A DNA stretch of 24,000 bases from assembly GCA_048938105.1 (NCBI GenBank), contig JBHLMN010000023.1:80079-104078 (forward strand), given 5' to 3'. Positions 1 through 24,000 of this stretch are shown in pieces; positions within the stretch are counted from its first letter, which is position 1, and each line of letters starts with the position of its first letter. Both the position numbers and the translations under genes were made by a program. The notes under the pieces are model-generated. The model was not told where the DNA came from. It worked only from the letters and a program-made list of their open reading frames with translations, and ran no database searches. Source of the DNA: Promethearchaeota archaeon (lineage in GTDB: Archaea; Asgardarchaeota; Heimdallarchaeia; Hodarchaeales; Hodarchaeaceae).

Positions 1-267
1 TTGATGGGGCCGATAATAAAAAGTCCATTCTTGAAAAAGGAGCTTGGACAGATTTGTGTTTAATGCAGGTTTTCCAATATCAGCAACCAGGAAATTTGTC
101 CAGTGTCCCTTTATAGAAAGTAACTCACAATTTTCACACGCAGTAATATAAATATCACTCTTTTGTTTCAAAATTGGATGATTTTCGAGATAACATTGTT
201 GACATAACCGACTGAAGAAAATTTTGTGAGAACCGCACACAATACATTGGGGTGCCACATTATCCAT
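1..267 (-). CDS. NMD3-like 60S-subunit biogenesis/export adaptor homologue, N-terminal part only (gene runs off the window start)
   Basis: Absent from the ORF track because it has no stop in the window. A reverse-strand ATG at 267..265 opens an 89-codon stop-free frame reaching position 1: MDNVAPQCIVCGSHKIFFSRLCQQCYLENHPILKQKSDIYITACENCELLSIKGHW... It has three CxxC dyads (C8/C11, C22/C25, C44/C47) followed by GHW, spaced like the NMD3 N-terminal zinc domain. It lies next to other translation genes. Confidence 0.55.
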   Translation of the reverse strand, partial: MDNVAPQCIVCGSHKIFFSRLCQQCYLENHPILKQKSDIYITACENCELLSIKGHWTNFLVADIGKPALNTNLSKLLFQEWTFYYRPHQ

Positions 268-284
268 TGTAGGCCCTCCAATAC

Positions 285-662
285 TTATAATGGGGGGATA
301 GAGAATATCAACAAATGTGGAATCTTTTTTCCTTCTGATGAAGTAAACCAAAGAACTGCATCTTTATTGATGAGGTTTTTACTAATACCAAGTTCAATAA
401 CTGAACCTACAACATTAATGTTTGCATAATTTTTCATTAATTGTAGGGCATCCTGTGCTGCTATCTCTTGTCCCCTGTAAAAATCGGCTGGGATTTTCAT
501 TCGTGCCTTCTCGTTGAATATTTCTTGATCTAGCAGTGATTCATCACATAAAGCTAGTATTTCGACATTATTTTTTCGATGGATCTTGAAATATACACGG
601 ACAGGCGATGATGTAGTTTGAGAAGAATTATTTGACCGCAACACGGGCACCGCAAGCTTCAC
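285..662 (-). CDS. DUF424-family small archaeal protein
   Basis: 125-aa ORF. The core VRVYFKIHRKNNVEILALCDESLLDQEIF...IPADFYRGQEI...NINVVGSVIELGISKNLINKDAV...IPHLLIFSI matches my memory of the DUF424 pattern (V-K-x-H-R, AxCDxxLLG, FYxGE, NxVG, PH). The annotated ATG overlaps aIF2-beta by 35 nt. In-frame GTG/TTG codons a few codons downstream could be the true start. Confidence 0.6.
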   Translation of the reverse strand: MKLAVPVLRSNNSSQTTSSPVRVYFKIHRKNNVEILALCDESLLDQEIFNEKARMKIPADFYRGQEIAAQDALQLMKNYANINVVGSVIELGISKNLINKDAVLWFTSSEGKKIPHLLIFSIPPL

Positions 663-1044
663 AGACTTTAATTAAGATTCGTCCCTCTTTAAGAAGTTTA
701 GTATCAGGTTTTCCACATTCTTCACATAAAACGAACTCTTTCACATATGTTTCTAACTCACGATTAATCATGCCCTTGGAGAATTTCCCTTGTAAACATA
801 ATCGTCCTCTTTCTTCAGTCGAAGATGTGGCAAATTCTCTTGCTAAGTGCTTAGCCAGATGATCCGCCTCTTTTTCTCTGTTTAAAGTCTTGAGGATTCT
901 TGCCCAATCAGTTATCCACGTTTTATTTCCCTCTCTGAAGACATCTGCCTGCGGAATTTTAAAACGTGACTTTTCAAAAACCTGAGCTGGAAGATTGTTC
1001 CTAGCACGTTTAAGAGAAGCGAGATATTCTTTTTCAGTCGTCAT
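628..1044 (-). CDS. eif2b: Translation initiation factor aIF2 subunit beta
   Basis: 138 aa, the typical size. It has an eIF2-beta/eIF5-type core and a C-terminal C4 zinc ribbon, VLCEECGKPDTKLLKEGRILIKVCEACG (CxxC-x17-CxxC). Confidence 0.9.
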   Translation of the reverse strand: MTTEKEYLASLKRARNNLPAQVFEKSRFKIPQADVFREGNKTWITDWARILKTLNREKEADHLAKHLAREFATSSTEERGRLCLQGKFSKGMINRELETYVKEFVLCEECGKPDTKLLKEGRILIKVCEACGARVAVK

Positions 1045-1129
1045 AAAACTTCGAAATCCTTGGAGATTAAGTTGTTAGATTGATCTAGAGATGATTTTCT
1101 AACTCATTCCTTCTGACAGGAGCGAATCC

Positions 1130-1143
1130 AGCTAGCTTTTTAA
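1130..1143 (+). promoter_or_regulatory. Candidate promoter element: 8-bp palindrome AGCTAGCT fused to a TATA-like TTTTTAA, upstream of the GTPase gene
   Basis: AGCTAGCTTTTTAA lies 36 nt upstream of the ATG at 1179, in the divergent intergenic region between aIF2-beta and the GTPase gene. The identical 14-mer occurs on the minus strand at 18401-18414, upstream of another operon. Confidence 0.3.
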
Positions 1144-1178
1144 TCCTCTCGCTAGAAAGTTTAATAGAGCTGATTAAC

Positions 1179-1970
1179 ATGAGACGCCGAAAAGAACACC
1201 GACAAGTCTTTGAGTTAATCAGAAATAGCGATTTGGTATTGGAGATAATCGATGCTCGCTTTCCAGTACTTAGTCGTGTTTCTACAATTGAAAGACATCT
1301 GGAAAAAATAGGAATTCCGCTTATTATCGTTCTTAATAAGTGTGATCTGGTTCCTCGAAATATTTGTGATAGAGCAAAAACAGTTTTAAGTCAAGAATAC
1401 CCCACAGTATATATTTCTGCCAGAAACCGCCAAGGAACTAAAATTCTTAGACAAAAAATCGTACAGCTTTCTCAAAAGAAACAAGAGACTCATGTCTCAA
1501 TTGTTGGAATTCCAAATACCGGGAAAAGTAGTTTATTAAACATTCTTAGGGGGAAACATGTAGCTCCCACAGGATTGAAACCTGGTGTTACAAGACATTT
1601 ACAACTTGTCCGTGTATCAAAGCAAATCTTAATGTATGACACACCAGGTGTTGTACCTTTCGATCATCCTAGTAAGGAACTTCAAGTATTTATGGGAGCT
1701 GTTTCTATAGATAAGCTTGAAGACCCGCTAAAAACTTCATTTTTTTTTATTGATAGGATAAGAAAGCATTATTCTGAAGGGTTTATGCAACGGTATAATC
1801 TTCCCTCTCTATCCATAGATAATGAAGCAATAATTACTCATATTACTCAACAACGAGGAATGATTATGAAAGGTGCTCAACCAAATGTTACAGAAGCAGC
1901 AAAGGTGTTAATGCGTGAGTTTATAGCTGGACTATTCCCATATTGGGAAGAAATTATAGAAAATACCTAA
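1179..1970 (+). CDS. Circularly permuted GTPase of the YlqF/RbgA/YawG family (ribosome biogenesis)
   Basis: G4 NKCD (res 53-56) comes before G1 GIPNTGKS (res 110-117) and G3 DTPG (res 154-157). This G4-G1-G3 order defines the cpGTPase family. Confidence 0.8.
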   Translation: MRRRKEHRQVFELIRNSDLVLEIIDARFPVLSRVSTIERHLEKIGIPLIIVLNKCDLVPRNICDRAKTVLSQEYPTVYISARNRQGTKILRQKIVQLSQKKQETHVSIVGIPNTGKSSLLNILRGKHVAPTGLKPGVTRHLQLVRVSKQILMYDTPGVVPFDHPSKELQVFMGAVSIDKLEDPLKTSFFFIDRIRKHYSEGFMQRYNLPSLSIDNEAIITHITQQRGMIMKGAQPNVTEAAKVLMREFIAGLFPYWEEIIENT

Positions 1971-2186
1971 CCTTTATAACAAAATATCAGAGATTTTAGC
2001 AAAAACTTTGAATTTAAATCCTTTAATACCTATATAGGGGATTTTTTACGTCCATTCACGATCTACTTATTGTTATAAAGAGAATTTATCCTAATGTTTG
2101 ATTTTATATTCCTCTTACAAAAGAACGAAACAATTTTGAGAAGTTATTGTTTAGAGATTTATTAAATTAAATGCTGTTCATTCGGC

Positions 2187-3629
2187 GTGAAATCAATGAC
2201 GGATGAGTCTCTTTCTTCTATTGTTACGTATTCAACAGTATCAACAATTGCTGGGCCTCTCCTCTTTGTTAAAAATATAAAGGGGGTTTCTTACGGTGAA
2301 ATTGTAAGTGTATCTAGTCCAATCGGTGAAAGACGTACAGGCCAAGTGTTAGAAGTCTCTGAAGACATTGCAGTGGTTCAAGTCTTCGAAGGAACTCAGG
2401 GTCTTGATACCCAGAAAACATCCGTGAGATTTCTCGGTGAAACTATTAAAATTGCAGTAGCACAAGATATGCTTGGGCGAATCTTCTCTGGAAGTGGAAA
2501 AGTCATAGATGCAGGCCCTCAAATTTTTGCTGAGGAGCGTCTCGATATAACAGGAGCGCCTATTAATCCTTATGCACGAGAATACCCTCGAGAGTTCATC
2601 CAGACGGGTATTTCATCAATCGATGGCTTAAATACCCTTATTCGCGGCCAAAAGTTGCCCATTTTTTCAGGCAGCGGTCTTCCTCACAATAACATTGCAG
2701 CTCAAATAGCTAGACAGGCCAAGGTTCTAGGGAAAGAAGAGGAATTTGCGGTAATTTTTGCTGCAATGGGAATCACAACAGAAGAAGCACGATTTTTTCG
2801 TTCAGATTTTGAAAAAACTGGAGCTCTAGAACGAGTTATTCTATTTTTAAATCTTGCTGATTCCCCTGCTGCAGAACGATTGATTACTCCTAGGATAGCT
2901 CTTTCTACTGCTGAATATCTAGCATTTGAATATGATTATCACTGTTTAGTCATCCTTACTGATATGACAAACTATGCTGAAGCTCTACGTGAAATATCAG
3001 CGGCACGAGAGGAAGTTCCTGGACGACGAGGATATCCAGGGTATCTCTACACAGATTTAGCTACCATCTATGAGCGAGCGGGCCGAATAAAAGGCAAATT
3101 AGGAACAATTACTCAACTTCCGATTTTATCAATGCCTTCTGATGATATTACACACCCCATTCCCGATCTATCTGGTTATATCACAGAAGGTCAATTAATT
3201 ATAGATCGTGGTCTCCACCGAAGAGGGATTTACCCGCCTATTGACCCCATGCCCAGTCTTAGTCGTTTAATGCGTGAAGGCATAGGCCGAAATCGAACTC
3301 ATGTGACCCATAAGTCAGTATCAGATCAAATGTTTGCTGGGTATTCTATGGGTAGAAATCTGCGTGATCTCGTGGCAGTTGTGGGAGAAGAAAGCTTAAC
3401 TACTGTTGATAAGAAATACCTGGATTTTGCTGATAGATTTGAAAACGAATTTCTTCAACAGGATTATTATGAATCAAGGGAAGTATTTGAAACCCTTGAG
3501 CTAGCATGGGATTTATTATCAGATCTTCCAGAAGATGAATTAAAGAGAATTCCACCCAAAATGCTAAAAATGTATCATCCACGATATCGTGGAGATAGAA
3601 AACTCTCTATAGATGATCCTGAACCATAA
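2187..3629 (+). CDS. atpB: A/V-type ATP synthase subunit B (non-catalytic)
   Basis: Strongly conserved B-subunit blocks are present: [19 protein letters not shown] (degenerate P-loop), [46 protein letters not shown] and [15 protein letters not shown]. The track start is a GTG at 2187. An ATG at 2196 preceded by GGCGTGA is the more likely start. Confidence 0.92.
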
Positions 3630-3643
3630 TTAAATTACTAGAC

Positions 3644-3648
3644 TTTTT
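3644..3648 (+). terminator. Oligo-T tract, possible archaeal intrinsic terminator for atpB
   Basis: A TTTTT run sits 15 nt after the atpB stop (gacTTTTTctatttg). Archaeal RNAP terminates at oligo-T. This is weak evidence in an AT-rich genome. Confidence 0.3.
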
Positions 3649-3896
3649 CTATTTGTATGATTCGCTTAAAGAAAAAAGATAAAGATAAAATATTACCACA
3701 TTGCTTAAAAATAAGATACATGAATGTAAAAATTAAATAAAAAAAATAAAACTCAAAAAAAAATAGTGTAAGCTATAAAATATTAGATTGCCATTCCCAT
3801 AAACAGATAATTAGTAGTACGAAAAATATGTAAGCTGATAGTTCACAAAGAAAAACAGTAATTATCTCTTGTCAAACAAATGGGTGAAGATGAACT

Positions 3897-5147
3897 ATGG
3901 TTAGTTGGAAGGTTATGTTTGCTTTAGGGGCACAGGATGAGGAAATTGAGTTATTTGATGCAGCAACCTTAGTTGATTGGGATCCAGAATTTAAAGGGGA
4001 GCTTATCGCTAGCTTCTTCAAAACTGACTACACTTGGATACCAGGATTAAAATCAGTGACACGAGATGATGTAATGTTCTCCCCTAAGAATTTCTTTGTA
4101 GTAGTAGGAAGGAAGTGGGGAGAATCTCAAACTCAAAGCATCCCATTGGGAGTACTTTTCGAGTTTACCGAGGGAGATCTACGATTACGAGGAGTAGGCC
4201 CAAAAAGCTTGTCAGAAAAAGCTGGAGGTGATAGTAACCTCCTTTTAAACTTAGTATCTGATCTTTTCGACAAACCTGATTTATGGAAAAGCAAAATCAG
4301 CATTTCTGCTAAGCCAAAAAGTGAATGGAAGGTAATTAGTGACATAATTGGAGAAGAACCTTGGCTTTTAATTGAGCAAGGCCGTAGAATAATGAAAACA
4401 GATCCTAGGAGAGCTATGGAAAATTTCACAAAAGCTTATAAAATATTCGACATTTTAACAGATATTAACGGTAAATTTCATGCAGTATTCGCCCAAGCTG
4501 AGTTATCACTTGATTCTATGAATTTTGATCTCACTAAAAATAGATTAGAATCGTTATGGGAGTTTACAAGTCAGTTAGGCGACCCCATGCTTGAAGAAAA
4601 CATTTTATCAACTGAGGGTATTCTTCTATACGAAAATCATCTCTATGAGCAGGCTATTGCAAAATTTGAACAAGCTTTAGAACGTGCAAAAAAAGCCAAT
4701 ATTCACAAAGCAGTTGTTAACGCTTATTGTAATATTGGTGAATGCTACTTTCGTGTCCAAAAATATGAAGAAGCAATGAAAAATTTTGATAAATCTCGTT
4801 CGTTAGCTGAATCAAGACAGGATCGTTATTCTCTTGCTATGTCTCAAGTTAATTTAGCTAAAGTATTGAAACAGTATGTACGGCAAGGGGATAGTTCTAG
4901 TGCTGCTCAAGCGGTATATTATCTTGAAGAAGCTATTCAGCTCTTTGAGGAGCTTGATGATAAAAAAGGACTTCTAATTGCACATGGTTTATTTGGGGAG
5001 ATTGAAGGACTACAAGGAAGTTTTGAAAAAGCTCTAATGCACTTTGAATTTGCAGCTGAAAAGGCTCAAACAACAAACGAACATCAGTTTCAAGAATTTT
5101 ATAGACAAAAAGCTCAAGAAATGAAAGATAGGCTTTACGACCTCTAA
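3897..5147 (+). CDS. TPR-repeat protein with an uncharacterised N-terminal domain of about 170 aa
   Basis: The C-terminal half carries several 34-40-aa TPR-like helical hairpins, e.g. AVVNAYCNIGECYFRVQKYEEAMKNFDKSRSLAE, YSLAMSQVNLAKVLKQY and LLIAHGLFGEIEGLQGSFEKALMHFEFAAEKA. The N-terminal part has no motif I recognise. GGTGA lies 9 nt upstream of the ATG. Confidence 0.6.
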   Translation: MVSWKVMFALGAQDEEIELFDAATLVDWDPEFKGELIASFFKTDYTWIPGLKSVTRDDVMFSPKNFFVVVGRKWGESQTQSIPLGVLFEFTEGDLRLRGVGPKSLSEKAGGDSNLLLNLVSDLFDKPDLWKSKISISAKPKSEWKVISDIIGEEPWLLIEQGRRIMKTDPRRAMENFTKAYKIFDILTDINGKFHAVFAQAELSLDSMNFDLTKNRLESLWEFTSQLGDPMLEENILSTEGILLYENHLYEQAIAKFEQALERAKKANIHKAVVNAYCNIGECYFRVQKYEEAMKNFDKSRSLAESRQDRYSLAMSQVNLAKVLKQYVRQGDSSSAAQAVYYLEEAIQLFEELDDKKGLLIAHGLFGEIEGLQGSFEKALMHFEFAAEKAQTTNEHQFQEFYRQKAQEMKDRLYDL

Positions 5148-5199
5148 ATAATCGGTTCTAACATCACTTAATTCTCCCCTCTTTGATTATATCGTGTTT

Positions 5200-5604
5200 T
5201 TATCCGAGAATTTCACCAATTTTTTTTGCAGCTTGTTTCATATCAAGGAATATCAGCCCTAATTTCACAGAACGACTTGCTGAAGTTGTTAAGACAGCTT
5301 TTGTCCCTGCTTGGACTGAAATTAAGTATCCACTGTCTCCCTCAACTAAGATACGTGTCATTTCCCCTTTCCCAGTTTCCATCACAGCTCTTTCACCCAA
5401 ACTTAAGATAGCTGCCGTCATCGCCGCCACTCGCACGTCATCCAACCCTGAAGGCAGTGTTGGAGGCCAGGATGAAATTGGTAACCCCTCTAAGGATACT
5501 ACAGAGGCAAAATCTATTGCTGGTAGTTTACTTACAAAACCTTCTAGCACTTCTGCTATTTCTTTGTGTACTTGGGTATCTGTTTCACTATCTGGAATGT
5601 ACAC
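5200..5604 (-). CDS. Roadblock/LC7 (MglB-like) domain protein
   Basis: 134 aa. The pattern is typical of Roadblock/LC7: IDFASVVSLEGLPISS...DDVRVAAMTAAILSLGERAVMETGKGEMTRILVEGDSGYLISVQAG. It has a GTG start with in-frame stops immediately upstream. Confidence 0.7.
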   Translation of the reverse strand: MYIPDSETDTQVHKEIAEVLEGFVSKLPAIDFASVVSLEGLPISSWPPTLPSGLDDVRVAAMTAAILSLGERAVMETGKGEMTRILVEGDSGYLISVQAGTKAVLTTSASRSVKLGLIFLDMKQAAKKIGEILG

Positions 5605-6040
5605 TTATTACACCCCTACTATGAGTAATTCTTGTAACATTTTCTTGAATTTTTGCATCTCTCATAACGTTATTTCGAATTTCTATCATTCTTGTTACAA
5701 TTGATGTCGTTGTATATTCTTAATTTGGGCGACTTATGTGAATATTATAACTCTAATATATAAGAATTCTTATTCCTAAAAATCTTACAGGATCAATGAT
5801 TCTTAGGAAATATCATCTTCTAACAATCAAAGCAGATCAAGGATAAGAAAATCAGTAAAGAAAAAATAAGTGCCTGACATGTAGATGTTATAATGTGAAT
5901 CTTAAGGCATTGAATATTTAAAGCACAATCAACGAGTGTAAATCAGTTTATTATTTCTTTGAGATGAATTGTTTCCTTTAGTTGGTATTTTTGTCGAGAG
6001 ATGAACCAAGTGCTAGATGTTGCTTTTCTTCTAGAATCAT

Positions 6041-6628
6041 TCAAGCTCTGGCTATTTGAGACTCTTTAGTTCCATAAAGCTGAATCATAAGGATTTCACG
6101 AGCTAATGATTGAAATGCACGTTTGACTCCGAGACCCGTGGTCGCAACGGTCTCATAGATGGGATAATCTTGGATTTTCAACTTGCTTACCAGCTCTGAT
6201 CTAGGTAAAGCATCCTGTACATCTCGCTTGTTAAGAGTAATCACAAGAGGGATGGTTTTTCCTAGTTGATCACCTAAACGCATTTTCAACTCATTGAAAG
6301 ATTCCACGTTCTCTTGAAATTGGGAAGCACTAGAATCGACAACAAAAATAAGACCATCTACTCCTCGTATCACTATCTTACGTTGGTGTTTGTGACGTTC
6401 TTGACCTGCAGTTGTATATACATCAAAAACAACACCTGTAGTTGCTTGCATTGGGACGAAATCGAAAAATAAGGTACGACCCGTGGGATCGGCTAATTGA
6501 GTAAATTTCCCTTTTTCAAGTCCATCCACTTTTTTATACAACCAAGCTAATGTTGTTGTTTTCCCACCCAGAGATGGGCCATAGAATACAACTTTGAATC
6601 GATGACGACCTTCTGCATCCTTTCTCAA
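6041..6628 (-). CDS. MglA-family Ras-like small GTPase
   Basis: It aligns block by block with Myxococcus MglA as I remember it: FYGPSLGGKTTTL (P-loop), RTLFFDFVPM (vs RTLFFDFLPL), YTTAGQERHKHQRKIVIRGVDGLIFVVDS (vs [29 protein letters not shown]), NKRD (G4) and ATTGLGVKRAFQSLAREIL. Confidence 0.88.
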   Translation of the reverse strand: MRKDAEGRHRFKVVFYGPSLGGKTTTLAWLYKKVDGLEKGKFTQLADPTGRTLFFDFVPMQATTGVVFDVYTTAGQERHKHQRKIVIRGVDGLIFVVDSSASQFQENVESFNELKMRLGDQLGKTIPLVITLNKRDVQDALPRSELVSKLKIQDYPIYETVATTGLGVKRAFQSLAREILMIQLYGTKESQIARA

Positions 6629-6674
6629 GAAATAAGTCTCCTCTGAAGGTTAGGAGTCGTGATTCAGAAATCTT

Positions 6675-7181
6675 TTAGAATTTTTCAAGTTCACGTAATG
6701 CTGCTTCTAGTTCATCTTTCTCAAGGCTTGTACGAATCTCAGGAGTCGCAGAAGCCACCCCTCCAACTGGTCGTGTGGGTTTTCCAGCTAGAAATTCGTC
6801 CAAAATATTACTGAGTTCTTCATTGGCTTTTCTCATGAGTAGACGGATCATTCCAATATTGACATCAGCATCAGATATGATTGTCAAAATTCCACGCCCG
6901 CAGGCACTTGCGAAGATCTTACCAGTATCAAACTCTGAAGTAACAATATCTAGGCCACCAATAGTTAGATTCAGGCCCTGTTCTGCAGATGCCATAAACA
7001 CAGCTGAAGCAATAGCCCCAATACCATCTACATCAACACTTACATAGCTGAATTTAGAGACGTGGGCAATTGTAAGACCAGTTCGATCAACAAGAATCAC
7101 TTTTTTTATGCCTGGTTCGCTTTTTATGATCTTACTAAGTACAGTGTCAAATCTTCTGGGATCTATCATGGTTATTACCAA
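6675..7181 (-). CDS. Roadblock/LC7 domain protein, MglB-like partner of the downstream GTPase
   Basis: 168 aa. The Roadblock pattern is GIKKVILVDRTGLTIAHVS...DGIGAIASAVFMASAEQGLNLTIGGLDIVTSEFDTGKIFASACGRGILTIISD. It lies 46 nt upstream of the MglA-like gene on the same strand. The track start is a TTG at 7181; an alternative ATG is at 7169. Confidence 0.75.
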   Translation of the reverse strand: MVITMIDPRRFDTVLSKIIKSEPGIKKVILVDRTGLTIAHVSKFSYVSVDVDGIGAIASAVFMASAEQGLNLTIGGLDIVTSEFDTGKIFASACGRGILTIISDADVNIGMIRLLMRKANEELSNILDEFLAGKPTRPVGGVASATPEIRTSLEKDELEAALRELEKF

Positions 7182-7418
7182 TATTTTCTTTTATTTTGAA
7201 ATTCCTCGGCTCTTAATGAGGAATTAGCTTGAATAACCACACACAGGTCATTTATATGTGATTATGTATTATGATTTATTCTTATCCTTTTAACTTTTTT
7301 TAATTTCTCTAAAAAAAGGTTCTTATTTTGAATTTAGCTACTCGTTTTTAGAGACTTGCGAAGATGGCAATGAAAAAGGGCCTATGATGAGCTGAATATC
7401 ATTTTTATATGGTGATTT

Positions 7419-8246
7419 TCATAATAAAATCACCATGAACAATAATACAAGATTTCCAAAAAGAATATCAATAAAAAATCCTAACATCAAAATAAAAATG
7501 AACGGAAGTGATGGTTGAACCCAAATAGAACGTTTTTCTGTAATTTGAATCAAAGAGATTAGATTCTGCTTTCTTGTAAGATCAGCTTCAGGTGTATCAA
7601 GGCGTGTCCGAAACGATATACTCCATCCACCTTCCTCTTTAAATTCTTCTAAAAAATCAATATGCCATGGTCTTTCTTCCAATTCTTTGGCAAGATTTTG
7701 AGTCAGTCGCGGATACCCAATGAAGCGAATAGAAAATCGTTTCCACATTGATTCGTTTGAAATTATATAAAGGTCGGGATATAAACGCTGATTTACAACA
7801 TTATAGCCAAAAATCAGAAATGGTATAGGAAGTGCAATAAAATAAGCGTTGAAGAAAGTTCCAAGGATTCTTGGAGTAATTGAAATAAGAATCTCGTAAA
7901 CAGGATCTTGAAAAAGGATTAGTGGGGGAGAAATGGGAGAAATAAATCCAATAGCGATAAAGGCGATTCGATCTGCTTCCCCACCCAACCCAGAGAAAGT
8001 TAAAAATAGAGCTAGACCGAGAGAAAAACCGATATTTACTACCCAAATCATAAAATATTCAAGAATAGTCTCTTTGGCTAAAATTAGTAAGATTAATTGA
8101 AAAATATGAATTACAATACCTCCAACAATCATGCTTAGCCAAATCCAATCCGCTACTTCCCGAGTTTTAATATCGTGCCATGATCCTATAGACAAGAATA
8201 AGAAAGCAAAAATTAAGAGAATAATATTCAATTCTGATCCAATCAT
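7419..8246 (-). CDS. A24-family aspartic prepilin/pre-archaellin signal peptidase (FlaK/PibD-like) with a soluble insertion
   Basis: A polytopic membrane protein. The first catalytic-Asp motif is SWHDIKTREVADWIW (D25) and the second is GLGGEADRIAF (D92, GxGD-like). A hydrophilic segment of about 70 aa (res ~165-235) lies between TM helices, as in FlaK. Confidence 0.65.
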   Translation of the reverse strand: MIGSELNIILLIFAFLFLSIGSWHDIKTREVADWIWLSMIVGGIVIHIFQLILLILAKETILEYFMIWVVNIGFSLGLALFLTFSGLGGEADRIAFIAIGFISPISPPLILFQDPVYEILISITPRILGTFFNAYFIALPIPFLIFGYNVVNQRLYPDLYIISNESMWKRFSIRFIGYPRLTQNLAKELEERPWHIDFLEEFKEEGGWSISFRTRLDTPEADLTRKQNLISLIQITEKRSIWVQPSLPFIFILMLGFFIDILFGNLVLLFMVILL

Positions 8247-8689
8247 CTGACATTAAACCTTTACATGGTTAATTTCAGGTCATTATTCTAAGAATTGTTT
8301 ACCCATTTTTATGATTAATGAGGTAAGAACTACCCTGGTTCCTCAGTTCAAGAATTATGGATTTCACATTTTTATCTATGAGAATAATCTACCTGGAGTA
8401 TCATTTTAATTACGACTTTTTCTCTCAACAGACCTTTGAAACCGTTTCAACAAGACAATTAAACCTTATGGCCCAAGAGTATCAAATATATCAATTGGAA
8501 TGAATTTCAAGAGTTATTATTCATGTATTTAAAAATTTGAAAGATCTGCAGAGTCTCAAAAGGGGTAATTCTAAAGAATTTTGGGTTGTACTCATTTATA
8601 ACGGAGTGGTAGGTAGATCAAGAGAAAAAACTATGAAATATTTGAATATACTTAAAATCCCTTAAAGGAGTCCTCTAAGGATAGCATAA

Positions 8690-8697
8690 TATATAAA
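8690..8697 (+). promoter_or_regulatory. TATA-like box (TATATAAA) upstream of the tRNA gene
   Basis: It lies about 50 nt upstream of the tRNA 5' end. This would give a transcript start near 8720 and a short leader for RNase P. AT-rich context makes this weak. Confidence 0.25.
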
Positions 8698-8743
8698 TCT
8701 AAATCTTTTTGAGCCCCTTGCTTTAAAGGCCCTTCCGAAAAAA

Positions 8744-8896
8744 GCCACTGTGGCTTAGTTTTGGTTAGATGGCTCAGGGTTGCAGCGTCTACCAGATAGA
8801 GAAGCCCGGTTATAGCGCCTCCTTGGTATTTTTCTTTCCAGTCTTGGAAGAGAAACAGTTAGGAGGATGTCGTGGGTTCAAATCCCACCAGTGGCT
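8744..8896 (+). tRNA. tRNA-Thr (anticodon GGT) interrupted by two introns
   Basis: The acceptor stem GCCACTG (8744-8750) / CAGTGGC (8889-8895) is 7/7 Watson-Crick. The T-arm is GTGGG-TTCAAAT-CCCAC (8872-8888). The anticodon stem is CCTCC (8818-8822) / GGAGG (8862-8866) and the loop starts TT-GGT-A (anticodon 8825-8827). The gene spans 153 nt, so about 78 nt must be spliced out. Proposed intron 1 is in the D-loop at ~8759-8804 (46 nt, boundaries +/-2). Intron 2 is at the canonical 37/38 site, 8829-8860 (32 nt, with an imperfect internal hairpin). The spliced product is 75 nt, with discriminator T and no encoded CCA. Confidence 0.75.
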
Positions 8897-8954
8897 TTCT
8901 TATTAAGAAGACATACTTTAGTACTCAATTTTTATAAAACCCCGAGGAGATCAT

Positions 8955-9590
8955 TTGGATTATAGGAGCCTATATGAATTATGGCTAGAAGAAAGAGCTA
9001 GTTCAACTCTTCTAAAGATACCTGCAGATTTTTATATTTCCATGGATGGGAAATTGGCTAAATTATATAGAAAACCACAAAATCTAGAATGGGAAGAGAT
9101 AGTAGATGAAATTATAGGAAGAATGGAGTTTCTCCGTAAAGATCTCGTTCAACTAAGATTAACAAAAATACTAAATTCAATAGTTTATAATGTACCAATC
9201 GATTTGGAAAACCGGTGTACTTGGGGAGAACGCCGTTTAATTAAAGATTTAAGAAACGCTATTGAAACGCTTGGCATGGAGAAACCAAACATTTTAGATA
9301 CTCAGGATAATCTTCCAATCACGAATCTCCAGGAAGATTCGGACGTAGAGTCTAATCAAATTGAGGAGAATAGCGATGCTATTCCCACTTCCCAAGTTAA
9401 TTTGATAATTAGGATTCTTGACGATGTCGAAGCCTTTATTGGTCTGGATAACAAGCGATATGGCCCCTTAACAAGGCATGATATTGTACGTTTGCCCTTA
9501 GAGAACGCTAAAGCTCTAATTGCCCGAGGAATGGCAAGAATAATAGAAATAGACGAAAAAAAAAAGGTAATTTTAGGTGAAAAAATGTGA
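8955..9590 (+). CDS. GINS subunit, Gins51 (Gins15)-like
   Basis: The N-terminal A-domain pattern is LYELWLEERASSTLLKIPADFY. The C-terminal B-domain pattern is IRILDDVEAFIGLDNKRYGPLTRHDIVRLPLENAKALIARGMARIIE. The TTG start is preceded by the strong SD-like GAGGAGATCA with 5-nt spacing. Confidence 0.6.
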   Translation: MDYRSLYELWLEERASSTLLKIPADFYISMDGKLAKLYRKPQNLEWEEIVDEIIGRMEFLRKDLVQLRLTKILNSIVYNVPIDLENRCTWGERRLIKDLRNAIETLGMEKPNILDTQDNLPITNLQEDSDVESNQIEENSDAIPTSQVNLIIRILDDVEAFIGLDNKRYGPLTRHDIVRLPLENAKALIARGMARIIEIDEKKKVILGEKM

Positions 9591-9775
9591 GAAGACGCTA
9601 TATTCCTCAACCTCGTTCACACTTTCTAAAAGTGACTTGTGAATGCGGGAATGTTCAAGAGATTTTTTCTCATGCCACAACCGTTATTGTTTGCCGCGTT
9701 TGTGGGAAAACTCTTGCAGAACCTAGTGGAGGAATTACAAAATTGTATGGGGAAGTTATTGAGGTTTTAGACTAA
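9587..9775 (+). CDS. rps27e: Ribosomal protein eS27 (S27e)
   Basis: 62 aa with a C4 zinc ribbon: FLKVTCECGNVQEIFSHATTVIVCRVCGKTLAEPSGG. Its GTG start overlaps the GINS stop (ATGTGA). Confidence 0.9.
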   Translation: MRRRYIPQPRSHFLKVTCECGNVQEIFSHATTVIVCRVCGKTLAEPSGGITKLYGEVIEVLD

Positions 9776-9792
9776 AAAAAAGGCGATAATGA

Positions 9793-10578
9793 ATGGATAC
9801 TAATTTTCCAAGAGTCGGTGAACTCATTATTGGTACTTGCTCCAAACTAACACCACATGGAGCATATTTTGAAATTTTCGATTATGAGAAACTGGGCCAA
9901 GAAGCAGGTTTTGTTCATATCTCAGAGCTAAGCCGTACTTGGGTTCGGAATATTCGTAGTCATATTCGTGAAGGACAAAGAGCAGTAGCCAAAATCTTAC
10001 GGGTTGACACGGCCCGAGGGGAGATTGACATGTCCATTCGACGAGTATCAGAACCACAGCGGAGGTCTAAACTTAACGAATTCAAACAGGAAAATCGTGC
10101 TAGAGGTCTCGTAACAGTTGCTTGTGAAAAAGTCGAAGTTTCTGCTGATAGCGTTGAAGAATCTCTTTTGGGAAAATTTGGCTCTATTTATGAAGGAGTA
10201 ATCCAAGCAAGGGAAGGAGGTGTAAGTTTGCTTACTGAAATTGGAGTTCCCAAAGCTGCTGCACATGAAATTTATCAATTGGCATTAAAAGAACTACAAC
10301 CACCAACAGTTCGATTAAGTGGGCTAGTCCGAATAACTTGTTACGAACCTGAAGGAGTACTTCTTCTTAAGAAATTCTTTACCTCCTACAATAAGAATTT
10401 TGATAAAAAGTATAAAGGTTCTCAGATCAAAATTCAGATCATTTCTCCACCTGATTATCGTTGTGTGATCGAGAGTGGAGACTGGAGAACTGCAGAAGGC
10501 ATTTGGACTGATATACAGAAGGAGACTGAACAATACTTTTCTCCTTATGATGCTGAATATTCTTTTGAAAGACAATAA
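9793..10578 (+). CDS. eif2a: Translation initiation factor aIF2 subunit alpha
   Basis: It has an N-terminal S1/OB domain (GELIIGTCSKLTPHGAYFEI...GFVHISELSRTWVRNIRSHIREGQRAVAKILRVDTARGEIDMSIRRV), then helical and alpha-beta domains. It is 261 aa and sits in the conserved archaeal S27e-aIF2alpha-Nop10 neighbourhood. Confidence 0.9.
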   Translation: MDTNFPRVGELIIGTCSKLTPHGAYFEIFDYEKLGQEAGFVHISELSRTWVRNIRSHIREGQRAVAKILRVDTARGEIDMSIRRVSEPQRRSKLNEFKQENRARGLVTVACEKVEVSADSVEESLLGKFGSIYEGVIQAREGGVSLLTEIGVPKAAAHEIYQLALKELQPPTVRLSGLVRITCYEPEGVLLLKKFFTSYNKNFDKKYKGSQIKIQIISPPDYRCVIESGDWRTAEGIWTDIQKETEQYFSPYDAEYSFERQ

Positions 10579-10604
10579 ATGCAATAATGTAAACTGGGAT
10601 ACGA

Positions 10605-10781
10605 ATGCGCCTGTTAAGAAAGTGTAAATGCCAATATACTATCGATCAATCAAAGAAAATATGCGATAAATGTGGGGGAAGGTTTCATAGCGCGTACCCA
10701 CCAAAATTTTCTCTTTATGATAAATATGCTGATTATAAACGCAAAATGAAAGAACTTGCTAAACAAAGGGGATTATTATGA
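10605..10781 (+). CDS. nop10: H/ACA RNP protein Nop10
   Basis: Too short (58 aa) for the ORF track. My translation is MRLLRKCKCQYTIDQSKKICDKCGGRFHSAYPPKFSLYDKYADYKRKMKELAKQRGLL*. It has the Nop10 zinc ribbon and the PPKFS-x-D-KY-x-YKR motif. Its stop overlaps the next gene's start (ATGA at 10778-10781). It sits in the canonical position after aIF2-alpha. Confidence 0.85.
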   Translation: MRLLRKCKCQYTIDQSKKICDKCGGRFHSAYPPKFSLYDKYADYKRKMKELAKQRGLL

Positions 10782-11284
10782 CGGAACAATCATCAATAAT
10801 AATCCGAAAGTTCGAACTAAAGGATCTAGACCAAGTTATGGAGATTAATAGACAAACACTACCAGAAAACTATCCTGAGAGCTTTTTCCGTACGATTTAT
10901 TCAGAATTACCCTCTGCATTCTTGATTGCTGAGATAAATGGAAAGATTATAGGATATACTATGGCTAGAATTGAGAGGGGATTAAGTCATTACTCTATTT
11001 TTCACCGGGCTAAGAAGGGTCATACGGTTAGTGTTGCAATCAGACCAGAATATCGTAGAAAAGGTTTTGCATCAAAGTTATTAAAAGAATCTATCGCTGG
11101 AATGATTAACCAAGGCGCAAACGAACTCTTCCTAGAAGTTCGTGTTTCAAATACTGCAGCTGTCAATCTCTATAAGTCTCTAGGGTATGAAATCTTAAAG
11201 GAAATTAACCATTACTACCGTGACTTTGAATCAGCTTACTTGATGGTTCAAAAAGTTCTTAAGACTTCGAAGAATACCTCGTGA
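10778..11284 (+). CDS. GNAT N-alpha-acetyltransferase, RimI/Ard1 (Naa10)-like
   Basis: The acetyl-CoA motif A is RRKGFASKLL (R-x-x-G-x-A). Also present are FLEVRVSNTAAVNLYKSLGYE and HYYRDFESAYLM, typical of archaeal Ard1/RimI. Length is 168 aa. Confidence 0.8.
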   Translation: MTEQSSIIIRKFELKDLDQVMEINRQTLPENYPESFFRTIYSELPSAFLIAEINGKIIGYTMARIERGLSHYSIFHRAKKGHTVSVAIRPEYRRKGFASKLLKESIAGMINQGANELFLEVRVSNTAAVNLYKSLGYEILKEINHYYRDFESAYLMVQKVLKTSKNTS

Positions 11285-11759
11285 TCTTCTCATAGTCTTA
11301 GAAAGCGGGATTTAGGAATAATATCTTCCTAAGCTAGGGATTAATGGTTTAGATAAGTATAGGTTATTTCACAATCTTGATAAGAATAATAGTATTAAGA
11401 AATATGTCATCATCACGTTCTATAGCGATTACATAAGGATTAAAAATGCAGTGAGAACTAATTAAGACAACTGTCCTCTCAACGATTTCTATACTACCTG
11501 AACTAAGTAGACTTATGAATATTCCATAATTAACACCAAATAAAATCATTAACTTTGAAGATCAGTTTTAATCCTAATTACAACTCAATGATAAGGGATT
11601 ACAAATCAGAGAAGGTTAATCAAGCACAATTTAAGTCAGAAAACGCCCAAACATAAAGCTTTAAAAGGACGGAATACGTGACTAGTGTAAATATTAGAAT
11701 AATATTTAATATGGAGAGCCTGTTACAATTAGATCAAAGGCTCACTTTCAAAATTAGAA

Positions 11760-11766
11760 TATAAAT
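11760..11766 (+). promoter_or_regulatory. TATA-like box (TATAAAT) positioned for a leaderless Vps22-like/SPFH transcript
   Basis: The box centre is about 28 nt upstream of the ATG at 11791 and no SD-like sequence lies between them. That spacing fits archaeal TATA-to-TSS distance with a leaderless mRNA. Confidence 0.35.
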
Positions 11767-11790
11767 GTTTCTCCGAGAATCATTCTAAGA

Positions 11791-12792
11791 ATGGTGGTTG
11801 AATACGTGAAAGAGTACTTTTTAAAGGCTAGTAATGCCTTGACACGTCTAAATAATAGTGTCTCAACTAATGCTCGAAGTGTTGCAGATATTACATTGAA
11901 GATCTATACAAAATTTGAGGAGATTCGATACACAAGTGAAGCCATTCCTGATTTCATTCTTCATCCTAATCAAACCAAATCCAACCTCAAATCGAGTGGT
12001 GAAATACGGGTTGCCCAATTGCTTGCTTCTATTCTTTGTGAGCGAATTACAGATCAATCAATGCGATTAGCTGAGGATCTTGATTTTAGAGAAGAGGATT
12101 TGGATGTTCGAGAAGAAATCCGTGTGATTCACGAACATGTTACCCGATTGAGTGAAGTTATCCAAGTTCAAAAGAAATTAGCTGATGGTGCACCTGTTTC
12201 AACTGAAAGCATTAAAGACTTGCAGAAAAAATACGATACTCGCATTAAACAGCTAGAACAAGAGCTTTTGCGTAAAGAAGGTCGTGCTTTAACTGTAACT
12301 GCTCTAGATGCCACAAAAAAGCCGAAACTGTTTGGAAAGGGAAGATTTGAAAAAACACTAGATGATCTAATTCTTGAATATGGGAAAAATCTTCGTGCTA
12401 GTTCTGGTGGTTATATTTCGCTCGCAAATCTTTATACAGCTTTAAAGACTCAAGTTCCTGATGTCGAATTTTCTACAAAAGATCTTGAGAAATCCTGTAA
12501 ACGTCTCAAAAAACAATCTCTCATTGAAGGAATCGTAAAACGATCAGGGGTCAAGATAGTAGAATTTGTTCCAGTCACTCTTGGGAGTGATGCGAGGAAA
12601 GTTTTTGATTTAGCAGTTAATAAAGGATATGTCACACTCGAAGAGGTAATAATGGGTACCAAATGGGATCAACAACGTGTTGTTAGAGTTCTTGAAAGTC
12701 TTGTTAACCAAAAAATTGCTCGAAAAGTTTCCTCTCTTGATACAGGAGATCAATATTATTTTCCTGGATTATATGGGGACAATAGTTGGTAG
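11791..12792 (+). CDS. ESCRT-II Vps22/SNF8 (EAP30)-like protein: helical N-terminal half plus tandem winged helices
   Basis: The C-terminal ~140 aa align colinearly with human SNF8/EAP30 as I remember it. GGYISLANLYTAL matches GGLITLEELHQQV. FSTKDLEKSCKRLKK matches VSQDDLIRAIKKLKA. VNKGYVTLEEVIMGTKWDQQRVVRVLESLVNQKIARKVSSLDTGDQYYFPGLY matches EKNGYVTVSEIKASLKWETERARQVLEHLLKEGLAWLDLQAPGEAHYWLPALF. Confidence 0.8.
   Translation: MVVEYVKEYFLKASNALTRLNNSVSTNARSVADITLKIYTKFEEIRYTSEAIPDFILHPNQTKSNLKSSGEIRVAQLLASILCERITDQSMRLAEDLDFREEDLDVREEIRVIHEHVTRLSEVIQVQKKLADGAPVSTESIKDLQKKYDTRIKQLEQELLRKEGRALTVTALDATKKPKLFGKGRFEKTLDDLILEYGKNLRASSGGYISLANLYTALKTQVPDVEFSTKDLEKSCKRLKKQSLIEGIVKRSGVKIVEFVPVTLGSDARKVFDLAVNKGYVTLEEVIMGTKWDQQRVVRVLESLVNQKIARKVSSLDTGDQYYFPGLYGDNSW
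12073..12114 (+). repeat. In-frame 21-bp tandem duplication inside the Vps22-like gene (EDLDFRE / EDLDVRE)
   Basis: gaggatcttgattttagagaa is followed directly by gaggatttggatgttcgagaa, with 17/21 identical positions. Confidence 0.7.
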
Positions 12793-12802
12793 GTGAAATC
12801 TT

Positions 12803-13693
12803 ATGGCAGAAGTAGAGAAATTTGGTGGATTATTTCGTAGAATAGGCGATGCTGTACATATTGGAACGAAAAAATTTAAAGGAAAGTCAATTTTGAATTC
12901 AGATTTTGGTCCAGAAGCAGAAAGTTCATTGATTTGTAGGTTAAAATCCGAAGATTTTGATGGTTTTCGGAAGTACGATGGATTCATTGTTAAAGACCCA
13001 GAAAATGCGATTTTATTACAATCTGGATCTTTAGTAGGGGTCGCTGGCAGTGGTATTTACGAGCTGGATAAAAGTGCTAAACGACCTGGAAGTGAAATTA
13101 TCTGGGTAACAAAGCGGGAATTCATTATCAAATGGGGAACACCTGGGATTTATACCTCTGATAATATAATGGTTGGTTGTTATGGTATTTCTCGTATGAG
13201 GGTTGTCAACCCCCGTAATTTTATTATGAATGTTGTTTCACATAAACAGTACTATTCTGGTAATGAATTAAAGAATTGGGTCAAGCAGACAATTATAGCT
13301 GCCGTAAAACATGTTTTATCTCGATATTCTGTACCAGAGATGCTCAAGGAGCGTAGAAGTTTAGAAATCCAAACACGTTCAGAACTTGGACCTGAAACTT
13401 CTCGTTGGGGATTAGAGTTAGTTGGACTGGATATTGGGGGCTTCAAAGTACCTGATGAATATCAAGCCTTGTTATCATATGAAATCGAAAAACAGGTTTT
13501 GAAGCAACGCAGGGAGTTAGCAGAAGAAAGAAAAATGTTTGATGATTTAACGGAAAAAGTAAAGAAATATGAACATATGCTTGAACAAGCTGATGAAATG
13601 TTTCTCAGTGGTAAAATCTCAGAGAAAAAGTATAAGGAACTTACAGATAAATATTCTAAAAAATTAGCTCAATTTAAAGCTCAAATTTCATGA
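12803..13693 (+). CDS. SPFH/Band-7 superfamily protein of the YdjI / PF13421 (Band_7_1)-like type with a C-terminal coiled coil
   Basis: It has an N-terminal GGLF motif, then the pattern IVKDPENAILLQSGSLVGVAGSGIYEL...IIWVTKREFIIKWGTPGIYTSDN...GCYGISRMRVVNPRNFI...WGLELVGLDIGGFKVPDEYQ, which I recognise from COG4260/PF13421 proteins. The last ~70 aa are heptad-rich (KQRRELAEERKMFDDLTEKVKKYEHMLEQ). It starts 10 nt after the Vps22-like stop. Confidence 0.7.
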   Translation: MAEVEKFGGLFRRIGDAVHIGTKKFKGKSILNSDFGPEAESSLICRLKSEDFDGFRKYDGFIVKDPENAILLQSGSLVGVAGSGIYELDKSAKRPGSEIIWVTKREFIIKWGTPGIYTSDNIMVGCYGISRMRVVNPRNFIMNVVSHKQYYSGNELKNWVKQTIIAAVKHVLSRYSVPEMLKERRSLEIQTRSELGPETSRWGLELVGLDIGGFKVPDEYQALLSYEIEKQVLKQRRELAEERKMFDDLTEKVKKYEHMLEQADEMFLSGKISEKKYKELTDKYSKKLAQFKAQIS

Positions 13694-15454
13694 TAATTTA
13701 TTTTCCTGCAAACTTCCTCCACATTCTGGGCATAAAATCATTTCTACTGTACTCATTTCTTTGTAGCAATCCAGGCATACTTTTAAGCTACAAGATGTGC
13801 AGAAATAGTTAATAGAATCAGTTTTTGGAAGTTCACATACACCACAAAGAAATTTTTCTTCGTGTTTTTTCAATTGTAAGGTCATTTCTCGAATGTTGAT
13901 CTTCCCTTGAATTACACCACGTAAGATATAGTTTTCTAATAATACGATTGTATCGCTATCAGATCGGTTTGATAAATCTATTATTTGTTTGAGTGGAATT
14001 TCAGCTTTAGACGACTTTTCTAGAAATTCAGAGAGACTTGGATCTAATTCAGATGATTTAAGTGAAATTGGTTCGTGTTCTATCCATCCGATTTTTAAAG
14101 GACCCTTTTTGCAGAAATGACACTCCTCAGTGCTAACTAAATTATAGGAATGAGTGTAATTAACTCTACAATATGGGCAATATCTGGGAAGATCGATAAT
14201 AAATGCAGAAATATTTCTACAAAACGGACATTCATGTTTACTTCCAGTAGAACGGCAATTTGAGCACATAATTCGTCTACAATTTTGACATTCAAAATAA
14301 AGATCCGGATCAGTATATGAAGATGTGTCTATTTGGCAAAAAATTTCAAAATGGTCTACACCTTTAACTAAAAAGGGATCAGAGGTTTCTCCCGAGATAA
14401 GTCGTAATCCAAGGAGTTTCGCTAGCTTAAAAATCCGATCTAAAAGTTTTAATGGGTCTAGATTCAATGATGATGCTAAATGTTCAACAGCAATTCCATT
14501 TTCGAACCACTCGTTTAAAGAAGGAGCAATGAAATCTTCTGTAGTTAAAGTCCCCTTTAAACTTTGATTTAAAATATTTAACAGTTTAAAAAAATCAGAC
14601 CTGTCTACATCGAGACGTTGAATCCAGAAATCAATAGGAATATTACGATAAACGAATATATCTTTTAAGATTTGGTTTATAATGTCCATAATTGGATAGA
14701 GGTAATTGTAATTAGCAGAAAAAATATAGCTGATTTGGTCACGATTTGCCTCCAAAAATTCTAGACATTTCTCTTCAGAGAGTTGTGTTAATTTACTAAT
14801 ATGGCTAATAGAGACTTCAGATTCCAAGAGAAAACTTGTATCGATAAAACGAATGACATATTCGATATTTTTTCGAATATCTGAGGGAGATGAGAAGTTT
14901 AAAGAAGTGAAATTATATATTCGTTGTTTTATTGGATCAATGTAACCAATGAAATGACTATCCTGAGCAAGAAGCTCCAGAACACCTTCCAAATGTTCTT
15001 CAGCCCAGTAAAGCTGGTTCAATAGGTATTTCAATCCTATTGCCGTGGTAGTGTTTAACCTTTGTCTGATTTCTGCTTTGGCTCCAGGTAAGGTATAGAA
15101 ATTTCGGTTTATTATATCAAAGAATCCCTCAAAACTTTGAGCTCCTATTTTAATTTGTTGTTCTAGTAATTCTCCTGGTAAGTTTGTAGTGTCAATAAGA
15201 TTACATATGTCTATAAAGCCTTTTGTTGCCAATTCACGGGATATTAATTGGTGAAGGAAGTTAATAGGGATGAATTTTTCATCATCAAAACTAACAAAGC
15301 CATTCAGCTCATTTGAGCCAATTTTTGTGCGTAAAAATGCAGCAATAACGCTTGGATTTTCCTTCGGAGCCATTTCACGGAATTTAAGAGGAGTATTTGC
15401 CATTTGAGCCTTTGTTAACCATTGATGTCTCTTTCTCCCAAACATTGGTATCAC
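13688..15454 (-). CDS. Uncharacterised 588-aa protein: repeated winged-helix-like modules, a central cluster of five CxxC dyads and a C-terminal C4C4 RING-like finger (candidate E3/scaffold)
   Basis: A long, clean ORF. The central module (res 389-448) reads C-x2-C-x4-C-x2-C-x8-C-x2-C-x13-C-x2-C-x15-C-x2-C. The C-terminal module (res 537-578) reads C-x2-C-x11-C-x2-C-x4-C-x2-C-x11-C-x2-C. Several segments look like WH modules, e.g. FIPINFLHQLISRELATKGFIDICNLIDTTNLPGELLEQQI and IVLLENYILRGVIQGKINIREMTL. The confidence is for the functional call; the CDS itself is about 0.85. Confidence 0.45.
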   Translation of the reverse strand: MIPMFGRKRHQWLTKAQMANTPLKFREMAPKENPSVIAAFLRTKIGSNELNGFVSFDDEKFIPINFLHQLISRELATKGFIDICNLIDTTNLPGELLEQQIKIGAQSFEGFFDIINRNFYTLPGAKAEIRQRLNTTTAIGLKYLLNQLYWAEEHLEGVLELLAQDSHFIGYIDPIKQRIYNFTSLNFSSPSDIRKNIEYVIRFIDTSFLLESEVSISHISKLTQLSEEKCLEFLEANRDQISYIFSANYNYLYPIMDIINQILKDIFVYRNIPIDFWIQRLDVDRSDFFKLLNILNQSLKGTLTTEDFIAPSLNEWFENGIAVEHLASSLNLDPLKLLDRIFKLAKLLGLRLISGETSDPFLVKGVDHFEIFCQIDTSSYTDPDLYFECQNCRRIMCSNCRSTGSKHECPFCRNISAFIIDLPRYCPYCRVNYTHSYNLVSTEECHFCKKGPLKIGWIEHEPISLKSSELDPSLSEFLEKSSKAEIPLKQIIDLSNRSDSDTIVLLENYILRGVIQGKINIREMTLQLKKHEEKFLCGVCELPKTDSINYFCTSCSLKVCLDCYKEMSTVEMILCPECGGSLQENKLS

Positions 15455-15570
15455 CCAAATCTCTTGCTGTACAAATTTCAGGTAAAAAAAGTGAGAAAAA
15501 TTCTTTTTATAAAATCTTTAGTCTTTCATAAAATAAAAGTATAATAAGAAAAACTTGAGGAAATAATACA

Positions 15571-15885
15571 ATGGCTCAACAAAAGATTAAATGTACAAAT
15601 TGTGGTTATATTCCCCGAGATCTCCCTGTTTCTGGGAGCTGGTACTGTCCGAAGTGTGGAAAACGTACAGAAATTCCCCACCACCGCCCACGAGTCGCTA
15701 GAAAATTCTATAAGAAGCCACGAATAACTCAAAAATCTCGAGATCAAGTAACAAGCAGAATCTATGATAAATTAACATATGAAAAAGTTCCCGATCTTGG
15801 GTTCAAAGAACCTTATTTAAAACCAAAAATTCCTCCAATTCTCCCCAAAAGAAGAGATAAAATACGATTATTTTATAAAAAATAA
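15571..15885 (+). CDS. Small basic zinc-ribbon protein, function unknown
   Basis: 104 aa. It has an N-terminal CxxC-x14-CxxC (KCTNCGYIPRDLPVSGSWYCPKCGKR) and a Lys/Arg/Pro-rich, probably disordered tail. It is divergent from the 588-aa gene across a 116-nt spacer. Confidence 0.5.
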   Translation: MAQQKIKCTNCGYIPRDLPVSGSWYCPKCGKRTEIPHHRPRVARKFYKKPRITQKSRDQVTSRIYDKLTYEKVPDLGFKEPYLKPKIPPILPKRRDKIRLFYKK

Positions 15886-15925
15886 TCAAAAGTATTGTTA
15901 ATTGATACAAAAGGTTATTATTTCT

Positions 15926-17155
15926 TTAATTCTGAAATTTAATTTGCAAACGTATTTCTTCATCATCAATCAAAGAACTTAGTGTTATCCGATCACCATC
16001 AGAAAGAAATTTTTGGATGATCCCATTTTCAGGTATCATAAAGTTACCACGAAACCCAACATAATCTTTTTTGTGTTCTTCTCGAATTGTATCAAGAATA
16101 GATCTAAACTTTGATCTACAATCTACTGTTACGATTTGAATGGAATCTACAATGGTATTAGATTGGCCACATACTAGGCAATTTGGATCAGGAACTAGAT
16201 TGAAAGTGTTTATTGTCCCTGTTAGTGCAGAATATATGGTAAACGAAGGAATGCGGAATCTATGAGATTTCAATAAACCTTCAAGCGTTTTACGTTCTCT
16301 TTTTTTCATTCTCTCTTTTTTTTCTAGAAAAAGAGACTTTAGGATCTCTTGAGATTGGATTCCACTGACTACTGCATTAACTGTGATGAGACTGGGTACG
16401 TGGAAAAGGACTAATTGCATGAGTTCTTTTTCATCGAATTTTCCAAAATTATATTTATTAGCAAAATTATTTGCCAATTTCGTAAGTTCCGCAATATCTT
16501 TGGCTGAATTTTCAATAGGTGAGCGTACATGAGTTGTACTAAATTCATAAAGAGCTTTCCAAGCACAATGTTCTCTCTCACGAGGAACTCCCACTAAAGT
16601 ACAAGGAGCTGTTAAAACCCGAGTTTCATCAGGAGGTTGAGGGGTTTCACAAGCCAAACAAGCAGTAACATTTGGTTTTATATACTGAATTTGGCCGAAG
16701 TAGCCATCTGTAGCTGAATCTATTAAAGTTAATTTAAGGTCAACTGCTATTGCATTCAGATATTGTCGTGCCAAAAAGTTATCTACGCAACCAGCAATGA
16801 TGTCAACTTCGTGAAAAATCCTTTGAGGTAGGTTTTGGAGGAGGTTAGAATAACTTTCAATCTCAATATCAGGATTAAATCTTTCTCGAATCCGCTTTCT
16901 TGCTATTTCTGCCTTTTTTTTCCCAACATCTTCTTCTTTAAACAACATTTGACGATTTAAGTTTGAGAATTCTATAGTGTCCACATCAACAAGGATTAAA
17001 CGACCAACGCCTAATAAAGCTAAGTTCTTAGCTACTTCGCTACCTGTCCCTCCAACTCCTGCTATTAAAATCGCGCTATCTTCAATAATATGTTGATCCC
17101 AAAGAGATAAACGTTCTTGTCGGTCATATTTAGAAGAAGGAAGATCTTGTGTCAT
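15926..17155 (-). CDS. Ubiquitin-activating enzyme E1-like (ThiF/MoeB fold, UBA3/UBA2-type)
   Basis: The Rossmann ATP motif is IAGVGGTGSEVAKNL and NLNRQ follows. The crossover-loop zinc dyad plus catalytic-Cys region TACLACETPQPPDETRVLTAPCTLVGVPREREHCAWKA is colinear with UBA3 (TACIEC...P-x-CT...PR-x-PEHCI). A second dyad DPNCLVCG is present, and the C-terminal ~70 aa could be a UFD-like domain. Confidence 0.9.
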   Translation of the reverse strand: MTQDLPSSKYDRQERLSLWDQHIIEDSAILIAGVGGTGSEVAKNLALLGVGRLILVDVDTIEFSNLNRQMLFKEEDVGKKKAEIARKRIRERFNPDIEIESYSNLLQNLPQRIFHEVDIIAGCVDNFLARQYLNAIAVDLKLTLIDSATDGYFGQIQYIKPNVTACLACETPQPPDETRVLTAPCTLVGVPREREHCAWKALYEFSTTHVRSPIENSAKDIAELTKLANNFANKYNFGKFDEKELMQLVLFHVPSLITVNAVVSGIQSQEILKSLFLEKKERMKKRERKTLEGLLKSHRFRIPSFTIYSALTGTINTFNLVPDPNCLVCGQSNTIVDSIQIVTVDCRSKFRSILDTIREEHKKDYVGFRGNFMIPENGIIQKFLSDGDRITLSSLIDDEEIRLQIKFQN

Positions 17156-17204
17156 ATCTTGAAATCTTCCTAATAGAATCCTTTAACATTACAATAAGAG
17201 GGAA

Positions 17205-17525
17205 TCAACCCCCCTTAATCTGATCTGGAACTATCATGAGAATTGCATTTTGTTCGATTCCATAGGAAGAAAGATTGTTTGAAGGATTCATTCTTCTTCC
17301 CTTGAATAATAAAGCGATTGGTACAACTTCTGGGATATTAAATGCATCACGAGCTGCTGTGATAGCTTGAAATACAGTTCCATTAATATTAATGTATTTT
17401 TCACGGATATTTTGATCTGGAGGAAGTTGTGGATCTTTAAAGCGAATTTTTATCATTTTTTCAATACCACTGTCAGGAGCTTTTCCTGTAGAAGTAGAAT
17501 CCCATATTACGTCCTTTTTACTCAT
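17205..17525 (-). CDS. Ubiquitin-like beta-grasp modifier ending in Gly-Gly-stop, with an N-terminal extension of about 23 aa
   Basis: The core MIKIRFK...TVFQAITAARDAFNIPEVVPIALLFKGRRMNPSNNLSSYGIEQNAILMIVPDQIKGG* is colinear with ubiquitin (MQIFVKT...[34 protein letters not shown]). The track start is a GTG at 17534. I prefer the ATG at 17525 because AGGTGA lies 5 nt upstream of it. An internal ATG at 17456 would give an 83-aa ubiquitin-sized product. Confidence 0.85.
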   Translation of the reverse strand: MSKKDVIWDSTSTGKAPDSGIEKMIKIRFKDPQLPPDQNIREKYININGTVFQAITAARDAFNIPEVVPIALLFKGRRMNPSNNLSSYGIEQNAILMIVPDQIKGG

Positions 17526-17546
17526 TTTTTTCACCTTTCTGTCTAC

Positions 17547-18341
17547 TTAAGTATAAAACATACGTTCAATTTCTGAAAGTGTAGTAAGAATATCTATTCG
17601 TCCTTTGGCATAATCCTCTAAAGGTCCTCGAATAAGAGGGTATTTAGTTAGAATATCACTTTCAAGACCTATAGGTAAATTCTTTTTTCTCTTAATGATA
17701 AAATTTATTACTTCACCATTTTGGGCATAAAATCTTACAGTAATCTCTTTTTTTGCTGCTGATGCATCATAGTTTGCAAGAATTTGACGTATGAGAGGAT
17801 CATGTTCTTCTTGAATCGCAGCAGAAGCTTCAGAAGATGCCATAATGGGTTCTCCCATAACCTGGGGGAGTTCTTTTTCAGCCTTCTGATAGATTTCTTC
17901 TAATACGTCCAATACTGAACTTGAGCCAGGGGTCCAGTTTTTCATTACTTTCAAATCGTTGATTTCACAATCTAAGACTTCTCTAAGCTTAGCAGGACCA
18001 TCAATGTAGGGTCGATCAGGCAAATCATCCAACACAAGAAGAAGAGGAAAAGCATATTCCTTTACTTGCATCTTAATCCTTAGTTTACCTACTTCATCAC
18101 CAACAAATTCCCCAGGAAAATTTTCAAGGATTTTCTGTGATTCTTGATAAATAAGAAAGTAATTTTCAGCTTCCTCCTCTGCATCCATCATTTTGGCTTC
18201 TGCTGGTGTAATAGCTGCCCGTTTAAGGTAATTTGTCATGTCACAGTATTCACACTTTACAGGGTGCTGATATGATGGTCTTATTGGAAGGGGGGCCCCA
18301 CAGCCGCTACATTGAGAAATATCAGTTTGAATATCTTCCAT
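17547..18341 (-). CDS. Uncharacterised 264-aa protein: N-terminal zinc ribbon plus a putative degenerate UBC/RWD-like core lacking HPN
   Basis: The zinc ribbon is C11-x2-C14-x15-C30-x2-C33. Res ~55-160 follow the E2 secondary-structure logic: a helix (AENYFLIYQESQKILENFPG), a strand meander (EFVGDEVGKLRIKMQVKEYAFPLLLVL), a DLPDRPYI loop in place of YPFKPP, a single Cys125 and NWTPGSSSVLDVLEEIYQ resembling the E2 W-SP-x-helix. It is the first gene of the Ubl-E1 operon, with a 12-nt gap to the Ubl ORF. The fold assignment is by eye only. Confidence 0.4.
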   Translation of the reverse strand: MEDIQTDISQCSGCGAPLPIRPSYQHPVKCEYCDMTNYLKRAAITPAEAKMMDAEEEAENYFLIYQESQKILENFPGEFVGDEVGKLRIKMQVKEYAFPLLLVLDDLPDRPYIDGPAKLREVLDCEINDLKVMKNWTPGSSSVLDVLEEIYQKAEKELPQVMGEPIMASSEASAAIQEEHDPLIRQILANYDASAAKKEITVRFYAQNGEVINFIIKRKKNLPIGLESDILTKYPLIRGPLEDYAKGRIDILTTLSEIERMFYT

Positions 18342-18400
18342 TTTTTTTGATCACCCATTATGTGAGGAATGTTCGTGCAAGATGAGTCAGTCTTTAGACC

Positions 18401-18414
18401 TTAAAAAGCTAGCT
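18401..18414 (-). promoter_or_regulatory. Candidate promoter element AGCTAGCTTTTTAA (palindrome + TATA-like) upstream of the ZnR-Ubl-E1 operon
   Basis: On the minus strand it reads GAGCTAGCTTTTTAAGG, about 60 nt upstream of the ATG at 18341. The 14-mer is identical to the one at 1130-1143. Confidence 0.3.
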
Positions 18415-18480
18415 CATTCTACACCTTTTCTTCCATTTCCTAGCCACAGCTTTAAATATCGGCAACGGTGCATTATTTAT

Positions 18481-18490
18481 AAGCTAGCTT
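18481..18490. promoter_or_regulatory. 10-bp perfect palindrome AAGCTAGCTT abutting a TATA-like TTTATAA in the divergent Ub-system promoter region
   Basis: The sequence cattaTTTATAAGCTAGCTTtag is the second copy of the AGCTAGCT core, 75 bp from the first, within the 221-bp spacer between the two ubiquitin-system operons. Confidence 0.3.
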
Positions 18491-18562
18491 TAGTGTTAAA
18501 TGAGATTGAATTTTACTTTATCATAGATTAGGTAAGGATAAAAATGGAAGGATGGTAAGATC

Positions 18563-19105
18563 GTGCAGGATTTACATTCTAGACGACTACGAGAAGAGTT
18601 CAAACGGATGCTGAAAACTTATCCCCCAAAAACAAGTCCCATTAAATGGACTATAGTCAATAATGACCTTCATCATTACAAAGCGACTATTAAAGGAAAA
18701 AAAAATACTCCTTATGAGGGAGGGAAATGGAAGATCACTCTTGACTTACCTTCTGAATATCCCTTTAAACCTCCTATTATCAACTTTTTAACCCCTATTT
18801 ATCACCCTAATATCGCAACTGGTAAAACTCAATGGAAGTGGGGCTCCAATGTATGTTTAAGTCTTGTAAATTGGAATAATTTAGGGAAACCTGGTGGTTG
18901 GAAGGAAACGATAACCTTGCCAAGCGTTTTTGAACATATTGAAATGATGCTAGATGTTTTTAAGACAACTGGGGATGTGGATTTTCCAGAATATCTTGTT
19001 GATCCAAATGATCCTTTTAATCCTAAAGCTGGAGAGATTATGAACACAAATTTTGATAAATTCTGGGAAATAGCTGTTAATTGGACCAAAAAGCATGCAA
19101 AGTAA
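18563..19105 (+). CDS. Ubiquitin-conjugating enzyme E2 (UBC fold, HPN + catalytic Cys)
   Basis: The N-terminal helix is RRLREEFKRMLK. Further blocks are TPYEGGKWKITLDLPSEYPFKPPIINFLTPIYHPNI (HPN at res 81-83), catalytic Cys98 in NVCLSL, and the C-terminal DPNDPFNPKAGEIM...FWEIAVNWTKKHA. GTG start. Confidence 0.9.
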   Translation: MQDLHSRRLREEFKRMLKTYPPKTSPIKWTIVNNDLHHYKATIKGKKNTPYEGGKWKITLDLPSEYPFKPPIINFLTPIYHPNIATGKTQWKWGSNVCLSLVNWNNLGKPGGWKETITLPSVFEHIEMMLDVFKTTGDVDFPEYLVDPNDPFNPKAGEIMNTNFDKFWEIAVNWTKKHAK

Positions 19106-19137
19106 ACCTCTTCTAGAATCGGTATTGTGGATGATGA

Positions 19138-19737
19138 ATGTCTAATCATAATAAACAAAAAGATTTGAACTCAGAAAATTCTGAAATAACAGAAGAAAAA
19201 ACTACTGATAAAATACAAGAAAGCTCCTTTAGTAGACAAGTGGAAATCAAAAAGGTAAAAATTTCTTCATCTCCCCAAGTTCAGTCAGTCTCAATCTTAG
19301 GAAATCTACTTGATGAAATAACTGAATATTCGGTAAAATCTATGCCTAGGGAAGCTATTGGTCTGTTAGGTGGAAGAGAACTACGTCCCAAAGAAATAGA
19401 AATATTAAAAATAATTTTTGTGTCAGAAGGTGACGAAATCTCTGTTTCCTTTTCTGATGAAGATTTTGAGGCTTTCGAAAATATTTTAGAAGATGATTGT
19501 TATTGTTGTGGGTGGTGGCATTCTCATCCAGGATATGGCTTATTTCTGTCTCAAACAGATATAAATACTCATATTTTTTCTTTTCAGCTCCATAATGATC
19601 TTTCTGTTGCACTTGTTATTGAACCTACTATAAGAGATATGACTGGCCGTGCCGCTTTTCAATTTTACCAAGTTATAAGCGAAGATAAGAAGGATTCTTT
19701 CGGATACAAGGAAATTGCTAGCTATATACAACATTAA
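19138..19737 (+). CDS. JAMM/MPN+ metalloprotease (Rpn11/AMSH-like deubiquitinase)
   Basis: The JAMM motif is complete: Glu in PREAIGLLGG, then WWHSHPGYGLFLSQTDINTH (H-x-H-x7-S-x2-D). It has a ~45-aa low-complexity N-terminal extension and starts 32 nt after the E2 stop. Confidence 0.88.
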   Translation: MSNHNKQKDLNSENSEITEEKTTDKIQESSFSRQVEIKKVKISSSPQVQSVSILGNLLDEITEYSVKSMPREAIGLLGGRELRPKEIEILKIIFVSEGDEISVSFSDEDFEAFENILEDDCYCCGWWHSHPGYGLFLSQTDINTHIFSFQLHNDLSVALVIEPTIRDMTGRAAFQFYQVISEDKKDSFGYKEIASYIQH

Positions 19738-19795
19738 AAACTGTTTAGTATATTGAAATTCTTTCGTTGAGGAAATTGCTAGCTTTATGTAACAT
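19694..19795 (+). repeat. Degenerate direct repeat: the last ~41 nt of the JAMM gene is repeated 64 nt downstream in the intergenic region
   Basis: Copy A (19694-19734) is attctttcggatacaaGGAAATTGCTAGCTatatacaacat. Copy B (19758-19795) is attctttcgttgaGGAAATTGCTAGCTttatgtaacat. They share 9-nt and 14-nt identical blocks plus 8/11 in the tail, with one 3-nt indel. Confidence 0.7.
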
Positions 19796-19925
19796 ATTAT
19801 ATTACTCTGTGGATTTATAACAAGATTCAAAGACTTCTTTGATGAATTTCACTATATTGGAGGAAATTCAGTATCAATAAGATCCCAAAGAAAAATAATT
19901 TAAATTTTAAAGTTAATTGTGAACC

Positions 19926-20735
19926 ATGAGTTCGATGAAGTTGAATTGGGGGTTTTTTGAGTTTCATCTCGAATATTTAACTCGTTTTTTCCTTCAAGAT
20001 GGATATGGGATGATAGACTATATTTTGATTTTCCTTGGTCCAGGGACAGTTTTATTCTTTACATTCTACCTTTTATGGGCTGGAAGGCGAAAAAATCGCA
20101 AAATTATGCATTTATCACGTGAAGCTTTACTAGATGTCTTTGCAAACGAATTTGATGATCTAGTTATGGAGCAGATGAGTTCAAACGGGGGTTTATTAAT
20201 TCCCAAGTACAAGAAATCTTATGATATACCTTTCCAAGATTTTCGTGTAGTATTTGCCCTAGAAGAAAGGCATCTCATGTTATCAGTCATCATCTCATGG
20301 TTTTCAGGAGTAAATGATTATATTGCACTAGAGGCAAACTCGAAAAAGGGAGAAGTACGTACTCAAATTCCTACCAAGATTCAAATTATACCTAAACATG
20401 AAGAAGGTCAAATAAGAAAACATCAGGATCTCCTGTTTAAACTGGAAGATATTGAACTTGGAGTAAAAAGATTTGATGATGTTTTTTTGGTGAAAGCGAC
20501 CACCCAACGGACAGGAACATACTTTCTAGGTGATAAAAACCTTCTGAAACTAATTCACAATGTTAGAAAAGTAATTGTTAGAATTTCAGTTGATTCTGCT
20601 GACGACCCATCTCTTCGTATTTATGCACGAATTAACAAAGATTTGAATCTTGAGAGGTTACACGCCCTTTTCATTGCATTTTGTGATCGGATTAATGAGG
20701 TTTCTGAAAAAGTGGTCATGAAGAAAAAACGATAG
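19926..20735 (+). CDS. Hypothetical membrane-anchored protein (one N-terminal TM helix plus a ~210-aa soluble domain)
   Basis: A hydrophobic helix MIDYILIFLGPGTVLFFTFYLLWAG is followed by the positive cluster RRKNRK. The remainder is hydrophilic with no motif I recognise. Confidence 0.55.
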   Translation: MSSMKLNWGFFEFHLEYLTRFFLQDGYGMIDYILIFLGPGTVLFFTFYLLWAGRRKNRKIMHLSREALLDVFANEFDDLVMEQMSSNGGLLIPKYKKSYDIPFQDFRVVFALEERHLMLSVIISWFSGVNDYIALEANSKKGEVRTQIPTKIQIIPKHEEGQIRKHQDLLFKLEDIELGVKRFDDVFLVKATTQRTGTYFLGDKNLLKLIHNVRKVIVRISVDSADDPSLRIYARINKDLNLERLHALFIAFCDRINEVSEKVVMKKKR

Positions 20736-20779
20736 ATTGATACAGTTCAAACATTTGAGAAATTTAATCTAGATATTGG

Positions 20780-21343
20780 TTATAAAAGATCGATTTTTTC
20801 AGTCACTCTTTGACGGAGCCATTCAAGTCCTTCCTCGACGTTAAAACCAGTTTTAGCTGAAGTGGGAACGATAGCATATGAATGTGTCGTGACTTTGTGA
20901 AGGTTAAGCCCTCGCGCAACCTCTCCAGCTGAAGCAGCATTTTCTAGATCTTGCTTGTTGGCAAGTACTAAAATTGGTATGTTTTCTACCTTATCATTGT
21001 CAAGGACATATTTCCATAACTCCATCCTAGCTTCAGTGAGTCTGGGCCTATCAGCTGAATCTACTACATATACGATTCCCATACTACCTGACATGTAGCT
21101 TTCCCAAAGAGATTCACGAAAAGCTTCTTGTCCCCCAATATCCCAAGAAATAAATCGTACATTCCCAGAACTGAATTCATCAACATTCATCCCCAGTGTT
21201 CGGAAAGTACTACTGTTAAATTCTCCAGAAGTAATTCGTTTGACTAATGTGGTTTTTCCAGCCTGGTCAAGACCTAACCACGCAATTTTCACAGTTAACT
21301 TTTCTTTGGCAAATTTAGCACGGAGCTTTGAAAGGAAACTCAT
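20780..21343 (-). CDS. Arf/Arl-family small GTPase (Arl8-like by eye)
   Basis: G1 is GLDQAGKTTL. The interswitch/G3 signature is WDIGGQ, G4 is NKQD and G5 is SAKTG, followed by EGLEWL. The N-terminal segment MSFLSKLRAKFAKEK looks amphipathic. The stretch SGEFNSSTFRTLGMNV...VRFISWDIGGQEAFRESLWESY...IVYVVDSAD resembles Arl8. Confidence 0.88.
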   Translation of the reverse strand: MSFLSKLRAKFAKEKLTVKIAWLGLDQAGKTTLVKRITSGEFNSSTFRTLGMNVDEFSSGNVRFISWDIGGQEAFRESLWESYMSGSMGIVYVVDSADRPRLTEARMELWKYVLDNDKVENIPILVLANKQDLENAASAGEVARGLNLHKVTTHSYAIVPTSAKTGFNVEEGLEWLRQRVTEKIDLL

Positions 21344-21352
21344 TTAGGGCAC

Positions 21353-21904
21353 CTATCTGCTTTTCTGTGACATTCTACGTTGAAACCTGTCGCTCATCCA
21401 CTGCCAAGGTTCCTCAACCCCTTCACCTGTTAAGGCTGAGCATGGGTAGACTGCGAATGTTCTTGGTCTTGCAGCCATCTCCTTCTCGAGCTCTAACGTG
21501 TGGATAATTCTTTCCAATGTCATTGCTTCTCTTAAATCTTGTTTATTTGCCAAGAAAAGGAATGCAGAGTCTTCTGGCGCCCATTGAATGACATTTTTCA
21601 ACCATTTTCCTGCATTTTCAACTTTAGATCTGTCTGCAGAATCAAATACAAACACAATACCTGATGCATCTGAAACAAATGGTTTCCATAGGCTAGTAGG
21701 AAATGTGGCTTGACCACCCAGATCTGCTGCCATTACTTCAATATTGCCAATTTTTAAAGTTTCAATATTCATCCCCATTGTTGGAACGGTCTCTAAATCA
21801 TCATCTCCCTTAAGTCTTTTTACTAATGTAGTTTTCCCCGCATTTGCAAGACCAACAAATGCTATCTGATTTTCTATTTCTCGACCAAACAATTTTGTCG
21901 GCAT
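21353..21904 (-). CDS. Divergent Arf-like small GTPase (paralogue of the downstream gene)
   Basis: G1 is GLANAGKTTLVKRL. G3 is DLGGQ, with AAD replacing the WD of Arf. G4 is NKQD and G5 is SALTGEGV. It lies 9 nt upstream of the other Arf-like gene on the same strand. Confidence 0.8.
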   Translation of the reverse strand: MPTKLFGREIENQIAFVGLANAGKTTLVKRLKGDDDLETVPTMGMNIETLKIGNIEVMAADLGGQATFPTSLWKPFVSDASGIVFVFDSADRSKVENAGKWLKNVIQWAPEDSAFLFLANKQDLREAMTLERIIHTLELEKEMAARPRTFAVYPCSALTGEGVEEPWQWMSDRFQRRMSQKSR

Positions 21905-22101
21905 TTAAATTCCCTTTCAGACAGTATATTAAGTCAAAGCTATTAAATGGTAAAAGATACGATATTTACTACTGAATGTCTGTTTTAAGTATCATTTTGT
22001 TCTATTCTATTCTGATTTAAATCTCAAGGTAATTTTTAAGGGTAATGTACCTATTATCAATGTTTATTTGATGATTTATATTGGTTATTATAAACTACTT
22101 C

Positions 22102-24000
22102 TTAAACTTCACGAGTGAATATGGGTTGATGAGATACCAGTCTTGGAATAACCCGATAAAATGATGGCATTTCAATAATATGGCTCTCAATATAGCTTAT
22201 TACTTCTTTTAAAGGTTGAAATTCTTGAGTATTTTTCTTTCGATAGCGGACACTAACCTTATCTTGATTTGCTTCATTTTCACCAATTACAAAAATCAAG
22301 GGGGTCCATAGTTTTTCTGCAGCACGAATTTTCTTTGCAAGTGAGAGATCACGATCATCTATTTCCACTCGAATGTTTTTCTTTTCTAATTTTCCTGCAA
22401 TTTGTTCAGAATAAGGTAGAAATTCTTCTGTGACTGGTAAAATGCGAACTTGGATAGGTGAGAGCCATAGCGGAAGTTGAGGTTTAAGACCTTTCTGTAT
22501 TTGCTTGATTTGTTCCTCAAGAATTCCATATATTACTCGTTCAGTTGAACCTGATAATGAACAGTGTAATAACAAAGGATATACTTCTTGACCTTGTTTA
22601 TCAATATATTTGATATTAAAGCGTTCTGAGTTTTCCACGTCTATTTGGACTGTTGATAGGGCTCCAGCCTTCCGCTGGCCATCAACAATGTTAAATTCAA
22701 ATTTTAAAATGAAATATGCGTATCTTGTGTTGAACAATTCAAGTAGGATAGGTTTATCTAGGTTTTTTATCAAAGAAATAATCCAATTTTTATTATCTTC
22801 ATAAAATTCGGTTGTCATCCGAAATGCTGTTTCGTAACTAACCTCAATATCCTGCATATACTGAAAAGCAAGCTTGAATTGGGCTTCAAACTCTTTTTTA
22901 GCTGCTGACATGTCTATAACTGCGGTGTGCAAGTCTGGCATGGTGAATGCACGAAGACGGCGAATTCCAGCCAGTTCTCCACGTTGTTCTCGTCTGAAAG
23001 AATCAGTTATTTCAAACATTTTTAGAGGAAGTTGTCGATAGCTAATTATCGCGTCAGATAGAGTTAGAAATTGACCAAAACAAGCTGAAAACCTTAGGAA
23101 GTAATCTTTATCGCCAGATTTTACGATATATTGACGTGCAGGAAAACGCTCCAAATACTTTTTGAGCGAAGGATGATCATAGGAATACATTATGGGAGTT
23201 TCAACAACCATGGCTCCATATCTGATTGCCATCTCGAGTACATGGCTTTCAATTAAATGTTTGACAATGTACCCTCTGGGAAGAATACGAAAATTCCCAG
23301 CATCACTACCTTCTTCATAATCGATTAATTCTAATTGCTTCATGAATGCAACATGTTTAGGAGGAGAACTAACAGTCCTGTCTTTTGCAGTTTCGTAGTT
23401 TACAAATATTTGGAAGTCGTTAAGGTCTTCATAATTAAAAGTATTATGTGGAATCAATTTTCCAGTTTGAGTAAGGATAAAAAATTGAGATTTCGTTTCA
23501 TCTTCAGCAGCAATTGCTGTGGTAACTTCGACTGTTGGCTTTAACTTTATTTCTTTTTTTTCGCCTGTAATCTCTTTAGAGCGCTCTGCAAGGGCATGCC
23601 CCTTACATTGTAGAGAGAAAGCCTTGTAATACCCGAAAGGAGCACGTATGATACTTAAATTTGGAAATTCTGACTTTAATTCTATCTCTAATGTTTGTAG
23701 AATACGTAATGCATCAGCTGGTTTTGCTGGGGTTGTTTTAACGAGATGTACCCAAGGATAAAGTATAACATTAGTCTCTTTAATATCTTCTAATGCTTTT
23801 TGAATCTCTAAAATCGATTTCTTATTTAATAGGGAAGTATTGTTAGTATCATCAATCTCCACACCAATAAAAATAACCATTACGGAGTTTTTTGTACTGT
23901 ATTCTCCTAATATATAATCTGTTAACGATTCAGCGTTACTTACTGCTTTATCATTAACTTTCCAGCTAAATCCATCTGAATGAATTAATAATAACTGCAT
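22102..24000 (-). CDS. thrS: Threonyl-tRNA synthetase, archaeal type with fused N-terminal editing domain
   Basis: The N-terminus MQLLLIHSDGFSWKV is typical of the archaeal ThrRS editing (DTD-like) domain. Class II motif 2 is FRREQRGELAGIRRLRAFTMPDLH. A C-terminal anticodon-binding domain is present. The ATG is the last three bases of the window, so the CDS is complete but its promoter is outside. Confidence 0.93.
   Translation of the reverse strand: MQLLLIHSDGFSWKVNDKAVSNAESLTDYILGEYSTKNSVMVIFIGVEIDDTNNTSLLNKKSILEIQKALEDIKETNVILYPWVHLVKTTPAKPADALRILQTLEIELKSEFPNLSIIRAPFGYYKAFSLQCKGHALAERSKEITGEKKEIKLKPTVEVTTAIAAEDETKSQFFILTQTGKLIPHNTFNYEDLNDFQIFVNYETAKDRTVSSPPKHVAFMKQLELIDYEEGSDAGNFRILPRGYIVKHLIESHVLEMAIRYGAMVVETPIMYSYDHPSLKKYLERFPARQYIVKSGDKDYFLRFSACFGQFLTLSDAIISYRQLPLKMFEITDSFRREQRGELAGIRRLRAFTMPDLHTAVIDMSAAKKEFEAQFKLAFQYMQDIEVSYETAFRMTTEFYEDNKNWIISLIKNLDKPILLELFNTRYAYFILKFEFNIVDGQRKAGALSTVQIDVENSERFNIKYIDKQGQEVYPLLLHCSLSGSTERVIYGILEEQIKQIQKGLKPQLPLWLSPIQVRILPVTEEFLPYSEQIAGKLEKKNIRVEIDDRDLSLAKKIRAAEKLWTPLIFVIGENEANQDKVSVRYRKKNTQEFQPLKEVISYIESHIIEMPSFYRVIPRLVSHQPIFTREV

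Follow-up and report, generated by a model that had tools for sequence, protein, structure and literature searches.

A candidate ubiquitin ligase with a UFL1-like scaffold and two RING-type fingers encoded beside ESCRT-II-like and SPFH genes in a Hodarchaeales archaeon

Results

Nine consecutive open reading frames, which occupy 7,947 nt of a 24,000-nt stretch of a Hodarchaeales archaeon contig (the window), appear to specify a self-contained ubiquitin-type conjugation system with a dedicated 588-aa ligase and adaptors, whose likeliest partners or targets would be a Vps22-like and an SPFH protein; we put the probability of this reading at about 60%. The open reading frames, strands and spacings given in the preliminary description were all recovered (Table 1), and since every one of the nine genes is conserved at the protein level in 22 or more other genomes, all nine are real. 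The EAP30 (Vps22-like) gene is followed after 10 nt by the SPFH gene on the same strand, which converges with the 588-aa gene so that their 3' ends overlap by 6 nt, an overlap that is conserved. The 588-aa and 104-aa genes diverge from a 116-nt spacer, probably a bidirectional promoter region as predicted from its sequence. The genes of the 264-aa protein (u264), Ubl and E1 are co-directional with gaps of 12 and 49 nt, u264 lying directly upstream of Ubl and E1, while E2 and JAMM, separated by 32 nt, are divergent from u264. The NCBI annotation of the 588-aa frame starts at M4 (585 aa), and for the EAP30 and Ubl genes, too, the deposited start differs from that of the longest ORF. A 269-aa membrane protein gene, co-directional after E2-JAMM, is syntenic in Hodarchaeales and L029 only and is absent from loci L023 and L026-28. 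No transmembrane helix was predicted in any of the nine cluster proteins. Homologues of Vps25, ESCRT-III and Vps4, which had been described as missing, were indeed found neither in the window nor within 10 kb of any related locus.

Table 1. Features of the cluster, in positions of the 24,000-nt window.
Feature	Position	Strand	Basis
Vps22-like ESCRT-II gene, 333 aa	11791..12792	+	Pfam EAP30
SPFH/Band-7 gene, 296 aa	12803..13693	+	Pfam Band_7, Band_7_1
588-aa candidate E3 (annotated 585 aa)	13688..15454	-	AF2, Foldseek and family profile: UFL1
588-aa protein, aa 1-366, UFL1-like winged-helix scaffold	14357..15454	-	AF2 secondary structure, UFL1 alignments
588-aa protein, aa 373-448, RING-A and ribbon	14111..14338	-	Invariant Cys, hhalign
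588-aa protein, aa 537-578, RING-B	13721..13846	-	Eight invariant Cys, PDB profile matches
AT-rich divergent spacer between 588-aa and 104-aa genes	15455..15570	.	TATA-like runs, read from sequence
104-aa zinc ribbon	15571..15885	+	Invariant C8/C11/C26/C29
Single-chain E1, 409 aa	15926..17155	-	ThiF, UBA1 matches
Ubl, ubiquitin-type modifier	17205..17534	-	Pfam ubiquitin and Rad60-SLD
264-aa accessory protein (u264)	17547..18341	-	AF2 and Foldseek: RWD/UEV/E2-like folds
Divergent spacer between u264-Ubl-E1 and E2-JAMM units	18342..18562	.	TATA-like runs, read from sequence
Canonical E2, 180 aa	18563..19105	+	UQ_con, UBE2D, HPN81/Cys98
JAMM/MPN+ isopeptidase, 199 aa	19138..19737	+	JAB, Prok-JAB, intact motif
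Possible peripheral member, 269-aa single-pass membrane protein	19926..20735	+	TM helix aa 29-53

The 588-aa protein consists of a winged-helix array, a RING-A/zinc ribbon segment, a PCI-like winged helix and a C4C4 RING-B, in that order. Its AF2 model had an overall pLDDT of 84.7, and residues 1-366 form about six tandem winged-helix units (pLDDT >90). The top Foldseek matches were UFL1 (1.5e-10), with alignments spanning 360-370 columns, and the family profile likewise matched UFL1 in PDB at 8e-7. Pfam E3_UFM1_ligase was found in 13 of 25 family members and PCI in 22 of 25 (best 1e-6); the window protein itself fell below the E3_UFM1_ligase threshold. In RING-A the first ligand pair is degenerate (C-Q-x-D) and a CxxC...CxxC ribbon comes after the finger; this segment is the best conserved of the family, its Cys being invariant in the divergent alignment, while AF2 confidence in this region is low (58-80). 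Its profile aligned to that of RING-B with 95.4% probability (hhalign, E 1.9e-8), and the RING-A of the L026 orthologue matched Prok-RING_4 at 27.5 bits (cutoff 27). RING-B carries eight invariant Cys spaced C-x2-C-x11-C-x2-C-x4-C-x2-C-x11-C-x2-C; the profile of its module matched the RINGs of CesA (2e-6), TRIM32 (5e-6) and NOT4 (2e-5), followed by BRE1, RING1B and others in PDB, and Pfam zf-RING_4 and zf-UDP each matched 24 of 30 members. The RING assignment draws on ligand spacing and on matches with E-values between 1e-6 and 1e-4; the 588-aa protein is likely to be the E3 of the cascade. We also considered an RBR ligase identity, which was rejected. The family is narrow, with 14 proteins below 1e-30 among 1.84e9.

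The remaining conjugation genes were readily assigned. E1 matched ThiF at 1.7e-55 (188 bits, Pfam) and, in PDB, UBA1 (8e-40), UBA2 (7e-32), UBA3 (1e-29) and UBA5 (2e-19), and it has GxGxxG at residue 33 and CxxC at 166 and 326. The Ubl has an N-terminal extension of ~25 aa and ends in IKGG-stop; all 16 members of its family matched Pfam ubiquitin and Rad60-SLD and none matched Ufm1, its PDB profile matches were ubiquitins, and hhalign gave 69% for ubiquitin vs 8% for UFM1. Some Ubl orthologues carry residues after GG. E2 (UQ_con 7e-24, 84.5 bits; UBE2D 8e-20) contains an HPN81 motif and a single Cys98, and JAMM (JAB 7.6e-9, 35.8 bits; Prok-JAB 1.1e-7) an intact H128-S-H-x7-S-x2-D motif. At the sequence level E1, E2, Ubl and JAMM were thus established as ubiquitin-type, forming a predicted complete conjugation set with intact motifs.

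Two accessory proteins contain zinc ribbons. The 104-aa protein joins its ribbon to a basic, proline-rich tail (22 K+R vs 6 D+E), and the four Cys (C8/C11/C26/C29) and, at the C-terminus, the motif P-K-(K/R)-R-x-K-I-R-L-F are both retained down to 34% identity. The 264-aa protein, which had no match in Pfam or NCBIfam, combines an N-terminal CxxC...CxxC ribbon with two RWD/UEV/E2-like alpha/beta modules (AF2, pLDDT 77.5); its KRKK and EDYxKGR motifs are invariant and C125 nearly so. Foldseek gave FANCL as its best match (8e-4), then BRE (0.02) and many E2s with probability >0.9, which bears out at the fold level the 'UBC-like' label it had been given. The proteins initially regarded as unknown thus have ubiquitin-pathway folds, and no housekeeping family was assigned to them.

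The Vps22-like protein has EAP30 tandem winged helices at its C-terminus (aa ~138-330; Pfam EAP30 7.5e-10, 39.3 bits vs cutoff 26.8) and an N-terminal helical/coiled-coil extension of ~170 aa, its best PDB matches being human SNF8/Vps22 (3e-12) and yeast Vps22. Asgard Vps22 has been described as fused to an N-terminal steadiness box (Makarova et al., PMC11188069). A sequence relationship between its winged helices and those of the 588-aa protein was looked for and none was detected. The SPFH protein (Band_7 8.9e-16, 58.9 bits; Band_7_1, PF13421, 5.4e-12) has a C-terminal coiled coil, weak stomatin and flotillin matches in PDB, and is the best-conserved protein of the cluster (78-94% identity).

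Orthologues of the nine genes were syntenic rather than scattered, their order being identical in 22 Hodarchaeales genomes. This synteny alone is uninformative, because the entire 22 kb is collinear in Hodarchaeales loci, including ThrRS, eIF2alpha, Gins51 and the A-ATPase B subunit. Three more distant lineages, however, keep a 588-like gene (~26% identity) with EAP30-SPFH or ubiquitin genes. In L023, EAP30, SPFH, 588-like and zinc-ribbon genes are co-directional in that order, with a 13-nt overlap and gaps of 12-30 nt; u264, Ubl and E1 follow one another about 6 kb away with housekeeping genes between, and the housekeeping block is still adjacent. In L026 the 588-like gene adjoins Ubl, JAB and E2, and E1 lies at a distance of 4 kb; in L027/28 the order is E2<-JAB, Ubl, 588-like. 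L026-28 no longer have the housekeeping neighbours. EAP30-SPFH was not seen beside the 588-like gene in these last loci, where the contigs end on one side. The linkage of the 588-aa gene to ubiquitin genes and to EAP30-SPFH is thus supported as surviving rearrangement in distant lineages. The ubiquitin linkage is specific to the 588 family, since a short UFL1-like protein of Heimdallarchaeaceae lies in a gene context without ubiquitin genes.

Discussion

We propose that E2~Ubl would be recruited by RING-B and possibly also by RING-A, degenerate as it is, while the winged-helix train, by analogy with eukaryotic UFL1, may act as a long scaffold by which the ligase is positioned on a large substrate or partner. 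The Vps22-like and SPFH proteins would be its likeliest partners or targets, because their genes form one tight unit that, in one distant lineage, shares an operon with the 588-like gene; SPFH may supply an oligomeric, membrane-apposed platform and the Vps22-like protein an ESCRT-II-type winged-helix adaptor. For the 264-aa protein, non-covalent binding to the modifier or to E2 is most likely, in the manner of a receptor or of a substrate adaptor such as the FANCL RWD or the ESCRT-I UEV; the 104-aa zinc ribbon would dock through its conserved basic C-terminus, and JAMM would trim those Ubl orthologues with residues after GG and reverse conjugation. Lu et al. (2023, bioRxiv 10.1101/2023.07.25.550441) showed in vitro activity for an Asgard E1/E2/RING cascade. 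The preliminary interpretation is supported in part; the membrane role of the suggested membrane-sorting module is one that we infer by analogy only, because the cluster has no transmembrane helix and no linked ESCRT-III, Vps4 or Vps25. A fusion of DDRGK, UFL1, PCI and Vps28 (P0246; E3_UFM1_ligase 4e-14) gives independent precedent for a link between UFL1-like proteins and ESCRT, as do Liu et al.

It is unlikely, though to be taken seriously, that two or three independent modules (Vps22-SPFH; 588-aa protein and zinc ribbon; ubiquitin cascade) are held together by clade collinearity, with Vps22-SPFH functionally unrelated. Such a reading fits the identical order of the 22 kb, housekeeping genes included, in all Hodarchaeales loci, the absence from view of EAP30/SPFH near the 588-like gene in L026-28, and the splitting of the ubiquitin triplet from the EAP30 operon in L023, where inherited collinearity may also explain the EAP30-SPFH-588 link. 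Against it, the 588-like gene has been re-oriented in L023 into a tight, overlapping operon with EAP30-SPFH, it lies directly beside Ubl/JAB/E2 in L026-28 with the housekeeping genes gone, and the SPFH/588 3' overlap is conserved. That the 588-aa protein is instead a PCI-type winged-helix scaffold for JAMM, a primitive lid/COP9-signalosome-like PCI-MPN pair and not a ligase, we regard as improbable: the PCI Pfam matches, Foldseek matches to CSN and proteasome-lid PCI subunits (E 0.02-0.1) and the adjoining JAB in L026-28 agree with it, but the UFL1 matches are 7-8 orders of magnitude stronger than those to CSN and the lid, in the AF2 model no helical solenoid precedes the PCI-like winged helix on its N-terminal side, and the fingers match RING E3s along their full length. 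In a scaffold of this kind the zinc fingers would have a structural role or bind substrate; one protein could be both scaffold and ligase.

An archaeal UFMylation system, with the Ubl as Ufm1 orthologue, a UBA5-like E1 and the 264-aa protein as UFC1-like E2 serving a UFL1 orthologue, is hardly credible. The UFL1-like scaffold, Ufm1 homologues reported from Asgard clades and a full-length single-sequence alignment of the Ubl to mouse Ufm1 (E 1.1) speak for it; we rejected it as the Ubl profiles favour ubiquitin, E1 is some 20 orders of magnitude nearer UBA1/2/3 than UBA5, the locus has a canonical HPN E2 and UFC1 was not among the Foldseek matches of u264. A Bil/CBASS-like Ubl-E1-E2-JAB defence against viruses was rejected as extremely improbable: the PADLOC matches (E1-E2 1e-18, JAB 1e-7) reflect generic domain homology and are far weaker than those to eukaryotic UBA1, E2, Ubl and the other five proteins had none, and the locus, unlike defence islands, has a fixed chromosomal place among housekeeping genes in every genome.

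The conjugation system with its proposed ligase shares Ubl, E1, E2, E3 and JAMM/MPN beside an ESCRT subunit with known Asgard ubiquitin-ESCRT clusters (Hatano et al. 2022, PMC9192718; Lu et al. 2023; Makarova et al. 2024, PMC11188069), but it has no linked Vps25, ESCRT-III, Vps4, Vps23 or Vps28, its Vps22-like gene is paired with SPFH where vps23/vps28 is the usual pairing (Makarova et al., PMC11188069), and its modifier is a divergent paralogue-like Ubl. The hodarchaeial cluster in which UEV-Vps23 occurs with ubiquitin genes is another locus, with Yip1 and a Rab-like GTPase. The 588-aa protein had been placed outside the described core; it in fact carries RING fingers and is one of the UFL1-like winged-helix proteins, a group already entered in Asgard surveys as 'UFM1-protein ligase 1 (E3)' and used there as the E3 marker. 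Eukaryotic UFL1, which acts with DDRGK1, shares the N-terminal tandem winged-helix array and is its best structural and profile match, but identity is only 13-14%, and UFL1 lacks a RING and works with UFM1/UBA5/UFC1, whereas the 588-aa protein has two RING-type fingers and ubiquitin-type E1, E2 and Ubl. As closer Asgard relatives of UFL1 such as P0246 exist, the 588 family is a paralogous branch; for UFL1 itself, Picchianti et al. proposed that it originated in Asgard archaea and that its ancestral role was independent of UFM1.

RING-B shares with CNOT4/CesA-type C4C4 RINGs, its best full-length profile matches, the eight-Cys cross-brace spacing, in which four residues separate ligands 4 and 5, but it forms a cassette with the preceding PCI-like winged helix, and its E2 binding is predicted. 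FANCL, with its E2-like fold, double RWD and RING, is the best fold match of the tandem modules of u264, so that u264 and the 588-aa RING resemble a split FANCL with RING and RWD on separate polypeptides, u264 having an extra N-terminal zinc ribbon. The archaeal ubiquitin operon of the Caldiarchaeum subterraneum type consists of Ub, E1, E2, a small RING and Rpn11, likewise uniting a minimal but complete E1/E2/RING/JAMM set at a single locus; its RING is a small free-standing protein, while the present one is built into a 588-aa UFL1-like scaffold and accompanied by extra adaptors. The SPFH gene, which had also been considered outside the described core, has published counterparts in other archaea, where coiled-coil SPFH genes lie beside ESCRT-related genes in methanogen 'Meth_adaptin' ESCRT loci, and in bacteria, where YdjI recruits PspA (Makarova et al. 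2024, PMC11188069). The published partners are ESCRT-III, Vps4 or adaptin-like, whereas here they are an ESCRT-II Vps22-like protein and a candidate ubiquitin ligase in an Asgard lineage. Ubiquitin-ESCRT synteny, 'UFM1-ligase-like E3' annotations and SPFH-ESCRT links are thus already published; the double-RING architecture and the Vps22-SPFH pairing were not found in the searchable literature text. What the locus adds is a probable ligase that joins a UFL1 scaffold to two RING fingers, encoded beside ESCRT-II-like and SPFH genes.

Results

Gene layout and domain assignment

Positions and strands of the nine ORFs agreed with those of the preliminary description, as did the 10-nt gap between the EAP30 (Vps22-like) and SPFH genes, the two divergent junctions and the 6-nt overlap of the convergent SPFH and 588-aa genes; the deposited annotation gives the 588-aa ORF as 585 aa. 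By exact sequence the window belongs to a 104-kb contig of a MAG deposited at NCBI as 'Promethearchaeota archaeon', and Hodarchaeales/Heimdallarchaeia MAGs are closest to it. Pfam searches confirmed EAP30, Band_7, ThiF, ubiquitin/Rad60-SLD, UQ_con and JAB domains above or near the curated thresholds, and essentially no Pfam assignment was obtained for the 588-, 104- and 264-aa products. No transmembrane helix was found in any of the nine cluster proteins, and neither Rfam nor a tRNA scan gave a match in the window. The SPFH, 588-, 104- and 264-aa proteins, which had been presented as four unknowns, are each now placed at the fold level.

A UFL1-like scaffold with two RING-type fingers

The 588-aa family is narrow: 64 word-indexed homologues were found, all of about 583 aa and every one from Hodarchaeales-like MAGs, and only 14 of 1.84 billion cluster representatives scored under 1e-30. 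The AlphaFold model of the protein, built with 25 homologues, is confident (pLDDT 84.7, pTM 0.71). About six tandem winged helices (aa 1-366) are followed in it by a zinc-rich segment modelled with low confidence, then by the seventh winged helix (aa 472-528) and a C-terminal zinc finger. When this model was compared with the PDB using Foldseek, UFL1 was the top match (8ohd_A, 1.5e-10 over 367 columns), with further UFL1 matches to 8qfc_B, 9gy4_E and the UFL1-DDRGK1 chimera 8b9x (5e-8); the next unrelated match was a generic SelB winged-helix array (9e-5), and ESCRT-II, CSN and proteasome-lid proteins appeared at about 1e-2. UFL1 chains were likewise the sole significant PDB matches of the family sequence profile (8e-7 to 5e-6). 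The Pfam family E3_UFM1_ligase (PF09743) matched 13 of 25 family members weakly, at best with 3e-6, and did not match the window protein at E<=1. What the 588-aa protein and UFL1 have in common is the tandem winged-helix scaffold. Homology of its winged helices to those of the neighbouring Vps22-like protein was considered and rejected (probability 0.2%).

UFL1 is a scaffold-type E3 which lacks a RING, whereas the 588-aa protein carries two RING-type fingers, RING-A in its centre and RING-B at its C-terminus. RING-B has eight invariant cysteines (C537/540/552/555/560/563/575/578) with the spacing of C4C4 RINGs, C-x2-C-x11-C-x2-C-x4-C-x2-C-x11-C-x2-C. A profile of the RING-B module made from 30 diverse copies aligned over its full length with CesA/IRX3 (2e-6), TRIM32 (5e-6) and NOT4 (2e-5) and, more weakly, with TRIM37, RNF24, BRE1, RING1B, MAT1 and others, whereas FYVE and PHD fingers aligned only partially; Pfam zf-RING_4 and zf-UDP each matched 24 of the 30 copies. 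RING-A is a degenerate copy of the RING-B finger (hhalign probability 95.4%, E 1.9e-8) and is followed by a CxxC...CxxC ribbon; one orthologue matched Prok-RING_4 here at threshold. In the divergent alignment no part of the protein is more conserved than this central zinc segment of RING-A and ribbon. An RBR ligase was rejected in view of the order RING-A, ribbon, winged helix, RING-B and of IBR matches at E 0.03-0.9. Since a UFL1-type scaffold is here combined with two RING-type fingers, the 588-aa protein is by its predicted architecture the obvious candidate for the E3 ligase of the cluster.

The module of PCI-like winged helix and C4C4 RING seen in the 588-aa protein turned up again at the C-terminal end of about 70 proteins, 85-1073 aa long and otherwise unrelated (P0199-P0275); it has the strict core 'C.DCY..M..VG...CP.CGG.L' and looks like an undescribed RING subfamily.

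The modifier and its enzymes

The E1 matched ThiF in Pfam with 1.7e-55, and among adenylation domains in the PDB it was closest to UBA1 (8e-40), UBA2 (7e-32) and UBA3 (1e-29), UBA5 being far weaker (2e-19). The E2 matched UQ_con (84.5 bits) and UBE2D (8e-20), retains HPN81 and has Cys98 as its sole cysteine, and the H-S-H-x7-S-x2-D motif of the JAMM protein is intact. The Ubl ends in ...IKGG-stop; some orthologues carry 1-3 residues beyond the GG, which implies processing. Some Ubl orthologues are annotated without the N-terminal extension (83 aa). Ubiquitin and Rad60-SLD matched all 16 members of the Ubl family in Pfam and Ufm1 none (0/16), the family profile recovered ubiquitins only from the PDB, and hhalign, run against two comparison sequences, gave 69% (E 4e-5) for ubiquitin and 8% (E 4e-3) for UFM1. 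Judged from sequence, the locus has every catalytic motif needed to activate a modifier ending in GG, to conjugate it and to remove it again, and motifs and profiles assign the E1/E2/Ubl set to a ubiquitin-type conjugation cascade.

Since the 588-aa protein was found to be UFL1-like, the cascade was tested as a UFM1 system, an idea first prompted by the UFL1 matches and by a likeness of the Ubl to UFM1 seen by eye. The absence of Ufm1 matches in Pfam, the PDB profile, hhalign, an E1 nearer to UBA1/2/3 and a UBE2D-like E2 led us to reject it, and we regard it as highly improbable. UFL1 works with UFM1, UBA5 and UFC1, whereas the Ubl, E1 and E2 encoded beside the 588-aa gene are of ubiquitin type. 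A defence function, as in Bil/CBASS-like anti-phage systems, would draw on the PADLOC matches, but these amounted to generic E1 and JAB homology and nothing more specific; this reading was rejected too and appears extremely unlikely. That the 588-aa protein is a PCI-MPN scaffold, as in the proteasome lid or CSN, would suit the PCI winged-helix matches in 22 of 25 family members and the JAMM gene nearby; its model contains no helical solenoid and its structural matches to PCI-MPN proteins are weak. We consider this distinctly improbable, and it would be compatible with the reading that we prefer, a self-contained ubiquitin-type cascade with its own ligase and adaptors.

Accessory proteins

The 264-aa family was found in Hodarchaeales-like genomes only and has an invariant N-terminal zinc ribbon and equally invariant KRKK and EDYxKGR motifs. 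Its model (pLDDT 77.5) matched FANCL (8e-4), BRE and many genuine E2s (probability >=0.9) in Foldseek, FANCL itself combining an E2-like fold with a double RWD. The model thus predicts a zinc ribbon with tandem RWD/UEV/E2-like folds, and the earlier label 'UBC-like' is borne out at the fold level. HPN is missing, and C125, near the position of the E2 cysteine, is at least 90% conserved and is absent from P0159, the most distant member. In the 104-aa protein (ZnR104) the four ribbon cysteines and a C-terminal P-K-(K/R)-R-x-K-I-R-L-F, in a strongly basic tail, are kept down to 34% identity. A ribosomal or RNA-binding zinc-ribbon protein was rejected for ZnR104, the NCBIfam match being sub-threshold (16.9 bits against a cutoff of 61).

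The SPFH protein matched Band_7 (58.9 bits) and Band_7_1 (46.2 bits) and showed weak similarity to stomatin and flotillin. A search for a membrane anchor found no hydrophobic segment at KD19>=1.6, and the protein may bind membranes peripherally. The EAP30 protein scored 39.3 bits against a cutoff of 26.8, with SNF8/Vps22 nearest (3e-12) and no match to Vps36. Its aa 1-137 had no Pfam match, and the added N-terminal stretch of 170 residues would fit a putative steadiness box, a fusion which the text of Makarova et al. 2024 (PMC11188069) describes for Asgard Vps22. No Vps25, ESCRT-III or Vps4 gene was found in the window or within 10 kb at about 30 related loci.

Gene order in near and distant relatives

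A synteny scan with one genome per species gave 22 loci, and all nine genes were found in the same order and orientation in each of them that was long enough. The entire 22 kb was equally collinear in every sampled Hodarchaeales genome (L001-L022), with protein identities down to about 45%. ThrRS, two Arf GTPases and a membrane protein precede the nine genes on one side of this block; on the other lie an acetyltransferase, eIF2alpha, Gins51, a prepilin peptidase, the Roadblock-GTPase pair, the TPR protein and the A-ATPase B subunit. The gene order of this region is unusually rigid, housekeeping genes included. Neighbourhood conservation, to which the preliminary description had looked for support of a functional module, therefore held as far as the order of the nine genes in Hodarchaeales is concerned, but since the whole 22 kb is collinear it is uninformative there and cannot tell a functional tie from common inheritance. 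The two can be told apart in more distant relatives.

At the distant locus L023, where the 588-like protein has 26% identity, EAP30, SPFH, 588-like and ZnR104-like genes all point the same way, with one overlap of 13 nt and gaps of 12-30 nt; a u264-Ubl-E1 block, u264 being the 264-aa gene, lies about 6 kb off, and no E2 or JAMM gene was visible. At L026 a Ubl orthologue is convergent with the 588-like gene, JAB and E2 follow and E1 lies 4 kb beyond, while L027 and L028 have the order E2, JAB, Ubl and 588-like gene with its divergent paralogue, whose product matched the C-terminal RING profile very weakly. The housekeeping genes are missing from the L026, L027 and L028 contexts. These arrangements put the 588-like gene at the hub: linkage to ubiquitin genes is what it shows most generally, and linkage to Vps22-SPFH was seen in Hodarchaeales, in the related locus L029 and in L023. 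No ubiquitin or ESCRT context was found for a short Heimdallarchaeaceae protein that is UFL1-like, which argues that the linkage is specific to the 588 family. Locus L025 (P0202) and the contig of P0246, being truncated or too short, were left out of the comparison of contexts. A metagenome scan for divergent arrangements gave seven loci, all within the Hodarchaeales identity range and with no new arrangement. That the cluster consists of modules juxtaposed through inherited collinearity fits the rigid 22 kb and is, with these distant loci in view, an unlikely explanation.

Other genes in the window

Several further features were recorded (see table). The Roadblock/LC7 and Arf/Ras-like genes, 84-96% and 78-95% identical across Hodarchaeales, resemble the 'LAMTOR1-like Roadblock + Rab-like GTPase (+DENN)' operon, predicted for most Asgard archaea in the text of Liu et al. 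The tandem Arf GTPases are among the most conserved genes of the window (88-98% and 72-96% identity across loci). The 269-aa protein is the sole membrane-anchored product near the cluster; its gene is syntenic in Hodarchaeales and L029 and missing from L023 and L026-28. TPR proteins with faint RPN7 matches were also seen at L027 and L028, about 6 kb from the 588-like genes. The 62-aa ORF is probably the easily missed gene of ribosomal protein S27e.

Features of the window and of related loci (positions without a locus name refer to the window)
Feature	Position	Strand	Remarks
416-aa TPR protein	3897-5147	+	RPN7-like (proteasome lid) match, 4e-8
Roadblock/LC7 (MAPKK1_Int-like) 168-aa gene, then Arf/Ras-like 195-aa GTPase	6041-7181	-	
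62-aa ORF between Gins51 and eIF2alpha	9587-9775	+	S27e position in L023 and L029
Ubl N-terminal extension, ~25 residues	17457-17534	-	Ubl aa 1-26 ('KKDVIWD...'); conserved, precedes beta-grasp
269-aa single-pass membrane protein	19926-20735	+	TM aa 29-53; co-directional after E2-JAMM
Tandem pair of Arf-family GTPases (187 and 183 aa)	20780-21904	-	Arf 2.8e-47 (first); between cluster and ThrRS
588-like gene duplicated head to head	L027:1653-5242; L028:1642-5231		618-aa and divergent 548-aa (P0204) copies beside Ubl-JAB-E2
787-aa fusion protein P0246	L039:870-3233		DDRGK, E3_UFM1_ligase, PCI and VPS28 domains

Discussion

The neighbourhood is a real, conserved and coherent ubiquitin-pathway locus, and it is a variation on the known Asgard ubiquitin-ESCRT theme and no new kind of system. 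Of the known archaea, Hodarchaeales rank among those most closely related to eukaryotes, and the main interest lies in a candidate RING ligase that is UFL1-like and in how it is coupled to Vps22-like and SPFH proteins in archaea near eukaryotes. IPR018611 is what we take to be the InterPro entry for UFL1, 'E3 UFM1-protein ligase 1'. The same entry was the E3 marker in the text of Hatano et al. 2022 (PMC9192718), which established Asgard ubiquitin-ESCRT synteny, and Asgard surveys name 'UFM1-protein ligase 1 (E3)' as the ubiquitin-system E3. An Asgard E1-E2-RING cascade has been reconstituted according to the text of Lu et al. 2023 (bioRxiv 10.1101/2023.07.25.550441), whose Hodarchaeial UEV-Vps23 and ubiquitin cluster includes Yip1 and a Rab-like GTPase and, as described there, is a different locus from ours. 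E3_UFM1_ligase domains fused to Vps28/Vps23 are noted in the text of Liu et al.; P0246 is a fusion of this type, and it physically joins both halves of the UFL1 complex to ESCRT-I. As to SPFH-ESCRT links, the text of Makarova et al. 2024 (PMC11188069) gives contextual ones in methanogens and the bacterial YdjI-PspA case, and has vps22-like genes normally co-directed with vps23/vps28. The UFL1-like/double-RING architecture, the Vps22-SPFH pairing in Hodarchaeia and the 264- and 104-aa families were not found described in the literature text searched.

We propose that the 588-aa protein would recruit E2~Ubl through RING-B and perhaps RING-A, with its winged-helix train acting as a scaffold as in UFL1, and that the Vps22-like and SPFH proteins, at a platform apposed to the membrane, would serve as its partners or be its targets. 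The 264-aa protein could bind Ubl or E2 non-covalently or act as an adaptor for substrates, ZnR104 may dock through its basic C-terminus, and the JAMM protein would process the modifier and reverse conjugation. A membrane role of the cluster is suggested by analogy only.

Picchianti et al. place the origin of UFL1 and DDRGK1 in Asgard archaea, perhaps with a UFM1-independent function, and explicitly raise the question of UFL1 origin and its role before UFM1. A speculative answer, which we hold to be quite unlikely as a whole, is that the 588 family keeps that older role: a RING ubiquitin ligase, working through its winged-helix train with an ESCRT-II-like protein and an SPFH cage, would carry out ubiquitin-dependent quality control of membranes, or of membrane-docked ribosomes or translocons, independently of ESCRT-III/Vps4, and the UFL1 of eukaryotes would descend, without the RING, from ESCRT-linked ligases of this kind.

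Since the Ubl ends in ...K-G-G, its sequence predicts that trypsin should leave behind the usual di-Gly remnant. Looking for substrates by di-Gly proteomics is therefore feasible in isolated Hodarchaeales strains, and isolation of such strains has been reported (bioRxiv 10.1101/2025.02.26.640444). The 264-aa protein, ZnR104 and the SPFH protein offer three compact uncharacterised adaptors for biochemistry. The association of ESCRT with SPFH proteins, described for methanogens and bacteria, would now reach the Asgard lineage as well, and to the question of what UFL1 did before UFM1 the locus offers an answer that is concrete and can be tested: a scaffold of the UFL1 type fused to RINGs, a ubiquitin-type cascade and genetic coupling to ESCRT-II-like and SPFH proteins.

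Follow-up and report, generated by a model that had tools for sequence, protein, structure and literature searches.

A UFL1-like winged-helix protein with two RING-like fingers, a candidate E3 ligase or adaptor for a ubiquitin-type gene cluster in Hodarchaeales

UFL1 (E3 UFM1-protein ligase 1) is a scaffold-type E3 of obscure origin; in eukaryotes its partners are UBA5, UFC1, UFM1 and DDRGK1, and it binds ribosomes while serving as an E3. Eukaryotic UFL1 is not known to have a RING, HECT or RBR domain. UFL1-like domains in Asgard archaea are already known from the literature: an Asgard origin for UFL1 was proposed earlier (PMC10183829), and Liu et al. (10.1101/2020.10.19.343400) drew attention to fusions of Vps28 or Vps23 with an E3-UFM1-ligase-like domain and reported adaptin-type domains in such proteins as well. 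Ubiquitin operons with a small stand-alone RING E3 have been described in Helarchaeia (10.1101/2023.07.25.550441). The locus analyzed here comes from the Hodarchaeales, a lineage that has been ranked with the archaea most closely related to eukaryotes (PMC10307638). It encodes a UFL1-like winged-helix scaffold that carries two RING-like fingers in the same chain and whose gene is linked to a ubiquitin-type set of E1, E2, Ubl modifier and deubiquitinase. Neither the finger-bearing architecture nor its linkage to ubiquitin genes was found described in the literature searched. We lean, guardedly, towards the view that this protein serves the neighbouring ubiquitin-type cascade as its E3 ligase or adaptor.

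The window, a stretch of 24,000 nucleotides numbered from its first letter, includes the following genes around the UFL1-like gene.

11791-12792 (+), ESCRT-II-like EAP30 gene (Pfam)
12803-13693 (+), SPFH/Band-7 gene (Pfam), convergent with the UFL1-like gene and overlapping its 3' end by 6 nt
13688-15445 (-), UFL1-like zinc-finger gene, 585 aa from an ATG at 15445, with its stop codon at 13688-13690
15571-15885 (+), 104-aa zinc-ribbon protein whose tail is basic, encoded next to the UFL1-like gene
15926-17155 (-), ubiquitin-type E1 with a ThiF fold (Pfam ThiF, 1.7e-55)
17205-17534 (-), Ubl modifier ending in GG before the stop codon; its profile (A4) matches ubiquitin, not UFM1
17547-18341 (-), 264-aa protein, zinc ribbon at its N-terminus, directly upstream of Ubl and E1 on the same strand
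18563-19105 (+), canonical E2 of the UBC type, carrying HPN...Cys and the loop YPFKPP (Pfam UQ_con, 7e-24; PDB UBE2D, 8e-20)
19138-19737 (+), JAB/MPN deubiquitinase (Pfam JAB, 7.6e-9)

Judged by its sequence matches, the cascade is ubiquitin-type and not UFM1-type. In the PDB the E1 matches UBA1 at 8e-40 and UBA5 at 1.7e-19, its closest counterparts being the active adenylation domains of UBA1, SAE2 and UBA3. All 16 of 16 Ubl orthologues match the Pfam ubiquitin/Rad60-SLD families, and the E2 is closest to UBE2D, whose type of YPFKPP loop it keeps. The 264-aa protein matched nothing in Pfam or the PDB; at loci L001, L002, L003 and L005 its position is taken by a comparably sized gene. A bacterial Ubl/E1/E2/JAB anti-phage system was considered by means of PADLOC and rejected, with the UFL1-like protein, the E2 and the Ubl giving no hits and the E1 and JAB being hit only at the level of generic domains, at strengths far below those of their matches to enzymes from eukaryotes. 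A reading of the window from its sequence alone (hereafter the sequence-only reading) had found no stand-alone small RING gene, and this holds for every ORF with at least two CxxC motifs. The others of this kind encode an NMD3-like N-terminus, eIF2-beta, the 104-aa zinc ribbon, the E1 and the 264-aa protein, and none of them is a further RING-like candidate.

The UFL1-like gene lies within a mechanical ORF (13688..15454, minus strand) of 588 codons that opens with a GTG at 15454. Residue numbers below are counted in this 588-codon frame from 15454. Because the N-termini of the homologues all read MF(G/K)RK, the ATG at 15445 is most likely the true start, and the protein, first read as 588 aa, is probably a 585-aa product of a real ORF. 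The 585-aa product is identical (100%) to database protein P0001. Its cysteine pattern is, on sequence comparison, far beyond chance: all 52 full-length homologues, with identity down to 42%, have the 18 CxxC cysteines as well as C373 and D376 without exception, and so does a homologue at 26% identity. A whole-protein AlphaFold2 model (pLDDT 87.9, pTM 0.75) orders the protein as an N-terminal helix, six winged helices and a zinc region in which a seventh winged helix stands between two zinc modules.

15401-15445 (-), N-terminal helix, residues 4-18 (DSSP on the model)
14357-15400 (-), array of six winged helices (model, Foldseek and profile homology to the UFL1 pWH/WH array)
14207-14356 (-), finger A, residues 367-416: C373-x2-D376, C389-x2-C392, C397-x2-C400, C409-x2-C412
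14081-14206 (-), zinc ribbon, residues 417-458: C426-x2-C429, C445-x2-C448, with invariant cysteines
13865-14041 (-), seventh winged helix, residues 472-530 (model), weakly DDRGK1/PCI-like
13691-13864 (-), finger B, residues 531-588, with C4C4 spacing (isolated-domain model, pLDDT 84.4)

The kinship of the protein is seen in its winged helices. At least four segments of winged-helix flavour had been suspected, similar in style to UFL1 or to ESCRT-II; this was an undercount, as the model contains six (about residues 19-63, 64-121, 122-181, 190-254, 255-312 and 313-366) plus the seventh, and the likeness to UFL1 goes beyond style to homology. When a profile of residues 1-368 (A5) was compared with all PDB sequences, UFL1 was the sole significant match (E 2e-10, the runner-up at 0.25), and a profile of the whole protein matched UFL1 in the PDB at 1.9e-6 to 1.4e-5. 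Foldseek likewise placed UFL1 first for the model (8ohd_A, 335 columns, E 1e-9). It matched the DDRGK1-UFL1 chimera 8b9x at 2.6e-8, whereas SelB stood at 2.7e-5 and the PCI and ESCRT-II proteins came in at roughly 0.01-0.06. Profile and model together indicate that residues 1-366 are homologous to the N-terminal array of human UFL1. The N-terminal helix, with K8 and W12 nearly invariant, is placed as in UFL1, and the alignment begins just after it (query residue 23 at UFL1 residue 21). The sequence match is confined to UFL1 residues about 21-249. The C-terminal half of UFL1, with its ribosome- and CDK5RAP3-binding regions, has no counterpart here, and zinc modules and a winged helix stand in its place.

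The Pfam model of UFL1, E3_UFM1_ligase (PF09743), gives sub-threshold matches in 29 of 52 relatives (best 3e-6) and is absent from the window protein even at E 10 (gathering cut-off 23.2 bits); other Asgard proteins pass the cut-off, for example P0092 with 72.8 bits. Pfam PCI (PF01399) is matched in 49 of the 52 (best 1.6e-8), the window protein scoring 11.5 bits against a cut-off of 22. The model contains no PCI-type helical solenoid, and CSN and proteasome-lid subunits reach only E 0.01-0.06 in Foldseek. PCI matches at 1e-8 to 4e-8 fall on the region equivalent to the seventh winged helix in proteins of subfamilies B and C, and the DDRGK resemblance of the protein is faint, with the seventh winged helix matching DDRGK1 (8c0d_B) at E 0.4; no separate DDRGK1 partner is evident. 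Membership of the ESCRT-II group (EAP30/Vps22/Vps25/Vps36) was rejected, with no Pfam EAP30 match and Foldseek values of E 0.03-0.06.

The gene cluster also occurs in relatives at 67% and 49% identity. Subfamily A is syntenic over the entire 24 kb, so that this synteny alone carries little weight. In subfamily B, which is 26% identical and has different neighbours otherwise, the homologue adjoins E2, JAB and Ubl at L004 and JAB, E2 and E1 at L007; linkage to E2 and JAB recurs in rearranged neighbourhoods. Genes of 99-105 aa adjoin the UFL1-like gene at L001, L002, L003, L005 and L007, and, going by size and position, are probably counterparts of the 104-aa gene in subfamilies A, B and C. The ribbon of the 104-aa protein has a faint likeness to subunit P of RNA polymerase (E 0.016). 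In subfamily C the trio of EAP30, Band-7 and homologue is kept at L005, where all three lie on a single strand and the last two genes overlap.

This arrangement, together with the convergent and overlapping EAP30-Band-7 pair of the window, agrees with another role, that of a non-catalytic ubiquitin receptor or ESCRT-linked adaptor which reads ubiquitylation rather than writing it. The array would then dock on ESCRT-II-like or SPFH assemblies, and the zinc modules would bind Ubl or peptide in the manner of ZZ, NZF or UBZ domains. The weak structural matches to ESCRT-II subunits are in keeping with such a role, as are the fit of ZZ domains to finger B, at least as good as that of RINGs, and the Asgard relative P0143, in which DDRGK- and UFL1-like winged helices are joined to a Vps28 C-terminal domain. 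However, UFL1 scores at least four orders of magnitude above the ESCRT-II and PCI proteins, no known ubiquitin-binding finger family was matched, and the two subfamily B loci examined show linkage to E2, JAB and Ubl and contain no EAP30 or Band-7 gene, although one of them (L007) ends about 100 bp upstream of the gene. We regard a receptor or adaptor of this kind as unlikely, though it is the strongest of the alternatives to the preferred reading of an E3 ligase or adaptor for the neighbouring cascade.

The zinc region bears on how such a ligase might work. The sequence-only reading had described a middle module with five CxxC dyads, and these are present at residues 389, 397, 409, 426 and 445 (nt 14111-14290). 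They are not equivalent: C373/D376 and the first three dyads form finger A, and the last two form the ribbon. Profile alignment (hhalign, A3 and A2, E 7.4e-5) shows fingers A and B to be paralogues; in it C373 falls on C537 and D376 on C540. D376 is found in 52 of 52 sequences, and in relatives the first ligand pair of finger A interchanges as C-x2-[C/D/H]. In subfamily B finger A has sub-threshold matches to Prok-RING_4, and the finger-plus-ribbon unit recurs in the unrelated architectures P0097 and P0106. Finger A is the most conserved segment of the protein (mean column identity 0.84, against 0.79 for the ribbon and 0.56 for finger B), which makes the middle module at least an equal candidate for the functional core.

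Finger B reads C537-x2-C540-x11-C552-x2-C555-x4-C560-x2-C563-x11-C575-x2-C578 (nt 13721-13846), exactly the RING-class spacing first noticed, and is invariant in the 52 sequences. The earlier proposal of a CNOT4-like C4C4 RING is borne out as to this spacing and finds some support in the modelled cross-brace; no RING model reaches its cut-off, and the residue after C8 is Gly, leaving the finger without the Arg/Lys linchpin. A basic linchpin after C8 is a feature of many active RINGs. None of the Pfam RING, ZZ, B-box or C1 models reaches its curated cut-off on finger B (zf-RING_5, 17.4 bits against 27.9; zf-RING_4, 19.6 against 27), and the weak matches, to MAT1 (1e-3), NOT4 (0.03) and zf-RING_4 (43 of 51 members), are all sub-threshold. 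The top Foldseek matches were the RNF20/Bre1 RING, p62 ZZ, Ring1b and Ada2 ZZ, at E 0.04 or worse. At C1+2, C6+4 and C7+1, the positions through which RINGs touch the E2 in RING-E2 complexes, finger B is conserved and hydrophobic, with V/I in 50, M in 47 and P in 45 of 52 sequences. The ZZ fold fits slightly better than the RING (p62 ZZ TM 0.71 at 2.3 A, against 0.5-0.56). ZZ domains bind peptides, not E2s, and no conserved acidic pocket is evident in the finger B alignment.

The eight cysteines might instead form two sequential zinc ribbons, which would leave the RING analogy empty. Isolated finger domains do match DZR_2 (51 of 51) and DZR (44 of 51), all sub-threshold and with scores close to those of the RING models, and the AlphaFold2 models carry no zinc. 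Against this, the model of finger B superposes on the RNF20/Bre1 RING and p62 ZZ over its whole 54-55 residues (2.3-3.1 A), even if Foldseek E values were at least 0.04, and its helix begins at the third ligand pair. Moreover, in relative P0087 ligand pairs 1 and 3 are both missing whereas 2 and 4 remain, a joint loss that bears the signature of a cross-brace, and in the wider family ligand substitutions fall at positions 2 and 6 in 43 of 47 complete variant fingers; since these two positions share one zinc site only in a cross-brace, this pattern also favours one. A double ribbon thus seems quite improbable, and model and sequence variation predict that finger B is a single cross-brace domain rather than two independent ribbons. 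Fingers A and B would both be binuclear cross-brace domains, with five zinc ions expected in the protein overall.

The proposal of a candidate E3 or scaffold, already made in the sequence-only reading, gains from the homology to UFL1 and the linkage to E2 and JAB; no curated RING model places finger B within that family. Since UFL1 is a scaffold-type E3, homology of the array fits a candidate E3 or scaffold, and kinship with UFL1, two RING-like fingers and E1, E2, ubiquitin and deubiquitinase neighbours together make this protein the best candidate for the missing ligase. We infer ligase activity, an E2-binding element and a substrate along these lines. The E1 would activate the GG-ended Ubl and the UBE2D-like E2 would become charged; the 585-aa protein might recruit E2~Ubl by way of a RING-like finger, or else in the UFL1 manner, by means of its N-terminal helix and the winged helices that come first, while the rigid winged-helix array would hold the target and the JAB enzyme would reverse the modification. 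By analogy with UFL1 the ribosome is a plausible substrate, and the EAP30-Band-7 neighbours make an ESCRT-II/SPFH membrane assembly plausible too.

The least probable alternative, a nucleic-acid- or ribosome-binding factor or transcription regulator with no direct role in Ubl conjugation and with its neighbourhood a by-product of synteny, could appeal to the RNA-binding array of SelB as second-best fold match, many weak matches, some to wHTH families that bind DNA and others to the zinc modules of NOB1, L37ae or TFIIH, the 24-kb synteny of subfamily A and the polymerase-like ribbon and basic tail of the adjacent 104-aa protein, but we consider it very unlikely, given that E2, JAB and Ubl stay linked to the gene in otherwise different surroundings, that DNA-binding families gave no significant match, and that ribosome binding would not exclude ligase function, UFL1 itself combining the two.

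If the UFL1-like protein is the ligase of this cascade, it fills the place of the missing E3 in the Hodarchaeales ubiquitin cluster, connects the origin of the UFM1 branch with that of the ubiquitin branch, and provides a compact five-gene set for in vitro reconstitution. All partners are encoded within 6 kb, so the system is experimentally tractable, and the EAP30/SPFH neighbours hint at a testable connection to membrane remodelling. The protein is also a possible clue to the origin of UFL1. A speculative scenario, to which we give little credence at present, is that the ancestor of UFL1 was a finger-bearing (RING/B-box-like) E3 for a ubiquitin-type E1 and E2 in Asgard archaea, which later lost its fingers and switched E2 and modifier during eukaryogenesis, arriving at the non-canonical, finger-less scaffold mechanism that UFL1 now uses with UFC1 and UFM1; the Hodarchaeales protein would then be a living representative of the ancestral UFL1 state.

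Among zinc fingers, the CNOT4-type RING (zf-RING_4, PF14570; also MAT1, TFIIH p44 and CesA zf-UDP) shares with finger B eight cysteines in nearly the CNOT4 spacing, the predicted cross-brace with a helix at the third pair, and conserved hydrophobic positions (C1+2, C6+4) together with the Pro of C7+1, but the second pair of finger B is C-x2-C, not C-x-C or C-x-H, and the basic linchpin is missing. With ZZ and type 1 B-box domains finger B has the motif Y-x-C-x2-C-x4-C-x2-C in common; position 6 is C, H or D in relatives of the fingers, and C/H alternation at position 6 is the B-box 1 pattern. The last pair of finger B is, in contrast, C-x2-C at x11 rather than H-x(n)-H, and ZZ and B-box hits are sub-threshold.

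Among conjugation systems, the ubiquitin operons of the archaea Caldiarchaeum and Helarchaeia likewise place a candidate E3, in their case a small stand-alone RING protein, beside E1, E2, ubiquitin and a JAB/Rpn11-like enzyme. Unlike those operons, the Hodarchaeales cluster is without a small RING gene; its finger occurs in duplicate, ends a UFL1-like scaffold of 585 aa and is not recognisable as a member of their RING families. The Asgard fusions of Vps28 or Vps23 to an E3-UFM1-ligase-like domain (e.g. P0143) share UFL1/DDRGK-like winged helices and a ubiquitin/ESCRT tie; the Vps28 fusions are remote kin of the window protein (E 9e-4) and lack its module of finger, ribbon, winged helix and finger. 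The nearest comparison is with UFL1 itself (PF09743; PDB 8ohd, 8qfc, 8c0d, 8b9x), which likewise has an N-terminal helix followed by tandem winged helices and acts in a Ubl-conjugation setting. UFL1 works with UBA5, UFC1 and UFM1, whereas the neighbours of the archaeal protein are a ubiquitin-type E1, E2 and Ubl, and beyond the shared array the archaeal protein carries a seventh winged helix, a zinc ribbon and two fingers predicted to be cross-brace domains.

The ORF at 13688-15454 (minus strand) is present in the sequence and opens with GTG. Because all homologues of its product begin MF(G/K)RK, the true start is most likely the ATG at 15445; the resulting 585-aa product is identical to database protein P0001. 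Residue numbers here follow the 588-codon frame. The C-terminal cysteine spacing described earlier, C537-x2-C540-x11-C552-x2-C555-x4-C560-x2-C563-x11-C575-x2-C578 (nt 13721-13846), is exact. Across 52 aligned full-length homologues, the most distant at 42% identity, all 18 CxxC cysteines, C373 and D376 are invariant and H407 is nearly so. The pattern is still kept in a homologue with 26% identity, and these two observations argue that it is not due to chance.

An AlphaFold2 model of the protein, built from the 52-sequence alignment, is confident (mean pLDDT 87.9, pTM 0.75) and shows the following arrangement.

Residues 4-18: N-terminal helix
Up to residue 366: six winged-helix units
Residues 370-460: beta-rich zinc region
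Residues 472-528: seventh winged helix
After the seventh winged helix: C-terminal zinc domain

The winged-helix flavour noted in the sequence-only reading is therefore seen in the model, as six units before the zinc region and a seventh after it. The top match of the model in a Foldseek search of the PDB was human UFL1 (8ohd_A, E 1e-9, 335 columns). A DDRGK1-UFL1 chimera (8b9x) matched at 2.6e-8, and the SelB winged-helix array was next in the ranking at 2.7e-5. Independent sequence evidence agrees: the family profile matched UFL1 chains at 1.9e-6 to 1.4e-5, and a profile of residues 1-368 that included distant homologues reached UFL1 in the PDB at 2e-10, with the next match at 0.25. The aligned part of UFL1 comprises residues 21-249, approximately, and the C-terminal half of UFL1 is absent from the target. 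The winged-helix array is homologous to the N-terminal array of UFL1. Of the UFL1- or ESCRT-II-style array proposed earlier, the UFL1 likeness is thereby raised to homology; PCI and ESCRT-II proteins matched the model at only about 0.01-0.06, far behind UFL1. Pfam scans of the relatives found PCI in 49 of 52 and E3_UFM1_ligase, always weakly, in 29 of 52. The target itself falls below the Pfam threshold for both; it is a distant UFL1 relative, not a Pfam-level member.

Human UFL1 fragments match the target family and other Asgard UFL1-like proteins (P0092, P0132, P0143), both weakly. P0143, a 787-aa protein from a JGI metagenome, naturally combines in one chain zinc ribbons, DDRGK (2.4e-11), a UFL1-like array (4e-14), PCI and a Vps28 C-terminal domain (8.5e-7). 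Its DDRGK-then-UFL1 order is that of the engineered chimera 8b9x, a hint that UFL1 and DDRGK1 of eukaryotes could have arisen from a single chain.

The five CxxC dyads previously described as a single middle module lie exactly at residues 389-448 (nt 14111-14290), but they do not form one unit. Profile-profile alignment (hhalign, E 7.4e-5) shows residues 370-416 to be a paralogue of the C-terminal eight-cysteine domain (finger B, residues 531-588), with C373 pairing with C537 and the invariant D376 with C540. The dyads thus belong to a first finger (finger A, residues 367-416: C-x2-D and three dyads) and a separate ribbon (residues 417-458, ligands C426/C429/C445/C448). Five zinc ions are expected per chain in total. 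Mean column identity is 0.84 for finger A and 0.79 for the ribbon, compared with 0.56 for finger B and 0.52-0.67 for the winged helices, so that finger A and the ribbon are the most conserved parts of the protein. The finger-plus-ribbon unit, usually following a winged helix, recurs in many other proteins matched in profile searches, and those carriers with a named source are Asgard; the unit is a mobile module. A known family for the middle zinc module was sought and rejected (best PDB match of its profile E 0.09, nothing coherent in Pfam), the paralogy to finger B being the sole informative result.

Finger B had been read as RING-like, of the C4C4 class. Structure prediction bearing on a cross-brace versus two ribbons (residues 528-588 modelled separately, pLDDT 84.4) gave two short hairpins and a helix beginning at the third cysteine pair. 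The best PDB matches superpose over the whole domain (54-55 columns, 2.3-3.1 A) and comprise RINGs (RNF20/Bre1, Ring1b, TRIM37, RNF213, TRAF3) and ZZ domains (p62, Ada2, CBP), at E-values no better than 0.04, which is to be expected of a domain this small. Among 116 finger instances surveyed in relatives, ligand substitutions are almost confined to position 2 (C to D, H, K or T) and position 6 (C to H, D, S or A), which points to a cross-brace, since only then do both positions share one zinc site. Further support comes from the homologue P0087, where ligand pairs 1 and 3 are gone together and pairs 2 and 4 are retained. It is improbable that finger B is instead a double zinc ribbon, an alternative that concerns the fold only: double-zinc-ribbon models do occur among its sub-threshold profile matches, but the whole-domain superposition on RING and ZZ domains, the pattern of ligand variation and the joint loss in P0087 argue against it. 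Sequence profiles gave sub-threshold, intermixed matches to RING (MAT1, TRIM32, BRE1, NOT4), ZZ, PHD, C1, B-box and double-zinc-ribbon models, and do not single out RING, ZZ, B-box, C1 or double ribbon. A cross-brace is therefore predicted from the model and from ligand variation, with no family assignable; finger B is a candidate RING, every RING match by sequence profile being sub-threshold.

The genes around the target include the components of a conjugation cascade.

11791-12792, plus strand: EAP30, convergent with the target
12803-13693, plus strand: SPFH/Band-7, convergent with the target, whose 3' end it overlaps
15571-15885, plus strand: 104-aa zinc-ribbon protein, adjoining the target
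15926-18341, minus strand: three-gene same-strand run of 264-aa protein, Ubl and E1
15926-17155, minus strand: E1
18563-19737, plus strand: E2 and JAB enzyme

The E1 is nearest to the active adenylation domains of UBA1, SAE2 and UBA3 (8e-40 to 1e-29), with UBA5 at just 1.7e-19. The E2, encoded at 18563-19105, is nearest to UBE2D (8e-20) and has HPN...Cys and a YPFKPP loop. The Ubl ends in GG and looked UFM1-like by eye, mouse UFM1 (1j0g) aligning full-length at E 1.1; its orthologue profile matches ubiquitin and not UFM1. A UFM1-type cascade was rejected on the strength of this profile, Pfam (ubiquitin/Rad60-SLD only, in 16 of 16 orthologues) and the ubiquitin-type E1 and E2. An anti-phage Bil/CBASS-like system was likewise rejected, since PADLOC gave no defence-system affiliation and no match for the target, E2 or Ubl. 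A stand-alone small RING gene, noted earlier as missing, was indeed not found among window ORFs with two or more CxxC; the others with at least two encode an NMD3-like N-terminus, eIF2-beta, the 104-aa protein, the E1 and the 264-aa protein.

Several features of these neighbours were also noted. At the N-terminus of the Ubl ORF (17205-17534, minus strand) some 26 residues form an extension of low conservation. Some orthologues begin at an internal MIK(V/I)RF (83 aa), so M27 may be the true or mature start. In four of 16 orthologues GG is followed by 1-3 residues, which would need processing. The 264-aa gene (17547-18341, minus strand) directly precedes the Ubl and E1 genes on the same strand, and a gene of similar size occupies its position in four related loci (L001, L002, L003, L005). 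Its product has an N-terminal CxxC...CxxC ribbon and no match in Pfam, PDB sequences or PADLOC; it is a candidate uncharacterised component of the Ubl system. A gene of 99-105 aa directly adjoins the UFL1-like gene in three diverged subfamilies (L001:9542-9856, L002:9501-9818, L005:11780-12079, L007:1936-2250; homology among them assumed from size and position, not aligned). In the window's 104-aa protein, a possible partner of the UFL1-like scaffold, an N-terminal zinc ribbon that weakly resembles archaeal RNA polymerase subunit P/Rpo12 (E 0.016, residues 2-45 to 2-45) is combined with a tail rich in Lys and Arg. Downstream of JAB, a 269-aa gene (19926-20735, plus strand) with one predicted transmembrane segment has counterparts of 259-286 aa at similar positions in relatives; only faint DUF3137 and CCDC47 matches were found. 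The window also encodes Arf-family GTPases, Roadblock, the ESCRT-II-like EAP30, archaeal eIF2, GINS and ThrRS. A Roadblock/LC7 gene adjoins a small Ras/Arf-like GTPase gene (6041-7181, minus strand) in a Ragulator/Rag-like pairing, and two tandem Arf-family GTPases (20780-21904, minus strand) flank the ubiquitin cluster; both pairs are kept in L001 and L002. A Cys-rich ORF running off the window start (1-363, minus strand; MDNVAPQCIVCG...LCQQC...CENC) resembles, by eye, the N-terminal part of a 60S export/maturation factor of the NMD3 type.

Synteny within the window's own subfamily extends over all 24 kb and by itself is weak evidence. Linkage says more in a second subfamily (L004, L007), whose homologue shows 26% identity over 599 residues (E 5e-68) with all ligands kept. 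At L004 the homologue adjoins E2, JAB and a 92-aa Ubl, and beside it lies a paralogue without finger B. These paralogous genes (3596-5242, P0074, next to 1653-3509) are divergently oriented, one encoding a full-length protein of 618 aa and the other 548 aa. The order at L007 is homologue, 104-aa gene, JAB, E2, then E1 about 2.5 kb on, and the flanks are otherwise unrelated. The third subfamily (L005) has EAP30, Band7 and the homologue on a single strand, where Band7 and the homologue overlap, and an E1-Ubl-265-aa block 8 kb away. One locus, L004 (P0074, P0183), is labelled Thorarchaeota in its source record. Its proteins have their nearest relatives (60-87% identity) in records that carry the names Hodarchaeales, Hodarchaeota or Heimdallarchaeota, and we therefore do not claim presence outside Heimdallarchaeia; the contig may be a mislabelled or misbinned MAG.

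On balance we favour the target as a UFL1-like scaffold E3 or adaptor of the adjacent ubiquitin-type system, and the earlier proposal of an E3 or scaffold is strengthened now that the UFL1 analogy is homology. We infer its ligase activity, E2-binding element and substrate. The winged-helix array would serve as a rigid platform, with either a finger (RING mode) or the N-terminal helix together with the first winged helices (UFL1 mode) recruiting E2~Ubl. Finger B has conserved hydrophobics at C1+2 (V/I, 50 of 52), C6+4 (M, 47/52) and C7+1 (P, 45/52), positions which we take to be where RINGs contact E2s. Together with the UBE2D-type Phe loop of the E2 these favour a RING-like mode; the absence of a basic linchpin residue in finger B, the equally good fit of ZZ domains and the better conservation of finger A count against it. 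That the protein is a non-catalytic ubiquitin/ESCRT adaptor seems considerably less probable, and it is quite unlikely that it binds nucleic acid or ribosomes and has nothing to do with conjugation. For the scaffold E3 or adaptor, analogy with UFL1 suggests the ribosome as a possible substrate, and the gene neighbourhood suggests an ESCRT-II/SPFH assembly instead.

The target is thus a concrete, testable candidate for a Hodarchaeales E3 and for a pre-eukaryotic form of UFL1. In the literature searched we found no account of an architecture of UFL1-like array, finger, ribbon, winged helix and finger, nor any of its genomic linkage with a cascade of the ubiquitin type. Other ubiquitin operons of archaea have active small RING E3s (10.1101/2023.07.25.550441), and Ufm1 homologues have been described in Asgard archaea by Koestlbacher et al. 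(PMC12962969). An Asgard origin of UFL1 was proposed earlier on phylogenies only (PMC10183829). Vps28/Vps23 fused to an E3-UFM1-ligase domain was noted in Asgard archaea by Liu et al. (10.1101/2020.10.19.343400), and P0143, with its DDRGK, UFL1-like and Vps28 domains, is of the same kind.

Follow-up and report, generated by a model that had tools for sequence, protein, structure and literature searches.

Characterised archaeal ubiquitin cassettes, namely that of Caldiarchaeum and the ESCRT-linked cassettes of Asgard archaea, comprise ubiquitin, E1, E2, a RING E3 and a deubiquitinase, along with UEV-type ESCRT-I readers. Some analyses put the Hodarchaeales, of all Asgard archaea, nearest to eukaryotes. 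FANCL, the E3 ligase of the Fanconi anaemia core complex, joins ELF, DRWD/URD and RING domains in one protein, and BRE/BRCC45 is a tandem UEV scaffold of the JAMM deubiquitinase complexes BRISC and BRCA1-A, in which BRCC45 organises BRCC36. RWD proteins (PF05773; for instance the GCN2 RWD and RWDD3/RSUME) and the kinetochore proteins CENP-O/P and Knl1 are devoid of a catalytic cysteine and serve as protein-protein adaptors. The UEV domains of Mms2/Uev1a, Tsg101/Vps23 and the Asgard proteins UEV-Vps23 and UEV-Vps28 are inactive versions of the E2 fold that belong to ubiquitin pathways; the genes of the Asgard versions lie close to those for ubiquitin, and their products bind it (PMC9192718; bioRxiv 10.1101/2023.07.25.550441). 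The current view confines the radiation of this RWD class to the interval from FECA to LECA; 'an RWD-like domain' has been mentioned in Asgard archaea (Tromer et al. 2019, PMC6601020). That passing mention and a different group, UEV_X, present in Gerd-, Heimdall- and Kariarchaeia, were all that a search of the literature on Asgard RWD, double-RWD, FANCL-like and ZnR-E2-like proteins returned; UEV_X or an asCOG might correspond to the family described below.

The window analysed here is a stretch of 24,000 nucleotides from a Hodarchaeales genome, and it contains an uncharacterised and unannotated Asgard-archaeal protein, ZnR-DRWD, which combines a zinc ribbon with two enzyme-dead, E2-like domains of RWD type, the folds being predicted. 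Its gene (17547..18341, minus strand; the positions of its parts given below are on the same strand) runs from ATG to TAA, encodes 264 amino acids and heads a minus-strand unit; a GGTGA motif (18351..18355), 9 nt 5' of the ATG, would act as a Shine-Dalgarno-like signal. The open reading frame is genuine. Strong purifying selection (dN/dS of 0.06–0.13 against nine orthologues, eight of which gave a usable ratio, dS being saturated for L016), 67 homologues and synteny kept at 21 genome loci make it more than a chance frame, and it belongs to a conserved unit of DRWD, Ubl and E1 genes. All three modules of the protein are under constraint. Among the homologues found, the family is restricted to Asgard archaea. 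Neither Pfam nor NCBIfam scans gave a significant match, the family having no model in either, and the source annotation of its members is nearly always 'hypothetical protein'.

ZnR-DRWD is part of a conserved Ubl/E1 cassette. Directly 3' of it, as in all loci compared, lies the Ubl gene (17205..17534, minus strand), which encodes 109 amino acids from a GTG or, probably, 106 from the ATG at 17525, ends in KGG and matches Rad60-SLD (2.3e-6) and ubiquitin (6.8e-5) in Pfam; its product has an N-terminal extension with the residues DVIW. The sequence-only reading had put the two genes 12 nt apart; this stands if GTG 17534 is the start, and becomes 21 nt with the likelier ATG, which has its own GGTGA at 17535-17531. 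The third gene of the triad, for a 409-aa E1-like activating enzyme (15926..17155, minus strand; Pfam ThiF 1.7e-55), is co-oriented as that reading had it. On the same strand follows a gene for a winged-helix-rich protein of 588 aa (13688..15454), a candidate E3 partner that has a Cys-rich module in its middle and closes with a C4C4 RING-like finger; the best PDB sequence match of its residues 532-581 is the CNOT4 RING (E 0.0017), ahead of those of BRE1A, UHRF1 and TRIM37. Divergently transcribed, on the plus strand, are a canonical E2 with HPN and Cys (18563..19105; Pfam UQ_con 7.1e-24) and a JAB/MPN deubiquitinase-like gene (19138..19737; Pfam JAB 7.6e-9), and genes for an EAP30 (ESCRT-II-like) and an SPFH protein belong to the same conserved island.

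The order DRWD, Ubl, E1 is retained down to 36% identity. In L027 all genes are co-oriented and the winged-helix zinc (WH-Zn) protein follows E1; in L031 a single operon carries six components, namely WH-Zn (WH-RING), E1, E2, JAB, ZnR-RWD3 and Ubl; and Freyrarchaeia have the ZnR-RWD gene in divergent orientation to a WH-Zn homologue. Homologues of the 588-aa protein adjoin ZnR-RWD genes in L027, L031 and L003, and ZnR-DRWD is never found apart from Ubl, E1 and a winged-helix protein bearing a CNOT4-like C4C4 RING. The proposal of a new accessory factor for Ubl and E1 is upheld by a conserved, previously unannotated member of the unit, with synteny in 21 genomes. To the components of the described cassettes it adds a sixth, conserved and unannotated, in the form of a tandem pseudo-E2 whose gene keeps a tight linkage with those for E1 and Ubl in the Hodarchaeales.

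At the N-terminus of ZnR-DRWD, residues 9-37 (18231..18317) form the zinc ribbon, whose pattern C11-x2-C14-x15-C30-x2-C33 occupies nt 18243-18311 exactly as first described. Its four cysteines are invariant in 31 homologues, as are G15, A16, P17, Y32 and N37. Zinc-finger models of Pfam matched it below threshold only; a sub-profile of the ribbon recovers the same module in the relatives P0069, P0072, P0076 and P0078 (E 1e-9 to 1e-13). An acidic linker with variable columns (aa 40-52, 18186..18224; pLDDT below 50) leads to the first domain, D1, and a second linker (aa 163-179, 17805..17855), gapped and variable in length and sequence, with pLDDT below 50 at aa 164-173, separates D1 from D2.

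D1 (aa 53-162, 17856..18185) is predicted to have the core fold of UBC domains. In the AF2 model of the full-length protein (pLDDT 77.5; pTM 0.46, too low to fix the packing of D1 against D2) its elements are helix 54-74, strands 77-79, 86-93, 96-103 and 112-114, and helices 117-123, 131-134 and 143-161, an alpha-beta4-alpha succession as in UBC/RWD folds. The sequence-only reading had placed the E2 elements at residues ~55-160 and had suggested modelling followed by structural comparison, and this comparison bears the placement out as far as prediction allows. The best Foldseek matches of the whole protein are FANCL chains (7kzp_L/M, E 5e-4 and 8e-4, prob 1.0), followed by 9a0j_L and 3zqs_A (the FANCL DRWD) and then by many E2s (prob 0.97-0.99, TMt 0.45-0.50); CENP-O and Knl1 are also among the matches, and UEV domains of Vps23/TSG101 (1uzx_A, 3p9g_A; E 0.5-0.8, prob 0.54-0.66) come lower in the ranking than FANCL and the E2s. 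The TM-scores against FANCL, at 0.22-0.29, are low, so the match does not establish common descent.

At the level of sequence, the relation of D1 to E2s is transitive. Direct comparison with the family of the resident E2 found no profile similarity (hhalign prob 0.3), UQ_con did not match ZnR-DRWD even at E<=1, and PDB sequences, queried with ZnR-DRWD alone and with the profiles A1 (family) and A3 (D1 superfamily), gave no significant match, the best (PTPdelta, a SUMO2 strand and BRE, E 0.41) being at chance level. Nor does the Pfam RWD model match the protein itself; the RWD link passes through relatives in Asgard archaea on which that model does score. D1 aligns with a UQ_con-like domain found in multi-RWD proteins from Asgard archaea (hhalign prob 96.5, E 8e-10), this with the RWD-positive last domain of the same proteins (prob 95), and that in turn with the resident E2 (prob 84).

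Two motifs follow a similar path. The motif DLPDRPYI (aa 106-113), which had been proposed to replace YPFKPP, contains the loop L-P-D-R-P (aa 107-111, 18009..18023), in which P108 is found in all 31 homologues and P111 in 30. The alignment pairs DDLPDRP-YI with DNFPNSPPQI of the UQ_con-positive Asgard domain, and FPNSPP of that domain with YPFKPP of the resident E2; because of this chain from DLPDRP through FPNSPP to YPFKPP, the equivalence of loop and motif is supported transitively. The counterpart of the E2/RWD 'W-x-P' helix, noted earlier as a W-SP helix, lies in NWTPGSSSVLDVLEEI (aa 135-150, 17892..17939), which includes an invariant W136 and aligns with MWTPESSVVDIIDEL of the UQ_con-like domain; the W and an E of this region are almost invariant in the superfamily alignment A3. 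With its predicted alpha-beta4-alpha order, a PhiPxxxP loop (L107-P-D-R-P111) and a variable cysteine, D1 would sit with the non-catalytic class of RWD/UBC domains. Every motif first quoted for the protein is found in its sequence.

D1 shares the fold class and, transitively, the PhiPxxxP loop and W-x-P helix with canonical E2s (PF00179), the resident one included, but it lacks their HPN, their conserved Cys and their Pfam match. The HPN triad is absent, as had been observed, the region reading YIDGPAKLREVLD. Cys125 (codon TGT, 17967..17969) is the sole cysteine outside the ribbon, and a Ubl thioester on it, in a second E2 that like UFC1 does without HPN, was one of the functions originally envisaged. 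The residue does lie roughly at the E2 catalytic position, past the PxxxP loop and with the conserved Trp 11 residues further on; it is kept in 27 of 31 close homologues, and one distant member carries the source label 'ubiquitin-conjugating enzyme E2'. However, the other four have R, F, S or a gap, every distant homologue lacks it (P0069, P0070, P0071, P0072, P0076 and P0078), the RWD region of the related multi-RWD proteins has no Cys at all, neither HPN nor an equivalent nor a UQ_con match is present, and the cassette already encodes a canonical HPN+Cys E2 next door. Conservation rules Cys125 out as a catalytic residue, and since it is not conserved we reject the second E2, which we regard as exceedingly improbable. 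As read from the sequence, the catalytic residues of ZnR-DRWD have been lost.

The C-terminal third of the protein (aa 180-264, 17550..17804), D2, is its most conserved part and appears to be a divergent RWD-like domain. Modelled by itself, D2 gave a pLDDT of 90.7 and a pTM of 0.79, with the topology a-b-b-b-(b)-a-a-a; its top Foldseek matches are CENP-O and FANCL (TMq 0.50-0.53), at a weak E of 0.13 or worse, and those to FANCL 7kzp_L/M (TMq 0.52-0.53) have an E of 0.39 or worse. In sequence it is linked to one other domain only, the orthologous one in the middle of ZnR-triple-RWD proteins (hhalign prob 79). No link was found outside its own orthologues, comparison with the resident E2 family gave a prob below 1, and a test for internal duplication of D1 and D2 gave no sequence support (prob 6.9). 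Invariant features of D2 are the basic patch K217-R218-K219-K220 (17682..17693) and the motif EDYxKGR (aa 242-248); in D1 the GDExxK loop (aa 81-86) likewise counts among the invariant surface residues. Two other identities for D2 were discarded: a Vps23 stalk or steadiness box, since D2 contains a beta-meander and has no ESCRT-I matches in Foldseek, and a beta-grasp or SUMO-like fold, suggested by a local match to the SUMO2 beta1-beta2 hairpin (E 0.13), since the AF2 topology is without the C-terminal strands. This second domain had been overlooked in the sequence-only reading.

Because aa 180-264 make up a second RWD-like domain, the predicted architecture of ZnR-DRWD is a tandem RWD in the style of FANCL and the kinetochore proteins rather than a single UEV. 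This bears on the comparison with Vps23/Tsg101, of which one part holds (a UBC/RWD fold, non-catalytic) and another fails (no stalk or steadiness box, and a tandem in place of one UEV); in the absence of stalk and steadiness box the comparison is valid at fold level only. A receptor of UEV type, in which D1, perhaps with the ribbon, binds free or conjugated Ubl non-covalently and passes modified cargo to downstream machinery such as ESCRT-II, would be a reader and not part of a ligase. The UBC-like fold without catalytic residues, the Vps23 and TSG101 domains among the Foldseek matches, the experimental binding of ubiquitin by Asgard UEV domains in the sources cited above, the EAP30 and SPFH genes of the island, and a gene always directly beside that for Ubl would all suit such a receptor. 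We nevertheless consider it unlikely: the UEV matches are weak and lie below FANCL and E2s, Pfam UEV and Vps23_core do not match, a coiled-coil stalk, a steadiness box and a Vps28 domain are all missing, and D2, an alpha/beta domain, does not recall the ESCRT-I headpiece in Foldseek. ZnR-DRWD also differs from UEV proteins in its added zinc ribbon and second RWD-like domain, the genes to which its own is tied in L027, L031 and L028 are those for E1 and the RING protein and not ESCRT genes, and a separate UEV-Vps23 locus exists in Hodarchaeia (Lu et al.).

A tandem of inactive UBC-like domains whose gene shares a cassette with a JAB/MPN gene also recalls BRE/BRCC45, and a scaffold that organises and regulates the JAB/MPN deubiquitinase could be envisaged, the more so as JAB lies directly 5' of the ZnR-RWD gene in L031. 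BRE chains do occur in the Foldseek list (6gvw_C, prob 0.44; 6r8f_E, prob 0.16), next to the sub-threshold profile match already given, and the Pfam BRE model scores 4.7e-4 on the relative P0079. Every BRE match is nonetheless below significance, the linkage to JAB is not universal (the DRWD-Ubl-E1 triad of L001, L025 and L027 has no adjoining JAB gene) and an MPN-minus, Abraxas-like partner was not seen, and we judge this scaffold very unlikely.

Since E2 and JAB do not adjoin the triad in lineages at 36-39% identity, a role centred on E1 or Ubl would fit the synteny equally well. ZnR-DRWD might dock on the E1, as an E2 does on the UFD, and, as a regulator or decoy, modulate Ubl activation or transfer, or it might itself be a dedicated substrate and the main target of Ubl, modified for instance at the KRKK lysines. 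The deepest conserved linkage, which holds DRWD, Ubl and E1 without E2 or JAB, and the invariant lysine-rich patch of D2 speak for this, as does the reported in vitro ubiquitylation of Asgard UEV-Vps23 (bioRxiv 10.1101/2023.07.25.550441). Against it, the patch is not kept in the triple-RWD relatives and decoy E2s are rare; we hold this role to be distinctly improbable.

FANCL is the closest parallel: no other structure matched the whole protein better, D2 also has it high in its list, and tandem, Cys-free UBC/RWD-like domains in a ubiquitin-type ligation system, in ZnR-DRWD as predicted, would be common to both proteins. ZnR-DRWD differs in lacking a RING, having an N-terminal zinc ribbon instead, and in having only two UBC-like domains; no zinc finger follows its RWDs, the protein stopping at D2. 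Significant sequence similarity to FANCL was not found, the Pfam models FANCL_d1 and FANCL_d2 matching relatives only, and those below threshold. With the RWD and kinetochore proteins it has in common the predicted alpha-beta4-alpha order and the PhiPxxxP loop, as well as the predicted tandem layout of the double-RWD members, but it is encoded in a Ubl operon and not among genes of translation control or chromosome segregation.

As ZnR-DRWD is encoded with Ubl and its activating enzyme in every case, it probably serves an early machinery of ubiquitin tagging as a helper subunit and not as a second E2. As a pseudo-E2 in which a flexible, acidic linker joins a zinc ribbon to a degenerate D1 of UBC/RWD fold, itself followed by a more divergent RWD-like D2, it would be a core accessory subunit of the Asgard cassette of Ubl, E1, E2, JAB deubiquitinase and winged-helix RING protein, and would form no thioester itself. 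Its tandem RWD module may bind Ubl, the E2~Ubl conjugate, the substrate, or more than one of these, and may cooperate with the separately encoded RING protein, in which case the UBC-like domains and RING of one ligase would be spread over two genes. That ZnR-DRWD in this sense serves ligation as an adaptor without catalysis of its own, so that a FANCL-like E3 is in effect divided between two genes, is an explanation we hold tentatively, at somewhat short of an even chance. If it is correct, multi-domain RWD scaffolds and a substrate-selective E3 architecture arose before eukaryotes, and six soluble proteins would offer a small, tractable system in which to reconstitute an early ubiquitin ligase.

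Fused counterparts exist. The D1 profile matches repeated Cys-free domains of other Asgard proteins, which score in Pfam for UQ_con and RWD (lowest values 4e-12 and 5e-9, respectively) and end in a C4HC3 RING/PHD-like finger, a fusion of RWD and RING domains that adds to the likeness to FANCL. We rejected an equation of this RING with the zinc modules of the 588-aa protein, as the Cys spacings differ. Since the finger types are distinct (C4HC3 against C4C4 with a central Cys-rich module) and the C4C4 finger of the homologue in L027 is degenerate, 'split FANCL' is valid only at the level of domain class.

Cys-free RWD proteins would take two forms in Asgard archaea, one fused to a RING/PHD finger as in FANCL and one a ZnR-double-RWD subunit alongside Ubl, E1 and a separate RING protein. 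It is conceivable, if doubtful, that the tandem and multiple Cys-free RWD proteins of Asgard archaea and Hodarchaeales reflect a double-RWD module, that of FANCL and the kinetochore (CENP-O/P, Knl1), which predates eukaryogenesis and began as the part of an archaeal ligase that handles substrate or Ubl. Such an origin, if true, would supply a concrete prokaryotic ancestor for the RWD class. We flag the Asgard multi-RWD-RING family as relevant to the origin of FANCL and the kinetochore RWD proteins; one of its members, P0083 of Helarchaeota, is encoded directly 5' of E1.

The gene for ZnR-DRWD (17547..18341(-)) is an open reading frame of 264 codons, running from ATG to TAA, with a GGTGA motif 9 nt 5' of the start. 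A gap of 12 nt separates its end from the GTG (17534) of the frame for the ubiquitin-like protein (Ubl), and E1 (Pfam ThiF, 1.7e-55) lies downstream of Ubl on the same strand, as the sequence-only reading had described; the resident E2 (18563-19105(+)), which has both HPN and Cys and matches UQ_con at 7.1e-24, is divergent from this unit, as is a JAB/MPN gene. The motifs quoted in that reading were all recovered where it had placed them: the zinc ribbon C11-x2-C14-x15-C30-x2-C33, DLPDRPYI at aa 106-113, NWTPGSSSVLDVLEEI at aa 135-150, a single Cys outside the ribbon (Cys125) and the absence of HPN. Purifying selection is strong (dN/dS 0.06-0.13 in comparisons with nine orthologues, of which eight yielded a usable ratio) and constraint spans all three modules of the protein.

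When 5.8 billion proteins were searched by word index, 67 homologues emerged at 36-90% identity, nearly all of them ~260-266 aa long. Their sources are without exception MAGs or metagenomes of Hodarchaeales/Heimdall-type Asgard archaea, and each homologue is either unnamed or called 'hypothetical protein'. Only 33 proteins were matched when a profile was run exhaustively against 1.84 billion cluster representatives, and those with a source name are all Asgard archaea (Hodarchaeales, Freyrarchaeia, Helarchaeota or 'Promethearchaeota'). ZnR-DRWD itself gave nothing significant in Pfam, NCBIfam or PDB sequence searches.

In the AlphaFold2 model (31-sequence alignment, pLDDT 77.5, pTM 0.46) the zinc ribbon spans aa 9-37 and is followed by an acidic, disordered linker (aa 40-52), a first domain, D1 (aa 53-162; H54-74, four strands, H117-123, H131-134 and H143-161), a variable linker, and a second domain, D2 (aa 180-264), in which a single helix precedes a meander of three to four strands and three further helices. 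The order of UBC/RWD elements that had been proposed from sequence is thus borne out for D1, and Foldseek comparison of the model, the check suggested with that proposal, returned UBC-fold proteins, FANCL and E2s. FANCL ranked first against the PDB (7kzp_L/M, E 5e-4 and 8e-4, prob 1.0), with further FANCL matches to 9a0j_L and, at rank 7, to the DRWD fragment 3zqs_A; many E2s also matched (Ube2e2, Ube2S, Ubc4; prob 0.97-0.99, TMt 0.45-0.50). These results reasonably support D1 as a predicted UBC/RWD fold. Kinetochore RWD proteins, BRE, FTS and the UEV domains of Vps23/TSG101 appeared at lower ranks; a putative UEV-like Ubl reader feeding ESCRT-II is an unlikely reading of the protein, and a putative BRE-like scaffold for the JAB enzyme a very improbable one.

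D2 was overlooked in the sequence-only reading, although it is the most conserved portion of the protein, its invariant residues including KRKK 217-220 and EDYxKGR 242-248 in the family alignment. Refolded by itself with a broader alignment (pLDDT 90.7, pTM 0.79), it matched best CENP-O, FANCL (TMq 0.52-0.53 and rmsd 3.7-4.1 Å for FANCL) and the FANCL DRWD fragment, at non-significant E-values of at least 0.13, so that its modelled identity as an atypical RWD is plausible but weakly supported. By sequence it matched solely the middle domain of ZnR-triple-RWD relatives (hhalign prob 79). In a profile search its beta1-beta2 hairpin KKEITVRFYAQNGEVINFIIKRKK (aa 198-220, 17682-17750(-)) resembled SUMO2 beta1-beta2 (E 0.13), probably by chance since the fold predicted for D2 is not beta-grasp.

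Profile comparison matched D1 to repeated domains of larger Asgard proteins; against their N-terminal domain hhalign gave prob 96.5 and E 8e-10, with DDLPDRP-YI aligned onto DNFPNSPPQI and KNWTPGSSSVLDVLEEI onto KMWTPE-SSVVDIIDEL. These larger proteins have Pfam matches to UQ_con, with E-values as low as 4e-12, and to RWD, as low as 5e-9, and their domains align with the resident E2 around YPFKPP (hhalign prob 22-84). The proposed equivalences between motifs of ZnR-DRWD and of E2 therefore hold only transitively, D1 and the resident E2 being without direct similarity (hhalign prob 0.3). One group of Asgard proteins (P0075-P0094; for example L028 8001-9272, L026 8001-9905 and L029 6001-7863) carries three to five tandem, Cys-free UBC/RWD-like domains and a conserved C-terminal finger of the C4HC3 RING/PHD type (CxxC-x4-CPxC...CPxC-x4-HxxCW-x11-CxxC), an architecture like that of FANCL that appears to be undescribed.

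The suggestion that ZnR-DRWD might be a non-canonical second E2 acting through Cys125 did not survive. Of 31 aligned family members, 27 have C at this position and the others R, F, S or a gap, and the residue is missing from all more distant homologues; related multi-RWD arrays mostly lack any Cys outside the C-terminal finger. Since Cys125 varies, HPN is absent and a canonical E2 is encoded alongside, we rejected this alternative, and a true E2 is extremely improbable. A Freyrarchaeia ZnR-triple-RWD relative (P0100, cluster of P0069; MDO8077948.1) is annotated at source as 'ubiquitin-conjugating enzyme E2', probably an over-annotation of a D1-type domain without a conserved catalytic Cys. ZnR-DRWD is very probably an accessory subunit of the Ubl system that has the UBC fold but no catalytic function.

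The entire island is kept in 21 genome loci: one strand carries ThrRS, two Arf-like GTPases, a 269-aa protein, JAB and E2, the other ZnR-DRWD, Ubl and E1 together with a 588-aa winged-helix/Zn protein (WH-RING; 13688-15454(-)), and SPFH and EAP30 come next. The ZnR-DRWD, Ubl and E1 triad is retained in lineages at only 36-39% identity; a putative E1-directed regulator or dedicated substrate is nevertheless quite unlikely. In a second Hodarchaeales lineage (L027) the triad is followed, co-oriented throughout, by a 600-aa full-length homologue of the 588-aa protein (blastp 5e-58), and a 'Promethearchaeota' contig (L031) has one tight operon, WH-Zn(579)-E1-E2-JAB-ZnR-RWD3-Ubl, including a ZnR-triple-RWD relative, all of whose genes are homologous to their window counterparts. 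In Freyrarchaeia a ZnR-RWD relative and a 660-aa WH-Zn homologue are transcribed divergently. In Helarchaeota (L028) the gene immediately upstream of E1 encodes a three-RWD protein that ends in a C4HC3 RING/PHD-like finger, and ThrRS and a small GTPase are close by.

The 588-aa family accompanies ZnR-RWD genes in four Asgard lineages. The 588-aa protein has the C-terminal finger C-x2-C-x11-C-x2-C-x4-C-x2-C-x11-C-x2-C, which is degenerate in L027; the best PDB sequence match of this finger is the CNOT4 C4C4 RING (E 0.0017), followed by other RING E3s, and the protein is a candidate RING E3. We interpret ZnR-DRWD as a non-catalytic pseudo-E2 whose tandem domains are of RWD type and as a core component of an Asgard cassette for Ubl conjugation; it could act as an adaptor at the ligation step, a FANCL-like ligase being in effect split into an RWD subunit and a separate RING subunit. 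The rank of FANCL as best structural match, the RING/PHD finger that other Asgard lineages have fused to D1-type domains and the obligatory co-occurrence with a separate RING-like protein all point this way, and we hold this ligation-step role tentatively, at somewhat less than even chances.

E2-fold proteins without catalysis are well known (UEV, RWD, FANCL, BRE). In the literature that we searched, neither a ZnR-double-RWD subunit belonging to the E1/Ubl operon nor Asgard multi-RWD-RING proteins are described, and Tromer et al. 2019 (PMC6601020) noted for Asgard only 'an RWD-like domain'; the family may overlap an asCOG or the 'UEV_X' group of Lu et al. Ubiquitin binding is reported as demonstrated for Asgard UEV-Vps23 and UEV-Vps28 (PMC9192718; bioRxiv 10.1101/2023.07.25.550441). 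A further reading, in which tandem-RWD adaptors like those of FANCL and the kinetochore already existed before eukaryotes and had their origin within a ubiquitin ligase of archaea, is rather unlikely.

Several neighbouring genes merit brief description. The 588-aa protein has many winged-helix-like repeats and a central Cys-rich module (CxxC-x4-CxxC-x8-CxxC...), and its homologues give faint Pfam signals for PCI, EAP30 and E3_UFM1_ligase. Ubl is listed at 17205-17534(-) from the GTG, and its true start is probably the in-frame ATG at 17525, with its own GGTGA at 17535-17531. Its N-terminal extension of ~22 aa contains a DVIW motif conserved in lineages whose partner has D2. The window Ubl terminates in a ready-made GG, while the L025 and L031 orthologues would require processing of their short tails (GGFLSISN, GGFI). 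Between E1 and WH-RING, on the opposite strand (15571-15885(+)), lies the gene for a zinc-ribbon protein of 104 aa whose long tail is basic and rich in proline; it keeps this position in all Hodarchaeales loci (40-87% identity). The 269-aa protein (19926-20735(+)), beside JAB, has one predicted N-terminal membrane segment; the two adjacent Arf-family GTPases of the island occupy 20780-21904(-). An EAP30 gene (ESCRT-II Vps22/36-like, 7.5e-10) and immediately an SPFH/Band-7 gene (11791-13693(+)) adjoin WH-RING in all Hodarchaeales loci and in L001. Consecutive Roadblock/LC7, small GTPase and second Roadblock/LC7 (MAPKK1_Int-like) genes (5200-7181(-)) look like a Ragulator/LAMTOR-like GTPase module, and a 416-aa TPR protein (3897-5147(+)) weakly matches the proteasome lid subunit RPN7 (4e-8), probably owing to its TPR repeats.
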